A stretch of 64,000 nt of DNA from Gammaproteobacteria bacterium (GCA_045110495.1 JBGCGE010000045.1:10462-74461), one strand, 5' to 3'. Positions 1 to 64,000 are shown, counted from the stretch's first letter. Translations and numbers: made by a program. Notes: generated from the sequence alone by a model not told the origin.

Positions 1-1733
1 CGAACTACCTAAAAAATTCTTACCTTGTCGATTTTGATGTCCAATTTAACAATTCACTTTATGAGTTATACGATTCACTAGATGTCATCGATCACAGTCT
101 TGATACAATACCATTTGATCCAATATCGACCGTGCTAATCATGCTAGATGTCAAATATCTTGGCAAATCTCCTGAAGAGAATTTCAAAAATGTTAAGGCA
201 TTATTTCCAGATTGCCCAATCATTGCTATTGCGGAATTTTTCTCTGAAGAATTATCAGATCTAGCTGGGAGGATGGGAGCATATGGAATTCTTGAAAAAC
301 AGGATCTTACCCAAGAGAGGGTTATTAACTCTGTCTCACACTGTTTTTCACTTCAAAATAATTTAAAAGCAGTCTACGAAAAAGCTAATTATGATGCGTT
401 AACTGGCCTTGCAAATCGATCACTATTTTTTGATCGTGTTGAACATGCAATCTCACGTTCAGTTAGAACCAATACTTGTAATGCCTTGCTGATCATTGAC
501 ATGGATGATTTCAAAGGAATTAATGATCACTACGGACATGATATCGGTGATCTTTTTCTACAGGAAATAGCTGCTCGACAGCTAAATTGTGTGCGCAAGA
601 GTGACACAGTTTCCCGCTTGGGCGGAGATGAATTTGCGATCTTACTAGAAGGATTAGCTTCACCAGGCATTGCCAACCTGGTCGCTAAAAAAATTCTTGA
701 GAGTTGTTGTGAGGCGATGTTCTTGAAAGGAAACAAGATAGTACCTTCGATGAGTATCGGTATTTCTACGCTATCAAATGATAATAGTAATCGCTTCAGT
801 AGTGACTGGTTATTCAAATCAGCCGATACAGCACTTTATCGTGCAAAACATGCCGGCAAGAATACCTACGTCGTCTTTACTGATGCAGATGATCACCAGA
901 TGATTCGTACACTGGCCCTTGAAGATCAACTTATCCATGCGGTTAAAAATAATGAGTTCCTGCTTCACTATCAGCCTATCTTTCATTCTGATACAAAAGT
1001 GCTGGCAGGATTTGAAGCGTTATTGCGGTGGAGAAAATCGAAAGATGATCTTGTTCTACCTGATGAATTTATTGGTGTACTTGAACGTCTTGGCTTAATG
1101 AAAGAAGTTGGCGAGCGTGTCATGAAAGATACGCTTGAACAGTATGCAAAATGGCGAGAGGTTGGTATGGAAAGAGTGACGATGCATATCAATATCGCAC
1201 CTGGACAGTTTATCTCCGATAGCTTTTCTGAGAGCCTGAAGCAAAACTTGGAAAGTCTGCAAATTTCTCCAGAAGATGTCAGTCTTGAATTAACAGAGAG
1301 ACACTTGTTCTCAAGTTCAAAAAATCTTGATCGGGAACTTAACAAATTACACCTTCTTGGAGTCGGAGTAGCGATTGATGATTTTGGGACGGGCCACAGT
1401 TCATACGATTATCTTAAAAGATTTAATATAGAAACGATAAAGCTGGATAAGAGTTTTATCCACGCCATGTTTGAAAGTCCAATAGATATGGCGATTATTC
1501 ATTCTATTATTAAGTTATCTCAGGATCTTGGTATTAACATCGTTGCCGAGGGCATTGAAAGCACAGAGCAAATGGATTATCTCATCGGTCATGGTGTTGA
1601 TGAGATCCAGGGCTTCCTTTTGGGTCGGCCTCTTGAGGCGATCGATTGTCAAAAACGTTTTTGTTCTAAAAAGCCAGCAGTGGAGGATATAACTACCCTG
1701 GAAAAAACAAAACAAATATTAACTTCTGCATAA
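1..1733 (+). CDS. Receiver-GGDEF-EAL c-di-GMP signalling protein. The reading frame is open from base 3, so the 5' end lies outside the window.
   Basis: Translation has RLGGDEFAILLEG (GGDEF motif) and EALLRW plus downstream EAL-domain motifs (DDFGTG, EGIES). The N-terminal DTIPFDPISTVLIMLD resembles the C-terminal half of a receiver domain. Upstream of the listed ATG at 132 the frame has no stop. Confidence 0.85.
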   Translation, partial: NYLKNSYLVDFDVQFNNSLYELYDSLDVIDHSLDTIPFDPISTVLIMLDVKYLGKSPEENFKNVKALFPDCPIIAIAEFFSEELSDLAGRMGAYGILEKQDLTQERVINSVSHCFSLQNNLKAVYEKANYDALTGLANRSLFFDRVEHAISRSVRTNTCNALLIIDMDDFKGINDHYGHDIGDLFLQEIAARQLNCVRKSDTVSRLGGDEFAILLEGLASPGIANLVAKKILESCCEAMFLKGNKIVPSMSIGISTLSNDNSNRFSSDWLFKSADTALYRAKHAGKNTYVVFTDADDHQMIRTLALEDQLIHAVKNNEFLLHYQPIFHSDTKVLAGFEALLRWRKSKDDLVLPDEFIGVLERLGLMKEVGERVMKDTLEQYAKWREVGMERVTMHINIAPGQFISDSFSESLKQNLESLQISPEDVSLELTERHLFSSSKNLDRELNKLHLLGVGVAIDDFGTGHSSYDYLKRFNIETIKLDKSFIHAMFESPIDMAIIHSIIKLSQDLGINIVAEGIESTEQMDYLIGHGVDEIQGFLLGRPLEAIDCQKRFCSKKPAVEDITTLEKTKQILTSA

Positions 1734-1930
1734 CTCTGTTGTTTATCTATCGCTTTATGGCTCTATACATCAAATGCTAACGAATTGATCGTCCCAAGGT
1801 TACTGCTCGATGTTGGTAATGTGTTTGGTTATAAACAGGGTAAGTTAATGGCTGGTATTGAGTACCAATACTGGCATAATAAGTTTGGAATTAAAGGTGT
1901 CACAGAATCAGTCGTACAAGCTCAACTCAT

Positions 1931-3190
1931 GTGGAAGTTTTAATGATGAAAGGAATAGTATTATTTTCTCTCTTTTTAATAAACCTGGCAGTTTGTGCAG
2001 GAGAGTTGAATGACAATAAGGTTGAAAACAATGTAATACGCATTTATCAGGACGCCGATCTTACTAATCATCTTGAATCTTCCGAGGCTATCCAGAAAGG
2101 TATCGAAGTCGCGTTTGATGAAGTCGAAAACCGAGTTGCAGGATACAAAGTCGAGTTTAAATATCTGAACCATCGCGGTAATGTGGTACGTAGCAAGAAA
2201 AATTATGAATCTTTTCTGGCAGATCCAGAAGCGTTAGCCATTTTTTCAGGAATACACTCCCCGCCGTTGATCAAAAACCGTACTTTTATTAATGAGAATC
2301 AAGCACTGACATTAGTGCCGTGGGCTGCGGGTGGACCGATCACGCGCTATCCATCAACCGAGAATTGGGTGTTCCGTTTGTCTATAGATGATACCCAGGC
2401 TGGCCCGGTAATTGTAGATTTTGCACTGGAAGAGAAGCAGTGTCGGGCACCACACTTGTTACTCGAAGCAACGCCGTGGGGTGATTCAAATTTAGAGAGT
2501 ATGTTAAAAGCATTGAGCGTGCAGGGTATTTCAATTCCGGGAGTCACACGATTCGGTTGGAATATACGGGAGCAGGGAGCACGCTTTTTGTTACGGAAAA
2601 TTGCAGCTAGTAACTATGACTGCGTGATCCTGGTTGCTAATGCTATCGAGGGAGCTGTTATTACCCAGTCAATGATCGATCTACCAGAGGAGCAAAGATT
2701 ACCGATCATTAGCCACTGGGGCATAACCGGTGGAAATTTTCATGAGAAAATTACGGTGGAAAAACGAGAGGAAATTGATCTTTCTTTTATTCAAACATGT
2801 TTTGCATTCACCGATAAAAACAGGAGTGATTTTTCTGGCAATGTTTTTGATCGCTTGAAAAAGATATCAGGCGATTCAATAAAAGAAGCAAAAGATCTAA
2901 AATCTGCCGTCGGATTTATTCATGCTTATGATCTAACAAAACTGCTAATTCAGGCGATCAACCAAGCTGGTTTGACGGGAAATCGCCATGCTGATCGGAA
3001 TGCCATACGTCTTGCACTGGAAAACCTCAAGCAGCCGGTGCAGGGTTTGGTTAAGTTATATGAAAAACCCTTCGTAGAGTTTGATTTGGATAATAATGTG
3101 AATGGTCATGAAGCACTACATAGTGATCATTACTGTATGGCGCGTTACGGATCTCAGGATGAGATTGACATTATAGAACGCTCTCAATAG
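1931..3190 (+). CDS. Periplasmic solute-binding protein (type 1 periplasmic-binding fold, Leu/Ile/Val-binding-like), probably a sensor partner of the downstream kinase.
   Basis: N-terminal signal peptide, length 419 aa, composition typical of ABC-type substrate-binding proteins. Immediately precedes and overlaps the start of a CHASE-domain histidine kinase. Confidence 0.55.
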   Translation: MEVLMMKGIVLFSLFLINLAVCAGELNDNKVENNVIRIYQDADLTNHLESSEAIQKGIEVAFDEVENRVAGYKVEFKYLNHRGNVVRSKKNYESFLADPEALAIFSGIHSPPLIKNRTFINENQALTLVPWAAGGPITRYPSTENWVFRLSIDDTQAGPVIVDFALEEKQCRAPHLLLEATPWGDSNLESMLKALSVQGISIPGVTRFGWNIREQGARFLLRKIAASNYDCVILVANAIEGAVITQSMIDLPEEQRLPIISHWGITGGNFHEKITVEKREEIDLSFIQTCFAFTDKNRSDFSGNVFDRLKKISGDSIKEAKDLKSAVGFIHAYDLTKLLIQAINQAGLTGNRHADRNAIRLALENLKQPVQGLVKLYEKPFVEFDLDNNVNGHEALHSDHYCMARYGSQDEIDIIERSQ

Positions 3191-6100
3191 TGAGAGAAAA
3201 ACTCAAAAAATTTAAAAGCCTGGATAAATCCGTTTTGCGGGTTTTCGTTATATTTCTGACCGGATTTTTTTTACTTTCCACGTTACTAACTTCTTTTGTT
3301 TTACTTCCAAAAATCCATCAGGCATTTGAACAACAGCATGTTACTGTTACAAATGTAGCCGCCAAGATAGAAGTTGAATTGTTAAGGCGGTTTATTGAGA
3401 GCTACAGTAGAGTTTTGTCAGATCTGGGCGATTTTCCAGTAATTGTAAATGCGGCTTTACTGGCTTCAGCTAACAATCCTGATTTTATTGACCTGGTAGA
3501 TAATTTTTCAATATCCGGTCAAAAATCCCCACTTGTTTTGCAGGATATTTCCGGCGAGTTTATCTATCAAACAAACAAACAATTGAGAGGCTCATACAAT
3601 GCGAATGAGCCATGGGTAAAAGCGCTGCTGGCTGGTGATCTGCTTTATCATTTTGAGTTGTTAGAACAAAGGGGAAATCAATTTAGTTTTGTGATCTCTA
3701 TCCCTGTTAAGTATGGTCTGAGTATTGAAGGTATTTTAAGTACTGAAATAAGTGTGGATTCAAACACAATTTTCAGTCCGAATCTTAGTCAAGAAGGTGT
3801 TGCGATCAGGTTGACGCAAGGTTTGGTGTCGGTCCAAACAAGTAATGATCATATTCTCTTACCGCGTGAGTTTTCGATAGAACTAGCTGAGCATGATCTC
3901 ACCTTGACCTATATATCTGATCATTCGCCGGTAATAGCTGCGGAAGATAGACTTAAAGAAACTGTCCTCTATACCTTATTTGTGGGGCTGGTTATCTCAT
4001 TCCTGATTTTTGTTGTTTTTGCTTACCGGATACTCGCCGATAACGGCGATGTGAAAGTAGTTCATGAAAATAAGCGTCGCGTTTATGCCATACCTGCATT
4101 TATTGGGTTGTTGGGTATTATGACGGCTATCGCGGCATATATGGCTTTTAAGAATCACCAGGAGCAAGCAATAAAGCAAACAATACTTTCTGATACATCG
4201 GAGCAAATACGTGTTGTTAAAGAAGAAGTAGCTTCGAATCTTTATGATTTACAGTCATTAAAAGCATTTTACGATGCGTCAGAAACGATCGGTCGAAAAG
4301 AGTTCAGCACGTTTACAAGAGCGCTACTAGAGAATAATGCAGATATTAAAGCATTGGAATGGATCCCCAAAATACCTCACAACAAGCGTGAAGAGTATGA
4401 ATTAAAAGCTCGAACAGAAGGTTTGCCAGATTTTAATATTACTCAGCGTGAACGACAGGGTGTTATGGTTCCAGCATCGGTGCGAGATGTTTATTTCCCT
4501 GTTTATTATCTCGAACCACTCGAGGGCAACCAGGCTTCTGTAGGGTTTGATTTGTCATCAAATGCTAAACGATTGAGGGCTTTGCATCTGGCAAGAGACA
4601 GCGGGAAATGGATGGTGACTTCACCCGTAAAACTTGTGCAGGAAGGTGTTGAAGAGCAAGCTGGAGTACTGGTGTTTTATCCCATTTATGAGGGGGTCAA
4701 TTTTTACAACACCAGCACAGCTCGTGCAAAACATCTGAAAGGATTTGTAGTGATGGTTCTAGGCATTGGTGACATGGTTAATCGTGCGCTCAGAGGGAAG
4801 AATAATAAAGTAAACCTGCAGATTGAAGATATAACTGCTACGCCAGAGAATATTTTTGGTTCTAAGCAATCATCTGCGAATCAGGAGACATTTTCTACAA
4901 GTGTATTAGATATTGCAGGTCGCCAGTGGAAGTTTACCGCGACTTCAAATTTAGACGCATATGTTGATCAAAAAACTTTCCTGCCTTTGTTTGTCCTGAT
5001 TGGCGGGCTTATTTTTACTGCCTTTATCGTATATGCGCTAAGCTATCTTATTCGACGCCGACAGATAATTGAGGGCATTGTTGAGCAGCGAACTGAAGAG
5101 CTTGAGGATGTTAAGAGTTTCCAGGATTTGATTATGTCAAATATTCCTGATCTTCTTTTCGTCAAGGATGAAGATTTTAGAATAGTACAGGCAAACCCCG
5201 CATTTCTGGAAGTTTATCCCGAAGATAAAAGGGATGCGGTGATAGGTTATACAACCCTGGAAGAATATGATCCTGAAGATGCAGAAGAGTTTCTTAAGCA
5301 CGACACGCAAGCATTAGAAAGAGGTTATTCTGAAGTTGAAGAGAGTATTAATTTCCCCGACGGTAAAAGCAGAATATTGTTTACTAAAAAAGTGCGTTTT
5401 GAAGATAAACGGGGAAATAAGTTTGTACTTGGCCTTGGACGAGATATCACAGATATCAAGCTTGCTGAAGCAGCACTGATACAAAGTGAAGAGCGCTACG
5501 AATTAGCTGTCCGTGGTTCTGCCGTTGGATTGTGGGACTGGAATATTAAAGAGAATAAATTATTCTGGGCAGATCGATTCAAGCAAATTATTGGTATTAC
5601 AGATAAAAGCTTTATCCCCAAATTTGAGGATTTTTCAGAACGATTACACCCGGAAGATAAAGAAAAAACTCTTGATGCACTGATGAGTCATGTTGAGAAT
5701 AGAACGCCGTATGATGTTGATTATCGCTTAAAACATACTGATGGCACTTATGTCTGGATCCATTCTCGAGGGCAAGCACTCTGGGATGATGAGGGTAATG
5801 CAACAAGAGTCGCTGGATCCGTGGATGATATCTCTGACAAGAAGAAGGCAGAGATAGAACTTTTACGCACTAATATAGAACTCGAAAGGTTTGCCTATGT
5901 TGCGTCGCATGACTTACAAGAGCCTTTACGTATGGTGAGTAGCTTTACGGCATTACTTGAAAAACACTATGCAGATAAGTTGGATGATCAAGCAAAAGAA
6001 TACATCACTTATGCTAGCGATGGCGCTCGCAGAATGCAGGGTTTGGTTGAGGACTTATTGGAATATGCGCGCTCAGGACAGGACGCAGAGCATTATGAAA

Positions 6101-6558
6101 GTGTCGATGCAAACGATGTCTTGAACTTTATTCAGGAAAACCTTAAAGAGGCTATCGATAGCTCAAATGCGCGTATAACTCATGACGCATTGCCGGTAAT
6201 TTTTACTAATCCAATTCGTTTTATGCGTGTTTTACAAAATCTTGTTGGTAATGCGTTGAAGTACCGTACTGTTGGAGTACGGTCAGAGGTTCATATAAGT
6301 GCCGCTCGAGAGGGAGATGAATGGTTATTTTCCGTTAAAGACAATGGTATTGGTATGCGACAGGAATATGGAGAGAAAATATTTGAGCCATTCAAGCGTC
6401 TACATGGAAAAACTGAATATTCGGGTACAGGAATGGGGCTTGCTATTTGTCGGAAAATCATAGAAGGTTTCGGGGGTAAGATTTACGTTGAGTCAGAACT
6501 TGAAAAAGGCAGCACATTTTATTTCACGATACCCGTGGGGAAAGAAAATAAAATATAA
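3190..6558 (+). CDS. Sensor histidine kinase with two TM segments, a periplasmic CHASE-like domain, PAS domains, a HisKA domain and an HATPase_c domain.
   Basis: GTG start overlaps the preceding stop. Periplasmic region (YFPVYYLEPLEGNQASVGFD... KWMVTSPVKL) is CHASE-like. PAS repeats are present. H-box is FAYVASHDLQEPLRMV. G-boxes are DNGIGM and GTGMGLAICRKI. Confidence 0.85.
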   Translation: MREKLKKFKSLDKSVLRVFVIFLTGFFLLSTLLTSFVLLPKIHQAFEQQHVTVTNVAAKIEVELLRRFIESYSRVLSDLGDFPVIVNAALLASANNPDFIDLVDNFSISGQKSPLVLQDISGEFIYQTNKQLRGSYNANEPWVKALLAGDLLYHFELLEQRGNQFSFVISIPVKYGLSIEGILSTEISVDSNTIFSPNLSQEGVAIRLTQGLVSVQTSNDHILLPREFSIELAEHDLTLTYISDHSPVIAAEDRLKETVLYTLFVGLVISFLIFVVFAYRILADNGDVKVVHENKRRVYAIPAFIGLLGIMTAIAAYMAFKNHQEQAIKQTILSDTSEQIRVVKEEVASNLYDLQSLKAFYDASETIGRKEFSTFTRALLENNADIKALEWIPKIPHNKREEYELKARTEGLPDFNITQRERQGVMVPASVRDVYFPVYYLEPLEGNQASVGFDLSSNAKRLRALHLARDSGKWMVTSPVKLVQEGVEEQAGVLVFYPIYEGVNFYNTSTARAKHLKGFVVMVLGIGDMVNRALRGKNNKVNLQIEDITATPENIFGSKQSSANQETFSTSVLDIAGRQWKFTATSNLDAYVDQKTFLPLFVLIGGLIFTAFIVYALSYLIRRRQIIEGIVEQRTEELEDVKSFQDLIMSNIPDLLFVKDEDFRIVQANPAFLEVYPEDKRDAVIGYTTLEEYDPEDAEEFLKHDTQALERGYSEVEESINFPDGKSRILFTKKVRFEDKRGNKFVLGLGRDITDIKLAEAALIQSEERYELAVRGSAVGLWDWNIKENKLFWADRFKQIIGITDKSFIPKFEDFSERLHPEDKEKTLDALMSHVENRTPYDVDYRLKHTDGTYVWIHSRGQALWDDEGNATRVAGSVDDISDKKKAEIELLRTNIELERFAYVASHDLQEPLRMVSSFTALLEKHYADKLDDQAKEYITYASDGARRMQGLVEDLLEYARSGQDAEHYESVDANDVLNFIQENLKEAIDSSNARITHDALPVIFTNPIRFMRVLQNLVGNALKYRTVGVRSEVHISAAREGDEWLFSVKDNGIGMRQEYGEKIFEPFKRLHGKTEYSGTGMGLAICRKIIEGFGGKIYVESELEKGSTFYFTIPVGKENKI

Positions 6559-6575
6559 AAAATAGGGGAATTAAA

Positions 6576-7007
6576 TTGGAAAAATTTGCTGAGATACTTT
6601 TAGTAGAAGATAATCCTGGTGATGTACTTTTGACCAGGGAAGCTTTTTCCGAAGCTAAAATTAAGAATAACATCCATGTTGCGGCGGATGGAGAAGAAGC
6701 ACTGGCTTTCCTGAAAAGGCAAGAGGGTTATGAAAATGTAGCAACGCCAGATCTAATTCTGCTGGATCTTAATTTACCGAAACTGGATGGTCGTGAAGTA
6801 TTACAGGCAATTAAACGCGATGAAAATCTACGCCGTATACCTGTCGTTATTCTAACTAGTTCCAAAGCTGAACAAGATGTCCTGAAAACCTATGATCTAC
6901 ATGCAAATAGTTATCTCGTTAAACCTGTAGATTTGGAAAAGTTTGTAGAAGTGGTTAACGCGATTGAAAACTTCTGGTTTTCGGTTGTCGTATTGCCCGA
7001 AAAATAG
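6576..7007 (+). CDS. Single-domain response regulator (CheY-like receiver).
   Basis: ILLVEDNPGDV ... LILLDLNLPKLDG ... SYLVKP; 143 aa. Confidence 0.85.
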   Translation: MEKFAEILLVEDNPGDVLLTREAFSEAKIKNNIHVAADGEEALAFLKRQEGYENVATPDLILLDLNLPKLDGREVLQAIKRDENLRRIPVVILTSSKAEQDVLKTYDLHANSYLVKPVDLEKFVEVVNAIENFWFSVVVLPEK

Positions 7008-7112
7008 AAAAGCATAGGTGCAATGACTGGTCACTGAATATTTATTAAATAACGAAATCGGTAAAGATTATAGTAAGGAGTCCAGAGCCAGGTACATGAG
7101 TATTAATTTACG

Positions 7113-7143
7113 ATAAAAAGCGATTCACATATCGTTTTTAAAA
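7113..7143. terminator. Candidate bidirectional rho-independent terminator between two convergent genes.
   Basis: AAAAAGCGAT-tcacat-ATCGTTTTT: an imperfect hairpin flanked by an A-run on one side and a T-run on the other, between the response regulator (+) and the outer-membrane gene (-). Confidence 0.35.
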
Positions 7144-8508
7144 GTAAAAGGTGGTGTAAATTTCTATAATCTGAAAAGCCTCATTTCCACCTAAAGCAGT
7201 TTTAGCAGCTTCTTTTGGAATAGCTATTCCGTACAAAGCACCAACTTCCAGGTAATCATTTGGAGCCCAATCAACGTAAAGATTAATCTCATCAGCAAAA
7301 GTTCGATCACTAACAGGTTCACCGTAGTAATTCTTTTCATCAAGATCGAATTGAAAGTAGATCAAACCACCGCCCATTGATTCAGTTGGTTCAACAGAAA
7401 GTTGGAGCATGTGAGTTCTCTGATTACTATTGAAGAGAAGATATTCACCCACAATTTCGCCTTGAAACCAGCTTCCCCAGCCGCGACTGAATCCATAAAA
7501 TAATGGATCAAAACCTTCGTATTTATCGGTATCAGGATTGTCTCCAGAAAAATGGCTATAACGATAAGATAATGTTGGTGACCATGAAATATCTGAGAAC
7601 GTATAGGCCGCTTCAGCGTACCAACCATCTGCACTGATGTTGGTTTCATCACCGCCTGATTGCCGAACATATTCGCCAGCAAGAAATAAATCAGGTGTTT
7701 TTTCAAATGGATTACCTTGTGATCGTAAGCTCACAATAGACATGCCATCACGGACGTAATCACGTTCATCTGAATCAATTATCTGCATTAAGCTAAAACC
7801 TGTTGAGCCAGATTCTTCATTCGTTTTTTCAAGATTGAAACCGATTAATTCTGTATTGTCTTGATCTTTATCTGTGGTCAAATAGAAAATGTCTGCACGT
7901 AATGGTCCTGAATTAATTCGCAGGATAGCTGTGTTCTCAAAAGAATTACGCGGTGTAGTCCAATAGTTACCTTTTTCGAATTGATCAAGATTCCCATCCC
8001 AGATCAAAAAGCCATCACCAATTTGAAACTCCTGACGTCCAAAAGATAAATCGATCAAGTCTTCTGAAGAACCAGGTAACGAGCCAGAACGCCAGCCCGC
8101 AAAAAGGTATTCGGTAGATACATCCTCTTCATTACCAGTGACAAACCCACCTGGATCACCTTCACCTCTCGCGAGTCCAGCAACAATCCCAAGACCTGCA
8201 TAAAAAGTACCTGTGTTCTCTGATATGTATTGCGATTCAAGAACAGGTTTAATATATGCTTCGAAAGTTGTGATTGAGCTTGATCGTGTTTCTTCACTGA
8301 TAATATCAAACTGACCACTACCGAAATTTACATCATCAGCCTGAATGGCATAAACACTTGCTTCAAATGAAAAAGTAGTACTGAAACCATTTGAATTAAA
8401 CAGCTCAGTTTCTGCTAAAGCGAATGAAACTTTAAGTATCATAAAGGCACAAAATAACAACGTTTTTGTGAGGTAGTTGCGTTGAAAATTACAATAGCGA
8501 GATAACAT
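7138..8508 (-). CDS. Outer-membrane beta-barrel protein (porin-like; possibly alginate-export/AlgE-like family).
   Basis: Signal peptide, alternating amphipathic beta-strand pattern, aromatic-rich, C-terminal ...EIYTTFYF ending in Phe as is typical of OMPs. Confidence 0.55.
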   Translation of the reverse strand: MLSRYCNFQRNYLTKTLLFCAFMILKVSFALAETELFNSNGFSTTFSFEASVYAIQADDVNFGSGQFDIISEETRSSSITTFEAYIKPVLESQYISENTGTFYAGLGIVAGLARGEGDPGGFVTGNEEDVSTEYLFAGWRSGSLPGSSEDLIDLSFGRQEFQIGDGFLIWDGNLDQFEKGNYWTTPRNSFENTAILRINSGPLRADIFYLTTDKDQDNTELIGFNLEKTNEESGSTGFSLMQIIDSDERDYVRDGMSIVSLRSQGNPFEKTPDLFLAGEYVRQSGGDETNISADGWYAEAAYTFSDISWSPTLSYRYSHFSGDNPDTDKYEGFDPLFYGFSRGWGSWFQGEIVGEYLLFNSNQRTHMLQLSVEPTESMGGGLIYFQFDLDEKNYYGEPVSDRTFADEINLYVDWAPNDYLEVGALYGIAIPKEAAKTALGGNEAFQIIEIYTTFYF

Positions 8509-8603
8509 TATCTTCTCTCATCACTCTTTCTATTTGTGCTGGTCTAATTAGAATCTGATATTGGTTAGAAGTTGAATAAAAGAAGAGCTAAAACGTGCGC
8601 TAT

Positions 8604-8635
8604 ATACCAACGCAATAAACATTCCAGAAATTAAT
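8604..8635 (-). terminator. Rho-independent terminator downstream of the RR-PAS-GGDEF-EAL gene.
   Basis: Perfect 9-bp stem CATTCCAGA / TCTGGAATG with an 8-nt loop, followed on the minus strand by a U-rich tract (UUUAUUG). Confidence 0.5.
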
Positions 8636-8659
8636 ATCTGGAATGATTTATTTCAAATG

Positions 8660-10891
8660 TCAGGTTGTCTCGCTCTCTGTTACATCTAAAGTTTTTGCAG
8701 GATGACTATAAGAATTCTCTAGAAGCCAGGCAGTCATTTCACCAACGGTTACGGGTTTGTTTATGAAATAACCCTGGCCTATATCACAGCCAAAACTTTT
8801 CAATACTTCAATATGCTCAGCACTTTCAATGCCTTCAGCAACAACGCGGTAACCAAGGTTGTGCGCAAGATCGATAGTTGATTGAACGATAATTGGATCA
8901 CTTTCATTTTTAAGCATACTGACCACAAAAGATCGATCAATTTTAAGTTCATCTACAGGTAGTTTTTTCAGATAGGCTAATGATGAATATCCAGTTCCAA
9001 AATCATCAATGGAAAGATTAACTCCAAGCTTATCTAGCGAATGTAAAACGTTTAGCAGATTTTCTGAATCTTTCATAATGGCGCTTTCTGTAATCTCAAG
9101 CGTTAGAAAATGCGGTAAGATATCCCATTCTTTGAGTAAGCTATCCACAAGGATTGGCAAGCCTTTATCAGAAAGGTTTCTGGCAGAAAGGTTTACAGAT
9201 ATGTCTATTTCAACACCTTGTTTTTTCCACTCAGCTAATTGCTTAATAGCTGTACTCAGTGCCCATTTTGTAAGAGGTTGAATAAGACCGGAGCGTTCAG
9301 CGTGAATAATAAATTCATCTGGTGGAACGAAACCATATTCCTCATGCTCCCATCGCGCTAATGCTTCAACGCCACAAACTTGCTTCGTCTCCAAGTTGAT
9401 CTTTGGCTGGTAATGAAAAGTGAGCTGATCATTTTCGACAGCATTTCGTAACTCACCCGAAACGGCCAGACGGCGTAAACTATTATTATCTCTACTGCAA
9501 TCATAAAGTTGTACGCCCCCATGATTAGCTTTGGCCATGTACATCGCCACATCAGCACAGCGTAATAAAAGATCCGCTTGCTCTGCATGCTCCGGATAAA
9601 GAGCAATGCCTGCGCTCATTCCGACTTCCAGCATCATGCCCTCAATTTTGAAGTGTTCTTCCATGGCATTGAGCATACGATCTGATATTTCAATCGCGTT
9701 CTCAAGCGCACTGACAGCGGGTAACAAGACTGCAAATTCATCGCCGCCAAGTCGAGCGAGTGTATCTACTTCCCGGATCTGTTTTTTTAATCGAATGGCG
9801 ACTTGTTTTAATAACGTATCACCTGCTTGGTGTCCTAGTGTGTCATTGACTTCTTTGAAGTGATCAAGATCAATTAAAATCAAAGCAAAGGGTTCACCGC
9901 TGCGTTTCGCAACGTCAACCTCATGTTGCAATCGGTCATTTAGCAAAGAGCGATTAGGTAGATCAGTTAGTGTGTCATGTAACGCCAGATGCTGTACTAC
10001 TACCTGGTGTTCCTTTTCTGAGGTGAGATCTATCCAGGTACCGACATGCTCAAGTGGATAATTGTTATCATCATAAACTAGGGCAGACTCATCGTTGATC
10101 CATCGATATTCACCATCCTTATGCATGAAACGATATTCAACTCTGGATATTTCTGATGAAGAAAGCAGTGATATATGGTTTTTAAGTTGGTCTAGATCAT
10201 CTGGGTGAACCTTCGTTATCCAGAAATCTGGATCCTCGATAAATAACTTAGCTTCCCACCCCAATAGTCGGCGACTATTCTCGCTAACGTAATTGAATTC
10301 ACTAAATTTTGATGCGGAGCGACTGTAAATAACCGAAGGACTCGAAGACAACAGGTGTTGCATACGCTGCGAATTTGCCTGTAATGATCTGTCTGATACC
10401 CATTTCGCTGAAAGTGCATGCGCAAACTGAGTAAGCTCGTCTGGCTTAATGGGTTTCTGACAATACAATAATTTATCAACAGGTGGGACTTGCTGACCAA
10501 ATTCGCTGGGTTTGATATCCGAATAACCCGTTATAAAAACTATATTGAGATTAGCATCAATCTCACGGATCATTTTTGCCGTTTCGACTCCACTGATACC
10601 TGGCGGCATGCGCACATCCAGGAACGCGACTGAATAAGGTTGACCTTCATCAATTGCAGCACGTACTTTTTCTACAGCAATTTCTCCTTGTCGACAAAGA
10701 GTTACGTCGTAATTTGGTGAGGCATTGTTTTCAACAATTTCGGTATCCCCAAAAAGTTCGGCTTCTAGTGCTGATCGACTTTCTTTAGCTTGGATGACGC
10801 TTTCATTACCACCTAAGACAGAAGCATATTCATCCAGAATCGCTTGCTCATCATCAGCGATCAAAATTCGTGTTTGTAAATCTTTTGGCAT
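8660..10891 (-). CDS. Response regulator with receiver, PAS, GGDEF and EAL domains.
   Basis: N-terminal ILIADDEQAIL receiver with FLDVRMPPGISG. PAS region present. RLGGDEFAVLL (GGDEF motif). EALARW plus DDFGTGYSS (EAL domain). Confidence 0.85.
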   Translation of the reverse strand: MPKDLQTRILIADDEQAILDEYASVLGGNESVIQAKESRSALEAELFGDTEIVENNASPNYDVTLCRQGEIAVEKVRAAIDEGQPYSVAFLDVRMPPGISGVETAKMIREIDANLNIVFITGYSDIKPSEFGQQVPPVDKLLYCQKPIKPDELTQFAHALSAKWVSDRSLQANSQRMQHLLSSSPSVIYSRSASKFSEFNYVSENSRRLLGWEAKLFIEDPDFWITKVHPDDLDQLKNHISLLSSSEISRVEYRFMHKDGEYRWINDESALVYDDNNYPLEHVGTWIDLTSEKEHQVVVQHLALHDTLTDLPNRSLLNDRLQHEVDVAKRSGEPFALILIDLDHFKEVNDTLGHQAGDTLLKQVAIRLKKQIREVDTLARLGGDEFAVLLPAVSALENAIEISDRMLNAMEEHFKIEGMMLEVGMSAGIALYPEHAEQADLLLRCADVAMYMAKANHGGVQLYDCSRDNNSLRRLAVSGELRNAVENDQLTFHYQPKINLETKQVCGVEALARWEHEEYGFVPPDEFIIHAERSGLIQPLTKWALSTAIKQLAEWKKQGVEIDISVNLSARNLSDKGLPILVDSLLKEWDILPHFLTLEITESAIMKDSENLLNVLHSLDKLGVNLSIDDFGTGYSSLAYLKKLPVDELKIDRSFVVSMLKNESDPIIVQSTIDLAHNLGYRVVAEGIESAEHIEVLKSFGCDIGQGYFINKPVTVGEMTAWLLENSYSHPAKTLDVTESETT

Positions 10892-10901
10892 TTAGATTAT
10901 C

Positions 10902-12812
10902 TCAGGCTGTTGTTGCTTGTTGTATTTCTGCGACGGGTAGGCTGATAGTAAATATCGCCCCTTTATCTGGCCCATCACTTCGAGCATGGATATTTCCATC
11001 CATTTTAGACAAGGTGTTAGAACACCAGTGCAATCCCAGTCCACCTTTGGTTTTGTCTGTTTTAGTGGTGAAGCCACGCTGAAAGATTGAGTCTATGATT
11101 GAAGGATCTATACCTTTACCGTCATCTTCAAACTGTACTTCTACCATCGATTTATGATTAGGCTTCTCGATTAATTGTGCGCGGATTAATATCCGACCAT
11201 TATTTTTTATTGAGAGTTGTAACGATCGCATAGCATTTACCAGAATCTGATGAAAAACCTGAGTCAACATAAAATCATCAGTGAGAATGGGGGGAAGTTC
11301 ATCAATATTCGAATCAACTTTGATGACTGATTTATTACCAATGTCATCTGGTAAGAATCGAATCGCTTGCTCAATCACTCGAGAGAATTTTTCTGGTTTT
11401 AACTCTTGAGCAGTTCTGCTGAATTGTTCCTGTTCGGAAAGAATCTCTTCTACAAGACCCAATTGCACACCTAATACATCAACAGACGTTTTGATTTGAT
11501 CTTTCTTGGCTCTGGACTCTTCGAAACTGGCTTTTAAATATGACAGCATTTTACGGCCACGATCAGTTAGTTCAGTTTCTGTTGAGAGCTCACTAAAAGC
11601 CCTGTCAGTGTTGTTGTTTGATGATTCATCAAGTATTGCCCTCAGACTACCCAATCGCAGTACAAGAGGGCTTAGTTGATTACGCAAGTTGTGCATCACA
11701 CCTGCGGCCATTTCAGCAATGCCTGCTGAGTAAGATTGTTTTTGAAGATCATGTCTTGCTTCAGAAAGATGATCTAGCATATCGTCAAACTCCCGGCCAA
11801 GTATGCCGATTTCATCTCCCTGTTCTAAGTTGAGGCGTTGAGAGAGATCGCCCGAGTGACTAACACTCAAAGTATGTTCTGATAGTTTTTTTAACGGTGA
11901 GATTATGAAACGATGGAATAGCAGGCCCATCACAATAAGCATTAACACACTTGCGATTAACATACCCCAAAGAGCATACTTAATGGAATGTGTACCAAGT
12001 ACTGAAATACTGCGTTCCACATCTGCGCGTAAGAAAAGAATAGGGCTACCATTCTTATTTCGATACGTAGAATAAACTGATAACAGCTCATCGCTCACTT
12101 CATTTACGACAACACCGTTATCAATGAGATCTTCTGATTGGCTAATAAATATTGTTTGATCTTCTACTGTTAATTTGTTCGTATCCGCTGGCCATAGCTG
12201 GAAATTAACACGTGTCTTTTCATGTATTTTTTCTAATGCAACTTCATTGAGAAAACGTGCCATGATAAGTGTTCCATGGCCAGGCCCATTGGAATTATTA
12301 TCAAGAATAGAGCTAACCGCGATAAACATCGGGCCACTTTTGGTAAGTACAATTTGTGTCGTAATTTTAACTTCATCAGTCGCTTGTATATAAGGATGAT
12401 CAGGTTTGAGTTTTGATAGATAGAGATTGTCATTATGGATAACTTCTTCAGTTACAAAATCATACATCTTTGAGACGAGTAATTGTCCTGATCGATCATA
12501 GATACTGATGTAATTTACATTTAACGTTTCGAGTGAAGATAGCGCGAGGTTTTCTTCCAAAAAGTTATTGTCCTCACCCGCAGCGAAGATATATGTATCA
12601 TCCCAATGTGACCAATCACCGGTGGCATTCTCAAGTTCTTCCAGATTGGCATTTAATGCTTCATGGATTCGGGTCATATCTTTTTGTGCTTCTTGATGTT
12701 CCAGCTCGATAAAGCTTGAAAGAATGAGTCCACGCAAAATCCCATAGTTAGTCAATATTGACAATGCGACAATAAAGCAAAGGATGATTGAAATTTTAAT
12801 TGTTAATTTCAT
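10902..12812 (-). CDS. Membrane sensor histidine kinase, cognate to the downstream RR-GGDEF-EAL gene.
   Basis: N-terminal TM segment, periplasmic domain, second TM, HAMP-like linker, H-box region, C-terminal HATPase_c (DDGKGID ... GGLGLHWCSNTL). A 10-bp gap separates it from the response-regulator gene, suggesting an operon. Confidence 0.8.
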   Translation of the reverse strand: MKLTIKISIILCFIVALSILTNYGILRGLILSSFIELEHQEAQKDMTRIHEALNANLEELENATGDWSHWDDTYIFAAGEDNNFLEENLALSSLETLNVNYISIYDRSGQLLVSKMYDFVTEEVIHNDNLYLSKLKPDHPYIQATDEVKITTQIVLTKSGPMFIAVSSILDNNSNGPGHGTLIMARFLNEVALEKIHEKTRVNFQLWPADTNKLTVEDQTIFISQSEDLIDNGVVVNEVSDELLSVYSTYRNKNGSPILFLRADVERSISVLGTHSIKYALWGMLIASVLMLIVMGLLFHRFIISPLKKLSEHTLSVSHSGDLSQRLNLEQGDEIGILGREFDDMLDHLSEARHDLQKQSYSAGIAEMAAGVMHNLRNQLSPLVLRLGSLRAILDESSNNNTDRAFSELSTETELTDRGRKMLSYLKASFEESRAKKDQIKTSVDVLGVQLGLVEEILSEQEQFSRTAQELKPEKFSRVIEQAIRFLPDDIGNKSVIKVDSNIDELPPILTDDFMLTQVFHQILVNAMRSLQLSIKNNGRILIRAQLIEKPNHKSMVEVQFEDDGKGIDPSIIDSIFQRGFTTKTDKTKGGLGLHWCSNTLSKMDGNIHARSDGPDKGAIFTISLPVAEIQQATTA

Positions 12813-13199
12813 AGCTATGACTTCAAATAATTAACTTTTATTACTCTTAGTTAAAAGCTTGAAGCTCGCAATTGATCTTATTGATAATTTGATGGAATTG
12901 GACTGTGTGAACTATATCGTTCTAATGCCGAAAAACTGTAGATTTTTACAAGAATACTAGAAAAAAATAGAATCTGATTGTTGAGTAATATTTTTATTAA
13001 TGAGTGGAATCATTAAGATTATGGACTTAACTTGTGGATGATAATGGCGTCCTGTGAATGCTAGTGTTTAACAGGTTATTCTGGAAATTTATATTTTTAA
13101 GTGTGCTCGTTAAAGTAAATTAGTATGTAATACTAAAACAGAGATACCACATGCGTTAATAGCAATTGGCCAGTATCCAGGAATAGATTTTCAAGGTAT

Positions 13200-13804
13200 A
13201 TGCGTAAAAGTAGTTCTCGGACACATTTGATCAGGAAAAGGTTAATGAGAATAAATAGTTTTGAAAGAGGCCTTGCGCCAGAAATTGAAGCGATAGAATG
13301 GATAAATACATCTGAGCCACTAGCCTTGAATAATTTGCGAGGTAAAGTCGTTGTTATACATGCTTTTCAAATGCTTTGCCCTAGTTGTGTATTGTATGGT
13401 ACTCCACAAATTTGTGCGGTTCATGAAATGTATATACATGAAAGAATCTACAGGTTATTGGACTCCATTCAGTATTCGAGCATCACAGTGTTATGAATAT
13501 TGATGCACTTAAGGTATTTGCACATGAATACCAACTGAGGTTTCCGATAGCCGTTGATAGACCTTCTGAGTCACATGTGATTCCTGTCACTATGCAAAAG
13601 TTTTCGCTTGAAGGCACCCCATCACTGATAATCGTGGATAAAAAAGGACAAATGCGAGTTAACCATTTTGGGAGGATGAGTGATATGGAACTTGGATACC
13701 TGATTGGTCTGTTGCTTCATGAAGAAAGTGGAAACATCGTTAATAACAAAAATGGTAGCGATGGTCGTGCAAAGCTAACGGTACCATCTAGTGATAATGG
13801 TTGA
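13200..13804 (+). pseudogene. Thioredoxin-fold (TlpA/redoxin-like, CxxC) protein gene interrupted by a -1 frameshift in an A-run at 13441-13443.
   Basis: ORF 13200-13496 carries GKVVVIHAFQMLCPSC (CxxC motif). ORF 13493-13804 in another frame carries the redoxin C-terminal half. Reading the second frame upstream gives KNLQVIGLHSVFEHH back to 13442, so restoring one A (aaa to aaaa) yields a continuous redoxin-like protein of about 202 aa. Confidence 0.7.
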
Positions 13805-13873
13805 AATACATGATCACATTAAAATTAATAGGATATGCTTTGAATAAAGCAGTAATTGAAACGGTTGAAAAAA

Positions 13874-13950
13874 TGGCGCGCCCTGAAGGATTCGAACCTC
13901 CGACCACCTGGTTCGAAGCCAGGTACTCTATCCAGCTGAGCTAAGGGCGC
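13874..13950 (-). tRNA. tRNA-Arg with anticodon TCG as read by hand (77 nt, CCA encoded).
   Basis: Reverse complement is GCGCCCTTAGCTCAGCTGGATAGAGTACCTGGCTTCGAACCAGGTGGTCGGAGGTTCGAATCCTTCAGGGCGCGCCA. It folds as a cloverleaf: 7-bp acceptor stem, D-arm GCTC/GAGT, anticodon arm CCTGG-CTTCGAA-CCAGG, T-arm GGAGG-TTCGAAT-CCTTC. The backbone closely resembles enterobacterial tRNA-Arg(ACG). Confidence 0.8.
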
Positions 13951-14129
13951 TTTGTGGTATTAAGCGGGAAAATATACCTGACTAGAAGACTCTTGTCACG
14001 GTTATTCATAAGCCTTGTTCAGGAAAAAATCATATTCACTTGAGTCTATATTCCCTCCTGTTATAAAGCGGTATGAGCAATAATACCTCCAAAAATGTAC
14101 ACTGGTGACTATTAAAAGAATATGAGGTA

Positions 14130-14951
14130 TTGATTATGATCAGAAAACCGTTGTTGTTATGTTGTTTTTTTCTTACGTCATTGATAAGCAATGTTTTTGC
14201 GGCAGATAAGCTTGAAGTATCGTTAGCTTTTTGGGGAGATGTTTCTAGCATGGCCTCACTTGGTGTGGTTCAGGGAATTGATGAAGCTAACTTGCAAGGT
14301 GAGTTTTTGGGGCAGAGTTACAGGATCAAAAACCACGATGTGGCAAATTTAGCACATGTCTCAAATGTTGCCGCTATTTTTGCAGTCGCTGACGAGGCCG
14401 TTTTACGAAAACTGGCTAAGCTTAACCCGGATACGCCTATTTTTAATTTAAGTGATGAGAATAATTCTCTACGCGAGAACTGCATCGCTAATCTTTTTCA
14501 TACAATTCCAAGTCAAAAAATGCGCGATGATGCCGTCGCACAATGGATACAAAAGAATCCTGATTCAAAGGCAAGTGCTGCTGGATGGCATAAAGATTTC
14601 AAAAAATATGCAGCAAGCCAGGTAAATAAAAGGTTTTCTGATTTACATGAAAAAGCAATGGATGATTCGGGTTATGCAGGTTGGATTGCTATGAAAGCTG
14701 TTGCAGATGCAGTGGTCCGTACAAGTTCCACTGATGGAGTAAAGTTGATGACTTTTCTGAAAAATGATCTGGTTATCGATGGTGCAAAAGGCTTGAAAAT
14801 GAACTTTCGTTCTACAGGTCAATTACGTCAGATGTTGTTGCTGGTTGATAAAGGAGATATTGTCGGTGAAGCACCAGTTCGAGGTGTAGTCGATACGACG
14901 GATTTGGAGACATTAGGCATTTTGGAATGTACGCCTTGCCCTGAAAATTAA
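14130..14951 (+). CDS. Secreted protein, possibly a periplasmic solute-binding-like protein.
   Basis: Signal peptide (MIRKPLLLCCFFLTSLISNVFA), 273 aa, C-terminal CTPC motif. No catalytic motif recognised. Confidence 0.4.
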   Translation: MIMIRKPLLLCCFFLTSLISNVFAADKLEVSLAFWGDVSSMASLGVVQGIDEANLQGEFLGQSYRIKNHDVANLAHVSNVAAIFAVADEAVLRKLAKLNPDTPIFNLSDENNSLRENCIANLFHTIPSQKMRDDAVAQWIQKNPDSKASAAGWHKDFKKYAASQVNKRFSDLHEKAMDDSGYAGWIAMKAVADAVVRTSSTDGVKLMTFLKNDLVIDGAKGLKMNFRSTGQLRQMLLLVDKGDIVGEAPVRGVVDTTDLETLGILECTPCPEN

Positions 14952-14971
14952 ACTAATAAAGTCAGATAAAA

Positions 14972-15730
14972 ATGGAGTTAAGATTAAAAGATAAAACCGC
15001 TGTTGTGACTGGCGCGAGTACGGGTATTGGCCGAGAGGTTGCTTTGGTTTTAGCTCGGCACGGTGCGAAAGTGGTGGTTAATTACAATGCATCGAAAGAA
15101 AGTGCTGAGGAAGTCGTTAAAGAAATTAAGCAAGCGGGCGGGGTGGCTAAATCTATCCAGGGAAATGTCGCTGATAGCGATGGGGTTGATCGTCTAGTTG
15201 CTTCATCTACAGAATATTTAGGTGAGATCGATGTTTGGGCGAATATTGCCGGTGCTGATATTTTGACCGGCTCCGGATCAAAATTAAGCGATATTGAAAA
15301 ACTGGAAAAATTAATATCAATTGATTTGAAGGGAACGATGATGTGTAGCTGGCGGGTGTCTGAGCTAATGAAAAAAGCGGGATCCGGATCAATCATTAAT
15401 ATTTCCTGGGACTTGGCGTTACATGGGATGGAAGGTCGAAACCCAGAAATGTTTGCAGCAGTCAAAGGTGGTATTACAGGTTTCACGAAGTGTTTAGCGC
15501 GATCAAATGCACCTGATATACGTGTCAATGATGTAGCTCCCGGCTGGATAAAAACTTCGTTTGCTGATGATGTGATGCGTGAGGATTATTATAATATGGT
15601 AATCGAAAGCACGCCGCTACGTCGGTTTGGATTACCTGAAGATGTTGCAAATGCGGTACTTTATCTCGCTTCGGATGAAGCTGCGTTTATTACTGGTCAA
15701 ACAGTAAAAGTGAATGGCGGTGTGGTCTGA
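14972..15730 (+). CDS. Short-chain dehydrogenase/reductase (FabG-like 3-oxoacyl reductase family).
   Basis: TGASTGIGREVA Rossmann motif, catalytic S-Y-K region (NISW ... AAVKGG), 252 aa. Confidence 0.85.
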   Translation: MELRLKDKTAVVTGASTGIGREVALVLARHGAKVVVNYNASKESAEEVVKEIKQAGGVAKSIQGNVADSDGVDRLVASSTEYLGEIDVWANIAGADILTGSGSKLSDIEKLEKLISIDLKGTMMCSWRVSELMKKAGSGSIINISWDLALHGMEGRNPEMFAAVKGGITGFTKCLARSNAPDIRVNDVAPGWIKTSFADDVMREDYYNMVIESTPLRRFGLPEDVANAVLYLASDEAAFITGQTVKVNGGVV

Positions 15731-15760
15731 CTTCGGTATAAATGGATCAATCATTTTTGA

Positions 15761-16570
15761 TCAAAGCGTTGGGGAGTTTCGAGAATTTATCCTGTCTAGT
15801 AAAGAAATATATTTTTGTAAGCGACGCTCGGAGCTTTGATCCATGTTTATAAATCTGCCACCTAATCTTGGTTTAGCACTATAGCGTTTGTCTTCGCAGT
15901 AACGGATCTCAAGTTCGGATTCGACAGGTGGTTTCTGATCACCAAGATACAATATACATTTCGGGATCACATCTCCGTGCTTAACTTTATTAGAGGTTTC
16001 TCTACTAAGAACAGCGGCAAATCCGCCAGCTGATAAATCTACCAGCTCACCTGTTACAAGATCATCCGATTCTGTATGAATATGTACCGGCAAATACTTT
16101 CCGCGTGGTGTAGAAACACGTAAGTGTTTTCTTCTTAATTGGTGATCAAGGTTTTCAGGGAAGGGGACTTTATAGTAGTGAATACCGTTATGTTCTCCTA
16201 CAGCGGTGAGTTCACATTGAAACTTAATTTCCCGATCTTCCAGGCGTGTTTTAATCTCAAATTCTTTAATGTGGCAAATAGCTCGATGTCCAGATCCAGA
16301 GCTAAGTTCATCGATGACAATATAGCCTTCTTCATCATCAACTTCGAGTAATGCACTGAGATAGGATTCTTCCATTCCAGCAATACTAACTGTCAACATT
16401 GCGCGCGAATTTTTGATCCTGTGCATTAGCTTTGTGGTTTCTGGAGAAGGTGGAGGTTTTATTTCTTGCTCAGGTTCAATTGGTACGGGGCTGGTTCGTG
16501 ATATTAGCTTGTCACGAATAGAACCGATTTGATCGAGTATGGTTTCTAACAACCGTTCTTTATTTAGCAT
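15761..16570 (-). CDS. ycgR: PilZ-domain c-di-GMP-binding protein, YcgR-like flagellar brake.
   Basis: RRKHLR (RxxxR) and DLSAGG (DxSxxG) PilZ motifs in the C-terminal half. Located immediately downstream of flgN in a flagellar cluster. Confidence 0.7.
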   Translation of the reverse strand: MLNKERLLETILDQIGSIRDKLISRTSPVPIEPEQEIKPPPSPETTKLMHRIKNSRAMLTVSIAGMEESYLSALLEVDDEEGYIVIDELSSGSGHRAICHIKEFEIKTRLEDREIKFQCELTAVGEHNGIHYYKVPFPENLDHQLRRKHLRVSTPRGKYLPVHIHTESDDLVTGELVDLSAGGFAAVLSRETSNKVKHGDVIPKCILYLGDQKPPVESELEIRYCEDKRYSAKPRLGGRFINMDQSSERRLQKYISLLDRINSRNSPTL

Positions 16571-16578
16571 TTTCTTAA

Positions 16579-17067
16579 CTATGCTTCACCTAGTGGCGGG
16601 GTGTCATAATTGGCTTGCATCGTACCGGTACGTCCATAAACAGGTTTGTCGTTACCACGTAATAAATCAATGACGCGATCTGTACTTGTTTTTGTCATTT
16701 CAATTGCTTGGCCGTTGACAATATTTTTATCATTACATGCTTCCATTTTTTCACAGAAAGTAGTCCAGATATCGCCAAGTTCGAATGCCAGTGCACTATT
16801 TTTCAGTCCAACTTGCTGATCATGGTAGCCATGTTTTGACATAAGGGTAGTCAATGAATTACTCGAGATTTGCATAGATTGTAATAATGCAATTTTTGAA
16901 TCTGTGGAAGAAGTCAACATTTCACTATCGCGCTGGCGTATGGCCTGGTTTTCACGGTCAAGCTCTTCATCTAACGCAGTTAAAATAGTGCCGATTTGCT
17001 TAAGTTGCTGTGAAATTTCTTTAAGCTTCAATGATTGTTGTTTTTCCATGTTCTTGACTCTATTCAT
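16579..17067 (-). CDS. flgN: Flagellar synthesis chaperone FlgN.
   Basis: 162 aa coiled-coil protein with FlgN-like sequence, directly downstream of flgM. Confidence 0.65.
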   Translation of the reverse strand: MNRVKNMEKQQSLKLKEISQQLKQIGTILTALDEELDRENQAIRQRDSEMLTSSTDSKIALLQSMQISSNSLTTLMSKHGYHDQQVGLKNSALAFELGDIWTTFCEKMEACNDKNIVNGQAIEMTKTSTDRVIDLLRGNDKPVYGRTGTMQANYDTPPLGEA

Positions 17068-17085
17068 AACGATGTATTGACAGAC

Positions 17086-17415
17086 TTAACTTTTCTTCTG
17101 TGGTAATGCTGTATCAAAATCGATCAATTTTGACGCAATACGTTCAGCATCAACATTGTAAGATCCTTCATTAATCGTTTTTTTCACAGCTTCCACTTTG
17201 CTTTGATCAACTACAGGTGCGGCCGCGATCGATTTCTCAGCGGCTTGTAACTGACTTGCAGCCGATGTGAGATTGACGTTAGATGACGGCGGAGGCGCAG
17301 AGCTGGGTTGTGCTTTGCTCGCTTCATCGGCTTTTTTATTAACATTGATCTGGTTGCTTCGTTGTTCCGTACTTTGAACAATTCCTGAACTTGAACCTTG
17401 AATTTCCGATACCAT
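17086..17415 (-). CDS. flgM: Anti-sigma-28 factor FlgM.
   Basis: 109 aa. C-terminal VDQSKVEAVKKTINEGSYNVDAERIASKLIDFD matches the FlgM family. A sigma-28 promoter lies upstream. Confidence 0.8.
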   Translation of the reverse strand: MVSEIQGSSSGIVQSTEQRSNQINVNKKADEASKAQPSSAPPPSSNVNLTSAASQLQAAEKSIAAAPVVDQSKVEAVKKTINEGSYNVDAERIASKLIDFDTALPQKKS

Positions 17416-17443
17416 AATTATTTTCTCCTCTGGATTTTTATAT

Positions 17444-17472
17444 CTTAGCGGCCGAGATTTTAAATCCTTTAG
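17444..17472 (-). promoter_or_regulatory. Sigma-28 (FliA) promoter for flgM-flgN.
   Basis: Minus strand reads TAAAGGAT, then an 11-nt spacer, then GCCGCTAA, against the consensus TAAAGTTT-N11-GCCGATAA. An AGGAG ribosome-binding site lies before the flgM ATG. Confidence 0.75.
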
Positions 17473-17474
17473 GA

Positions 17475-18206
17475 CTAATTAACATTTGTTGTCACTAAGC
17501 CGTTGTTTGTGATGGTGCCTTCAATCACTTTATTTGAATTTATATTTTTAACTTTTATCCGTTCACCAACAATACCATTAGACATTGCTTTTCCAGCCAT
17601 TTTAACGGTAATACCGCCCGTTTGTGCGAGTAGTGTTACTTGCTGTCCTCGCTTGATCAGCATGGAAGATTCTACATAAGTTGGTGTTATAACCAGGCCA
17701 GCACCGAGGGATCTTTTCAGGGTTTTTCCAACAACATCATCTAAGTTTGAAAAATAACCTGAGTTTAGTCTATTGATATCATGCTGCTCAACGCGTAGAT
17801 CTGATTGGCTAAGAGAAGTATTTCTAGGCAACGAATTACTCAGCACAACGATATTTTTAAACTCTTTAACTTGTACAGGAACAAACAAGGCCCACGGTTT
17901 TACACCGCTGCATTTAATATTGACAGTATACCGTCCGCGGTTGCCTGAATTTGATGTTTTACTCGTTTCTAAAGGCTCCTTGCATCTTACTAAACGAAGG
18001 CGTGGATCTAATCTGCCTGGGATAATCTCAATTTTCTTTTCATTTGAGACATTTATATATTGACCCAATACGAATTCTTTAGCAGCAGATTTAAGACTAT
18101 CAAGGGACTGATACTCAGTTGAATTTGCTGTAGGCGAAGCAAGGGTAGGCATGAGTCCTGCAAGCAGAATTATAAAGGCTCGATTTAGATCTGTTTTTTT
18201 ATTCAT
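17475..18206 (-). CDS. flgA: Flagellar basal-body P-ring formation chaperone FlgA.
   Basis: Signal peptide starting at MNKKTDL (this internal start is preferred over the ORF-track start at 18278). C-terminal SAF-domain region GQQVTLLAQTGGITVKMAGKAMSNG. Confidence 0.75.
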   Translation of the reverse strand: MNKKTDLNRAFIILLAGLMPTLASPTANSTEYQSLDSLKSAAKEFVLGQYINVSNEKKIEIIPGRLDPRLRLVRCKEPLETSKTSNSGNRGRYTVNIKCSGVKPWALFVPVQVKEFKNIVVLSNSLPRNTSLSQSDLRVEQHDINRLNSGYFSNLDDVVGKTLKRSLGAGLVITPTYVESSMLIKRGQQVTLLAQTGGITVKMAGKAMSNGIVGERIKVKNINSNKVIEGTITNNGLVTTNVN

Positions 18207-18302
18207 AATAAATAAGTGTTTATATTTAAAAACATGCAAAAACAATGCCTGTTTGGAATGCTTAATAAAGACAAGCAAGGTTGCTTAGTTTTAATCGAGG
18301 CG

Positions 18303-18329
18303 TAAAGAGATTTTTATTTGTGCCGATAA
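18303..18329 (+). promoter_or_regulatory. Sigma-28 (FliA) promoter for cheV-cheR.
   Basis: TAAAGAGA, then an 11-nt spacer, then GCCGATAA: a perfect -10 element with consensus spacing, 45 nt upstream of the cheV ATG. Confidence 0.8.
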
Positions 18330-18373
18330 GTTGAGCAAGATTTAGAAATTTAGCATCAGGCTGGAGAAAATAG

Positions 18374-19315
18374 ATGGCAAGTATATTAGACACTGTTGAC
18401 GAGCGTACCCAACTCGTAGGACAAAATAGACTTGAATTACTCATGTTTCGTTTGAGATCTCAACAACGATTCGGGATTAACGTTTTTAAAGTCCGAGAAG
18501 TGATTCAATGCCCCCCTTTAACGGTTGTTCCTCAATCACATCATGTTGTACGTGGCGTTGCAAATATCCGCGGTCTGACAATTACGGTGATGGATATGGC
18601 TGCAGCAGTTGGATTACCTCCAATTGAGGATCCATCAACAAGTTGGGTTGTCGTTACGGAATATAACCGAGCGATACAAGGCTTCCTGGTTAGTGGTGTT
18701 GATCGCATTATTAATATCAATTGGAATGAGATCAAACCTCCCCCAAAAGGGATGGGGAGACATAACTACATGACTGCTGTTACAGAAATTGATGGTGAAT
18801 TAGTCGAAGTAATTGATGTAGAGCAAGTGATGGCTGACATTATGAACATCCATCTGGAAGTGTCTGAAGACTTTATTTCTTTTAGCTCTGAGAGTGATAT
18901 TCAATACCATGCCTTGGTGGTAGACGATTCTTCTGTTGCTCGCCATCAAGTCACAGGCGTGCTTGATCAATTAGGCGTAACTTATGATATTGGAGAAAAT
19001 GGTTCAGAAGGTCTTAATATTTTAAAAGAATCGATAAATAAAGGAGAGGTTCCAACTGAGAAATATTCAATGGTTATTAGCGATGTTGAAATGCCATCAA
19101 TGGATGGATACTCATTTACTAAAGCGATTAAAGATCATCCGGAATTGAGAGATCTATACGTCTGTTTACATACTTCTGTGAGTGGTAATTTTAACAATGC
19201 GATGGCTGAAAGAGTTGGTGCGAATAAATTAGTACCTAAGTTTAGTCCTGACGAATTGGCCTCAACCGTTGTTGAAAGATTGAAAGAATTGGAACAGGAG
19301 TTAGAGCAAGCGTAA
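18374..19315 (+). CDS. cheV: Chemotaxis protein CheV (CheW-like domain plus receiver).
   Basis: N-terminal CheW-like domain (LMFRLRSQQRFGINVFKVREV ... IRGLTI). C-terminal receiver (ALVVDDSSVARH ... ISDVEMPSMDG). Confidence 0.8.
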   Translation: MASILDTVDERTQLVGQNRLELLMFRLRSQQRFGINVFKVREVIQCPPLTVVPQSHHVVRGVANIRGLTITVMDMAAAVGLPPIEDPSTSWVVVTEYNRAIQGFLVSGVDRIININWNEIKPPPKGMGRHNYMTAVTEIDGELVEVIDVEQVMADIMNIHLEVSEDFISFSSESDIQYHALVVDDSSVARHQVTGVLDQLGVTYDIGENGSEGLNILKESINKGEVPTEKYSMVISDVEMPSMDGYSFTKAIKDHPELRDLYVCLHTSVSGNFNNAMAERVGANKLVPKFSPDELASTVVERLKELEQELEQA

Positions 19316-19349
19316 GAGCACTTTTAAGTGACTCGGCTCGGTAAATAGA

Positions 19350-20249
19350 ATGGCTTATCTGGACTCTTCCACAGAAAGCTGGGTTTTAGCGTCAACAAAA
19401 CCTGCAGATTCTGTTGATGTATTAAAAGGGAGTATTAGTTCTAGCGAGTACACTCATTTCTGCAGTTTTCTTGAGAAAAATTCTGGCATTGTATTAGGCC
19501 AGAACAAAGAGTACTTGGTAACGAATCGTTTACGTGTAATTCTCGAGGATGGGGGTTTTAAGTCTTTAGGTGAATTACTGGGAGTTATAGAGTCTAGAGG
19601 TAAGAGTACACTTTATACAAAAGTAATCGATGCAATGACAACCAACGAGACCCTCTGGTTTCGTGATAAACATCCTTTCGAAATATTACGTGATGTCATT
19701 TTGCCTGAACTTTCTTCTTCATCAGCGCATCAGCTTCGGATTTGGTCTGCTGCGAGTTCTACGGGCCAGGAAGCCTATTCAATTAGTATTACAATCAACG
19801 AGTTTTTACAAAAGAAGTCAGGCTCACTACCCAAAAATGTCGAGATTGTTGCGACGGACATATCTCAAAATGCGCTCCAGCACGCTAAAGAAGGCATTTA
19901 TGATCCGTATGAAGTTACTCGTGGGTTAAGCGAAAATCATCAACGCCAATATTTTGATCGCGAAGGTCAACAGCTTCGTCTCAAACCTGAAATAAAGCAA
20001 AGTGTTCGATTTCAGCAATTAAATCTTTTGGAAAGTTACTCAGGTTTAGGAAATTTTGATGTTATTTTTTGTCGCAATGTTTTGATCTATTTTTCAGATA
20101 AAATTAAGTCTGAGATTTTGTCACGCATGGCAAAAGCATTAAAACCGGGTGGGTATTTATTTCTTGGAGGTTCTGAGCCTATTGCAAATTATTCTGATCA
20201 ATTTGAAATGGTGCGCTGTAAACAAGGTGTTGTCTACCGTTCAAAATAA
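19350..20249 (+). CDS. cheR: Chemotaxis protein methyltransferase CheR.
   Basis: LRIWSAASSTGQEAYSISI SAM-binding motif with CheR N-terminal helical domain, 299 aa. Confidence 0.85.
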   Translation: MAYLDSSTESWVLASTKPADSVDVLKGSISSSEYTHFCSFLEKNSGIVLGQNKEYLVTNRLRVILEDGGFKSLGELLGVIESRGKSTLYTKVIDAMTTNETLWFRDKHPFEILRDVILPELSSSSAHQLRIWSAASSTGQEAYSISITINEFLQKKSGSLPKNVEIVATDISQNALQHAKEGIYDPYEVTRGLSENHQRQYFDREGQQLRLKPEIKQSVRFQQLNLLESYSGLGNFDVIFCRNVLIYFSDKIKSEILSRMAKALKPGGYLFLGGSEPIANYSDQFEMVRCKQGVVYRSK

Positions 20250-20268
20250 TAAATAATTTTACTAGTTG

Positions 20269-21387
20269 CTAAGTTAGGGGTTCTTGTTGCGTTGCGCAGT
20301 GAATACTGCCACCACCGCTAGCAATACCATTAATCGCTATTTGTTCTATTTTACGATCTGGAAACACGTTGGAAAGTTTTTCTTTTGCAATTCGATCAGC
20401 TTTTTTATCACCAAACTTCTGCATGATGATCGCATTCTTACAGACGTAATATCCAACATATCCAGCCGCAAAATCTTTGGTTCCATATTCAGTATTTATA
20501 TCCCAGGGAGTATCAAGAATAATTGTTTCAAGTGTGTTGTTGTTTGCATCGGTTGATGATTGAAGGATACTGATATTCTCCCGTGTTATTTTATAATCAT
20601 AAGAAGATTTGTCTGTGTCTCGGCTGACCATAACGACGCCCGGTTTTGCGAAGCGAGCATAAAAATCAGTATGCCCATCGGTAATATCTTTTCCCTTAAT
20701 TCCTTTTAGCCAGATAATTTTATCTAAGCCGAGTAACGCTTTTAGTTTATTCTCGACTTCTGTTTTTGTTTTTCCAGAATTACGATTGTCATTGAGTATG
20801 CAACTTTCAGTCATGATTGCAGTTCCATGACCGTCAACTTCGAAACAACCACCTTCCAAAATCAGATCGGTATTGATCGTTTTTACATTCGCTACTTGAG
20901 CAACAAAATCGGCAATTTTTGAATCAAGGTCATACTTCTGATCTTCACCCCAACCATTAAAGTTAAAATTGACAGCTGATTTTTGTCCTTGATCATTAAC
21001 GACAAAAGCAGGGCCTGTGTCACGCATCCAAAGATCATTCATATTGAATTCGATCAACTCAATCGAATAAGGATACTCATTTCCCCCTCCGATAAGATCT
21101 AATGCTATTTTGTAATCTTCTTCTCTGACTAACATAGAAACAGGTTCATATTTAGCGATTGTTGTTGCGATAGTTGCAAGGTTACGCTGCACTTCAGGAA
21201 TTTGTTTTTCTTCCCAAATATCATAACTGGCAATGAATGACATCCAGGTACGTTTATGGTGTTCACCTTCATCTGGCATATACCATCTATTTTTTATATA
21301 TGAGTTCGCTTTTGAGATAAATACAGGAAGTGACATAAGACCTCCAATAGCCATTATGGATTGAATAAAATGACGTCTTGATTGCAT
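20269..21387 (-). CDS. Agmatine deiminase / Porphyromonas-type peptidylarginine deiminase family enzyme with a twin-arginine signal peptide.
   Basis: C-terminal GGGSIHCATQQEP (catalytic Cys motif of the family). N-terminal SRRHFIQ followed by a hydrophobic h-region (TAT motif). Confidence 0.7.
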   Translation of the reverse strand: MQSRRHFIQSIMAIGGLMSLPVFISKANSYIKNRWYMPDEGEHHKRTWMSFIASYDIWEEKQIPEVQRNLATIATTIAKYEPVSMLVREEDYKIALDLIGGGNEYPYSIELIEFNMNDLWMRDTGPAFVVNDQGQKSAVNFNFNGWGEDQKYDLDSKIADFVAQVANVKTINTDLILEGGCFEVDGHGTAIMTESCILNDNRNSGKTKTEVENKLKALLGLDKIIWLKGIKGKDITDGHTDFYARFAKPGVVMVSRDTDKSSYDYKITRENISILQSSTDANNNTLETIILDTPWDINTEYGTKDFAAGYVGYYVCKNAIIMQKFGDKKADRIAKEKLSNVFPDRKIEQIAINGIASGGGSIHCATQQEPLT

Positions 21388-21444
21388 GACTGTTTTCCTT
21401 TCTCGTTAATATTCAATTTGAGAAAATAGTCCGTTCTAATAAAT

Positions 21445-22023
21445 TTAGTTAAGAACTTCTGATACTCGATCACGAAGCATAGGAAGTACTTCTTTTTCAA
21501 ACCAGGGATTGCGTTTTAACCACAAATTATTTCTTGGACTTGAGTGCGGAAGAGGAAGTAATTCTGGCCAGTAATCACGCCATGATTTCACGAGATCAGT
21601 AACCGATAAATTCCCTTTATCAAAGTGATAAGCTTGAGCATATTTTCCAAGCACTATGGTGAGTTCAATTGCTTCAAGTTGATCAAGAAGTTTATGTCGC
21701 CAGGCGGGTTCACATTCGGGACGCGGTGCTAGATCGCCAGACTTTCCTGTGCCCGGAAAACAAAAGCCCATTGGAAGCAGGGCAATTTTTTCTGGATCAT
21801 AAAATTCCTCATGCGTTAATCCCAACCATTCACGCAAACGATCTCCACTTGGATCGTTAAAGGGAATTCCTGTTTCGTGGACTTTTCTACCCGGAGCTTG
21901 TCCTGCGATCAAAATCTTTGCGCTCGGGTGTAATTGAACGACAGGACGAGGTCCAAGCGGCAAACTGTTTTGACAAAGTCTACAAGCTCGAACTTCAGAT
22001 AATAATGATGAAAATGATTTCAT
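21445..22023 (-). CDS. Uracil-DNA glycosylase superfamily protein (family-4-like, four Cys).
   Basis: Motif 1 GQAPG and motif 2 HSSPRN, with CRLC and further Cys consistent with an Fe-S UDG. Confidence 0.65.
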   Translation of the reverse strand: MKSFSSLLSEVRACRLCQNSLPLGPRPVVQLHPSAKILIAGQAPGRKVHETGIPFNDPSGDRLREWLGLTHEEFYDPEKIALLPMGFCFPGTGKSGDLAPRPECEPAWRHKLLDQLEAIELTIVLGKYAQAYHFDKGNLSVTDLVKSWRDYWPELLPLPHSSPRNNLWLKRNPWFEKEVLPMLRDRVSEVLN

Positions 22024-22104
22024 AGTAAGGATCTATTTTTAGCTAAAACTTAGATAACATATATTCCATAGAATAAATAAGATAGCATCAAGCTGAAAGA
22101 GTTT

Positions 22105-22815
22105 TTAGTATGACTGTTTGATTTTAGTTTTGAGACTTTTCTTACATTCAGCAAATTGTTTTTTACGATGACCGTTAGCACCTGAAGGATGCGGAAAACC
22201 ATTAAGGATACGTTTTTGATCTAGTCTGCCTTGTGATACTAAATAGTCTAGTACGTATTCAACAGACTTACCGAGCGGCAGTATCAGGCAATCTCCAATC
22301 TCATCAAGTTCATCACCCAATACTTCATCAATCATTTTTACTAAAACGGGATGAGATGTAGGTTTTGGAGAGTGTCCTGTGTAGTTTGCACCTTTTTTAA
22401 AAACGGGATATTTGAGAACTGATCCTGTTCTTAATATTTCTGAACCAAATAAATCTGTGGAAGTTGGGACATCAAAAATCTTGGCGAAATCAAGTTCATC
22501 AAGCATAGAGACTAAATTTTTGCGCATAGAACCAGCGAATGCAACATTGGGCTTTCGGACTTTAATGGCTTCTGATCGACTCAAGCCTTGTTGCATTGCA
22601 TTGCTCGCTTCCTCATAAGCAATACGCATTTGGTTCCACCCGGGCGTAATTCCAAGAATCCAAAGCTGAGGTTTTTCAGCGCAGACACCTCTTGGTGAAA
22701 ACCAGACTTCGAGAATTTTATCTTTATAGATACGAAGTTCTTCGGAAAGATCATTAAGAGATTCCGGAGCGACTTCAGGTAATAAAATTTCATATTTTTT
22801 TAGATCAGAAAACAA
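22105..22815 (-). CDS. Divergent uracil-DNA glycosylase-superfamily-like protein.
   Basis: Motif 1-like GITPGW and motif 2-like HPSGAN in the positions expected for a UDG fold. Otherwise no recognisable family. Confidence 0.4.
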   Translation of the reverse strand: MFSDLKKYEILLPEVAPESLNDLSEELRIYKDKILEVWFSPRGVCAEKPQLWILGITPGWNQMRIAYEEASNAMQQGLSRSEAIKVRKPNVAFAGSMRKNLVSMLDELDFAKIFDVPTSTDLFGSEILRTGSVLKYPVFKKGANYTGHSPKPTSHPVLVKMIDEVLGDELDEIGDCLILPLGKSVEYVLDYLVSQGRLDQKRILNGFPHPSGANGHRKKQFAECKKSLKTKIKQSY

Positions 22816-23162
22816 TCAAACTACCTTTATAAATATTTATAAAAAAGCAAAGCATTCGAGTTACTGTAAAAAATATTCATGTTGAATAATTACAAGTGAA
22901 AAAAATAAAAACAGAGAATAAAGTGTAAATATAATAATGAATCTAAGGTAGTTGGACTGACTAAATATTCTGGGAAAGTGTATCGACGTAAAATATGCCG
23001 ATCCAATAGTGATTAAGTAAATTGGTAAGTATTTAATAAATACTCCATTGGAAATAATGATAGCGACAATCGGAATAAGTATGATCACAAACCATTCTTT
23101 GAAACGAGGATTCAAACTTCACGTACTCGTATAATTAAAAATTTATTCCCCATCTTTATTGA

Positions 23163-23783
23163 TTAATTATTTTGAAGTGAAACAACTTCATTCACAATTT
23201 CATCGGCCAGATGAGATAATGCAGTTTGTTGAGCAATCACATAAGTCAAAAAATCATTATTAGTTAAAGTAATCGTGTGGCGACTTGTACGACTACTCAA
23301 AAGTTTTTTGCCTCTTTCTGTGAATAGATCCCAATGTGCTACAAGAACGACTTCTTTACCAAGCGTACCATCAAGTCGATCAATTCGAATGTGTGTTTCA
23401 TAGTCAGGCCAGTGATCTCTTGGCCATGGGTAATGCATAATTCGATCACTACCCGAAATATCCATCGCACGTTCGATCAACGTTTTCTGGATCTCTTCAC
23501 GCAGAGACCCTGCCCATTGATTATGTTCAGAGATTTTTATTTCATTATTGTTTTCTCGATAAACCAGTTGTGGTCGGTTGAGAATGCTGCTTATTTCTAC
23601 TGGTCCAATACCTAAGTTGAGTTGAGGATTTAGTCGTTCGTCTGAATAAATTTGCGATAAAGGTGTCAGTGAATAATATCGAGATTCATCAAGTCTTGAG
23701 CTAGAAACGCAGGCACTTATTCCAAAAAATATAATAAATATTACGAAAAATTTATAGGCGTAGAATAATTTTAGAGTAAACAT
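23163..23783 (-). CDS. pqiC: PqiC/YmbA-like ABC-type transport auxiliary lipoprotein.
   Basis: Lipoprotein signal (GISAC), about 200 aa, located immediately downstream of the MCE-domain pqiB. Confidence 0.65.
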   Translation of the reverse strand: MFTLKLFYAYKFFVIFIIFFGISACVSSSRLDESRYYSLTPLSQIYSDERLNPQLNLGIGPVEISSILNRPQLVYRENNNEIKISEHNQWAGSLREEIQKTLIERAMDISGSDRIMHYPWPRDHWPDYETHIRIDRLDGTLGKEVVLVAHWDLFTERGKKLLSSRTSRHTITLTNNDFLTYVIAQQTALSHLADEIVNEVVSLQNN

Positions 23784-23804
23784 GTTGGCGTCCTAAATGT
23801 TTTT

Positions 23805-25574
23805 TTATTTCCCGAAAATAAGTGCGTCAGGTTTTCGTTGTAAGGTATCGACTAATGCATCAAGACTGCGGGAAGCTTCGGTTAATTCATCCAACAACAC
23901 TCTTAGTTTATATTGAAAAGTTGAGTCTTCAGAAAAAGAATCTGTCGTTTCCGACAAAGTAATATCCATATTTGCTAATGTCGTGCTCACATCTTGCATG
24001 GTTTTGTCAGCTGAAATTAATACTTGATCGGCGCTAGATAATGTTTTGTTTATGCTCGGCGAAATACTATCCGCTAGATGGCCGAACTTGTGACTAGTTT
24101 GTTTAATGTCTACGAGTAAAGCTTCAAGATTTTTTATACTTTGCTTATTTTCTGGTGCAGCAACCAGTTCTTTAACTTGAAGCACGGTGTCGTTTAAATT
24201 ATTGACAAGTTTATCAATGGGTAATTTTTCATATTTATTCGCCAAGTCAGCCAGTCTACGCGTTAGCTCTCCAAACTGTCCAGGTGCAGTTGGGAACTTT
24301 AAATAATATCCAGTTTCTTCAATACGCTCTGGAGTATTTTCTTCATCAAATTCAAGTTCAACATACATTTGTCCGGTTAATAAATTGCCTGTTTTTAAAC
24401 GTGCTTTTAAACCGCGGGAAACAATGTTCTCGATAAATTCCGAAGGATCGATTGCATCATCTTGTAAAGATAAACGTTCAGGATAAATCTCCATCAAAAC
24501 CGGTAATTCAACATTTAAAGAGATTGGATCTATACGTGTTTCTTTATCAAGAATTTTACCCACTGTCGTACCACGAAAATCAACCGGTGCTCCGATATTT
24601 AATCCTTTTAAGTTCTCTTCAAAATATAAAACATACTCAAGTTTTAACGATGGAGTTTGATCATTAATGCTAGACGCATCTGGGTGTAGATAATATTCTT
24701 TACCTTCTGAAGCAGAATTATTATTCGATAAATTTCGAGGTGTATCAAAAACAATTCCGCCACTGATTAACGATGTCAACGATTCAACATGCGCTTTTAC
24801 ACCTTCTGATCCTAGACTTAGATCAAATCCACTGCTGTTCCAGAATCGACTATTTTTTTGTACCAGATGATCATAAGGTGTGCGAACAAAAATATTTATT
24901 TTTATATATTTACCGGATTCATCCAGTTTATATTTAACCACTTCGCCTACATCGATCTGTCGATAATAAATCGGTGAGCCGATATCGATTGAACCGAGTT
25001 CAGTAGATCTTAAGACAAACGATTTACCTTTTGTTGAAAACGGGATTTGTGGCGGTTCTTCTAAACCGATATAAACATCAGGGTTATCATTTTCTCCAGC
25101 CACACCAGGATCAACCGCGATATAAACACCTGAAATCAGCGTGCTTAAACCTGTAATACCTTTAGCACTGATACGCGGCCTTACCGCCCAGAAGCTGCTG
25201 TTTTCATTTAGATGCTTGCCCATTGTTTGTGATAGTTCAACGGTAACAACCACATTTTTAAGATCGCTATCCAGGCCTATCTTTTTTACTTTTCCTACAT
25301 CAACATCTTTATAGCGAACGCGGGTTTTTCCCACTTCAAACCCTGCCGCACTGGAAAAACTTATCTGAACTTCAGGACCTTTTTCACTAATCACTTTTAC
25401 TAATAACCATCCACCCGCAAGTAAAGCCACGAAAGGAATTAACCAGACCAAAGAAAGGCTCCGCGCACGCGTGACTTTAGCCATCGGCAAGTCTTTCAAG
25501 TCGAGTGATTTTTTGTCATTCGATGTATCTTGCTTATTTTCTTTTTGCTTATTCTCTTTTTGTTTCACAGGCAT
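23805..25574 (-). CDS. pqiB: Paraquat-inducible protein B (multi-MCE-domain membrane-contact protein).
   Basis: N-terminal TM segment, repeated MCE domains, long C-terminal coiled coil, 589 aa. Follows the pqiA genes. Confidence 0.8.
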   Translation of the reverse strand: MPVKQKENKQKENKQDTSNDKKSLDLKDLPMAKVTRARSLSLVWLIPFVALLAGGWLLVKVISEKGPEVQISFSSAAGFEVGKTRVRYKDVDVGKVKKIGLDSDLKNVVVTVELSQTMGKHLNENSSFWAVRPRISAKGITGLSTLISGVYIAVDPGVAGENDNPDVYIGLEEPPQIPFSTKGKSFVLRSTELGSIDIGSPIYYRQIDVGEVVKYKLDESGKYIKINIFVRTPYDHLVQKNSRFWNSSGFDLSLGSEGVKAHVESLTSLISGGIVFDTPRNLSNNNSASEGKEYYLHPDASSINDQTPSLKLEYVLYFEENLKGLNIGAPVDFRGTTVGKILDKETRIDPISLNVELPVLMEIYPERLSLQDDAIDPSEFIENIVSRGLKARLKTGNLLTGQMYVELEFDEENTPERIEETGYYLKFPTAPGQFGELTRRLADLANKYEKLPIDKLVNNLNDTVLQVKELVAAPENKQSIKNLEALLVDIKQTSHKFGHLADSISPSINKTLSSADQVLISADKTMQDVSTTLANMDITLSETTDSFSEDSTFQYKLRVLLDELTEASRSLDALVDTLQRKPDALIFGK

Positions 25575-26172
25575 CCCAAATTAAGCGTGGATCAAAACTA
25601 TGCGCGGCAAACATTGTCGCGATAACAACAATTGCAAAAGCAATCGAACCGGCACCCACTTCGATATAAGCCAACTCACCAAATTGTACTAAAGCCGCCA
25701 GTATAGCAATAACGAAAATATCAACCATCGACCAGCGACCCACAAATTCTGTAATCCGATAATAAAAAGTGCGATCTTCCGGACGCCAGTCAGATTTTTC
25801 ATGCACGCTGACTAACAACCAGAATAAAACGATCAACTTCATTAAAGGCACAAATATACTGGCAATAAAAACGATCAAAGCCAGCGGCCACATACCTTCA
25901 TGTAATAGGTAAATTACGCCAGATAGAATAGTATCAGGATTACTTTTGCCTAATTGCGCTGTCGTTATTACGGGTAAAAAATTTGCAGGTATATAGAAAA
26001 ACACCGCTGTTAATAACCACGCCCAGGTACGACTTAAACTACGCCTTATTCGTAGACTCACGCGGCTATCACAAGTCGGGCAGAACAATTCACCCGAACC
26101 ATCAACCTTAACAATCGAATGACAAAGATGACATTCTGCAAGATTAAAATCTGTTGCTCTTAGATAATTCAT
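25549..26172 (-). CDS. pqiA: PqiA-domain integral membrane protein (second half of a split pqiA).
   Basis: N-terminal Cys cluster CHLCHS ... CPTCDS followed by multiple TM segments, 207 aa. Confidence 0.7.
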   Translation of the reverse strand: MNYLRATDFNLAECHLCHSIVKVDGSGELFCPTCDSRVSLRIRRSLSRTWAWLLTAVFFYIPANFLPVITTAQLGKSNPDTILSGVIYLLHEGMWPLALIVFIASIFVPLMKLIVLFWLLVSVHEKSDWRPEDRTFYYRITEFVGRWSMVDIFVIAILAALVQFGELAYIEVGAGSIAFAIVVIATMFAAHSFDPRLIWDACETKRE

Positions 26173-26843
26173 GAATGTTGTCGGAGATGCATTTCATGGC
26201 GAACACGAGGCGGATCAAATAGATTATTAAGTAGTGTCATTAAAATGATCAAAAACACAAATGCGTATAACGAAGGGCCAGTAATGATCACCGCTTGCTC
26301 ACCTAGTTTAACCACTGCAACGAGAAAACCTAATAAGAAAATTTCGATCATATTCCAGGGTACGCTGTGATGACTAAGACGCAAAACTGAATCACTCATT
26401 GCAGGAATCTTACCGAATAAAGGCGGAAGTAATAACCACGCATACGCTAACAACTGCAATAACGGCGTCAAAAAAGTCGTCGTAAAAACAACGAAAGCCA
26501 GAAAACGTTGGTCAGCTTCCCAAAGTGTCGAAGATGAAGAAAGAATCGTCGCTTCGATAATCTGACCACTGGCACTTATAGATAATAACGGAAAAATATT
26601 TGCCAGAAAAAATAAAATAAAACCCGTGATCGTTAAAGGTAATAGTCGATTAAAAAGTGAATTATCTCCTTCGCGAAGTATTCCTTTGCAACGTGGGCAG
26701 TGAGCTCTTTCAGATCGACTCAAAGGAGGTACTAGCATCAATACATCGCATTCATGGCAAATTGCCAGGTTGTCATTTTGTGAACTATTGATTTGAGTAT
26801 TATCAGGCATAAATTTTTTAATATAAAAATTATGAGCCAACAT
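26169..26843 (-). CDS. pqiA: PqiA-domain integral membrane protein (first half of a split pqiA).
   Basis: CHECDV ... CPRCKG zinc-ribbon-like motif plus TM segments, 224 aa. Overlaps the next gene by 4 bp. Confidence 0.7.
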   Translation of the reverse strand: MLAHNFYIKKFMPDNTQINSSQNDNLAICHECDVLMLVPPLSRSERAHCPRCKGILREGDNSLFNRLLPLTITGFILFFLANIFPLLSISASGQIIEATILSSSSTLWEADQRFLAFVVFTTTFLTPLLQLLAYAWLLLPPLFGKIPAMSDSVLRLSHHSVPWNMIEIFLLGFLVAVVKLGEQAVIITGPSLYAFVFLIILMTLLNNLFDPPRVRHEMHLRQHS

Positions 26844-26870
26844 TATTTAGAAGCTGATCTATTTTCAAAA

Positions 26871-27662
26871 TCAGAAAGCACTTTTAACGACACCACCATC
26901 AACTCTTAACGCAGCACCAGTTGTTGCTGATGCAAGGGGACTCGCAATATAAGCAACTAAAGAAGCCACTTCGCTTGGTGCGGCAAAACGTTTAATTAAC
27001 GATGTTGGTCTGACATTTTGGAAAAACTCTTTCTCGAATTCATCAAAAGATTTACCTTCTTGCTGTGCAAGTTCCTCAACAAAGTCACCTACGCCTCGGG
27101 ATTTTGTCGGCCCAGGAAGGACACTGTTTATCGTAATGCCGGTTCCTGCGACAGATTCCGCCAGCCCTCGAGAAATAGCTAGCTGAGCAGTTTTAGTCAT
27201 CCCATAGTGGATCATTTCTTCTGGAATTTGAATGCCACTTTCACTAGAAATAAAAACAATACGTCCCCAGTTTGTTTTTTTCATAGCAGGAAGATATAAA
27301 CGACTAAGGCGTACTCCGCTTAATACATTAATTTCAAAAAAACGTCTCCAATCATCATCAGAAATGTTTTCGAAAGATGCAGGCTCAAATATCCCTAAGT
27401 TATTGATCAATATTTCTACATTTGGATATTCTTGCACAAGCTGCTCGGCGGCTTCTTGTGTAGAAAGATCGCCAGCAAAACCGATTAATTCACCTGCCAC
27501 GCCAGGTGATAGTTTTGCAATCGCATTATCTACGGATCCCTGAGAACGACCGTTAATTATAACTTTGGCTCCTTCAGCAGCTAAAGTTTCAGCAATCGCA
27601 TAACCAATACCTGCAGTACTTCCGGTAACGAGAGATAATTTGTTTTTTAATTGTAAATCCAT
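26871..27662 (-). CDS. Short-chain dehydrogenase/reductase family oxidoreductase.
   Basis: LVTGSTAGIGYAIAETLAAEGAKVIINGR Rossmann motif; 263 aa. Confidence 0.8.
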   Translation of the reverse strand: MDLQLKNKLSLVTGSTAGIGYAIAETLAAEGAKVIINGRSQGSVDNAIAKLSPGVAGELIGFAGDLSTQEAAEQLVQEYPNVEILINNLGIFEPASFENISDDDWRRFFEINVLSGVRLSRLYLPAMKKTNWGRIVFISSESGIQIPEEMIHYGMTKTAQLAISRGLAESVAGTGITINSVLPGPTKSRGVGDFVEELAQQEGKSFDEFEKEFFQNVRPTSLIKRFAAPSEVASLVAYIASPLASATTGAALRVDGGVVKSAF

Positions 27663-27761
27663 ATTGGCTCCTGGTTATTTGAATACTTGTGTGTAAGTCA
27701 TCAAAGACTTAACGGCAGTTTTAAGGGGTAGACTATTTTTGTATTCATCACGAACTAATAG

Positions 27762-28364
27762 TTAGGAATTATTTGTAATATTATTTCGTTTCATATTTTG
27801 ATAAGCCCTTCTTTGTTTGGTTGTTTCGTATAACACAATACCAGTTGAAGTAGCTAAGTTAAGGCTCTCGATAATGCCATGCATTGGAATGTTTACACAG
27901 ACATCAGTATTTTCGTAAATAAAATCACTGATACCCGTGGTTTCATTCCCAAACCAAAGGGCTAATTTTTTATGTTTCGTAAAATCACATGCTTCTAGAT
28001 TAAAATTCTTCCTTTCACTTTTATGTGGTGAGGTAACGTAGGATATAAACCCGTTTTTTTTAAGATGCTCAATGCAAGATTTTGAGTCATCGAAACGTTT
28101 TACGAAACTCCACTTCACGGCAGAGGCTGATATTTTAAATAGAGTTTTATGTACTCTCATATCCTGCCATTCTTCTGGCAATTTTCTTGCTTCATCAACT
28201 ACATATACTTTTTCAGCTCCTAGAGCATTAACATTTCGAATCACAGCACCAATATTCTTCCAGTCTGAAGGATTTTCTACAACAACAATTAAATTTTTGC
28301 AGGTGAAATTCTTTATCTCGTCTAATTTCTTTCTTAGATCACTCTTGCCGTTCTCTTCGTACAT
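27762..28364 (-). CDS. SpoU/TrmH-family RNA 2'-O-methyltransferase.
   Basis: VVVENPSDWKNIGAVIRNVNALG and C-terminal SpoU motifs (IPMHGIIESLNLATSTGIVLYE). Confidence 0.7.
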   Translation of the reverse strand: MYEENGKSDLRKKLDEIKNFTCKNLIVVVENPSDWKNIGAVIRNVNALGAEKVYVVDEARKLPEEWQDMRVHKTLFKISASAVKWSFVKRFDDSKSCIEHLKKNGFISYVTSPHKSERKNFNLEACDFTKHKKLALWFGNETTGISDFIYENTDVCVNIPMHGIIESLNLATSTGIVLYETTKQRRAYQNMKRNNITNNS

Positions 28365-28450
28365 TCTTAAAGGCTCTCATAACTATTGATTGATATCTAA
28401 CAACTATACACCTCGAAGATCCTTGTGATAATAGTAAAATTAAGGTGATT

Positions 28451-29161
28451 TTATGATGGCTCTGGCATTTTAGAACGAAGTAACTCTAGAAATATTTTGT
28501 CAGGTGTTCCTCCAGCTTTTCGTTGCTTTTCTACCATAGACCATGCATTGGCATATTCATCACGCCAGAAATATGCCGTTGACCATGAGCCATATACATA
28601 CTCTTTATTTGGTTCAATTTCTTCAGCCTTTTCATATAGCGATTCAGACTGTGAAATTAAATTTGATTTTTCCTCAATGGACAGTGTTTTGTTACTAAGA
28701 GCACATAGAACAGTAACTCGTGCTGCATCTGGATATATACCTTGAAATGCTGGTGGATTAAGCGACAGTGATTTTTACATCATTTTCATGGCTTCGCAGT
28801 ACTGCCCCTGGTCATGTAAAACGGAACCAAAACCAGCGAATGTTTCAGGATTTTTGGGATCAAGTAACCAAGCTTGGTTAAATCTACGCATAGCCATTCC
28901 CAAATCATCTTGTGAATAGAACTTGAAACCTTGTTCTACCCACACTTTACTTGCCTTTTCTCTAGAACCAAATCGTTCTGTAACATCAGAAATGAATTTC
29001 TCATCTCCTTTTTTTAATTCAGAATTCTTTGATCTATCCATTCCCCCATACATGGGCACTTCATCAATTCGTGTTTGATGGTTTGGTGAAGTAGCTAAAC
29101 ACCCAGTTAAAATAAGGGTAAAGAATAGTAGAACTATTTTCATAATATTTTTTCTCACCAT
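28451..29161 (-). pseudogene. TPR-repeat lipoprotein gene interrupted by an in-frame TAA at 28775-28777.
   Basis: ORF 28778-29161 (lipoprotein signal LTGC, TPR-like) ends at TAA. Another 107 stop-free codons follow in the same frame (KSLSLNPPAFQGIYPDAARVTVLCALSNK ... ELLRSKMPEPS). The stop falls inside a TPR consensus (YCEAMKMM*KSLSLNP), where Tyr, Gln, Lys or Glu is expected. Confidence 0.7.
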
Positions 29162-29487
29162 GCCGAAGAGTTAAAAAATCAGTAATATCTTTCCGTATTT
29201 GAGTCGGTACAATACTCGATAAAACTGCCAGGAGGAACTCTGTCAGGATTCTTGAAGCCATGTTGGAATAACCTTTTTTACCTTGACCACTTCATTTTGC
29301 TTTATACAGGATAAATAGGGTGTTAAATAAAGTAAATGTAAGTGGATCATACTGGTTAGCTTACTTTTTATAGAATTACAAATTGAATATACTTTCCCAG
29401 CAGGCAAATACCTGGTAAGTCTCTTGTGATAACACCTGACTGTCCAGTAAGGTAACAAACAAAACTCAACAAATTCAAAAGTAGAGA

Positions 29488-30417
29488 ATGAAAAAAACGA
29501 TCACCTGCATATTTATATGTTTACTATTTTCAACATCAATTGTTAAGGCAGAATACCTTGAAGTAACGTTGCTTGGGACGGGGACTCCGAGGCCAGATAT
29601 TGATCGTTTTGGTCCGGCTACTGTTGTTGAAGTGAAGGGGCGCTATTTTGTTTTTGATGCAGGGCGCGGTATTACGATTCGTTTGATGCAAGCCGGTATT
29701 CCTTTATCGCAAATCGAACATGTTTTCATAACGCATTTACATTCTGATCATATAACCGGTTTATCGGATTTATGGTTAACGGGTTGGATCTGGCAGCGGG
29801 GTTGGGAGTTAAATCTTTATGGGCCTTGCGGTTTAGCACATTATGCAAAAAATATTGAGTCGGCTTATGAGGCTGATATTGATTATCGCAGTAAAAATAC
29901 TCAGCTAGAAAGTAACGCTGCGAAACTGAATGTTAAGGAAATCTCTCAGGATGGAATTATTTATGATCATGAGGGTGTGAAAGTAACTGCTTTTTCCGTA
30001 GAACATGGTGTTGTCGATCCTGCTTATGGGTATCGTTTAGATGCTAACGGTCGTTCGGTTGTGATTTCGGGCGACACCACTTATTCAGAAAATTTGATCA
30101 AACACTCGCAAGATGTTGATCTATTAATTCATGAAATTGCGGCAGCGGATCAGTCTTTATTGAAACAAAATGATCGTCTAAAAAAGGTGATGAGTTATCA
30201 CACGACGCCAGCTCAATCTGCTGAAATTTTTAATCAGACAAAGCCACGCGCAGCCATTTTTACGCATGTGTTGTTGTTTGGTGTTGAAGAAGCGGCGGTT
30301 CTAAACGAGGTTGGGGAATTATATAAAGGGCCGGTTTATATGGGAGAGGATCTATTACAGATCGGTGTTGGAGATGAGATTTCTATTCGGCGTTTTGAGT
30401 CTTCTAATAGTCATTAA
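29488..30417 (+). CDS. Secreted metallo-beta-lactamase-fold hydrolase.
   Basis: Signal peptide. HxHxDH motif (ITHLHSDHITG) and downstream His/Asp ligands. Confidence 0.75.
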   Translation: MKKTITCIFICLLFSTSIVKAEYLEVTLLGTGTPRPDIDRFGPATVVEVKGRYFVFDAGRGITIRLMQAGIPLSQIEHVFITHLHSDHITGLSDLWLTGWIWQRGWELNLYGPCGLAHYAKNIESAYEADIDYRSKNTQLESNAAKLNVKEISQDGIIYDHEGVKVTAFSVEHGVVDPAYGYRLDANGRSVVISGDTTYSENLIKHSQDVDLLIHEIAAADQSLLKQNDRLKKVMSYHTTPAQSAEIFNQTKPRAAIFTHVLLFGVEEAAVLNEVGELYKGPVYMGEDLLQIGVGDEISIRRFESSNSH

Positions 30418-30543
30418 TCATTCTAAACTCGGGGGGATTTTTACTTCTATAAGTGTATGGAAACGAATAGTTTGAAGGCTCAGATCTGGAAGCTAATCAC
30501 TTGAATTAGTCGAATAAACTCTTTTTTATTAACCGTTTTCAAG

Positions 30544-30592
30544 TTAAAAGAAGAATGCTAAGCGCTATCAAATAGCACTTAGCATCTTGTCT
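30544..30592 (-). terminator. Rho-independent terminator for the minus-strand gene ending at 30620.
   Basis: 13-bp stem ATGCTAAGCGCTA / TAGCACTTAGCAT. The single mismatch becomes a G-U pair in the minus-strand RNA. Followed on the minus strand by UCUUCUUUU. Confidence 0.6.
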
Positions 30593-30619
30593 CTATCCGA
30601 CTTGTTTCTTTGGGTGAAA

Positions 30620-31036
30620 TTATCCCCAGCCTAGTTGTTGCAAACTGATTGTGTCATTCCAGACCTTGGTTAAGTGTTTGATTTTATTTCCATCAAAAAC
30701 CATCGCGTAGACATAATCTGCTGTAATTGATTTTCCCGTTGGTGGTACTGGCCCGCCTTCACCAGTTTGTGTGCCTTTGAATACTGCAAATGCTGTGACG
30801 GTATTGTTTGCTTCATCCGCAGAAAAAGACAGTAATTCATAATGTGCATCAGGAATGGGCGTGAATAGACCTTTCATCCATTCGGCATAGCCTTCTATGT
30901 TCGATATTTCTTCAAGCACCGTTGTTTGTGCAGAAAAGGTAGCATCTGGAAGGCAGTATTCCTTACAGCCTTCCCATCCTTTTCCAGTTTCGCATGCTTC
31001 AAAAAAAAGTTTTGCGGGTTCTAAAATGTTGCTCAT
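30620..31036 (-). CDS. SnoaL-like / NTF2-fold protein (ester-cyclase-like).
   Basis: 138 aa. Conserved NTF2-like pattern (FTPIPDAHYEL ... AFAVFKGTQTG ... KIKHLTKVWN). Confidence 0.5.
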   Translation of the reverse strand: MSNILEPAKLFFEACETGKGWEGCKEYCLPDATFSAQTTVLEEISNIEGYAEWMKGLFTPIPDAHYELLSFSADEANNTVTAFAVFKGTQTGEGGPVPPTGKSITADYVYAMVFDGNKIKHLTKVWNDTISLQQLGWG

Positions 31037-31409
31037 CGGTACTCCTCCACCATTAGTAGGATTAGTTAATTATAAAATTCTAAATTGTTTTTGTTAATGC
31101 TGCGCACCAGCTCAAGGTATCTTCCTGAAATCTAGTGGATAAATATATACCAATGTATAAATAGATCCAGCAATGTGAATGAAGGCTTTACAAGTGAGTT
31201 CATTCGCCTGGTTTGTGTTGCTTTGCTATAAGCGATTCCTTCAAAAAATCACCATATTCGCGTATCAGAAAAAGGGTTTGCTGAGCTCAAAAGAAGCCAG
31301 TAAACCGTACCGAGCTGTATAGGGTTTTAGATCTTGCCCGATCTTTGCTATGTTACGGTGCAGCCATTAAGGTAATATCAACGTAATTGGACTACTAAGG
31401 TGTATAACT

Positions 31410-31820
31410 ATGAAGAAAGCCCTCGTTTTACTAATGTCGATGATCGCATTCCATTCCCCGGTACTTCTCGCCGAGGAGAACATTGTAATAGAGCTAAATA
31501 AACTTGAAGACAAAGACGATAGTTGTCGTGCTTATCTGGTCTTCAAGAACAAAACCCCTTCACAATTTAACGAGTTCAAACTTGATCTGGTTATGTTTGG
31601 CGCTGATGGCATTATCAGTCGCCGTTTAGCGGTTGATTCTTCGCCATTAAGATCAAATAAAACCAGCGTAAAATTATTCGATATTGATGGGCTTTCCTGT
31701 GCAGGTATTAGTCTGATTTTGATCAATGATGTCTTGAGTTGTCGCGATGAATATGAACGCAATGATTGTGTCGATTTGATCGAAACGACTTCAAAAGGGA
31801 ATGTCTCTTTTACGAAATAA
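31410..31820 (+). CDS. Secreted hypothetical protein with four Cys, first gene before exbB.
   Basis: Signal peptide MKKALVLLMSMIAFHSPVLLA, 136 aa, no recognisable domain. Confidence 0.4.
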   Translation: MKKALVLLMSMIAFHSPVLLAEENIVIELNKLEDKDDSCRAYLVFKNKTPSQFNEFKLDLVMFGADGIISRRLAVDSSPLRSNKTSVKLFDIDGLSCAGISLILINDVLSCRDEYERNDCVDLIETTSKGNVSFTK

Positions 31821-31869
31821 CATAATATTATCCGTGAATAATGTCTAATAATAATTATAGGAAAGTAGT

Positions 31870-32526
31870 ATGAACGCGACACTGGAAAGAGCTTCATTTT
31901 TATTGGATGCGGGCGGCATTGTCCTCATCATACTATTGATTCTATCTGTCATTGCCTTGGCCATCATTTTGTTGAAATTCTGGCAGTTCAGACAACTACG
32001 ATTAAACGATCAAGGCTTTATTCAACATACGCTTGATTACTGGCGCGCCGGGCAAGCGAATGCGGCGATGGTTGAGTTGTATAGAACTTTCCATCCGGCA
32101 GCGCGGGTAATGGAAGTTGCAATCAGAAGTATCGCCGAGAGGCGTGTTGGCGAAAGTACAATCCGAGAAGAAGTGACGCGTGAAGGGGTAGAACAAGTCG
32201 AAGAATTACGATCACATTTACGCAGCCTCGAAGTGATCGCAAGCATAAGTCCACTGTTGGGTTTACTCGGTACGGTGATGGGAATGATCAATGCCTTCCA
32301 GCAAATGGAAATTGCCGGAACCCAGGTCAGTCCGTCGATTCTTTCAGGTGGTGTGTGGGAAGCCTTATTAACGACTGCGGTAGGATTAGCGATTGCGATT
32401 CCAGTCGTCGTGGTTTTGAACTGGTTTGAACGCCAGGTCGAGAAAGCAAAACATACAATGGAAGATACTGTCACTCGTATCTTCACAATCCAAATGACAG
32501 CGCTACCCGAAGAAGAGAAAGAGTGA
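31870..32526 (+). CDS. exbB: MotA/TolQ/ExbB proton-channel protein.
   Basis: Three TM segments with the ExbB signature region (SISPLLGLLGTVMGMINAF). Confidence 0.8.
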   Translation: MNATLERASFLLDAGGIVLIILLILSVIALAIILLKFWQFRQLRLNDQGFIQHTLDYWRAGQANAAMVELYRTFHPAARVMEVAIRSIAERRVGESTIREEVTREGVEQVEELRSHLRSLEVIASISPLLGLLGTVMGMINAFQQMEIAGTQVSPSILSGGVWEALLTTAVGLAIAIPVVVVLNWFERQVEKAKHTMEDTVTRIFTIQMTALPEEEKE

Positions 32527-32531
32527 TCTAA

Positions 32532-32936
32532 ATGCAGTTTGATTTTTCATCTAGTCAGGCACAGCAACCGCGAGCATTAATAAGTTTGACGCCACTAATC
32601 GACGTAGTTTTTATTTTATTACTTTTCTTCTTACTCGCTTCCAGTTTCCTTGAATGGCATACGATCAAATTATCAACACCTGCGACGCAAGGAATGGTGG
32701 CTAATTCTTCGGGAGGTGCGGTGTTGATCAGGCTAGGATCAAATGGCGTGCTCGATATAAATGGGCGTCCGGTGCTTATCAATGAACTGCCGAGTAAATT
32801 AACTCAATTTCTGGATAAAAAACCTGATCAAAAAATTCTTATTCGGCCAGCGAAAGGCGTTCCTTTGCAGCCGGTCGTTAGTGTCCTCGATGCGGTGAAA
32901 AAAGCCGGCGGACAAAATGTTTCTTTAACACGGTAA
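32532..32936 (+). CDS. exbD: ExbD/TolR biopolymer transport protein (copy 1).
   Basis: Single N-terminal TM segment (LTPLIDVVFILLLFF), ExbD fold, 134 aa. Confidence 0.75.
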   Translation: MQFDFSSSQAQQPRALISLTPLIDVVFILLLFFLLASSFLEWHTIKLSTPATQGMVANSSGGAVLIRLGSNGVLDINGRPVLINELPSKLTQFLDKKPDQKILIRPAKGVPLQPVVSVLDAVKKAGGQNVSLTR

Positions 32937-32956
32937 GAGACACGATAGATACGTCA

Positions 32957-33361
32957 ATGAGATTTCCTAAAACAGAAAAAAAACGACAATTAATTGATCC
33001 GATTCTTCCACTGATCAATGTTGTGTTTTTACTTTTGATCTTCGTCATGATGATGTCGCGCGTTGAAGGCACCGATGGTTATGACGTTAAACCGCCAGTC
33101 TCCACAAGTGAAGATCCTGCGGGCACTCAAGAACGAATTTTGATATTAACGGAAGAGGGCGACATCCAACTCAATGGCATGGACATAAATGAAAGTTCAT
33201 TATTAAAGTTTGCGCAAGATCAAAAACGCGATGCGCCTAATCAAATTGTAAAGATTAAAGCAGATGCGGATGTTGATGCGATGAAATTGATCTCACTGAT
33301 GGAAAAATTACGCATCGGTGGAATTGAAAATCTGGTCTTGTTAACCGAGAAAGGCAATTAA
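32957..33361 (+). CDS. exbD: ExbD/TolR biopolymer transport protein (copy 2).
   Basis: ILPLINVVFLLLIFVMM TM segment, 134 aa. Confidence 0.75.
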   Translation: MRFPKTEKKRQLIDPILPLINVVFLLLIFVMMMSRVEGTDGYDVKPPVSTSEDPAGTQERILILTEEGDIQLNGMDINESSLLKFAQDQKRDAPNQIVKIKADADVDAMKLISLMEKLRIGGIENLVLLTEKGN

Positions 33362-33370
33362 TAATCGGTA

Positions 33371-34600
33371 TTGGAAATGTTGACCGCGGGAAGCTCATCA
33401 AACGATTCTACAACCAACAATAACCGTTTTATTGAAAATAATAATTCTGCTCAAATTGTTGCGGTTACACTTCTTTCCGTTTTATTACATTCAGGAATTA
33501 TCTTCTGGTTTGCTTCTCAATCAGTAGAATTTCCAACGGTAGAATTCAGTGAGTTTAAAGTGGGCTTAGTTAGTTCTGAAGGACTAGGTGAAACCTTGCA
33601 AGCAAACTTACCGGATATTGTGGCTGTATCAGAAGTGGTGACAGAAGAGTCAGGCATTGTGGCGCTGCAAGATAAAAGTGCCAGCGATGTTATTCAGGAA
33701 CAAGTGATCGTTGAAGAAATAGAACAAGCATTGACTCCAGTACAAAGTGCGTTGACAGAAAATATAGAAGTCGCAACGGTAATCAGCTCAGAAGCCGCCA
33801 GTGTTGCTGATGTCTCTTTGCCTGAGATCAAAAATGTAGAACTAGCCCTGACGAATGAAATTGAAGAATCGCGTCCAATCGAAGTGGTCGAAACAATCGT
33901 TCCTTCCGCAAGCTCAAATGAAGAAGTGATCGAAACGGCAGGCATTTCTGCTGAAGTTGAAAATGTTGATCCGGTAAATGATTTTTTCAAACCGGCAGAA
34001 ATTTTATCAGAAGGTGATCCAATTGCATCTCTACCAATTGAATATGTAGTTACTTTGCCTGCACCAACCGCAATTCAACCCGATAATAATCCTGTCCTCG
34101 TTTCAAACGATGTTGAAATTCTGGAAATTAAAGCACGTGATGTAATTACCGTTAAGCCTAAACCAACGACCACACCCAAAAAAGTGGCGATTCTAACGCG
34201 GGGTGATGAGTCATCACGCCCAAGGCAAAGTCTTGCTGTAAACGTAGATTCAAATGATGCTGATCAAAAACCTTTAGTAAAAAAAGCTGAACCACCTAAA
34301 CCTGTGGTCATTCCTAAAACGTATGTTTTAGAATTAAAAAATTGGCTCAGTCAATATAAAAAATATCCGGCCAATGCGTATCGTTTAAAACAAGAAGGGG
34401 TTGCGATTGTCGGAATTGTGATCAACCGAAGTGGTGAAATTATTTCTTATGATATTAGAAGAAGTTCAGGTCATAAGGAATTAGATCTGGAAGTCGAAAA
34501 TATGATCAAACGTGCTGCAAAAATGCCCGCATTACCTGCCGATTTTCCGAGAGATCAATTGGAGTTGTTGATTCCGATTCGGTTTAAGGTTAAGGGTTGA
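33371..34600 (+). CDS. tonB: TonB-family energy transducer.
   Basis: N-terminal TM segment, long acidic and Pro/Lys-rich periplasmic spacer, C-terminal TonB domain (YPANAYRLKQEGVAIVGIVINRSGEI). Confidence 0.75.
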   Translation: MEMLTAGSSSNDSTTNNNRFIENNNSAQIVAVTLLSVLLHSGIIFWFASQSVEFPTVEFSEFKVGLVSSEGLGETLQANLPDIVAVSEVVTEESGIVALQDKSASDVIQEQVIVEEIEQALTPVQSALTENIEVATVISSEAASVADVSLPEIKNVELALTNEIEESRPIEVVETIVPSASSNEEVIETAGISAEVENVDPVNDFFKPAEILSEGDPIASLPIEYVVTLPAPTAIQPDNNPVLVSNDVEILEIKARDVITVKPKPTTTPKKVAILTRGDESSRPRQSLAVNVDSNDADQKPLVKKAEPPKPVVIPKTYVLELKNWLSQYKKYPANAYRLKQEGVAIVGIVINRSGEIISYDIRRSSGHKELDLEVENMIKRAAKMPALPADFPRDQLELLIPIRFKVKG

Positions 34601-34680
34601 TTATTTAAGATCATTGTTTCCGTTCAACAAAATATGAAAATAGTGACTGCTCAAATTAAAAAGGACTTCAATCCTTCGTT

Positions 34681-35016
34681 ATGAAAACTCCGGCCAGGCG
34701 TTTTTTTATGACGCATTTCATTATTTCTATAATGGCGGTTTTAGCAATTCCAGTATGTTTAATACTATATGGTTCTTGGGTTTATCAGTTTTATGAAAAG
34801 CCTGTTATAAATTTTTGTGATTCATTACAAGAAGGGGCTGAATACAAGAGTGTAATAACAAAATCTGAGAATGTTAAAAATGCTTCGATCAATAAATTTA
34901 CTCGAGCAAGTAATTTGGTTCAATTACGCAGTGACACTTTTTTTCTTGGCTATATTTGTTTTATGAAATTCAAAGATGGAAAGCTTGTAAAGGCTTATTC
35001 AAGAGAAGCAGATTAA
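34681..35016 (+). CDS. Small membrane-anchored hypothetical protein.
   Basis: One N-terminal TM segment, 111 aa, no motif. Confidence 0.3.
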   Translation: MKTPARRFFMTHFIISIMAVLAIPVCLILYGSWVYQFYEKPVINFCDSLQEGAEYKSVITKSENVKNASINKFTRASNLVQLRSDTFFLGYICFMKFKDGKLVKAYSREAD

Positions 35017-35073
35017 AATAAAAGAGCAAGTTATGATTGAGAAAAATGATAATCAATCTTAGAAAGCATCAAC

Positions 35074-35955
35074 TCAACGAATCTGTTCAACCCTCACAAA
35101 AATATGATTCTGTTCACTACCGTATCGTTTTGTTTGATACGTTCCATAAGTATTTTTATTACGATATTCCTCAGTTACACCACCAAGCTCAATCCATTGT
35201 CCTAATTTTCCTGTGATGGTTGTCTCGGCTTGTTGAGTCTCAACGCGACCATAACCTGAAGAATTATTTACTCGTGATCTTTCTGGTGAAATAAACAAAG
35301 TGACATTATCGCCTGACAGATTTGGTACAACGTAAAAACCAGAAGTAATGTCGCGGTAATTTACCGAGTCATATACATCACTTCCGTAAGGACGTAAAAC
35401 TACTGTTCTTTCATGTTCAGGTATTGATTTGCCCGTTTGTATCCAGGCTGACTGGCCTTCGACAGTACGGACAAAATAGACATCATCATCGTCAAATTGT
35501 GAGCGCGTACTGTTACTTCGATATCGGACTCCTCCGTTTTTATCGCGTGCTGAAACTACAACTCTATTGCGAGAATTGGATCTTCGATTGCGAGTTTCGA
35601 TACGAACATTTCCAGAATTATAATAACCATCAACTCCGTGTTCACGATTTTGATGAGTAGATTGAGTATCATAGCGAACGCTTATTTTTAACGAACGAAG
35701 TGGCTGATCAATAACCTCTAATGTTCTGATCAGATCACGCATATTTTGATCAGTTGTTCGAATAATTAATTGATCGTTCATACCTGAAACACTGCCGCCT
35801 TCAACAACCAGTGGTTGTAAAATTGGAACCACATCATTCACCAAACGATGTTTAAGCGGAATAATTTCTAATGACATTTGTTCTGCATTGACAGAAAAAA
35901 TAATCATTAGATTTATTATAAAAAATGCGGCAACTTTATTTAAACTGGTTTTCAT
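35074..35955 (-). CDS. Secreted protein with one secretin-N (NolW-like) domain followed by an Arg/Asn/Ser/Tyr-rich low-complexity region.
   Basis: Signal peptide. LEIIPLKHRLVNDVVPILQPLV ... DQLIIRTTDQNMRDLIRTLEVIDQP matches the secretin N-domain pattern. The C-terminal TITGKLGQWIELGG resembles the end of a secretin domain. 293 aa. Confidence 0.45.
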   Translation of the reverse strand: MKTSLNKVAAFFIINLMIIFSVNAEQMSLEIIPLKHRLVNDVVPILQPLVVEGGSVSGMNDQLIIRTTDQNMRDLIRTLEVIDQPLRSLKISVRYDTQSTHQNREHGVDGYYNSGNVRIETRNRRSNSRNRVVVSARDKNGGVRYRSNSTRSQFDDDDVYFVRTVEGQSAWIQTGKSIPEHERTVVLRPYGSDVYDSVNYRDITSGFYVVPNLSGDNVTLFISPERSRVNNSSGYGRVETQQAETTITGKLGQWIELGGVTEEYRNKNTYGTYQTKRYGSEQNHIFVRVEQIR

Positions 35956-36464
35956 AATGAGAGACGACGGAAGTTAGGATCTTGCTGACCATGTTCCCAG
36001 TTCTGGTTAAACTCACGCTGAATTTCCGAGACGGTTTTTTGATCGTCAAAGTTTGCGCGACCCTCAAACCGATCAGAATGTGGTCGGCGAATATAGCCGC
36101 TGTCATCGGCCAGAAACAAAGCTTTGTTATAACTGCCGTGTTCTCTTCCGGGTTTGCGAATTTCGATAAAGCTGCTTAACCGTCCTGCCAGATCTAGTAA
36201 ACGGTGATTGTTAGAGTGAAGGCTTCCAGGATGCAAAACAATAATGCGGATCTGAGACAGTCGTGATCTTAACGCCAACTTTTTGATCGCATCGACAACT
36301 TCCGAAGTGTCATAGATACAAGGATCTAAATCTCGGCTAACAATATCCAGATGTCGGCGACAGTTGTTGATCATTTGTACTGCAATAGCGCGATTTTGAT
36401 CACTGGTTTCCAGAATCAATTCTTCATCTGTTTCGCCGAGAATATAGTTTTCGTAGTTCTCCAT
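35952..36464 (-). CDS. Hypothetical cytoplasmic protein downstream of purB; start probably at the internal Met (MENYENY).
   Basis: The ORF track start at 36509 would overlap purB by 35 bp. The internal ATG at 36464 has an AAGGAAAA ribosome-binding site and leaves an 8-nt gap. Stop and start overlap (ATGA) with the downstream secretin-N-like gene. Nothing similar recognised. Confidence 0.4.
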   Translation of the reverse strand: MENYENYILGETDEELILETSDQNRAIAVQMINNCRRHLDIVSRDLDPCIYDTSEVVDAIKKLALRSRLSQIRIIVLHPGSLHSNNHRLLDLAGRLSSFIEIRKPGREHGSYNKALFLADDSGYIRRPHSDRFEGRANFDDQKTVSEIQREFNQNWEHGQQDPNFRRLSL

Positions 36465-36474
36465 AATCTGATAA

Positions 36475-37848
<1,374 letters not shown>

Positions 37849-37950
37849 TTATACCGTAGAGATTGATTTTATGATCAGTTGATCTTACATGAATTAGGTT
37901 GCTAGCTCTAAGTAAGAAGATATATTTAAAGCGGTATCGATTTTTTAAGT

Positions 37951-38589
37951 CTACTCAAGCAAAGATTTAAGTTTTTCCCAGACAGTCTCAAGAATAATCG
38001 GCTGAGCGTGAGAATTTGGATGTAATCTGTCTTGTTGCATCAACTCTGGATTTTCGGATACGCCATCAAGTAAAAAGTGAACGAGTGGGATCTGATTTTG
38101 TTCAGCCAGCCGGGAGTAGGTTTCGATAAATTGATCTGTGTAAGCTTTTCCATAATTGGGCGGCAATTTCATCCCGATCAAAACCACGTCGCCATGACAG
38201 CTGCAATCATCGATCATTTTTTGCAAATTAGATCGCATGATTGACAAAGACTGGCCGCGTAAACCATCATTTGCACCGAGTTCTATCAAGCACAGATCTG
38301 GTTTGTGTTTATCAAGTAAATTTTTCAGACGAGCCAATCCGCCGGCAGTGGTTTCTCCAGAGATTGAGGAATTAACAATTCTCCAGTGCGATTTCTCCGG
38401 AGATTTCTGTAAACGATCTTCTAATAATGCAGCCCAACCTTGTTCTAACGGAAGGCCGTGCGCTGCGCTGAGACTATCGCCGTGTATAAGTATTGTTTTT
38501 GCTGAAACTGTTGTTGAAAGAATAAGTCCCATAGCTATAAAATTTAAAATAGAAAATAATATAAAAAATAAATGCCTGACTACATACAT
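37951..38589 (-). CDS. tesA: GDSL-family arylesterase / acyl-CoA thioesterase I / lysophospholipase L1.
   Basis: ILIHGDSLSAAHGL (GDSL motif), conserved GANDGLRG, DxxHP at the C-terminus. Divergent from the ybbA-like ABC gene, as in Enterobacteria. Confidence 0.8.
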   Translation of the reverse strand: MYVVRHLFFILFSILNFIAMGLILSTTVSAKTILIHGDSLSAAHGLPLEQGWAALLEDRLQKSPEKSHWRIVNSSISGETTAGGLARLKNLLDKHKPDLCLIELGANDGLRGQSLSIMRSNLQKMIDDCSCHGDVVLIGMKLPPNYGKAYTDQFIETYSRLAEQNQIPLVHFLLDGVSENPELMQQDRLHPNSHAQPIILETVWEKLKSLLE

Positions 38590-38630
38590 ATCCGATTCTC
38601 GATTTTCAATGCCCCAACTGACAATACAAT

Positions 38631-39311
38631 ATGATCGAAGATAAAATTATTCAATGCGACAACGTTAGCAAAGTTGTCGCAACAGCGGAAGGTCAACTGA
38701 CTATTCTTAATGACATTTCATTTGCTATTTCAAAAGGTGAAACAGTTGCTATCGTTGGCCAGTCAGGTTCTGGTAAAACGACATTGCTCAGTTTGCTTGC
38801 TGGTCTGGATCTGCCGAGCATGGGAAGCGTTCAGTTATTTGATCAACAACTGGAAGCGCTGGATGAAGATGGTCGGTCTGAGTTACGTAATCGTTCTATT
38901 GGTTTTGTCTTTCAGGCATTTCACTTGCTGCCTGGTTTTACCGCGCTTGAAAATGTGATGGTGCCGATCGAAATTCAGGACGATGTAGATCCGCAACAGC
39001 GCGCAACGCAGCTATTAAAAGAAGTTGGCATGTCACATCGACTGGATCATTTTCCCGCAACCTTGTCTGGTGGTGAACAACAGCGGGTTGCGATTGCACG
39101 CGCTTTTGCAACACAGCCACCGATGCTACTGGCAGATGAGCCAACCGGAAATCTTGATGCGGAAACCGGACAGACGCTTATTGATCTATTGTTCAAATTG
39201 AATGCAGAGCAGGGCACGACATTGATCCTGGTGACGCATGATGAAGCGTTGGCCTCCCGATGTTCTCGACGTTTTAGATTGGACAAAGGTCAGTTGCAGG
39301 TTATCGAATGA
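38631..39311 (+). CDS. ybbA: ABC transporter ATP-binding protein (YbbA/LolD-like).
   Basis: Walker A GQSGSGKTT, ABC signature LSGGEQQRVAIARA, Walker B LLADEPTGNLD. Confidence 0.85.
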   Translation: MIEDKIIQCDNVSKVVATAEGQLTILNDISFAISKGETVAIVGQSGSGKTTLLSLLAGLDLPSMGSVQLFDQQLEALDEDGRSELRNRSIGFVFQAFHLLPGFTALENVMVPIEIQDDVDPQQRATQLLKEVGMSHRLDHFPATLSGGEQQRVAIARAFATQPPMLLADEPTGNLDAETGQTLIDLLFKLNAEQGTTLILVTHDEALASRCSRRFRLDKGQLQVIE

Positions 39312-41803
39312 TCTCGACATTCTATTTGCGTTTGATCAAACGTCAGTGGCGTCTGGGAGCCGTACGCTTATTTTGTCTGGCTGTCGCGATTGCTGTCGCA
39401 GTAACGTTCAGTATTAATTTATTAAGTGATCGACTGGAACAATTATTTAATCAGCAAGCAAAAGAAGTGCTGGCGGCAGATCAGGTTTTAGAATCAACAT
39501 CCGCATTATCAATTAACCAAAAATCAGTTTTAGATTCTTCAACAATAGAAAAGGCCGAAACGGTTGTTTTTCCTACTATGGCAAGCGCTGAAGAAGAATT
39601 TTTACTGGTGAATTTGAAAGCCGTTTCAGAACAATATCCTTTACGCGGACAGTTACGAATCGCCGACGCTTTGTTTGAAGATCCGGTTCCGATCAGAACT
39701 GGACCCGCGATCGGAAAAGTCTGGGTAGAAGATCGCGTACTCAATGCATTGAATATTACGATAGGAGATCAACTTACTATCGGCGATCAAAAATTTGATG
39801 TAGAAAAAGTACTGGTTTATGAACCTGATCGCGGTGGTAGTTTTTATAGCTTCACACCGCGCGTAATGATGCATTTAGATGACCTTGCAGCGACAGGTGT
39901 TATCCAGGCTGGTAGCCGAGTCAAATACTATTATTTAATGGCAGGCGAGTCTGAAAGCCTTCAACAAATGCGTGATCAACTTAGCTCCGACTTGCAAGCA
40001 AACCAACGTTTTCTGACGGTCGAAGATACCAATGCTACTTTAGCCACAACATTGGAACGCGCATTTAGATTTTTATCGATTACCGCATTAATCGCTGTCT
40101 TGCTGGGAGCGGTCGGCGTGGCTTTAGTTAGTTATCAATATGCGCGAGAAATGACACAACCTTATGCCATTCTGCGATGCTTAGGTTTACATGGAAAACG
40201 TTTAAAAATATCTGTGATTTTACCACTATTTGTTTTCTCATTAGCTGCGATCTTGATCGGTTTATTGATCGGTTATGGCGCACATTTATTATTGCTCAAT
40301 AGTCTCGGAGGTTTATTACCCGATAACTTGCCTGGCGCGACAATTAAACCACTATTTATTTCTTGTTTGATGGCTTTGATCGTTGTGGTCAGTTTTGCTT
40401 GGCCGTTTATCTCACAATTGCTAACAACATTGCCGAAGCAGTTATTACATGCGACTGAGGTGCAAGCTTTTCCTATTGTGCGAGCCTCAATAGGCATGAT
40501 GATCGGGATTTTGATTCTGGTGCAAATTGCGACGCAAGAATGGCGTTTAAGCTTTGGTGTCATCGGTGGAGTGGCAGTTTTCGTTGCTCTGGCTTATGGC
40601 TTAACTCAATGGATCATTAACCTGTTAGTTAAGCATCGACAACGAAAGGGTAATGCTTATGCAAAACTGGGAGCAAGAATGCTCAGCGCAAATCGGCGGA
40701 TGGCGAGCATGCAGATTATTGCGATTGGGATCACCTTTTTCGCGTTAGCATTAATCCAAACACTACGTGATGATTTGCTTTCAACATGGCAATCAAAAGT
40801 CCCAGAAGATGCACCGAATGTCTTTGCGATGAATTTATTTGAAAGTGATAAAGCACTTTTTCAGTCGTTGCTAGAAAGAGAACAAATTACGCATAGTCCT
40901 TTTTACCCCGTCGTGCGAGGTCGGCTGACGGAGATCAATCAACAAGCTGTACAACGACGAGTAAGCAAAGAAGAAAAAGGTAATCGGGCAACAGAACGCG
41001 ATCTGGCTTTAACCTTTAGCCAGGAATTACCCAAAGATAATTTGATCACAAATGGAGCATGGCATGCAGCCGTTCCAGAAAAAGAGTCAAGCTCCGTTCC
41101 TGTTTCCGTCGAAGCAGAATTAGCCGAGCGTTTAGAAATTAAGTTGGGCGACAGATTGGATTTCACCATCGCAACGCAACGATTGTCAGCTATCGTAACC
41201 AGTCTCCGATCAGTCGAATGGGAATCTTTTACGCCCAACTTTTATATGATGTTTCCCCCCGGTGCGTTGGATGATTTACCGATCACATATCTAGGCAGTG
41301 TGCACTTAGAAAAAGAAAGAAGATCATTAATGGCTGACTGGATAAAACAATTTCCTAACGTCGCGTTTTTCGATGTCGATTATTTATTAAAAAGAATACA
41401 AGGGATTACACAGCAGCTGAGTTTGGCCTTACAAACGATTCTTTATTTTTCGTTAATTGCGAGTCTGGTTATTTTTATTTCCATTGAATTGATCCTTTAT
41501 CATTACCGAAGCTATAGCACCGCGATCTATAAAGCCCTGGGCGCAAAGACCAGTCTGATCCAGAAAATGTTTCGATCACAATTTATTCTGATCGGATTGA
41601 TCGCAGGCGGAATTGCATATGGTCTAAATCTGTTAACCAGTTTTCTTCTGAGCAAATATTTTATAGAAGGCGAAACTCAGATCAATATAAGCACGATTAT
41701 TCTTTGTTTAGTGATCACACCATTGTTAGTTTTGATCGCCGGTATGATTTCTATTCAAAGAACTAAATCAGTATCTGCCAAGGAATTGTTGGTTTCAGAG
41801 TGA
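39308..41803 (+). CDS. ybbP: FtsX-family ABC transporter permease (YbbP-like, duplicated FtsX module).
   Basis: 831 aa with two permease modules and large periplasmic loops. Start overlaps the ATPase stop. Confidence 0.75.
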   Translation: MISTFYLRLIKRQWRLGAVRLFCLAVAIAVAVTFSINLLSDRLEQLFNQQAKEVLAADQVLESTSALSINQKSVLDSSTIEKAETVVFPTMASAEEEFLLVNLKAVSEQYPLRGQLRIADALFEDPVPIRTGPAIGKVWVEDRVLNALNITIGDQLTIGDQKFDVEKVLVYEPDRGGSFYSFTPRVMMHLDDLAATGVIQAGSRVKYYYLMAGESESLQQMRDQLSSDLQANQRFLTVEDTNATLATTLERAFRFLSITALIAVLLGAVGVALVSYQYAREMTQPYAILRCLGLHGKRLKISVILPLFVFSLAAILIGLLIGYGAHLLLLNSLGGLLPDNLPGATIKPLFISCLMALIVVVSFAWPFISQLLTTLPKQLLHATEVQAFPIVRASIGMMIGILILVQIATQEWRLSFGVIGGVAVFVALAYGLTQWIINLLVKHRQRKGNAYAKLGARMLSANRRMASMQIIAIGITFFALALIQTLRDDLLSTWQSKVPEDAPNVFAMNLFESDKALFQSLLEREQITHSPFYPVVRGRLTEINQQAVQRRVSKEEKGNRATERDLALTFSQELPKDNLITNGAWHAAVPEKESSSVPVSVEAELAERLEIKLGDRLDFTIATQRLSAIVTSLRSVEWESFTPNFYMMFPPGALDDLPITYLGSVHLEKERRSLMADWIKQFPNVAFFDVDYLLKRIQGITQQLSLALQTILYFSLIASLVIFISIELILYHYRSYSTAIYKALGAKTSLIQKMFRSQFILIGLIAGGIAYGLNLLTSFLLSKYFIEGETQINISTIILCLVITPLLVLIAGMISIQRTKSVSAKELLVSE

Positions 41804-41825
41804 CCGCTATTAAGTGGAAAAAGCC

Positions 41826-42284
41826 TGTCATCCTGAACGATAGTGAAGGATCTCTGACCGGAACCACGTGATTACTTGGCAAGTTATGGATTTAAAAATG
41901 AGAATGAAATTCGTTATTTTGAGTTGAATTTGCTGTGGAAGTAACCTTCCCATGTGTCTTCAGAATGCACAAAGGGACTTCATCCTGGTATTGATAAGGA
42001 GGACATTGGGTTTAGACATAAAGGTATATTCTGCCTGAAAAGTTCGTTGCTCCGATGATAAGATCCTTCGCTATGCTCAGGATGACGCTGAAGTTTTGAA
42101 TTGGTTTTTTCTTGTTTAAAAGGAAAGTGTTCCAATCTGAGATCCTTCGCTATGCTCAGGATGACGGTCAGGTTTTGCTTCTGGTCGTTTCTTGTTTAAA
42201 ACAGATATGGCATTGAAGAGGAGATGTTTTTGTTATTTTCAGAACGATAATATTTATGTCATCCTGAACGATAGTGAAGGATCT
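41826..42284. repeat. Intergenic repeat cluster.
   Basis: TGTCATCCTGAACGATAGTGAAGGATCT occurs exactly at 41826-41853 and 42257-42284 (identical 28-bp direct repeats). AGATCCTTCGCTATGCTCAGGATGACG occurs at 42070-42096 and 42149-42175 (inverted variants), each starting a tandem unit of about 79 bp (about 42062-42219) that ends in TTCTTGTTTAAAA. Confidence 0.8.
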
Positions 42285-42332
42285 AAAAAACGGAGCCACA
42301 TAACTTCTAATTAAGTTCAGAAACCGAAGGTC

Positions 42333-42629
42333 TTAGATATCTTCAAACCAATCCCCAGCAAGATCATTCCATTGAGGATTTAAGCTTTCGACTAAATTGT
42401 TTTTCTTAATTCTCTTCCAACCCTTGATCTGTTTCTCTCGAGTAATAGCATCAATCATATTTCCGCACACTTCGAAATAAACTAATTTTGTGCAGTTGTA
42501 TTTTTTAGTGAAGCCTTCAAGTTGTTTAGTTTTGTGTTCATAAACTCTGCGTTCAAGATTATTTGTAACACCGGTGTATAGAACTTTATTATTTGGGTTG
42601 GACATCATGTAGATGTAGCAGGTGTTCAT
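42333..42629 (-). CDS. Small GIY-YIG nuclease-family protein.
   Basis: CYIYMMSNPNNKVLYTGVTNNLERRVYEH: GIY-YIG motif with conserved Arg and Glu; 98 aa. Confidence 0.75.
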   Translation of the reverse strand: MNTCYIYMMSNPNNKVLYTGVTNNLERRVYEHKTKQLEGFTKKYNCTKLVYFEVCGNMIDAITREKQIKGWKRIKKNNLVESLNPQWNDLAGDWFEDI

Positions 42630-42653
42630 GGTGTAAGTTGATTGTAAGCTGAA

Positions 42654-43046
42654 TTACTCGCTGTCTCGAACTCCGAAAAACCATAAGAAGAAACCAGCTA
42701 AAGCACCTACTGATACTGAGAACTTTAATGCATCAAAAATGATGGTACTTAATTTTTTGCCTCCATGAAAATGTGGTCCGAGTAGATACGTTATACAAAC
42801 GTTAACCAATAAGGAAAAAAACATACCTAAGAGGACAAGAGTGAAAAGGTTAATCTGATTTATTTTGTGTAATAGAAAATAGGCTGGAAGACTGAGTATC
42901 AGGCCTATAATGGTTCCAAGGCATTTCATTAAAGCTAGTGACACTGAGTAGAGAAAATTTTCACTCAAAATCGCAAGTGAAAATAAACCCACTGCGACAC
43001 CAGTAGCGAAAGGTGTAATACAAAAACCGGATGTGATTTTATTCAT
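42654..43046 (-). CDS. Small four-TM membrane protein, hypothetical.
   Basis: 130 aa, four predicted TM helices, no motif. Confidence 0.35.
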   Translation of the reverse strand: MNKITSGFCITPFATGVAVGLFSLAILSENFLYSVSLALMKCLGTIIGLILSLPAYFLLHKINQINLFTLVLLGMFFSLLVNVCITYLLGPHFHGGKKLSTIIFDALKFSVSVGALAGFFLWFFGVRDSE

Positions 43047-43070
43047 GACAATTACTTAACGATTTTCACT

Positions 43071-44261
<1,191 letters not shown>

Positions 44262-45083
44262 TCAGGTTTTCCTGGCTTTGAATACAGCAAGTACTTCCTG
44301 AGCTTTATTTCTATTGTTAGCATCCTGGCTTATAAAACGAGGAACGTCGAAAGGAATGATCTTTGCGCCTTTGTAGAGTTGACGGATTTCTTTAGTGTCG
44401 TGATTGGAGATGACGACTTTTATGCCGTTTGCAGAAAGCTGATTCGCCATGTCAGCTAATTCTTGTTGTTTGTCGATTCCAAAACCTTCCGCACTATAGT
44501 TGGTAAAATTCGCGGTTCGACTCAATGGAACGTAGGGTGGATCACAATAAATAACATCACCTTTTTCAGCTTGTTGCATTGTTTCTTTAAAGCTAGATAT
44601 TTGAAAAGTGGCGTGTTCTGATTTTTGATCAAAAGCGCGCATTGCTTCTTCCGGAAAGTTTGGTTTTTTATAACGCCCAAAAGGGGAGTTAAAGCCGCCG
44701 GATTTATTGTAGCGACACAAACCGTTGTAGCAATGTCGATTTAAATAGATGAATAGCGCTGCTTTGTGGCGGACGTCTTCTGAATTGTTAAAGTCTTCAC
44801 GAATTTCATAATAAGTTTCGGCATTATTTGTTTCGGGTTTGAAAAGAGGACGAACTGAATCTATAAAATTTTCACCTTCTTTATTAAGAATTTTATAGAG
44901 GTTGATCAGATCAGGGTTATTGTCCGCAAGCAAATATTGATCGAAATTGCTATTCATAAACACGGCGGCGGAACCGACAAACGGTTCGATCAGGCGTTTT
45001 CCTTTTCCGAGTTCATTATTGATCCGTTCGACCAGACGAAATTTACCACCCGGCCATTTTAGAAAAGGTCTGGACGAGATCAA
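44262..45083 (-). CDS. dam: DNA adenine methyltransferase (GATC-specific Dam family).
   Basis: FLKWPGGKFRLV ... EPFVGSAAVF (SAM-binding motif) and DPPY catalytic motif. Collinear with E. coli Dam throughout. Confidence 0.85.
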   Translation of the reverse strand: MISSRPFLKWPGGKFRLVERINNELGKGKRLIEPFVGSAAVFMNSNFDQYLLADNNPDLINLYKILNKEGENFIDSVRPLFKPETNNAETYYEIREDFNNSEDVRHKAALFIYLNRHCYNGLCRYNKSGGFNSPFGRYKKPNFPEEAMRAFDQKSEHATFQISSFKETMQQAEKGDVIYCDPPYVPLSRTANFTNYSAEGFGIDKQQELADMANQLSANGIKVVISNHDTKEIRQLYKGAKIIPFDVPRFISQDANNRNKAQEVLAVFKARKT

Positions 45084-45352
45084 CTCAATTCTTCTGGGGT
45101 TTTAGCCTTGATGCTGAGTGCGTGGATGTCTGACTGCATAAGATCGGCGACGGCTTCGTAGATCATTTTATGCCTTTTGATCAATGATTGACCGGAGAAC
45201 TGATCAGAAACGATCAGTAGATTAAAATGACCTTTGCCATCCTTTGCACCTGCGTGGCCAGCGTGAAGATGACTTTCGTCAACGATCTCTAGTTGATCCG
45301 GAGTGAAAGCTGATTGCAACTTTTCCCGGATCATTTCCACCCGTTCACTCAT
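45080..45352 (-). CDS. BolA-family protein.
   Basis: 90 aa. The SERVEMIREKL ... HLHAGHAGA region is typical of BolA/IbaG. Confidence 0.65.
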   Translation of the reverse strand: MSERVEMIREKLQSAFTPDQLEIVDESHLHAGHAGAKDGKGHFNLLIVSDQFSGQSLIKRHKMIYEAVADLMQSDIHALSIKAKTPEELS

Positions 45353-45651
45353 TATAGGTCTACTTTTTTAAACGGTTTAACTGTGACTTTTTTATAGACG
45401 CCAGCTTCAACAAAAGGATCTGCATCAGCCCATGTTTGTGCGTCGGCAAGTGAATCGAATTGCGCGACGATTAAGCTACCGGTAAAACCGGCTTCGCCGG
45501 GATCTTCACTATCAATTGCAGGATGAGGGCCGACCAATATGACACCGTTATCTTCATTGAGTTTTTTTAATCGTTCGATATGCGCAGGCCGTGTTTTCAG
45601 GCGAAGCTCCAGGCTGTTTTCGACATCTTCACTAATAATTGCGTAATACAT
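45352..45651 (-). CDS. yciI: YciI-family protein.
   Basis: 99 aa, dimeric alpha+beta barrel family pattern (MYYAII ... GPHPAIDSE ... GSLIVAQFDSLADAQ). Confidence 0.6.
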   Translation of the reverse strand: MYYAIISEDVENSLELRLKTRPAHIERLKKLNEDNGVILVGPHPAIDSEDPGEAGFTGSLIVAQFDSLADAQTWADADPFVEAGVYKKVTVKPFKKVDL

Positions 45652-45655
45652 TTTT

Positions 45656-46237
45656 CTATTCCTCGTTAGATTCTTCGCTTGCTACTGTTTCAGGTTCTTC
45701 CTGAATATAACGTGATAAATACACCGCTTGAGCAATTACAAAAGCGATAGTCAGGCCAAGCAGCCCAAATAGTTTGAAATTGACCCAGGTTTCTGTCTCG
45801 TAATTGAATGCGACGTAAAGGTTCGCGCAACCGGACAGGAAGAAGAATATTACCCATGCAAAGTTTAGTTTTCCCCAAACGTGTTCGGGCAGTTCAACTT
45901 GCTCACTCATCATCCTTTTGATAATCGATTTTTCTCCAAAAAATTGACTACCTAGAAAAACCGCCGCGAAAAGCCAGTTAACGACAGTCGGTTTCCATTT
46001 AATAAATCTTTCATCTTGAAAAATCAGTGTTGCCCCGCCCAAAACGACAATTAAACCCATTGTGATCAAATGCATTTTTTCGACCTTGCGATGCTTGAGC
46101 CATGAGTAGCTGACCTGTGCAATAGAAGCTACGATTGCGACAACGGTGGCCAGCATAATGCCGTCTTGTGGATCTTCGGGGATCTTAAAGGCGATAAAAA
46201 ATAAAAGGATTGGTAAAAAGTCGAAAAGGAATTTCAT
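45656..46237 (-). CDS. yciB: Intracellular septation protein A (YciB/IspZ).
   Basis: MKFLFDFLPILLFFIAFKI N-terminus and five TM segments, 193 aa. Confidence 0.75.
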   Translation of the reverse strand: MKFLFDFLPILLFFIAFKIPEDPQDGIMLATVVAIVASIAQVSYSWLKHRKVEKMHLITMGLIVVLGGATLIFQDERFIKWKPTVVNWLFAAVFLGSQFFGEKSIIKRMMSEQVELPEHVWGKLNFAWVIFFFLSGCANLYVAFNYETETWVNFKLFGLLGLTIAFVIAQAVYLSRYIQEEPETVASEESNEE

Positions 46238-46347
46238 TGAGTTTTTAAAGGCCAGAAGTTAGAAATTAGTAATTGCGTTTTATTGTTAAGGTGATTTTAG
46301 CGGAAATTCATTCGATACACACCTCATTCGGGATATAATGGTTTGTT

Positions 46348-46974
46348 ATGGCTAAATACCTTCAAATTCACCCAGTAGATCCGCAAGCACGATTGATTAG
46401 TCAAGTGGTAGCTTCATTGCGTAAGAGTGGTGTTGTGATATATCCAACGGATTCTTGTTACGCGGTGGGATGCCAGATTGGAGATAAGGCGGCGCAGGAC
46501 AAAATTCGTCAACTACGCCAGTTAGATGATAATCATGATTTTACTCTTGTATGTCGAGATCTTTCCGAAATTTCTTTATATGCAAAAATCGATAATAGTG
46601 CATATAAACTGATCAAATCTTTAACACCCGGGCCATATACGTTTATCCTGAAAGCGACGCGTGAAGTCCCACGACGATTACAGAACCCCAAGCGTAAAAC
46701 GATCGGTTTGCGTATTCCAAACAATCCCATCGCGCTTGCTCTTTTGGAAGAGTTAGGTGAGCCGATTATGAGTTCGACTTTGCAAATGCCGGGAGATGAT
46801 TTGCCGATGAGTGATCCGGATGAAATCAACGAAAGACTCGATAAAAGGGTCGATATGATCATCAATGGTGGGCCTTGCGAACTGGAACCAACTTCGGTGA
46901 TTGAATTGATGGATGGTGTACCCGTTATTCGCCGACGTGGTCGCGGTGATGTTTCGCAATTCGAGGAAGTTTGA
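46348..46974 (+). CDS. YrdC/YciO-family threonylcarbamoyl-AMP synthase-like protein.
   Basis: VIYPTDSCYAVGCQIGDKAAQDKIRQLRQ and the conserved basic pocket KRKTIGLRIP; 208 aa. Confidence 0.7.
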   Translation: MAKYLQIHPVDPQARLISQVVASLRKSGVVIYPTDSCYAVGCQIGDKAAQDKIRQLRQLDDNHDFTLVCRDLSEISLYAKIDNSAYKLIKSLTPGPYTFILKATREVPRRLQNPKRKTIGLRIPNNPIALALLEELGEPIMSSTLQMPGDDLPMSDPDEINERLDKRVDMIINGGPCELEPTSVIELMDGVPVIRRRGRGDVSQFEEV

Positions 46975-47009
46975 AGACTGAAATTTCACAATGTCTCTGA
47001 TATGATCGA

Positions 47010-47705
47010 TTGATGATAGAACTATCCCTTGTCCAGAAAATTATCGTTTGTGTTCCTCCCATTTTATTAGCCGTAACTCTCCACGAAGTCGCTCATGGTT
47101 GGGTGGCTAAAATAAACGGTGACCGAACCGCAGAACTGATGGGTAGACTCAGCGTTAATCCGATCAAGCATGTTGATCCTGTTGGGACAATACTTTTGCC
47201 TGCGTTTTTAGCATTCACTACAGGCTTTATTTTTGGTTGGGCAAAACCGGTTCCTGTTTCATTCAACGATCTAAATAGTCCGAAGACAGACATGGCTAAA
47301 GTGGCTATTGCTGGCCCAGCTTCAAATATGGTCATGATGATTATCTGGGCGGTTGTTCTTAAGATGTCTATAATCGCACCGAATTCATCTCAGTGGATTA
47401 CTGTCCCACTAATTTATATGGCATCGGTAGGTGTCTATATTAATTGTATTATGATGGTATTAAATTTACTGCCTTTACCACCACTAGATGGCAGCCGCAT
47501 ATTAGCAGCGTATTTACCTGGCCCACTTGATTTTAAGTATATGAAATTAGAACGTTATGGGATATTTATTTTGCTTGCCTTATTGGTTTTTACTCCTCTA
47601 GGCGGATTAATGCTATCTTCCGTACAAAGTGTAGTGAAGTTGTTCTCTGAATTTACCGGGACTGATATAAATGGTGTTGTACAATTGCTATTCAGTAAAA
47701 AATAA
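47010..47705 (+). CDS. Site-2 protease (peptidase M50) family membrane metalloprotease.
   Basis: HEVAHGWVA (HExxH) in TM1, multiple TM segments, LNLLPLPPLDG motif. Confidence 0.7.
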   Translation: MMIELSLVQKIIVCVPPILLAVTLHEVAHGWVAKINGDRTAELMGRLSVNPIKHVDPVGTILLPAFLAFTTGFIFGWAKPVPVSFNDLNSPKTDMAKVAIAGPASNMVMMIIWAVVLKMSIIAPNSSQWITVPLIYMASVGVYINCIMMVLNLLPLPPLDGSRILAAYLPGPLDFKYMKLERYGIFILLALLVFTPLGGLMLSSVQSVVKLFSEFTGTDINGVVQLLFSKK

Positions 47706-47724
47706 TAACATGGAGAATCCTTAA

Positions 47725-48936
47725 TTGAGTCCAACCCAAAACCCACGTGTTCTATCAGGAATGCGTCCCACCGGCCGTTTGCATCTGGGTCATTATCACG
47801 GTGTATTAAAAAACTGGATAGAGCTTCAAACACAGTATGAATGTTTCTTTTTTGTCGCTGACTGGCATGCGTTGACGACTGCTTACGATAATACTGGAAT
47901 TATTGCCGACAGTGTTTGGGATATGGTAATCGATTGGCTGGCAGCCGGTGTCAACCCTAGTCAATCAACAATGTTTATTCAATCACGTGTACCAGAGCAC
48001 GCTGAGCTACATTTATTACTTTCTATGCACACACCTTTAGGTTGGTTGGAACGTGTTCCAACGTATAAAGATCAACAAGAGAAATTGAAAGAGAAAGATC
48101 TGGCAACCTATGGATTTTTAGGTTATCCATTGTTGCAATCAGCTGATATTTTAATGTATCGAGCAGGCAAAGTTCCTGTCGGTGAAGATCAAGTTGTGCA
48201 TGTAGAACTGACCCGCGAAGTTGCTCGACGATTTAATCATCTTTACGGTAAAGAAGCAGGATTTGAAGAAAAAGCCGAAGCCGCTGCAAAGAAAATGGGT
48301 AAGAAAAATGCGCGACTTTATTTTGATCTGCGTAAACAATTTCTGGAAAAAGGTGATACCGAATGTCTGGAAGAGGCGCGAGCTTTATTGGTGGCGCAAC
48401 AAAATATAAGCATCGGTGATCAGGAACGTTTGTCTGGTTACTTAGAGGGAGGTGGTAAGGTGATTTTACCAGAACCAGAAGCCTTGTTGACGCCTCAATC
48501 TAAAATGCCAGGCTTAGATGGCCAGAAAATGTCCAAGTCGTATGGTAATACGATTGGTTTACGAGAAAGCCCAGAATCTGTCACTCAAAAATTACGTACA
48601 ATGCCGACAGATCCCGCTCGAGTGAAATTGACCGATCCGGGTGATCCGGCTAAATGTCCCGTCTGGCAATTACATGAAGTATATTCCAATGATGAAGTTA
48701 AAACCTGGGCAAGCGACGGTTGTCGAAAAGCCGCAATGGGTTGTCTTGATTGCAAACAGCCCTTAATAGATGCGGTCATAAAGGAACAAGAACCAATCCA
48801 TGCTCGCGCTGAAGAATATACTTCTGATCCTGAGTTAGTTAGAAATGTAATTAGTGAAGGTTGCGAAAAAGCCCGTGATGCTGCGCGGGATACGATGGAA
48901 GAAGTTAGACAATCTATGGGATTGATCTATAAGTGA
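47725..48936 (+). CDS. trpS: Tryptophan--tRNA ligase (long form).
   Basis: HIGH-type motif TGRLHLGHY and KMSKS, with an insertion of about 65 aa before KMSKS as in Pseudomonas-type TrpRS. Confidence 0.85.
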   Translation: MSPTQNPRVLSGMRPTGRLHLGHYHGVLKNWIELQTQYECFFFVADWHALTTAYDNTGIIADSVWDMVIDWLAAGVNPSQSTMFIQSRVPEHAELHLLLSMHTPLGWLERVPTYKDQQEKLKEKDLATYGFLGYPLLQSADILMYRAGKVPVGEDQVVHVELTREVARRFNHLYGKEAGFEEKAEAAAKKMGKKNARLYFDLRKQFLEKGDTECLEEARALLVAQQNISIGDQERLSGYLEGGGKVILPEPEALLTPQSKMPGLDGQKMSKSYGNTIGLRESPESVTQKLRTMPTDPARVKLTDPGDPAKCPVWQLHEVYSNDEVKTWASDGCRKAAMGCLDCKQPLIDAVIKEQEPIHARAEEYTSDPELVRNVISEGCEKARDAARDTMEEVRQSMGLIYK

Positions 48937-48946
48937 GTCGAGACAA

Positions 48947-49816
48947 GTGACTAATAACCAGGATCAAAAACCACTCGAAGATCAAGGCTCAACGGATCAG
49001 CCAGATCAAAAAGGACAAGCTCAAAACCGGAATCCTGCGCAGGCTGAAATGCCATTCGCGATCGTTCAAGGTCAAGCAGTCACCATTCCACCTAAAGACT
49101 TATATATTCCGCCAGAAGCACTTGAGGTTTTTCTTGAAGCTTTTGAGGGACCGTTAGACTTATTGTTGTATTTGATCAAAAAACAAAATCTGGACATTCT
49201 CGATATACCCATCGCAAAGATTACTAAGCAATACATGAGTTACATCGAAGCGATGACCGATTTGAAGCTTGAATTAGCTGCGGAATATCTGGTAATGGCG
49301 GCAATGTTGGCCGAGATCAAATCTCGCATGCTATTACCGCGACCAAACGAAGATGAACAAGAAGAAGACGATCCGCGAGCTGAATTAGTCCGTCGCTTAC
49401 AAGAATATGAGCGCTATAAACAAGCGGCTGAAGAAATTGATCAATTACCACGGTTGGAAAGAGAGATCCGAACAGCGGTTATTTCTTTTCCTTATAAGAA
49501 TCAAGACAGACCACTACCGGATGTAACATTAGATGCCGTTTTGAAAGCCTTTGGTGAAGTGATGTCCAGGGCTGAAATGTTCTCTAGCCATCAAATTGAG
49601 CGCGAACCCCTTTCGGTTAGAGAAAGAATGAGTATTGTTTTGGAAGTGGTTAAAAGTGATGAATTTATTGAATTTGCCCAATTATTTGAACCGGAAGAAG
49701 GACGCGCGGGTGTCGTGGTTTCTTTGTTGGCAATTTTAGAATTATTAAAGGAAGCGTTGATCGAAATGGTACAAAACGATTCGGAAGGTGTGATTTATCT
49801 GAGAGCGGCAGCATGA
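48947..49816 (+). CDS. scpA: Segregation and condensation protein A.
   Basis: FEGPLDLLLYLIKKQNLDILDIPIAKITKQY kleisin N-terminal motif. Confidence 0.8.
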   Translation: MTNNQDQKPLEDQGSTDQPDQKGQAQNRNPAQAEMPFAIVQGQAVTIPPKDLYIPPEALEVFLEAFEGPLDLLLYLIKKQNLDILDIPIAKITKQYMSYIEAMTDLKLELAAEYLVMAAMLAEIKSRMLLPRPNEDEQEEDDPRAELVRRLQEYERYKQAAEEIDQLPRLEREIRTAVISFPYKNQDRPLPDVTLDAVLKAFGEVMSRAEMFSSHQIEREPLSVRERMSIVLEVVKSDEFIEFAQLFEPEEGRAGVVVSLLAILELLKEALIEMVQNDSEGVIYLRAAA

Positions 49817-50463
49817 GTGAAGAAAATAATTTACAGATAAAAAATATACTTGAAGCTGCAATAATGGTGGCTGATGAGCCGCTTAGTATTGATCGCATGT
49901 TGTCTTTATTTAGCGAGGATGGAGGTGATCCACCCGAACGCCGGCAAATAAAAGACGCATTAGAAAGTCTGGATCAAGATTATGCAGACAGAGGAATAGA
50001 ACTAAAGCAGGTCGCAAGTGGTTATCGTCTCCAGGCAAAAAGCGATGTTGCAAAGTGGGTAAATCGGCTATGGATTGAACGTCCAGCAAAATACACCCGA
50101 GCACTATTAGAAACCTTGGCAATTATTGCCTATCGACAGCCGATTACACGCGGCGAAATTGAAGCGATCAGAGGTGTTAGTGTCAGTAGTAATGTTGTTA
50201 AAACTTTGCTTGAAAGAGAGTGGATAAAAGTTGCCGGGCATAGAGATGTTCCCGGACGTCCTGCTGTTTTCGCAACAACCCGCCACTTTCTCGACTATTT
50301 TAATCTCAAAAGTTTATCTGAACTGCCGAGCTTGGCTGAATTAAGAGATCTGGATGAAATTGCGACTGATCTTTTTCAAGAGCCGTTTGATTCGGTAGTT
50401 AAACCAGATTTGGAAGAAGAAAGAAAACCTGATGAGCCTGACGATCAACCAGTGTCTTCCTGA
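49813..50463 (+). CDS. scpB: Segregation and condensation protein B.
   Basis: Tandem winged-helix ScpB pattern; overlaps the scpA stop. Confidence 0.75.
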   Translation: MSEENNLQIKNILEAAIMVADEPLSIDRMLSLFSEDGGDPPERRQIKDALESLDQDYADRGIELKQVASGYRLQAKSDVAKWVNRLWIERPAKYTRALLETLAIIAYRQPITRGEIEAIRGVSVSSNVVKTLLEREWIKVAGHRDVPGRPAVFATTRHFLDYFNLKSLSELPSLAELRDLDEIATDLFQEPFDSVVKPDLEEERKPDEPDDQPVSS

Positions 50464-50558
50464 CTGAAAACGATGACATTATCTTGTTTTAATTTGTGCA
50501 GATAGAGTTGTCCAAACGATAACCGTCAAATCAATAAAAATTTTAATTTCAGGCCACC

Positions 50559-52862
50559 TTATAATTTCGCCTCTGACAGTTTTTTCTTATACTCCTTAAC
50601 AGACAGTGCAGACTCATAAGATTTAGTTGCTTCTTTTCTGTTTAAAGGGATGGAGCCTTCTTGATTTGAGGGTGGAACTAGATCGACAGGGTAGCAGGCA
50701 AGTTTTTGTTTTTTTGCGGATAGCGATGGCCGAAAGACCAACTCTCGTATATTTGTTTTCTTCGCTTGTACGACATGGCCTTGCTCGTCTGTATCGAGAT
50801 CCCACCACCATTTTTTTACTGGGTTGATTCGACCATTTCCAACCCAATCATCTAGCTTGGAAATCCATTTGTGCGTAAACGGTAAATGCATTGCTGACCA
50901 TAAAAAAGGGCGTTCAGCCATAACGCCTTCAATATTATAAGGGCAGGTTTTCATACATCGACCGCACATAGATCCAGCAGCATTTGTGATCCGATAACGT
51001 GCACATTTTTCAACATCCTGTTTCCAGATTTCATAAGCGTTGAACATGATCTTTTTACCAAATGAAATTGCAGAACAAGGGCATTCACGAGCGCATTTTT
51101 CACATTCGCCACAGAAATTCTGTAAACCAAAGTCTATTGGTGTATCAACAGCAAGTGGCATGTCTGTAGTAATGACACCGGATTTAAAACGTGGCCCAAC
51201 AAATGGATTGAGAACAAGTTCACCTATACGTGATAATTCACCTAAGCCTGAATTTAGAATAAGTGGAATGTGTAAGACATCTTGATCCATCACACTGTGT
51301 CCGCGAGCGGAATGACCTAAATTACGAATGTGCTGACAAACAATTCCTCCAAGTAATTGCGCGCGCATGTAGGCACGCATACTTTGTGCACCGGAGATCC
51401 AGTCATCTCCACTCGCACCTTCCATCGTTTCATAACCTTGATCAATTAGTATTGAAATAGCATATTTATGATAGGGCTTGATTTCGCTTCCGTCGGTGTC
51501 ATGCGAATACCAGGCATATTCAGGTATCTCACAAATGCCGACCATGTCAGCTCCCAGATAATGTAAAGCTGCCTTAACAGCTTGAGCATTCTTGACTGGA
51601 TCTTCAGTGTCTGGATGGACTGTTTCAGCCTCTTTTCCATATTGAAGCGGAACCATGCTACCGAGTCCTGGGATCATGGCATGCCCAAAAGGTGATTTTG
51701 TGATCATACGAAACCCATCAAGCTCCTTCTTCGCCTTGTCGCCCAAATCACCAATTGCTGCACGAATAAACATGTCATGCCTTTTGGGAATGCGTGGAAC
51801 GTTTGGTGTATCAATAAACGTGGTGGGTTCATCGACATGCTTCACAGTTTCCATTGGGTATGGGCCTAAATGATATGGGCGCTTTTTGAATGGTTCTCCA
51901 GCATAACCGGGACGTGTACCTCCGATGCCAGCCCACCACTTAAAATCACGTGCCTGTTTTGCTGTATTTGGCTTGATAGCGTCGTCAGATGCGAATGACA
52001 TATTTGTAGTTACAACAACAACGCCATATCGATCACTAATGAAAGGATTTTCAGGCTTGTCTGACTTCGAATTTTGTTCAGCGAGGCCACTTGCGACTGA
52101 TAGCATAGTTAAGTCAACATCACTTGCAGTCGGTGTATGTAAAGTCGCGGAATAACCCAGCATTCGTAGATAATTAGCCATTGTACCGCCGATTTCTGCG
52201 CCTCGAATTGCAGCACGCTGTGGCTGACAATCCATAATCCAGTTTGCGCCTGGTTCTTTTTGATCGGGATCGCGAGGGTATTCGATCAAAATCACCAATG
52301 CGTTTTGATGATCATTTTTTACTTGTTGATCATGTTTACGACTCCAGTTTTCGCGTCCTTCATCAACAACACTTTTGGCCATCGCATTTTCAGCAGCACC
52401 GGCTGCAAATTCCTGCTCTTGAGCCTCTTGTAAAGTCTCATTAATGATTGGCGATTCTAACCAGGCCTGATGAGGAATTGAACAGGTCGCGACCATACTG
52501 GCATCAAGATAATAACAAGCCGCTTTTAAGTGATCAGATCGCTCAGACAAACTATCAGGAATGGGAGCTAAATGAGGAGAGGTTTCCCCCAGGCGCATAC
52601 GATCCATTACATTAACGAAATCGCGCATCGCGTTACGAATAGAGAGTGGCGAATCGGGTGATTCAATCTGTAATGCCTCTAATGGCGTATTTGGTAAATT
52701 TCGGGCTTCAAGAGGAATTCTTTTTAAACGTTCAAGCGGAAAAGGGCCGGAAGATACAGGGCGGTTTTTGTGTGAAAACATTCGCATCATTAGATTTTCC
52801 CCTTGCAGTAGTTCCGAAACTGGCAACAGTATTCGTATCATTAATGACGATTTTATTAGCAA
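50559..52862 (-). CDS. Large cytoplasmic reductive-dehalogenase-family (RdhA-like, NpRdhA-type) corrinoid/iron-sulfur protein. True start probably at MMRMF (about 52790).
   Basis: C-terminal FCGECEKCARECP followed by C-x12-CGRCMKTCP, the two [4Fe-4S] motifs characteristic of RdhA and QueG-type enzymes. Internal duplication (LKAACYYLDASMVATCSIPHQAW and VKAALHYLGADMVGICEIPEYAW) as in long catabolic RdhAs. No TAT signal and no adjacent rdhB anchor gene. Confidence 0.55.
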   Translation of the reverse strand: MLIKSSLMIRILLPVSELLQGENLMMRMFSHKNRPVSSGPFPLERLKRIPLEARNLPNTPLEALQIESPDSPLSIRNAMRDFVNVMDRMRLGETSPHLAPIPDSLSERSDHLKAACYYLDASMVATCSIPHQAWLESPIINETLQEAQEQEFAAGAAENAMAKSVVDEGRENWSRKHDQQVKNDHQNALVILIEYPRDPDQKEPGANWIMDCQPQRAAIRGAEIGGTMANYLRMLGYSATLHTPTASDVDLTMLSVASGLAEQNSKSDKPENPFISDRYGVVVVTTNMSFASDDAIKPNTAKQARDFKWWAGIGGTRPGYAGEPFKKRPYHLGPYPMETVKHVDEPTTFIDTPNVPRIPKRHDMFIRAAIGDLGDKAKKELDGFRMITKSPFGHAMIPGLGSMVPLQYGKEAETVHPDTEDPVKNAQAVKAALHYLGADMVGICEIPEYAWYSHDTDGSEIKPYHKYAISILIDQGYETMEGASGDDWISGAQSMRAYMRAQLLGGIVCQHIRNLGHSARGHSVMDQDVLHIPLILNSGLGELSRIGELVLNPFVGPRFKSGVITTDMPLAVDTPIDFGLQNFCGECEKCARECPCSAISFGKKIMFNAYEIWKQDVEKCARYRITNAAGSMCGRCMKTCPYNIEGVMAERPFLWSAMHLPFTHKWISKLDDWVGNGRINPVKKWWWDLDTDEQGHVVQAKKTNIRELVFRPSLSAKKQKLACYPVDLVPPSNQEGSIPLNRKEATKSYESALSVKEYKKKLSEAKL

Positions 52863-52906
52863 GGCAACAGAGAAATGCTTTCCTGCCTGCGATGCCTTAA
52901 AAGCTA

Positions 52907-52951
52907 TATCGACGTTAACATAATATTTCGATTATGTTAATAATATCGATA
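52907..52951. promoter_or_regulatory. Palindromic operator candidate in the divergent promoter region.
   Basis: Perfect inverted repeat TTAACATAAT-atttcg-ATTATGTTAA (52915-52940) nested inside an outer TATCGA ... TCGATA repeat. Confidence 0.5.
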
Positions 52952-53013
52952 TTATGCGGTAATACATTTTGGAATAATTTTTCGTTTCGGGCATCAATGT
53001 TATTAAATGAAGG

Positions 53014-54030
53014 TTGATTTATTCTGGTGATCATTTTCTATATTATGAATCTATGAACATAGTCATTCTTGGTTGTGGTGGCATTGGTTGCTATTTTGGA
53101 GCTCGGCTTTTACAAGCTAGACATCAGGTTACTTTTATAGGGAGGGGTGACCATCTAGCGGCGATAAAAAAACACGGACTCAAAGTAGATCATCCTGATT
53201 TTTCATTTAATCAAGGGGTTGATGCCGTCTCGATTGATCAATGGGTTTCAGAATTTGATCCGGAAATTGTCGATGTCGTTTTATTATCTGTTAAAGCTAT
53301 GGTAACGACAGAAGTTGCTGAGCTATGTGCAAGGTGGATTAACTCATCCAGGAAAAAACCTTTCTTTGTTTCATTGCAAAATGGTGTAGATAATGAGATC
53401 AATTTAGTAAAAAATCTTGGTGAAGATAAAGTGATTGGAGGATTAACTCGACGCATCGGAGCAAACATTGAATTACCAGGAATGATTTCGGCAACGGGCC
53501 CAGCAGAGACGATTATAGGTTTTTGGCCTAATTCCGATCATCTAGATAATTCTGACAGTGTTAATGATTCTGATCGAGGAAAAGTTTTTGTTACAAAACT
53601 TCAAGCAGTTTTTAACGAGGCTGGTATTCCCACCGAGCAATCAGAAGACATTCGTTTGCAGCTATGGAAAAAATTGGTGATCAATAATGGGGTTAATGCA
53701 CTTGCCGCATTGTTGCAGAAAAAAACTGGAGCAATATTAAAAGATAAAGCATTAGCGGATCTTGTGATGAAGATGATGCAAGAGACGGCGATTGCGGCAA
53801 AATGTGATGACGTAATTTTAAGCTCAGAAGACATTCAGGAAATGTATGATCTGATCTGTACTTTTGATTCGATTAAACCTTCAATGTTGATTGATCGGGA
53901 AAGAGGTCGACCTCTGGAAATAAATGAGATTTGTGGCGCTGTTATAGAACGCAGTGAAAAGCTCGGAGTCGATGCACCTTATACAAGATCAATAAGTACA
54001 TTACTTCAGTTTGAAATAGATCAGAAATGA
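53014..54030 (+). CDS. Ketopantoate-reductase (PanE/ApbA) family NAD(P)H-dependent oxidoreductase.
   Basis: N-terminal Rossmann motif IVILGCGGIGCYFGARL and the ApbA C-terminal domain; 338 aa. Confidence 0.7.
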   Translation: MIYSGDHFLYYESMNIVILGCGGIGCYFGARLLQARHQVTFIGRGDHLAAIKKHGLKVDHPDFSFNQGVDAVSIDQWVSEFDPEIVDVVLLSVKAMVTTEVAELCARWINSSRKKPFFVSLQNGVDNEINLVKNLGEDKVIGGLTRRIGANIELPGMISATGPAETIIGFWPNSDHLDNSDSVNDSDRGKVFVTKLQAVFNEAGIPTEQSEDIRLQLWKKLVINNGVNALAALLQKKTGAILKDKALADLVMKMMQETAIAAKCDDVILSSEDIQEMYDLICTFDSIKPSMLIDRERGRPLEINEICGAVIERSEKLGVDAPYTRSISTLLQFEIDQK

Positions 54031-54070
54031 AAAATCAGAATTCAATAACTAATGAAAATAAATTATTCGT

Positions 54071-54676
54071 ATGAGTGAATATGCGCTTGCAGCATTTGTT
54101 TTTGGACTGGCTGCAGGTTTTACGCCTGGACCGTTATCGATAATAGTGATCCAGCAAACACTTGATCATGGTTTAAAAAATGGTATCAAAGCAGCTATTG
54201 CTCCGATTATTTCTGATGGACCAATTATTTTTTTTGTTTATATTCTTTTTAACAAGTTTCAGGATATAGATTTATTTATCGGGGTCATAAGTTTACTAGG
54301 AGCATTATTTTTATTTTGGATAGCAATAAAAATGTCTGCAGTTAATGATGTTAATATTTCGACGCGTTCAGAAAAAGCAAACTCGCTTTCTACAGCGGTT
54401 AAAGTTAATTTATTAAATCCACACGCTTATATATTCTGGTTTACTGTTGGCGGAGCATATATCGCTTCAGGTACAAAATTAGAAGCGATAACGTTTGTCT
54501 TTATCATGATTAGTACGTTGATTTTATCAAAAATATTTCTTGCCAGTTTAATATCAAAATTCAGAAAGTTTCTTAATAGTAATTCCTATTTATGGATGAT
54601 GCGTACTCTTGGATTATTATTAGGCATGTTCAGTTTTTTATTGCTTTATAGAAGTTATAATATTTTATTTGTATAA
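54071..54676 (+). CDS. LysE/RhtB-family amino-acid efflux protein.
   Basis: Six TM segments; N-terminal FGLAAGFTPGPLSIIVI motif typical of LysE translocators. Confidence 0.7.
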   Translation: MSEYALAAFVFGLAAGFTPGPLSIIVIQQTLDHGLKNGIKAAIAPIISDGPIIFFVYILFNKFQDIDLFIGVISLLGALFLFWIAIKMSAVNDVNISTRSEKANSLSTAVKVNLLNPHAYIFWFTVGGAYIASGTKLEAITFVFIMISTLILSKIFLASLISKFRKFLNSNSYLWMMRTLGLLLGMFSFLLLYRSYNILFV

Positions 54677-54773
54677 ATAATATTAATTATTTTTTTAGAA
54701 ATAAACTCGTATGCACAAAGTTGTGATTGAAAATAGTTTTATAGATTAATGCAACAATCCTGGATCAGAAATT

Positions 54774-55328
54774 ATGGAAAAAGTAGAGCCTGTTACGGTT
54801 GTTATCGCTCGCCGAGTTAAACCTGGAAAGGAAAGCGAATATGAAGATTGGGTGCGACATATAATATCCGTCGGTTCAACATTTCCTGGTCATTCCGGTG
54901 TCGATGTTTTAAAACCTTCATCTGGGACTGGTGGTGAATATATTTTAATTACACGTTTTGATAATTATGAAAACCAACGCGTCTGGGAAGAGTCGAATGA
55001 AAGAACCGAACTTCTGAAAGAACTTGATCCTATAACCGAAGGCGATGCACAGATAACAAAAGCTACAGGTTTAGAATCCTGGTTTTCTTTACCAGAAGTT
55101 CCAAAACAAGCCGTAGCAAACAGACATAAAATGACAGTTGTAATAGCAGTGTCGATCTTTTTCTTAGTCCTATTAGTTAACTTTCTATTTAAACCAATAC
55201 TGGATCAACTTCCGTATATTCTTAAAGTCGCGGTACTTTCTGTCATTCAGGTTGCCATGCTGTCTTACGTTGTTTTGCCAAGAGTTACGGCATTGTTAAA
55301 AAACTGGTTATATCCATCTCTTAAATAA
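54774..55328 (+). CDS. ABM (antibiotic-biosynthesis-monooxygenase-like) domain fused to a C-terminal two-TM segment.
   Basis: N-terminal ferredoxin-like ABM fold pattern (VTVVIARRVKPGKESEYEDW ... ILITRFDNYENQRVWEES) followed by hydrophobic helices. Confidence 0.45.
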   Translation: MEKVEPVTVVIARRVKPGKESEYEDWVRHIISVGSTFPGHSGVDVLKPSSGTGGEYILITRFDNYENQRVWEESNERTELLKELDPITEGDAQITKATGLESWFSLPEVPKQAVANRHKMTVVIAVSIFFLVLLVNFLFKPILDQLPYILKVAVLSVIQVAMLSYVVLPRVTALLKNWLYPSLK

Positions 55329-55496
55329 TCAGACTAATTCCTGAATGTAGTGAAATGGTATTGATAACAGCTTTTCAGTAAACTGTTGAGACGACGAAGA
55401 TTTTTTGCCGGTAAATTCGTGAAAGTGGATCCATTCAATTTTGTCAGCGATTCCTAAAGTATTTCGCGCAATAATAAAGATAAAACAGGAGATGGC

Positions 55497-56108
55497 ATGA
55501 AACTTAAAGTAATAGGTGCAGGCCTCGGTCGAACAGGATCAACGTCCTTAAAAAAAGCGTTAGAAATTTTGGATATTGCTCCTTGTTATCACATGACTGA
55601 ATTATTTGGAAATCATCCGGAACATATTTCAGCATGGGAAGATGTGCTTAAAGGTAAGCCGGATTGGGAGCATATCTATGCAGAATATAATGCCGCGGTT
55701 GATTGGCCTACAGCGAATTATTGGCGCGAACTTGCAACTTTTTATCCAGAGGCAAAAGTCGTGTTGACTGTGCGCGATCCTGATACCTGGTATGAAAGTG
55801 TGATGGCGACGATCTATCCTAAAACACTAGAATTCTTACAAGATGAAGATCCAGATGTTCGAGCAAGAGGCGACTGGATCAATCGGCTTATCTGGGAAGG
55901 GGTTTTTTCTGGCAGAATTGAAGATAGAGCGCACGCCATCGACGTTTATCAGCAACATGCAAAAGCGGTAAAACAAGATTGTCCAGCTGAGCGATTACTG
56001 GTCATGGATAGAAATTTTGAGTGGAAGCCATTATGTGATTTTCTTGAAACTTCAGTCCCTGATGTGCCTTACCCGAGAGCTAATTCACGCGCTGATTTCA
56101 CACAGTAA
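55497..56108 (+). CDS. PAPS-dependent sulfotransferase-family protein.
   Basis: 5'-PSB loop GLGRTGSTS at the N-terminus and the 3'-PB region (VLTVRDPDTWYES); 203 aa. Confidence 0.65.
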   Translation: MKLKVIGAGLGRTGSTSLKKALEILDIAPCYHMTELFGNHPEHISAWEDVLKGKPDWEHIYAEYNAAVDWPTANYWRELATFYPEAKVVLTVRDPDTWYESVMATIYPKTLEFLQDEDPDVRARGDWINRLIWEGVFSGRIEDRAHAIDVYQQHAKAVKQDCPAERLLVMDRNFEWKPLCDFLETSVPDVPYPRANSRADFTQ

Positions 56109-56144
56109 TACTGAGTAACAGTTTAGATTTCTAATATATCGAAA

Positions 56145-57440
56145 ATGTGCCTGGATCATAATTTAAGCTCATCATTCAGCTCTAAATATAGTTCGCTCTT
56201 GGTATTTAACTTACTAGTTGTCGTTATCTTCTTATTTATTCTGATAAGTGCAGCCTTAGCCGCTGACGATTTGCCTTCTGAAAAGATCATTAATAGTGAA
56301 AATATTTCTGAATACGAGAATTACCTTGATGAAACATTGATCGATTTGATCAAAAAAAACTACTTTACATTAGAAATAATTCCTACAGAGTCGTTTCCTG
56401 TACATCCTGAGTATGCTGCTGCAACTGAAAAAAACAGAGGTAAAACAAAACTAGGTACACTACCTGGCGAGATAAATGGTTATATCGCGGGCAGGCCTTT
56501 TCCTGAAACACCATCAACTGATGATCAACTTGCGGGAGATAAAATCGCATGGAATATGAGATATGCATTTGTTGGTGATGGAGGACGAATTGCTCCATTT
56601 TATTGGCAATATCGAAATATGCGAACCGATAAAATAGAGCGAGAATTATCTTTTGAAGCTAATAGTTTACGCTTTAAGCATCGGACAGTAACTTCTCCAA
56701 TACCTGACTTACCAAATAATCCTTCTGCAATTTTTAATGCACTTTATTTACGTGCGTTGGCACCACCAGATATTCGAAATACTCAGCTTTTAATTCACCG
56801 ACTGGAAGATGATACAAGCTCAGAAAGAGGTTGGATGTATATAGGCACCCAACGTCGTGTTCGTCGTATCCCAACTGGACAGAATACAGATTCATTCCTT
56901 GGTAGCGATATTATGATCGAAGATTTTATGGGTTATAACGGCCGAATAATGGATATGCAATGGACGTATCTCGGAACAAAAAAAGTGCTTATGCCATTCT
57001 ACAGGCATAACGAATTAGAATTTGAAAAACAAGAAAGTGATGGTTTTAACTTTATCGAATATGAAGGAAAAGGTGGTTGCTTTCCAAGGGTGAAGTGGCA
57101 GTTTCGTACTGCGTATGTTTTAGAAGTATCACCAAGATGGTCACAGCATCCACTTTCTAAGCGAGTTTATTATGTTGATGCGGAAACATTTATGCCAGCA
57201 TATGGCCGTTTATATGATCGCAGTAAAAAACTATGGAAATTAGCTATTGTGAGTTACTCGCATCCTGATCATCATTTGCCGATCAATAAAGACAGCTATG
57301 TTCCAATCTTTGATGGCGTGACGATGATTGATCTGCAAGCAAATCATTGCACAACGCTACAGGCAAGATCAGAAGCATCATCTAAAAAACTAACGGGCTT
57401 GGATTTCTCAGTTCAAACGTTACGTAGAAAAGGACGTTGA
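56145..57440 (+). CDS. DUF1329-family (LolA-like) secreted protein, orphan (no adjacent DUF1302 partner).
   Basis: N-terminal signal/anchor, then a pattern recalled from DUF1329 proteins (KKNYFTLEIIPTESFPVHPEYAAATEKNRGKTKL ... GYIAGRPFP); 431 aa. The family assignment is from memory of the domain pattern. Confidence 0.45.
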   Translation: MCLDHNLSSSFSSKYSSLLVFNLLVVVIFLFILISAALAADDLPSEKIINSENISEYENYLDETLIDLIKKNYFTLEIIPTESFPVHPEYAAATEKNRGKTKLGTLPGEINGYIAGRPFPETPSTDDQLAGDKIAWNMRYAFVGDGGRIAPFYWQYRNMRTDKIERELSFEANSLRFKHRTVTSPIPDLPNNPSAIFNALYLRALAPPDIRNTQLLIHRLEDDTSSERGWMYIGTQRRVRRIPTGQNTDSFLGSDIMIEDFMGYNGRIMDMQWTYLGTKKVLMPFYRHNELEFEKQESDGFNFIEYEGKGGCFPRVKWQFRTAYVLEVSPRWSQHPLSKRVYYVDAETFMPAYGRLYDRSKKLWKLAIVSYSHPDHHLPINKDSYVPIFDGVTMIDLQANHCTTLQARSEASSKKLTGLDFSVQTLRRKGR

Positions 57441-57497
57441 GATAAATGAAAAGACGAACAGTTCTGACTTTCTTTATCTGTAAAATATGATCGAACT

Positions 57498-58790
57498 ATG
57501 TCCTCTTCGTTATTAATTATTTCTGGTTGGTTTTTATTAATCTCTACGTTTTTTTCTATTTTTAATGGTTTTTTTCCTTCAATTCTTCTTTCTATTTCCG
57601 GAATATTAAGTGCTATAGCGGCCATGATTTTGTTTCAGAAATTGAGCGGAATTCAACGTTTACAAGTATTCCTCTTAACAACAACAGGATTTTTATTGAT
57701 CCTGACAAGTGATGAAAATATTCCCTTTTTGATCAACAAAGCACTGACAGCAAACAGCGCTTTAATTGCACTTTTGATCAGTGTTGGGTTTCTGAAACTG
57801 ATCATAAAAGCCGGTGATGAAAAAGAGGCTTTGCCGACCGGTAATAAAGCCTTATGGAAAACAATGTTCGGATTACAATACTTTGCTGCGGTGATCAATC
57901 TTTCAGCTATTGTGTTATTTGGTGATCGCATAAAGCACAAAAACACATTGCATAAAGAGCAATTTATAATTCTGTCACGTAATTTTAGTGCTGCAAGTTA
58001 TTGGTCTCCTTTTTTTGCTGCAATGGGAGTGGCCTTGCTTTATTCCGGCGGAGCAGATTTTAATATTTTATTTTCTATCGGTGTGTGCGTATCTGCATGT
58101 GGATTATTGATCACGGGATTGCAATGTTCGCAGATCGTTAAAAAAGAGCAGAGAGAATTTAAAGGCTATCCGATGCACATCAATAGCCTTTTTTTGCCGA
58201 TTATTTTAAGTGCGCAGGTTTTGATCGGTCATAAAATATTTCCAGAAGTTTCCACATTGATCTTAGTTGCATGTATCGTGCTAATTACTGTAGTTGTAAA
58301 ACTTATTTTTGAACATTCAATACCCAAAGCATTTTCTACTATTAAAAAACATGTTGAGAATGGAATAACAAATTCAGCAAGTGAGTTATTATTATTTTTA
58401 TCAGCCGGTATTCTGGCGGTAGGAATCAATGCACTAATTTCATCAATGGATTATAAATTACCAATAGATCAATTTACTGGTGTTTATGCTTCACTCACCA
58501 TGATTGGAACTGTTTTGCTCGCTTTGATTGGCATCCACCCGGTGATCAGTATTAGTATCATTGGAAGCCTCCTCGTACCCCTACTTACAGATCCAAACCT
58601 GTTGGGTATGATGTTTTTATTCAGCTGGGGTGCCGGCGTGATTGCGAATCCCTTGTCTGGAATAAGTCTGGTTTTACAGTCACGTTATAACATCACCGGT
58701 TTTAATCTGATCAGAATCAATGCAACTTATATAATGGTCATGTTAATGTTATGTAGTGGCGTTTTAATCCTATATGATTACTTACATTGA
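57498..58790 (+). CDS. Polytopic inner-membrane transporter-like protein (about 12 TM segments), family unknown.
   Basis: 430 aa, hydrophobic throughout with an inverted-repeat-like arrangement. Located directly upstream of the XylR-family regulator. Confidence 0.4.
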   Translation: MSSSLLIISGWFLLISTFFSIFNGFFPSILLSISGILSAIAAMILFQKLSGIQRLQVFLLTTTGFLLILTSDENIPFLINKALTANSALIALLISVGFLKLIIKAGDEKEALPTGNKALWKTMFGLQYFAAVINLSAIVLFGDRIKHKNTLHKEQFIILSRNFSAASYWSPFFAAMGVALLYSGGADFNILFSIGVCVSACGLLITGLQCSQIVKKEQREFKGYPMHINSLFLPIILSAQVLIGHKIFPEVSTLILVACIVLITVVVKLIFEHSIPKAFSTIKKHVENGITNSASELLLFLSAGILAVGINALISSMDYKLPIDQFTGVYASLTMIGTVLLALIGIHPVISISIIGSLLVPLLTDPNLLGMMFLFSWGAGVIANPLSGISLVLQSRYNITGFNLIRINATYIMVMLMLCSGVLILYDYLH

Positions 58791-58866
58791 TACACATCAA
58801 TAGCGGATAAATATGAATAAACAAACATTTCTGCCTTGGCATTTTATTTAGCAAAAAATATTGCTT

Positions 58867-60537
58867 ATGAAAAAGAACGAATCCGCACCTTTTCCAAACC
58901 TTAATGATCTGAAAGAAGCTTTTCAGTTTGATGACGCCTCTGGTTGTGTCTGGCTTGAAGGTCAGCGAATGTTGTTGTTTCATGCCGCTGCTCTGGATGC
59001 GCTTCGCAATGAACTAATTGAGTCATTGGGTCTGGATCGTGCAAAAGGCGTTTTAATGCGAATGGGTTATCAATCTGGAAAACAAGATGCCCAATTAGCC
59101 AGAAAGCTTCGTCCAGGAGCTACTGATTGCGAACTTTTCGCAGTAGGACCACAACTTCATACTTTGGAAGGTATTGTTCGTGTAGAACCGATCAAACTTA
59201 CACTCGACATTGAAGCCGGAGAACATTATGGCGAGTTCAACTGGATCAATTCTTTTGAGGCCGAGCAACATTTGAATCGATATGGGATTCACTCCGAACC
59301 TGTCTGCTGGAATCAAATCGGTTACGCCTGTGGTTATTCCAGTGAGTTAATGGGGAAGCCGATCATTTATAAAGAAGTTGAATGTGTGGGTTGTGGCCAG
59401 GAAACTTGTCGGATCATCGGAAAGCCCGCAGAAGAGTGGGAAGATGCAGAACAACTCGCCGCCTATTTTTCACAAGGCTCACTGGCGGAAACACTGTTTA
59501 ATTTAAAAGACGAAGTTCAAAACTTGCGTAATGCGATCAAAAAAGAGGTTGAGCCACAAGATATTATTGGTCAGTCCCCGGCAATACGCGAAACACTTCA
59601 TATGCTGGAAAAAGCATCAAACACGAATGTCACCGTCTTAATGTTGGGTGAAACAGGGGTTGGTAAAGATACTTATGCTCGTCTGCTTCACAGAATGAAT
59701 GAAAATTCAGACAAACCTTTTGTGCAGGTTAATTGTTCTGCTTTGCCTGCGGATCTTGTCGAAGCTGAATTATTTGGTGTTGAAAAAGGTGCATATACGG
59801 GAGCTGAAAAATCACGCCCGGGACGTTTTGAAAGAGCGCATGGAGGTACTTTATTTCTGGACGAAATTGGGGAAATGAATATTGCTGTTCAGGCAAAATT
59901 ATTACGTGTTTTACAAACGGGTGAATTTGAACGTGTTGGAGATACACGCACACGAAAGGTAAAAGTCAGGTTAATTACGGCAACCAATCAACCATTAGAA
60001 GAGCGTGTAAATCAAGGTTTATTTAGAGCCGATCTTTTTTACAGGATAAATGTTTTCCCTATAAATATTCCGCCATTGAGAGAACGAAAAGAAGATATCC
60101 AGGGCCTGGTTGACAGGTTTGTTGGAATGTTTAATGCCGAATATGGAAAGAATGTAATGGGTATTGACGAGTCTCTTTTTGCGCAATTTCAGCAATATGA
60201 TTGGCCAGGAAATATTCGCGAGCTTGAAAACATAATCGAACGTGGGGTAATCCTGACTGACAATGGCAAATTAATTGATACCTCGTATATCAATCTTGAT
60301 CCAATAGTTTCTTCACCAGACGCTTCAACTTCAATAGAAAAAAATACCACATCATTTACAACTGCAACTCAAATATTAGCAGCAATGCAAGAGAATGAAG
60401 TTGGGCTGGAAGAAATAGAACAACAGTTGCTAGATACAGCCCTGGAACAGGCAGAAGGGAATATCTCGGCTGCCTCACGTGCACTAAATATTAGTTCTGC
60501 AAAGTACCGTTACAGAATACAAAAAAACAAAGAATAG
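58867..60537 (+). CDS. Sigma-54-dependent transcriptional activator of the XylR/DmpR family.
   Basis: N-terminal XylR-N/V4R-type effector-sensing domain ([28 protein letters not shown] ... ACGYSSE). AAA+ sigma-54 interaction domain ([36 protein letters not shown]-like). C-terminal helix-turn-helix domain. Confidence 0.85.
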
Positions 60538-60624
60538 ATTCTTTAGTAAGAAATTTATTCTGGCCAGATTCTTTTTATTAGCACCTCTTTTCTATAATTC
60601 AGGATAAGGCCAATTACAAATTAC

Positions 60625-60648
60625 CAATGTGATCATATGATCACATTG
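60625..60648. promoter_or_regulatory. Perfect 24-bp palindrome, candidate upstream activating sequence for the XylR/DmpR-like activator.
   Basis: CAATGTGATCATATGATCACATTG (perfect dyad), followed by a partial second copy TGATCATATGAT at 60652-60663. Lies about 85 bp upstream of the candidate -24/-12 promoter. Confidence 0.6.
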
Positions 60649-60728
60649 ATTTGATCATATGATTAATATTTAACTAACTATTTTTCCAATTTGCAAAAAA
60701 TACCCATAAATATCAATCAGATATGTTA

Positions 60729-60745
60729 TTGGCTTGGTTTGTGCT
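60729..60745 (+). promoter_or_regulatory. Candidate sigma-54 (-24/-12) promoter for the phenol hydroxylase operon.
   Basis: TTGGCTTGGTTTGTGCT: GG and GC separated by 10 nt as in the TGGCAC-N5-TTGC consensus. The match to the flanking bases is imperfect. Confidence 0.4.
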
Positions 60746-60774
60746 ATGTCTGATAGATAAATACACTTTTAAAA

Positions 60775-61053
60775 GTGAAGACAATAATAATAAACATGGC
60801 CGGCCCAGATCATAAATTTGTAAGAATCACGAACGTACGTGATGATAAATATATCGAATTCGATTTTTCATTCGAAGATCCTGAGATATTTGTTGAACTC
60901 ATTCTCCCTGTGGAAATGTTTCAAACATTCTGCGAAAAAAATAAAGTGCAATTCCTGGAAGTAGATAAAAATGTTTCTGAAGAGTATGAAAAACAGATCT
61001 GGCGACTGGGACAAGCTGGAAAAAAGTTTTTGAAAAATAAAAGAACACTATAG
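60775..61053 (+). CDS. dmpK: Phenol hydroxylase assembly component (DmpK-like). Start may be the GTG at 60775 or the ATG at 60796.
   Basis: Protein of about 90 aa (VRITNVRDDKYIEFDFSFEDPEIFVELILP) at the head of an SDIMO operon in dmpKLMNOP order. Confidence 0.6.
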   Translation: MKTIIINMAGPDHKFVRITNVRDDKYIEFDFSFEDPEIFVELILPVEMFQTFCEKNKVQFLEVDKNVSEEYEKQIWRLGQAGKKFLKNKRTL

Positions 61054-61064
61054 GTGAGAAGAAG

Positions 61065-62057
61065 ATGCATATAGATATAAAAAGCAAAAATGTAGAAACG
61101 ATCAGGAATACTTTTGATCATATAAAAGAACGTTTTGGTGACAAACCTGCGAGTCGCTATCAAGAAGCAACTTTCGATCTTCAACCAACCGCAAATTTTC
61201 ACTATCGCCCAACGTGGCAGCCACAATTTGAACTGTACGATGTAAGACGTACGGCTGTTGTGATGGAGGATTGGTACAAACTGACTGACCCTCGTCAATT
61301 TTATTACGCCTCTTACGTAATGAATCGTGCACGTTTACAAGAATCTGCAGATCAAAATTTCACGCTTATAGAAAAGCGGGGACTGCTTGATTTAATGCCT
61401 GATACTGTTAAGCAAAAAATATTGAATTACGTTCTACCACTGCGCCATTACTCGTGGGGTGGAAACATGAACAATACTCAAATTTGTGCAATGGGTTACG
61501 GAACAGCGATCACGGCGCCTGCGATGTTTCATGCGGCGGATCATTTAGGTATCGCACAATACATAACGCGCATTGGACTTTTGATCGGTGAAAACGAAGT
61601 CGAAATATTAGATCAATCAAAAAAAGATTGGGTTGAAAAACAACAATGGCAAGGGTTAAGAAAAGCAGTTGAAGATAGTTTTGTGCTAGAAGATTGGTTT
61701 GAATTATTTGTTGTTCAAAATTTTGTAATGGATGGATTAATACATCCATTATTTTTTAATCATTTTGAAGCACAAATTAATAAAGAAGGTGGAACCGCCG
61801 AATCCATGATGACTGGTTTTATGGCGGACTGGTATAAGGAAACAACTCGTTGGGTTGATGCTCAGCTCAAAGTGGCAGCATCCGAGTCGGAACAGAATAA
61901 TAAATTGATAACGGGTTGGATCAATAAATGGTTGAGTGTTTTGGAAGATGCACTTTTACCGCTTGCGACAGGTGCGCTCGATGATGGTGACGCCATTATG
62001 GCAGAAATTAAATCTGCATTGGTTAAACGTGCTGAAAAAATAAATATAAAACTTTAA
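61065..62057 (+). CDS. dmpL: Phenol hydroxylase beta subunit (DmpL-like).
   Basis: 330 aa non-catalytic hydroxylase subunit; operon position and size match group-1 SDIMO. Confidence 0.7.
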   Translation: MHIDIKSKNVETIRNTFDHIKERFGDKPASRYQEATFDLQPTANFHYRPTWQPQFELYDVRRTAVVMEDWYKLTDPRQFYYASYVMNRARLQESADQNFTLIEKRGLLDLMPDTVKQKILNYVLPLRHYSWGGNMNNTQICAMGYGTAITAPAMFHAADHLGIAQYITRIGLLIGENEVEILDQSKKDWVEKQQWQGLRKAVEDSFVLEDWFELFVVQNFVMDGLIHPLFFNHFEAQINKEGGTAESMMTGFMADWYKETTRWVDAQLKVAASESEQNNKLITGWINKWLSVLEDALLPLATGALDDGDAIMAEIKSALVKRAEKINIKL

Positions 62058-62071
62058 TTGAGAGAGACAAC

Positions 62072-62344
62072 ATGACCGAAAACGTATTTTTAGCACTACA
62101 AGCAAATGACGATGCCAGGCCTATTGTTGAAGCGATCGAGAAAGATAATCCTGATGTTGATGTTAGCTATCAACCTGCAATGATTCGTATGACAGCACCA
62201 GGAAAGTTAACCGTTTTACGTGAGACAGTTTCTGAACTGATCGGGCGAGACTGGGATCCGCAAGAACTTCACCTGGTACTTATTTCTTTTGGTGGAAATG
62301 TCGAAGAAGATGAAGACCAATTTACTATTTCATGGGCAAGCTAA
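62072..62344 (+). CDS. dmpM: Phenol hydroxylase regulatory/effector protein (MmoB/DmpM family).
   Basis: 90 aa; ALQANDDARPIVEAIEKDNPDVDVSYQPAMIRMTA ... ISFGGNVEEDEDQFTISW matches the DmpM pattern. Confidence 0.8.
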   Translation: MTENVFLALQANDDARPIVEAIEKDNPDVDVSYQPAMIRMTAPGKLTVLRETVSELIGRDWDPQELHLVLISFGGNVEEDEDQFTISWAS

Positions 62345-62389
62345 AGAATTAATTAATTTAAAAATGATCAATAGTTTGAGGAAAATATA

Positions 62390-63910
62390 ATGGCTAAAAG
62401 ATTAAACATGAGAGACCGTTACGACTACATGACGCGTCTTGGTTGGGACACAACATACCAACCAAAAGAAAAAGTTTTTCCTTATGATAAATATGAAGGA
62501 ATAAAGATTAAAGATTGGTCAGGTTGGGAAGATCCTTTTCGAATGACGATGGATAGCTATTGGAAATATCAGGGCGAAAAAGAAAAAAAGCTTTATGCAA
62601 TTTTAGATGCTTTTGCACAAAATAATGGACATGAAAATATTACGGATGCGAGTTATCTGAACGCGATAAAACTTTTCATACAAGGAATTACACCTGCTGA
62701 ATATTCGGCTCATCGCGGTTTTGCATTTACCGGAAGACATTTTGCTGGTGATGGTGCACGTGTAGCTTGCCAGATGCAGGCAATAGATGAACTGCGTCAT
62801 GCACAAACTCAAATTCATACTATCAGTCACTACAATAAACATTTTAGTGGGATGCACGATTTCACACATTGGGGTGATCGTATCTGGTACTTATCTGTTC
62901 CCAAATCATTTTTTGATGATGCGCGAACCGCGGGGCCATTTGAATTTATGGTGGCGATTGGGTTTTCATTTGAATATGTTTTAACCAATCTGTTGTTTGT
63001 TCCGTTTATGTCGGGAGCTGCGTATAACGGTGACATGGCAACAGTCACATTTGGCTTTTCTGCCCAATCTGATGAAGCCCGTCATATGACGCTAGGTTTA
63101 CAAGTTATCAAATTTATTTTGGAACAACACGAAGATAATTTGCCTATTGTTCAAAAATGGATCGATAAATGGGTGTGGCGCGGTTATAAAGTGTTAGGCC
63201 TTGTTTCAATGATGATGGATTACATGCTGCCAGAAAGTCCAATGTCATGGAAAGAATCGTGGGAGCTTTATTTTGAGGAGAACGCAGGCGCCTTATTTAA
63301 AGACCTTGAACGGTATGGAATAAAACAACCTTCTTACGTGGATATTTGTTCGAAAGAAAAAGAACATTTAAGCCATCAAGTATGGAGTATTTTTTACAAC
63401 CACACTGCTGCCGCCGCATTTCATACCACGCTACCAGATGAGAAAAAAATGGATTGGCTGTCAGAAAAATATCCAGATACGTTTGATAAATTTTACCGTC
63501 CAAGATATGACCTGTGGCGTGAACGAGAAGAAGCGGGCGAGCGGTATTACAGTAAAACGTTACCCATGCTGTGCCAGACTTGTCAGATACCGATGGGCTA
63601 CACAGAGAAAGATGATTTCACCCAGATTGCTTATCGCCATTCTGACTTTGGTGGTGATAGATACAATTTTTGTTCTGATCCTTGCAAAGCTATTTTTGAT
63701 GATGAACCCGAAAAATATGTTCAGGCCTGGATGCCAGTACAACAAATCTTCCAGGGTAATTGTGGCGGTGCTGATATCAAGGATGTATTGAAGTGGTACA
63801 AGCTTGAAGATGGTGTCGACAACATGGATTATCACGGATCATTAGATGAAAAGCGTTGGAAAGAAATGAAAGGTTTTGCAGATAATTCAAGTGATAAAAC
63901 GGGTACATAA
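62390..63910 (+). CDS. dmpN: Phenol hydroxylase alpha (diiron catalytic) subunit (DmpN-like).
   Basis: Diiron ligand motifs DELRHAQTQ and SDEARHMT. Collinear with DmpN throughout (YWKYQGEKEKKLYAILDAFAQNNGH ... FVPFMSGAAYNGDMATVTFGFSAQ). Confidence 0.9.
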   Translation: MAKRLNMRDRYDYMTRLGWDTTYQPKEKVFPYDKYEGIKIKDWSGWEDPFRMTMDSYWKYQGEKEKKLYAILDAFAQNNGHENITDASYLNAIKLFIQGITPAEYSAHRGFAFTGRHFAGDGARVACQMQAIDELRHAQTQIHTISHYNKHFSGMHDFTHWGDRIWYLSVPKSFFDDARTAGPFEFMVAIGFSFEYVLTNLLFVPFMSGAAYNGDMATVTFGFSAQSDEARHMTLGLQVIKFILEQHEDNLPIVQKWIDKWVWRGYKVLGLVSMMMDYMLPESPMSWKESWELYFEENAGALFKDLERYGIKQPSYVDICSKEKEHLSHQVWSIFYNHTAAAAFHTTLPDEKKMDWLSEKYPDTFDKFYRPRYDLWREREEAGERYYSKTLPMLCQTCQIPMGYTEKDDFTQIAYRHSDFGGDRYNFCSDPCKAIFDDEPEKYVQAWMPVQQIFQGNCGGADIKDVLKWYKLEDGVDNMDYHGSLDEKRWKEMKGFADNSSDKTGT

Positions 63911-63951
63911 TTCTTATACTTATGATCAAAAAAATAACAAGAGGAAATAAT

Positions 63952-64000
63952 TATGCCTGTTAAATCTATTGGAGAATATTCATTTCCAGCCATGGATAGT
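63952..64000 (+). CDS. Start of the next operon gene (probably a DmpO-like gamma subunit); 3' end outside the window.
   Basis: ATG with a GAGGAA ribosome-binding site. MPVKSIGEYSFPAMDS runs off the end of the window, at the position of dmpO in dmpKLMNOP. Confidence 0.3.

Follow-up and report, generated by a model that had tools for sequence, protein, structure and literature searches.

A DmpR-type regulator and a predicted phenol-inducible hydroxylase operon with closely spaced activator sites in an uncultured marine gammaproteobacterium

The end of the stretch of DNA analysed here (the window, 64 kb) carries a gene for a sigma-54 enhancer-binding activator, followed on the same strand by the genes of a Dmp-type phenol hydroxylase (Table 1). 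The gene order K-L-M-N-O is recognized by Pfam as PF06099, PF02332, PF02406 and PF02332 with YHS, followed by O, and no Rieske ferredoxin is found among these genes. The start of dmpK was placed by the ORF finder at a GTG codon at 60775, but the ATG at 60797 is more likely, as it matches the start in the related locus L001 in the alignment. A preliminary description had proposed a complete dmpKLMN(O) operon of the group-1 soluble diiron monooxygenases (SDIMOs). Type and gene order hold, but 'complete' does not, as the window stops 16 codons into dmpO; these codons read MPVKSIGEYSFPAMDS, as compared with MPVTAIGEYAFSHNDS in L001. Neither rpoN nor a gene for a reductase or a ring-cleavage enzyme is visible within the window up to this point.

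Table 1. Genes and predicted sites of the locus, with positions counted from the first nucleotide of the window.
Feature	Position	Strand	Evidence and remarks
430-aa membrane protein, elevator-type (IT-superfamily) transporter fold	57498..58790	+	AlphaFold2 and Foldseek
DmpR/XylR-type sigma-54 enhancer-binding activator, 556 aa	58867..60537	+	Pfam, NCBIfam, PDB 6iy8, identity
UAS-A, distal predicted upstream activating sequence	60625..60648		Perfect 24-bp palindrome, core GTGATCATATGATCAC; centre ~-119
UAS-B, proximal predicted upstream activating sequence	60651..60666		Imperfect, TTGATCATATGATTAA; centre ~-97
IHF-like site	60711..60723	+	TATCAATCAGATA, one mismatch to WATCARNNNNTTR; centre ~-39
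Sigma-54 -24/-12-like promoter	60730..60745	+	TGGCTTGGTTTGTGC at 60730–60744, TGGCTT-N5-GTGCT; predicted start near 60756
dmpK-like assembly/auxiliary subunit	60797..61053	+	Pfam Phenol_hyd_sub, E 3.9e-20
dmpL-like hydroxylase beta subunit	61065..62057	+	Pfam Phenol_Hydrox, E 1e-61; 46.5% identity to DmpL
dmpM-like cofactorless effector	62072..62344	+	Pfam MmoB_DmpM, E 1.4e-30; 48% identity to DmpM
dmpN-like diiron hydroxylase alpha subunit	62390..63910	+	Pfam Phenol_Hydrox and YHS; PHN match
dmpO-like gamma subunit, 5' end, 16 codons	63953..64000	+	Cut by the window end

In a sequence search of the PDB, the alpha subunit matched the solved hydroxylase PHN of Pseudomonas stutzeri OX1 over residues 3–497 with an E value of 1.2e-244 (816 bits), as compared with 1e-38 (about 135–136 bits) for the toluene monooxygenases ToMO and T4MO and 1e-16 (about 63 bits) for the methane monooxygenase sMMO. 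Both of the diiron motifs that had been reported are present, DELRH at residues 133–137 and DEARH at residues 228–232, and all six ligands (E104, E134, H137, E195, E229 and H232) align with those of PHN. The four C-terminal cysteines of the Cys4 site are also conserved. The phenol hydroxylase PH (PHK-L-M-N-O-P) of P. stutzeri OX1 (2INN, 2INP, 3U52) thus provides the nearest solved alpha subunit, although organism and regulatory setting differ and the protein described here is known from its sequence alone. The alpha subunit is 66.5% identical to annotated DmpN and 65.5% identical to the plasmid-encoded hydroxylase of Burkholderia vietnamiensis G4, which we take to be toluene 2-monooxygenase. 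On search scores and identities, it sides with the phenol hydroxylases and not with the alkene, propane or methane enzymes, and by gene content and similarity scores the enzyme is classed as a three-component phenol hydroxylase of the Dmp/PH type (SDIMO group 1). However, its substrate range is not fixed by homology, because the G4 hydroxylase belongs to the same alpha-subunit family.

The preceding gene had been described as encoding an activator of the XylR/DmpR type with an N-terminal domain of the aromatic-sensing kind, and its Pfam domains agree: XylR_N (PF06505) and V4R (PF02830) are followed by an AAA+ domain (Sigma54_activat, PF00158), AAA_lid_14 (PF25601) and a Fis-type helix-turn-helix (HTH_8, PF02954). 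The NCBIfam MobR model scored 608 bits, under its cutoff of 999, whereas the structure of phenol-bound DmpR (PDB 6iy8) was matched with an E value of 1.1e-160 and aligned over residues 19–471. Walker A (GETGVGK) and Walker B (LFLDE) motifs are found at residues 261 and 329, respectively, and a GAYTGA motif at residue 308. The tyrosine variant of the latter was considered as an oddity that might co-vary with the unusual GTGC at -12, but most of the family shares it (77 of about 98 related regulators), and we saw no association of it with the -12 sequence. C147, E170, C173 and C181 align with the Cys/Glu/Cys/Cys of the zinc-binding region of DmpR, and H98 and W126 with the His and Trp that fix the hydroxyl group of phenol in position. 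In the xylene-sensing XylR, the hydroxyl-contacting His is replaced by Tyr (PMC7264223). According to residue mapping of the 6iy8 alignment, four pocket positions differ from DmpR (Y90C, V113L, F122H and F170Y), and hence the effector may be other than phenol itself. Together with the near-equal identities of the alpha subunit to DmpN and the G4 hydroxylase, these differences would fit an enzyme that is primarily a benzene/toluene ortho-monooxygenase (TOM/T2MO/Tbm type), controlled by a regulator sensing non-phenolic aromatics. We regard this as very unlikely, given that the regulator keeps the His at the position of the XylR Tyr, that the top solved-structure relative by sequence is a phenol hydroxylase, and that the nearest loci run on to ferredoxin and catechol 2,3-dioxygenase genes, like dmp.

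The region between regulator and operon contains the perfect 24-bp palindrome noted in the preliminary description (CAATGTGATCATATGATCACATTG), which is the longest one in the window; when the entire window was shuffled 200 times (first-order Markov), palindromes reaching 24 bp arose only twice. A second, imperfect site (UAS-B) that had escaped that description lies next to it. Since TTGATCAATTGATCAA as an exact string was not found in the literature searched, the UAS consensus TTGATCAWWTGATCAA was derived from related loci and the canonical dmp locus. UAS-A matches it at 14 and UAS-B at 15 of 16 positions, and with up to two mismatches it occurs three times in the 64 kb, as compared with 0.33 expected, two of these occurrences being UAS-A and UAS-B. 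About 50 related loci carry this motif ahead of their sigma-54 promoters, and the Po region of the canonical dmp locus has it at -162/-132. The left half of UAS-B, TGATCA, is unchanged in five relatives. UAS-A, UAS-B and the promoter align column for column with their counterparts in L081, L083, L001 and L002; the last three of these loci derive from metagenome-assembled genomes (MAGs) of uncultured Gammaproteobacteria and a metagenome contig, and are grouped here with L081. The proposed reading of the palindrome as an upstream activating sequence ahead of a sigma-54 promoter is thus supported by the family consensus, the second copy and the alignment with relatives. Perfect symmetry is a feature of the window only: in the four nearest relatives the distal site is an imperfect repeat, although the site positions are kept.

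Alternatively, the palindrome could be a terminator of the regulator gene, whose stop codon lies 87 bp before it, or the operator of another protein, a repressor. A pattern scan lists it as a terminator-like hairpin on the minus strand, and repressors acting in dmp-like intergenic regions, AphS and PhcS, provide a precedent for an operator (PMC3063778). However, no T-run follows the stem on the plus strand, the stem is A+T-rich with G-C pairs at four of 12 positions, and the relatives keep the positions but not the hairpin potential, a pattern expected of a site bound by protein rather than of an RNA structure. We therefore rejected the terminator, and as the core also fits the family UAS consensus and has a second copy 22 bp away, the terminator and operator readings together appear extremely improbable.

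The promoter element begins 81 bp past the end of the palindrome, just ahead of the first gene, and its -24 GG and -12 GC are 10 nt apart. It is a weak match, and the loose -24/-12 pattern occurs six times in the window versus 5.8 times expected, which is no rarer than chance. In relatives, including the four nearest ones, however, stronger sigma-54 promoters stand in the aligned position, and the distance of the element to dmpL equals that in most related gammaproteobacterial loci with a DmpR homolog. The spacer between activator sites and promoter is 79% A+T and contains a candidate IHF site, unusually near the promoter; in the alignment, its counterpart in L081 (TATCAGACAGTTA) fits the consensus.

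The dmpR/dmpKLMNOP-QB system of Pseudomonas sp. CF600 is the best point of reference and was represented by L086, a near-canonical locus on a Pseudomonas veronii plasmid, in which the Po IHF site and promoter match the published description (PMC5175336). Shared features are the K-L-M-N-O order, the regulator architecture, a sigma-54 promoter with a pair of inverted-repeat UAS that fit one consensus and, as a candidate in the window, an IHF-type site, and identities to L086 are 66% for N, 47% for L, 48% for M, 32% for K and 46% for the regulator, compared with DmpR of that plasmid. In contrast to CF600-type dmp, where the regulator gene is divergent, the regulator described here lies upstream in the same direction and is preceded by a transporter-like gene, the -24/-12 match is weaker than that of Po, and the host is an uncultured gammaproteobacterium with about 40% GC. 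The UAS are also placed differently, at -119/-97, with centres 22 bp apart, versus -162/-132, 30 bp apart, in Po. A 22-bp spacing is also found in L083, L001 and L002, whereas 66 of 85 loci have 29–31 bp, and the distance of three helical turns (about 30 bp) from centre to centre that characterizes Po/Pu-type promoters is absent here. The 22-bp spacing is a geometric variant and not a different mechanism. The TOL plasmid pWW0 offers a parallel in XylR at the Pu promoter, where a pair of UAS is combined with an IHF site and a -24/-12 element (PMC3900584). The regulator family is that of the window and the promoter logic is as predicted there, but the effector-contacting residue is Tyr and not His, and the xylene upper pathway and not a phenol hydroxylase is controlled.

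Much closer counterparts were found among uncultured bacteria, although even the closest relatives share at most 84% identity in the genome scan and 82% in the metagenome scan. The alpha subunits of L001, L002 and L083 are 83–84% and their regulators 73–75% identical to those of the window. As in the window, these loci and L081 have the transporter-like gene directly before a regulator gene that is co-directional with the operon, UAS centred at -119/-97 and a promoter that falls into the same alignment columns; in L083, the regulator gene and dmpK are about 6 kb apart, with other genes in between. The transporter-like protein has no Pfam or NCBIfam match. Its AlphaFold2 model (pLDDT 90.7) finds TRAP DctM-type, VcINDY, YdaH and ArsB transporters as best Foldseek matches in the PDB. 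Its position upstream of the regulator is conserved within this clade and, judging from the modelled fold, the protein may function as a transporter; the link of the family to aromatic regulators holds for the close subclade only and not for homologs from Marinobacterium or Vibrio. One could speculate that this clade of uncultured marine Gammaproteobacteria has a compact DmpR enhancer, with UAS 22 bp apart and about 35–40 bp nearer the promoter than in Po, a response to something other than plain phenol, and a regulator co-transcribed with an elevator-type transporter that imports or helps to sense an anionic or phenolic substrate, but we consider this combination rather unlikely.

The genomic setting bears on the origin of the cluster. 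A low-GC gammaproteobacterial host, as previously suggested, agrees with the full identity (100%) of a neighbouring protein to one recorded as 'MAG: Gammaproteobacteria bacterium'. The further suggestion of a catabolic island embedded among unrelated accessory genes found no support. The GC content of the operon genes (0.39–0.42) and their GC3 (0.30–0.34) are like those of the other genes in the window (0.403 ± 0.031 and 0.328 ± 0.051, respectively), and codon use is indistinguishable from the rest of the window (p ~0.07), so that composition gave no support for an island. No integrase, transposase or nearby tRNA was found among the ORFs scanned to the left of the operon (the right border is beyond the sequence analysed); the sole tRNA in the window is at 13874–13950, and the housekeeping genes IspA, YciO, TrpRS and ScpA/B are located 8–13 kb upstream. 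Two of the supposedly unrelated neighbours, the transporter-like protein and a DUF1329 protein, are linked to such clusters elsewhere. Recent acquisition would be consistent with the accessory types encoded immediately upstream (ApbA, LysE, ABM, sulfotransferase and DUF1329), with the differing neighbourhoods of the transporter-regulator-operon block in L001, L002 and L083, and with the occurrence of related alpha subunits on plasmids and across phyla. However, L083 and the window have two more neighbours in common, the ABM protein and a Fer4 protein of about 750 aa, which points to lineage-level conservation, and in view of this, the composition, the housekeeping genes and the absence of mobility genes and a flanking tRNA from the ORFs scanned, a recently acquired island is unlikely.

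As the window end cuts the operon, the reductase and catechol dioxygenase are deduced from relatives alone. Among the 126 relatives with at least 6 kb of sequence after N, all have O, 122 have a reductase and 105 have a catechol 2,3-dioxygenase within 6 kb. All four downstream genes were found in L001–L005 and L087, and were confirmed by Pfam in L001. By analogy, dmpP, a ferredoxin gene and a catechol 2,3-dioxygenase gene very probably lie beyond the window end. Taken together, we consider it highly likely that the locus encodes a three-component diiron phenol hydroxylase whose operon is inducible by phenol and dependent on sigma-54. Activator dimers would bind the inverted repeats UAS-A and UAS-B, and a phenolic effector in the N-terminal V4R domain would free the AAA+ domain from repression. 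Subsequently, the activator would multimerize on both UAS and contact sigma-54 RNA polymerase at the promoter over the A+T-rich, probably IHF-bent spacer, and the promoter would be opened by ATP hydrolysis. The resulting transcript would run through dmpK, L, M, N and O, and very probably on through dmpP and the genes for the ferredoxin and catechol 2,3-dioxygenase. The enzyme is predicted to turn phenol or phenols into the corresponding catechols, for meta-cleavage.

The cluster is thus of an ordinary, well-understood phenol-breakdown type; it comes from an uncultured marine bacterium and departs only slightly from the textbook case. It leaves the current understanding unchallenged and adds a chromosomal, low-GC, uncultured marine case to those of a catabolic and regulatory system that has been studied very well. 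Specialists may wish to note that the 22-bp UAS spacing is particular to this clade and that an unannotated transporter-like gene is conserved before the regulator, and the natural UAS of high symmetry could help in the design of biosensors.

The alpha subunit belongs with the phenol hydroxylases, as the preliminary description had proposed. When it was compared with all PDB sequences, the PHN subunit of the Pseudomonas stutzeri OX1 phenol hydroxylase scored 816 bits (E 1.2e-244), against about 135 bits for the alpha subunits of toluene/o-xylene and toluene-4-monooxygenases and about 63 bits for methane monooxygenase. In a residue-level alignment, six of six diiron ligands and four C-terminal cysteines are kept, and identities to the annotated dmp operon of the P. 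veronii plasmid are 66.5% for dmpN, 46.5% for dmpL, 47.8% for dmpM and 32.5% for dmpK. A grouping with alkene, propane or methane enzymes is therefore not supported. The plasmid enzyme of Burkholderia vietnamiensis G4, a toluene 2-monooxygenase, is a member of the same family (65.5% identical), and the substrate range is not settled by homology alone.

The operon genes, called from the ORF list and profile searches, all lie on one strand (table). The operon had been described as complete; however, the window stops at codon 16 of the gamma subunit gene (MPVKSIGEYSFPAMDS, against MPVTAIGEYAFSHNDS in the closely related locus L001), so the operon is incomplete in these data. In L001, dmpN is followed by dmpO, then by a Fer2-FAD-NAD reductase gene, a gene for a 2Fe-2S ferredoxin and one for a catechol 2,3-dioxygenase. 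The related loci whose sequence extends 6 kb or more past dmpN number 126; all of them carry dmpO, 122 have the reductase and 105 the dioxygenase. From these relatives we infer the genes past dmpO in the window genome.

Features of the window, with counterparts in related loci
Feature	Position	Strand	Domains	Counterparts
tRNA	13874-13950			
18-bp palindrome	22826-22843			
16-bp palindrome	28865-28880			
UAS-consensus match	39181-39196			
Fer4 (4Fe-4S) protein, ~750 aa	50559-52862	-	Fer4	L083 16169-18397 (-)
16-bp palindrome	52940-52955			
ABM-domain protein, ~185 aa	54774-55328	+	ABM	L083 15500-16060 (+)
DUF1329 (LolA-like) protein	56145-57440	+	DUF1329	
Membrane protein, 430 aa	57498-58790	+		L001 4970-6286; L081 1207-2499; L083 10001-11293
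Activator, 556 aa	58867-60537	+	XylR_N, V4R, Sigma54_activat, AAA_lid_14, HTH_8	
Distal site (24-bp palindrome)	60625-60648			
Proximal site (imperfect repeat)	60651-60666			
IHF-like site	60711-60723			
-24/-12 element	60730-60744			
DmpK-like protein	60775/60797-61053	+	PF06099	
Beta subunit	61065-62057	+	PF02332	
Effector	62072-62344	+	PF02406	
Alpha subunit	62390-63910	+	PF02332 + YHS	
Gamma subunit, first 16 codons	63953-64000	+		

The assignment of the regulator as a DmpR/XylR-type activator is borne out by its domain hits and by the alignment of residues 19-471 with phenol-bound DmpR (6IY8; E 1.1e-160); the sensor domains of PoxR and MopR also align. The His and Trp residues that hold the phenol hydroxyl in DmpR are both kept, as are the residues aligned with the DmpR zinc ligands, while our own mapping of the alignment shows departures from DmpR at four further pocket positions. 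XylR has a Tyr where the phenol-hydroxyl His stands (PMC7264223). The effector is likely phenolic, although it may not be phenol itself. Walker A, Walker B and the GAYTGA loop were all found, and the Y form of the loop, considered as an oddity, was rejected as such because it is the family majority (77 of about 98 related loci).

The perfect 24-bp palindrome CAATGTGATCATATGATCACATTG upstream of the operon is real and is the longest in the window. Of 200 Markov shuffles of the full 64-kb sequence, only two contained a palindrome that long. The palindrome is followed by an imperfect inverted repeat, TTGATCATATGATTAA, with the centres of the two sites 22 bp apart. Scoring the regions 5' of sigma-54 promoters in loci fetched with the alpha subunit recovered the same motif, of 16 bp, TTGATCAWWTGATCAA, from about 50 of them. 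At up to two mismatches, this consensus of the upstream activating sequence (UAS) occurs three times in the window against 0.33 expected, and two of these matches are the adjacent operon sites; the palindrome is thus predicted to be one of two activator sites. The third match (TTGATCTATTGTTCAA, two mismatches) lies in or beside an ORF far from the operon and probably reflects chance. The next-longest perfect palindromes, of 18, 16 and 16 bp, are within the range of shuffled sequence. The -24/-12 element TGGCTTGGTTTGTGC is a weak match and not significant alone, but it aligns column for column with the TGGCAT-N5-GTGCA-type promoters of the closest relatives and lies at a family-typical distance from dmpL. 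An IHF-like site with one mismatch is located within the 79% A+T spacer. In the canonical dmp locus, TGGC-N7-TTGC as the promoter and AAACAAT-N3-CTTG as the IHF site agree with the published description (PMC5175336).

A five-way alignment of the window with the closest related loci L081, L083, L001 and L002 shows that the promoter is conserved, as is the position of each site. TGATCA of the proximal site is identical in all five, whereas the distal site is imperfect in every relative. The perfect 24-bp symmetry is thus peculiar to the window genome and not a conserved requirement. The palindrome might alternatively form an RNA hairpin, but the imperfect symmetry in relatives while the site positions are kept argues against this and for a protein-binding site. 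The two UAS of the canonical dmp locus lie at -162/-132, whereas the window, L083, L001 and L002 have theirs at -119/-97 with a common 22-bp spacing; the spacing is 29-31 bp in 66 of 85 loci with two scorable sites. The regulator gene is also co-directional with the operon in this clade, whereas it is mostly divergent in Marinobacter and Pseudomonas loci. Arcobacter-type loci of the Campylobacterota (L011, L013, L018, L058, L062 and L072), with alpha subunits 67-76% identical to that of the window, have neither a DmpR homologue nor a sigma-54 promoter and carry a conserved palindrome of the form TTGCGAATAATTYGCG about 330 bp before dmpL, which suggests that the same enzyme is under a different regulator.

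Directly 5' of the regulator in the window and the four closest relatives is the gene for a 430-aa membrane protein without a Pfam or NCBIfam family. Its AlphaFold2 model, a confident one (pLDDT 90.7), best matches TRAP DctM-like, VcINDY, YdaH and ArsB structures with TM-scores of about 0.5, and the predicted fold resembles elevator-type transporters of the IT superfamily. More distant homologues, from Marinobacterium and Vibrio, lie among unrelated genes and show no linkage to the regulator.

The proposal of a catabolic island fared less well. GC content is even across the window, the operon genes (GC 0.39-0.42, GC3 0.30-0.34) match 40 other genes (GC 0.403 +/- 0.031, GC3 0.328 +/- 0.051), and codon usage does not distinguish the operon from other genes (p about 0.07). 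No integrase or transposase was found among the scanned window ORFs, which are housekeeping or signalling genes, and the window holds a single tRNA; the right flank lies beyond the window. Positions 132-12812 form a dense signalling block with two GGDEF-EAL proteins and CHASE-/CHASE4-type histidine kinases with PAS domains. Genes for Fer4 and ABM-domain proteins lie near the phenol hydroxylase in both the window and L083, albeit in a different order. Flat GC, ordinary codon use, the lack of mobility genes in the scanned ORFs and the neighbours shared with L083 therefore leave the island unsupported. In 49 of 162 related loci, a homologue of the DUF1329 gene sits no more than 10 kb from the alpha gene; these loci span several lineages, with most cases in Marinobacter, where the homologue lies beyond dmpR. 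On the dmp plasmid of P. veronii, a YCF48-related gene takes this place. Given this recurrence, the DUF1329 neighbour may not be "unrelated", as had been stated.

Taken as a whole, the cluster, which comes from an uncultured marine gammaproteobacterium, belongs, as judged from sequence, to the family of DmpR-regulated multicomponent phenol hydroxylases. The system is ordinary, and its architectural variations are small: the 22-bp UAS spacing, the co-directional regulator and the linked transporter-like gene.
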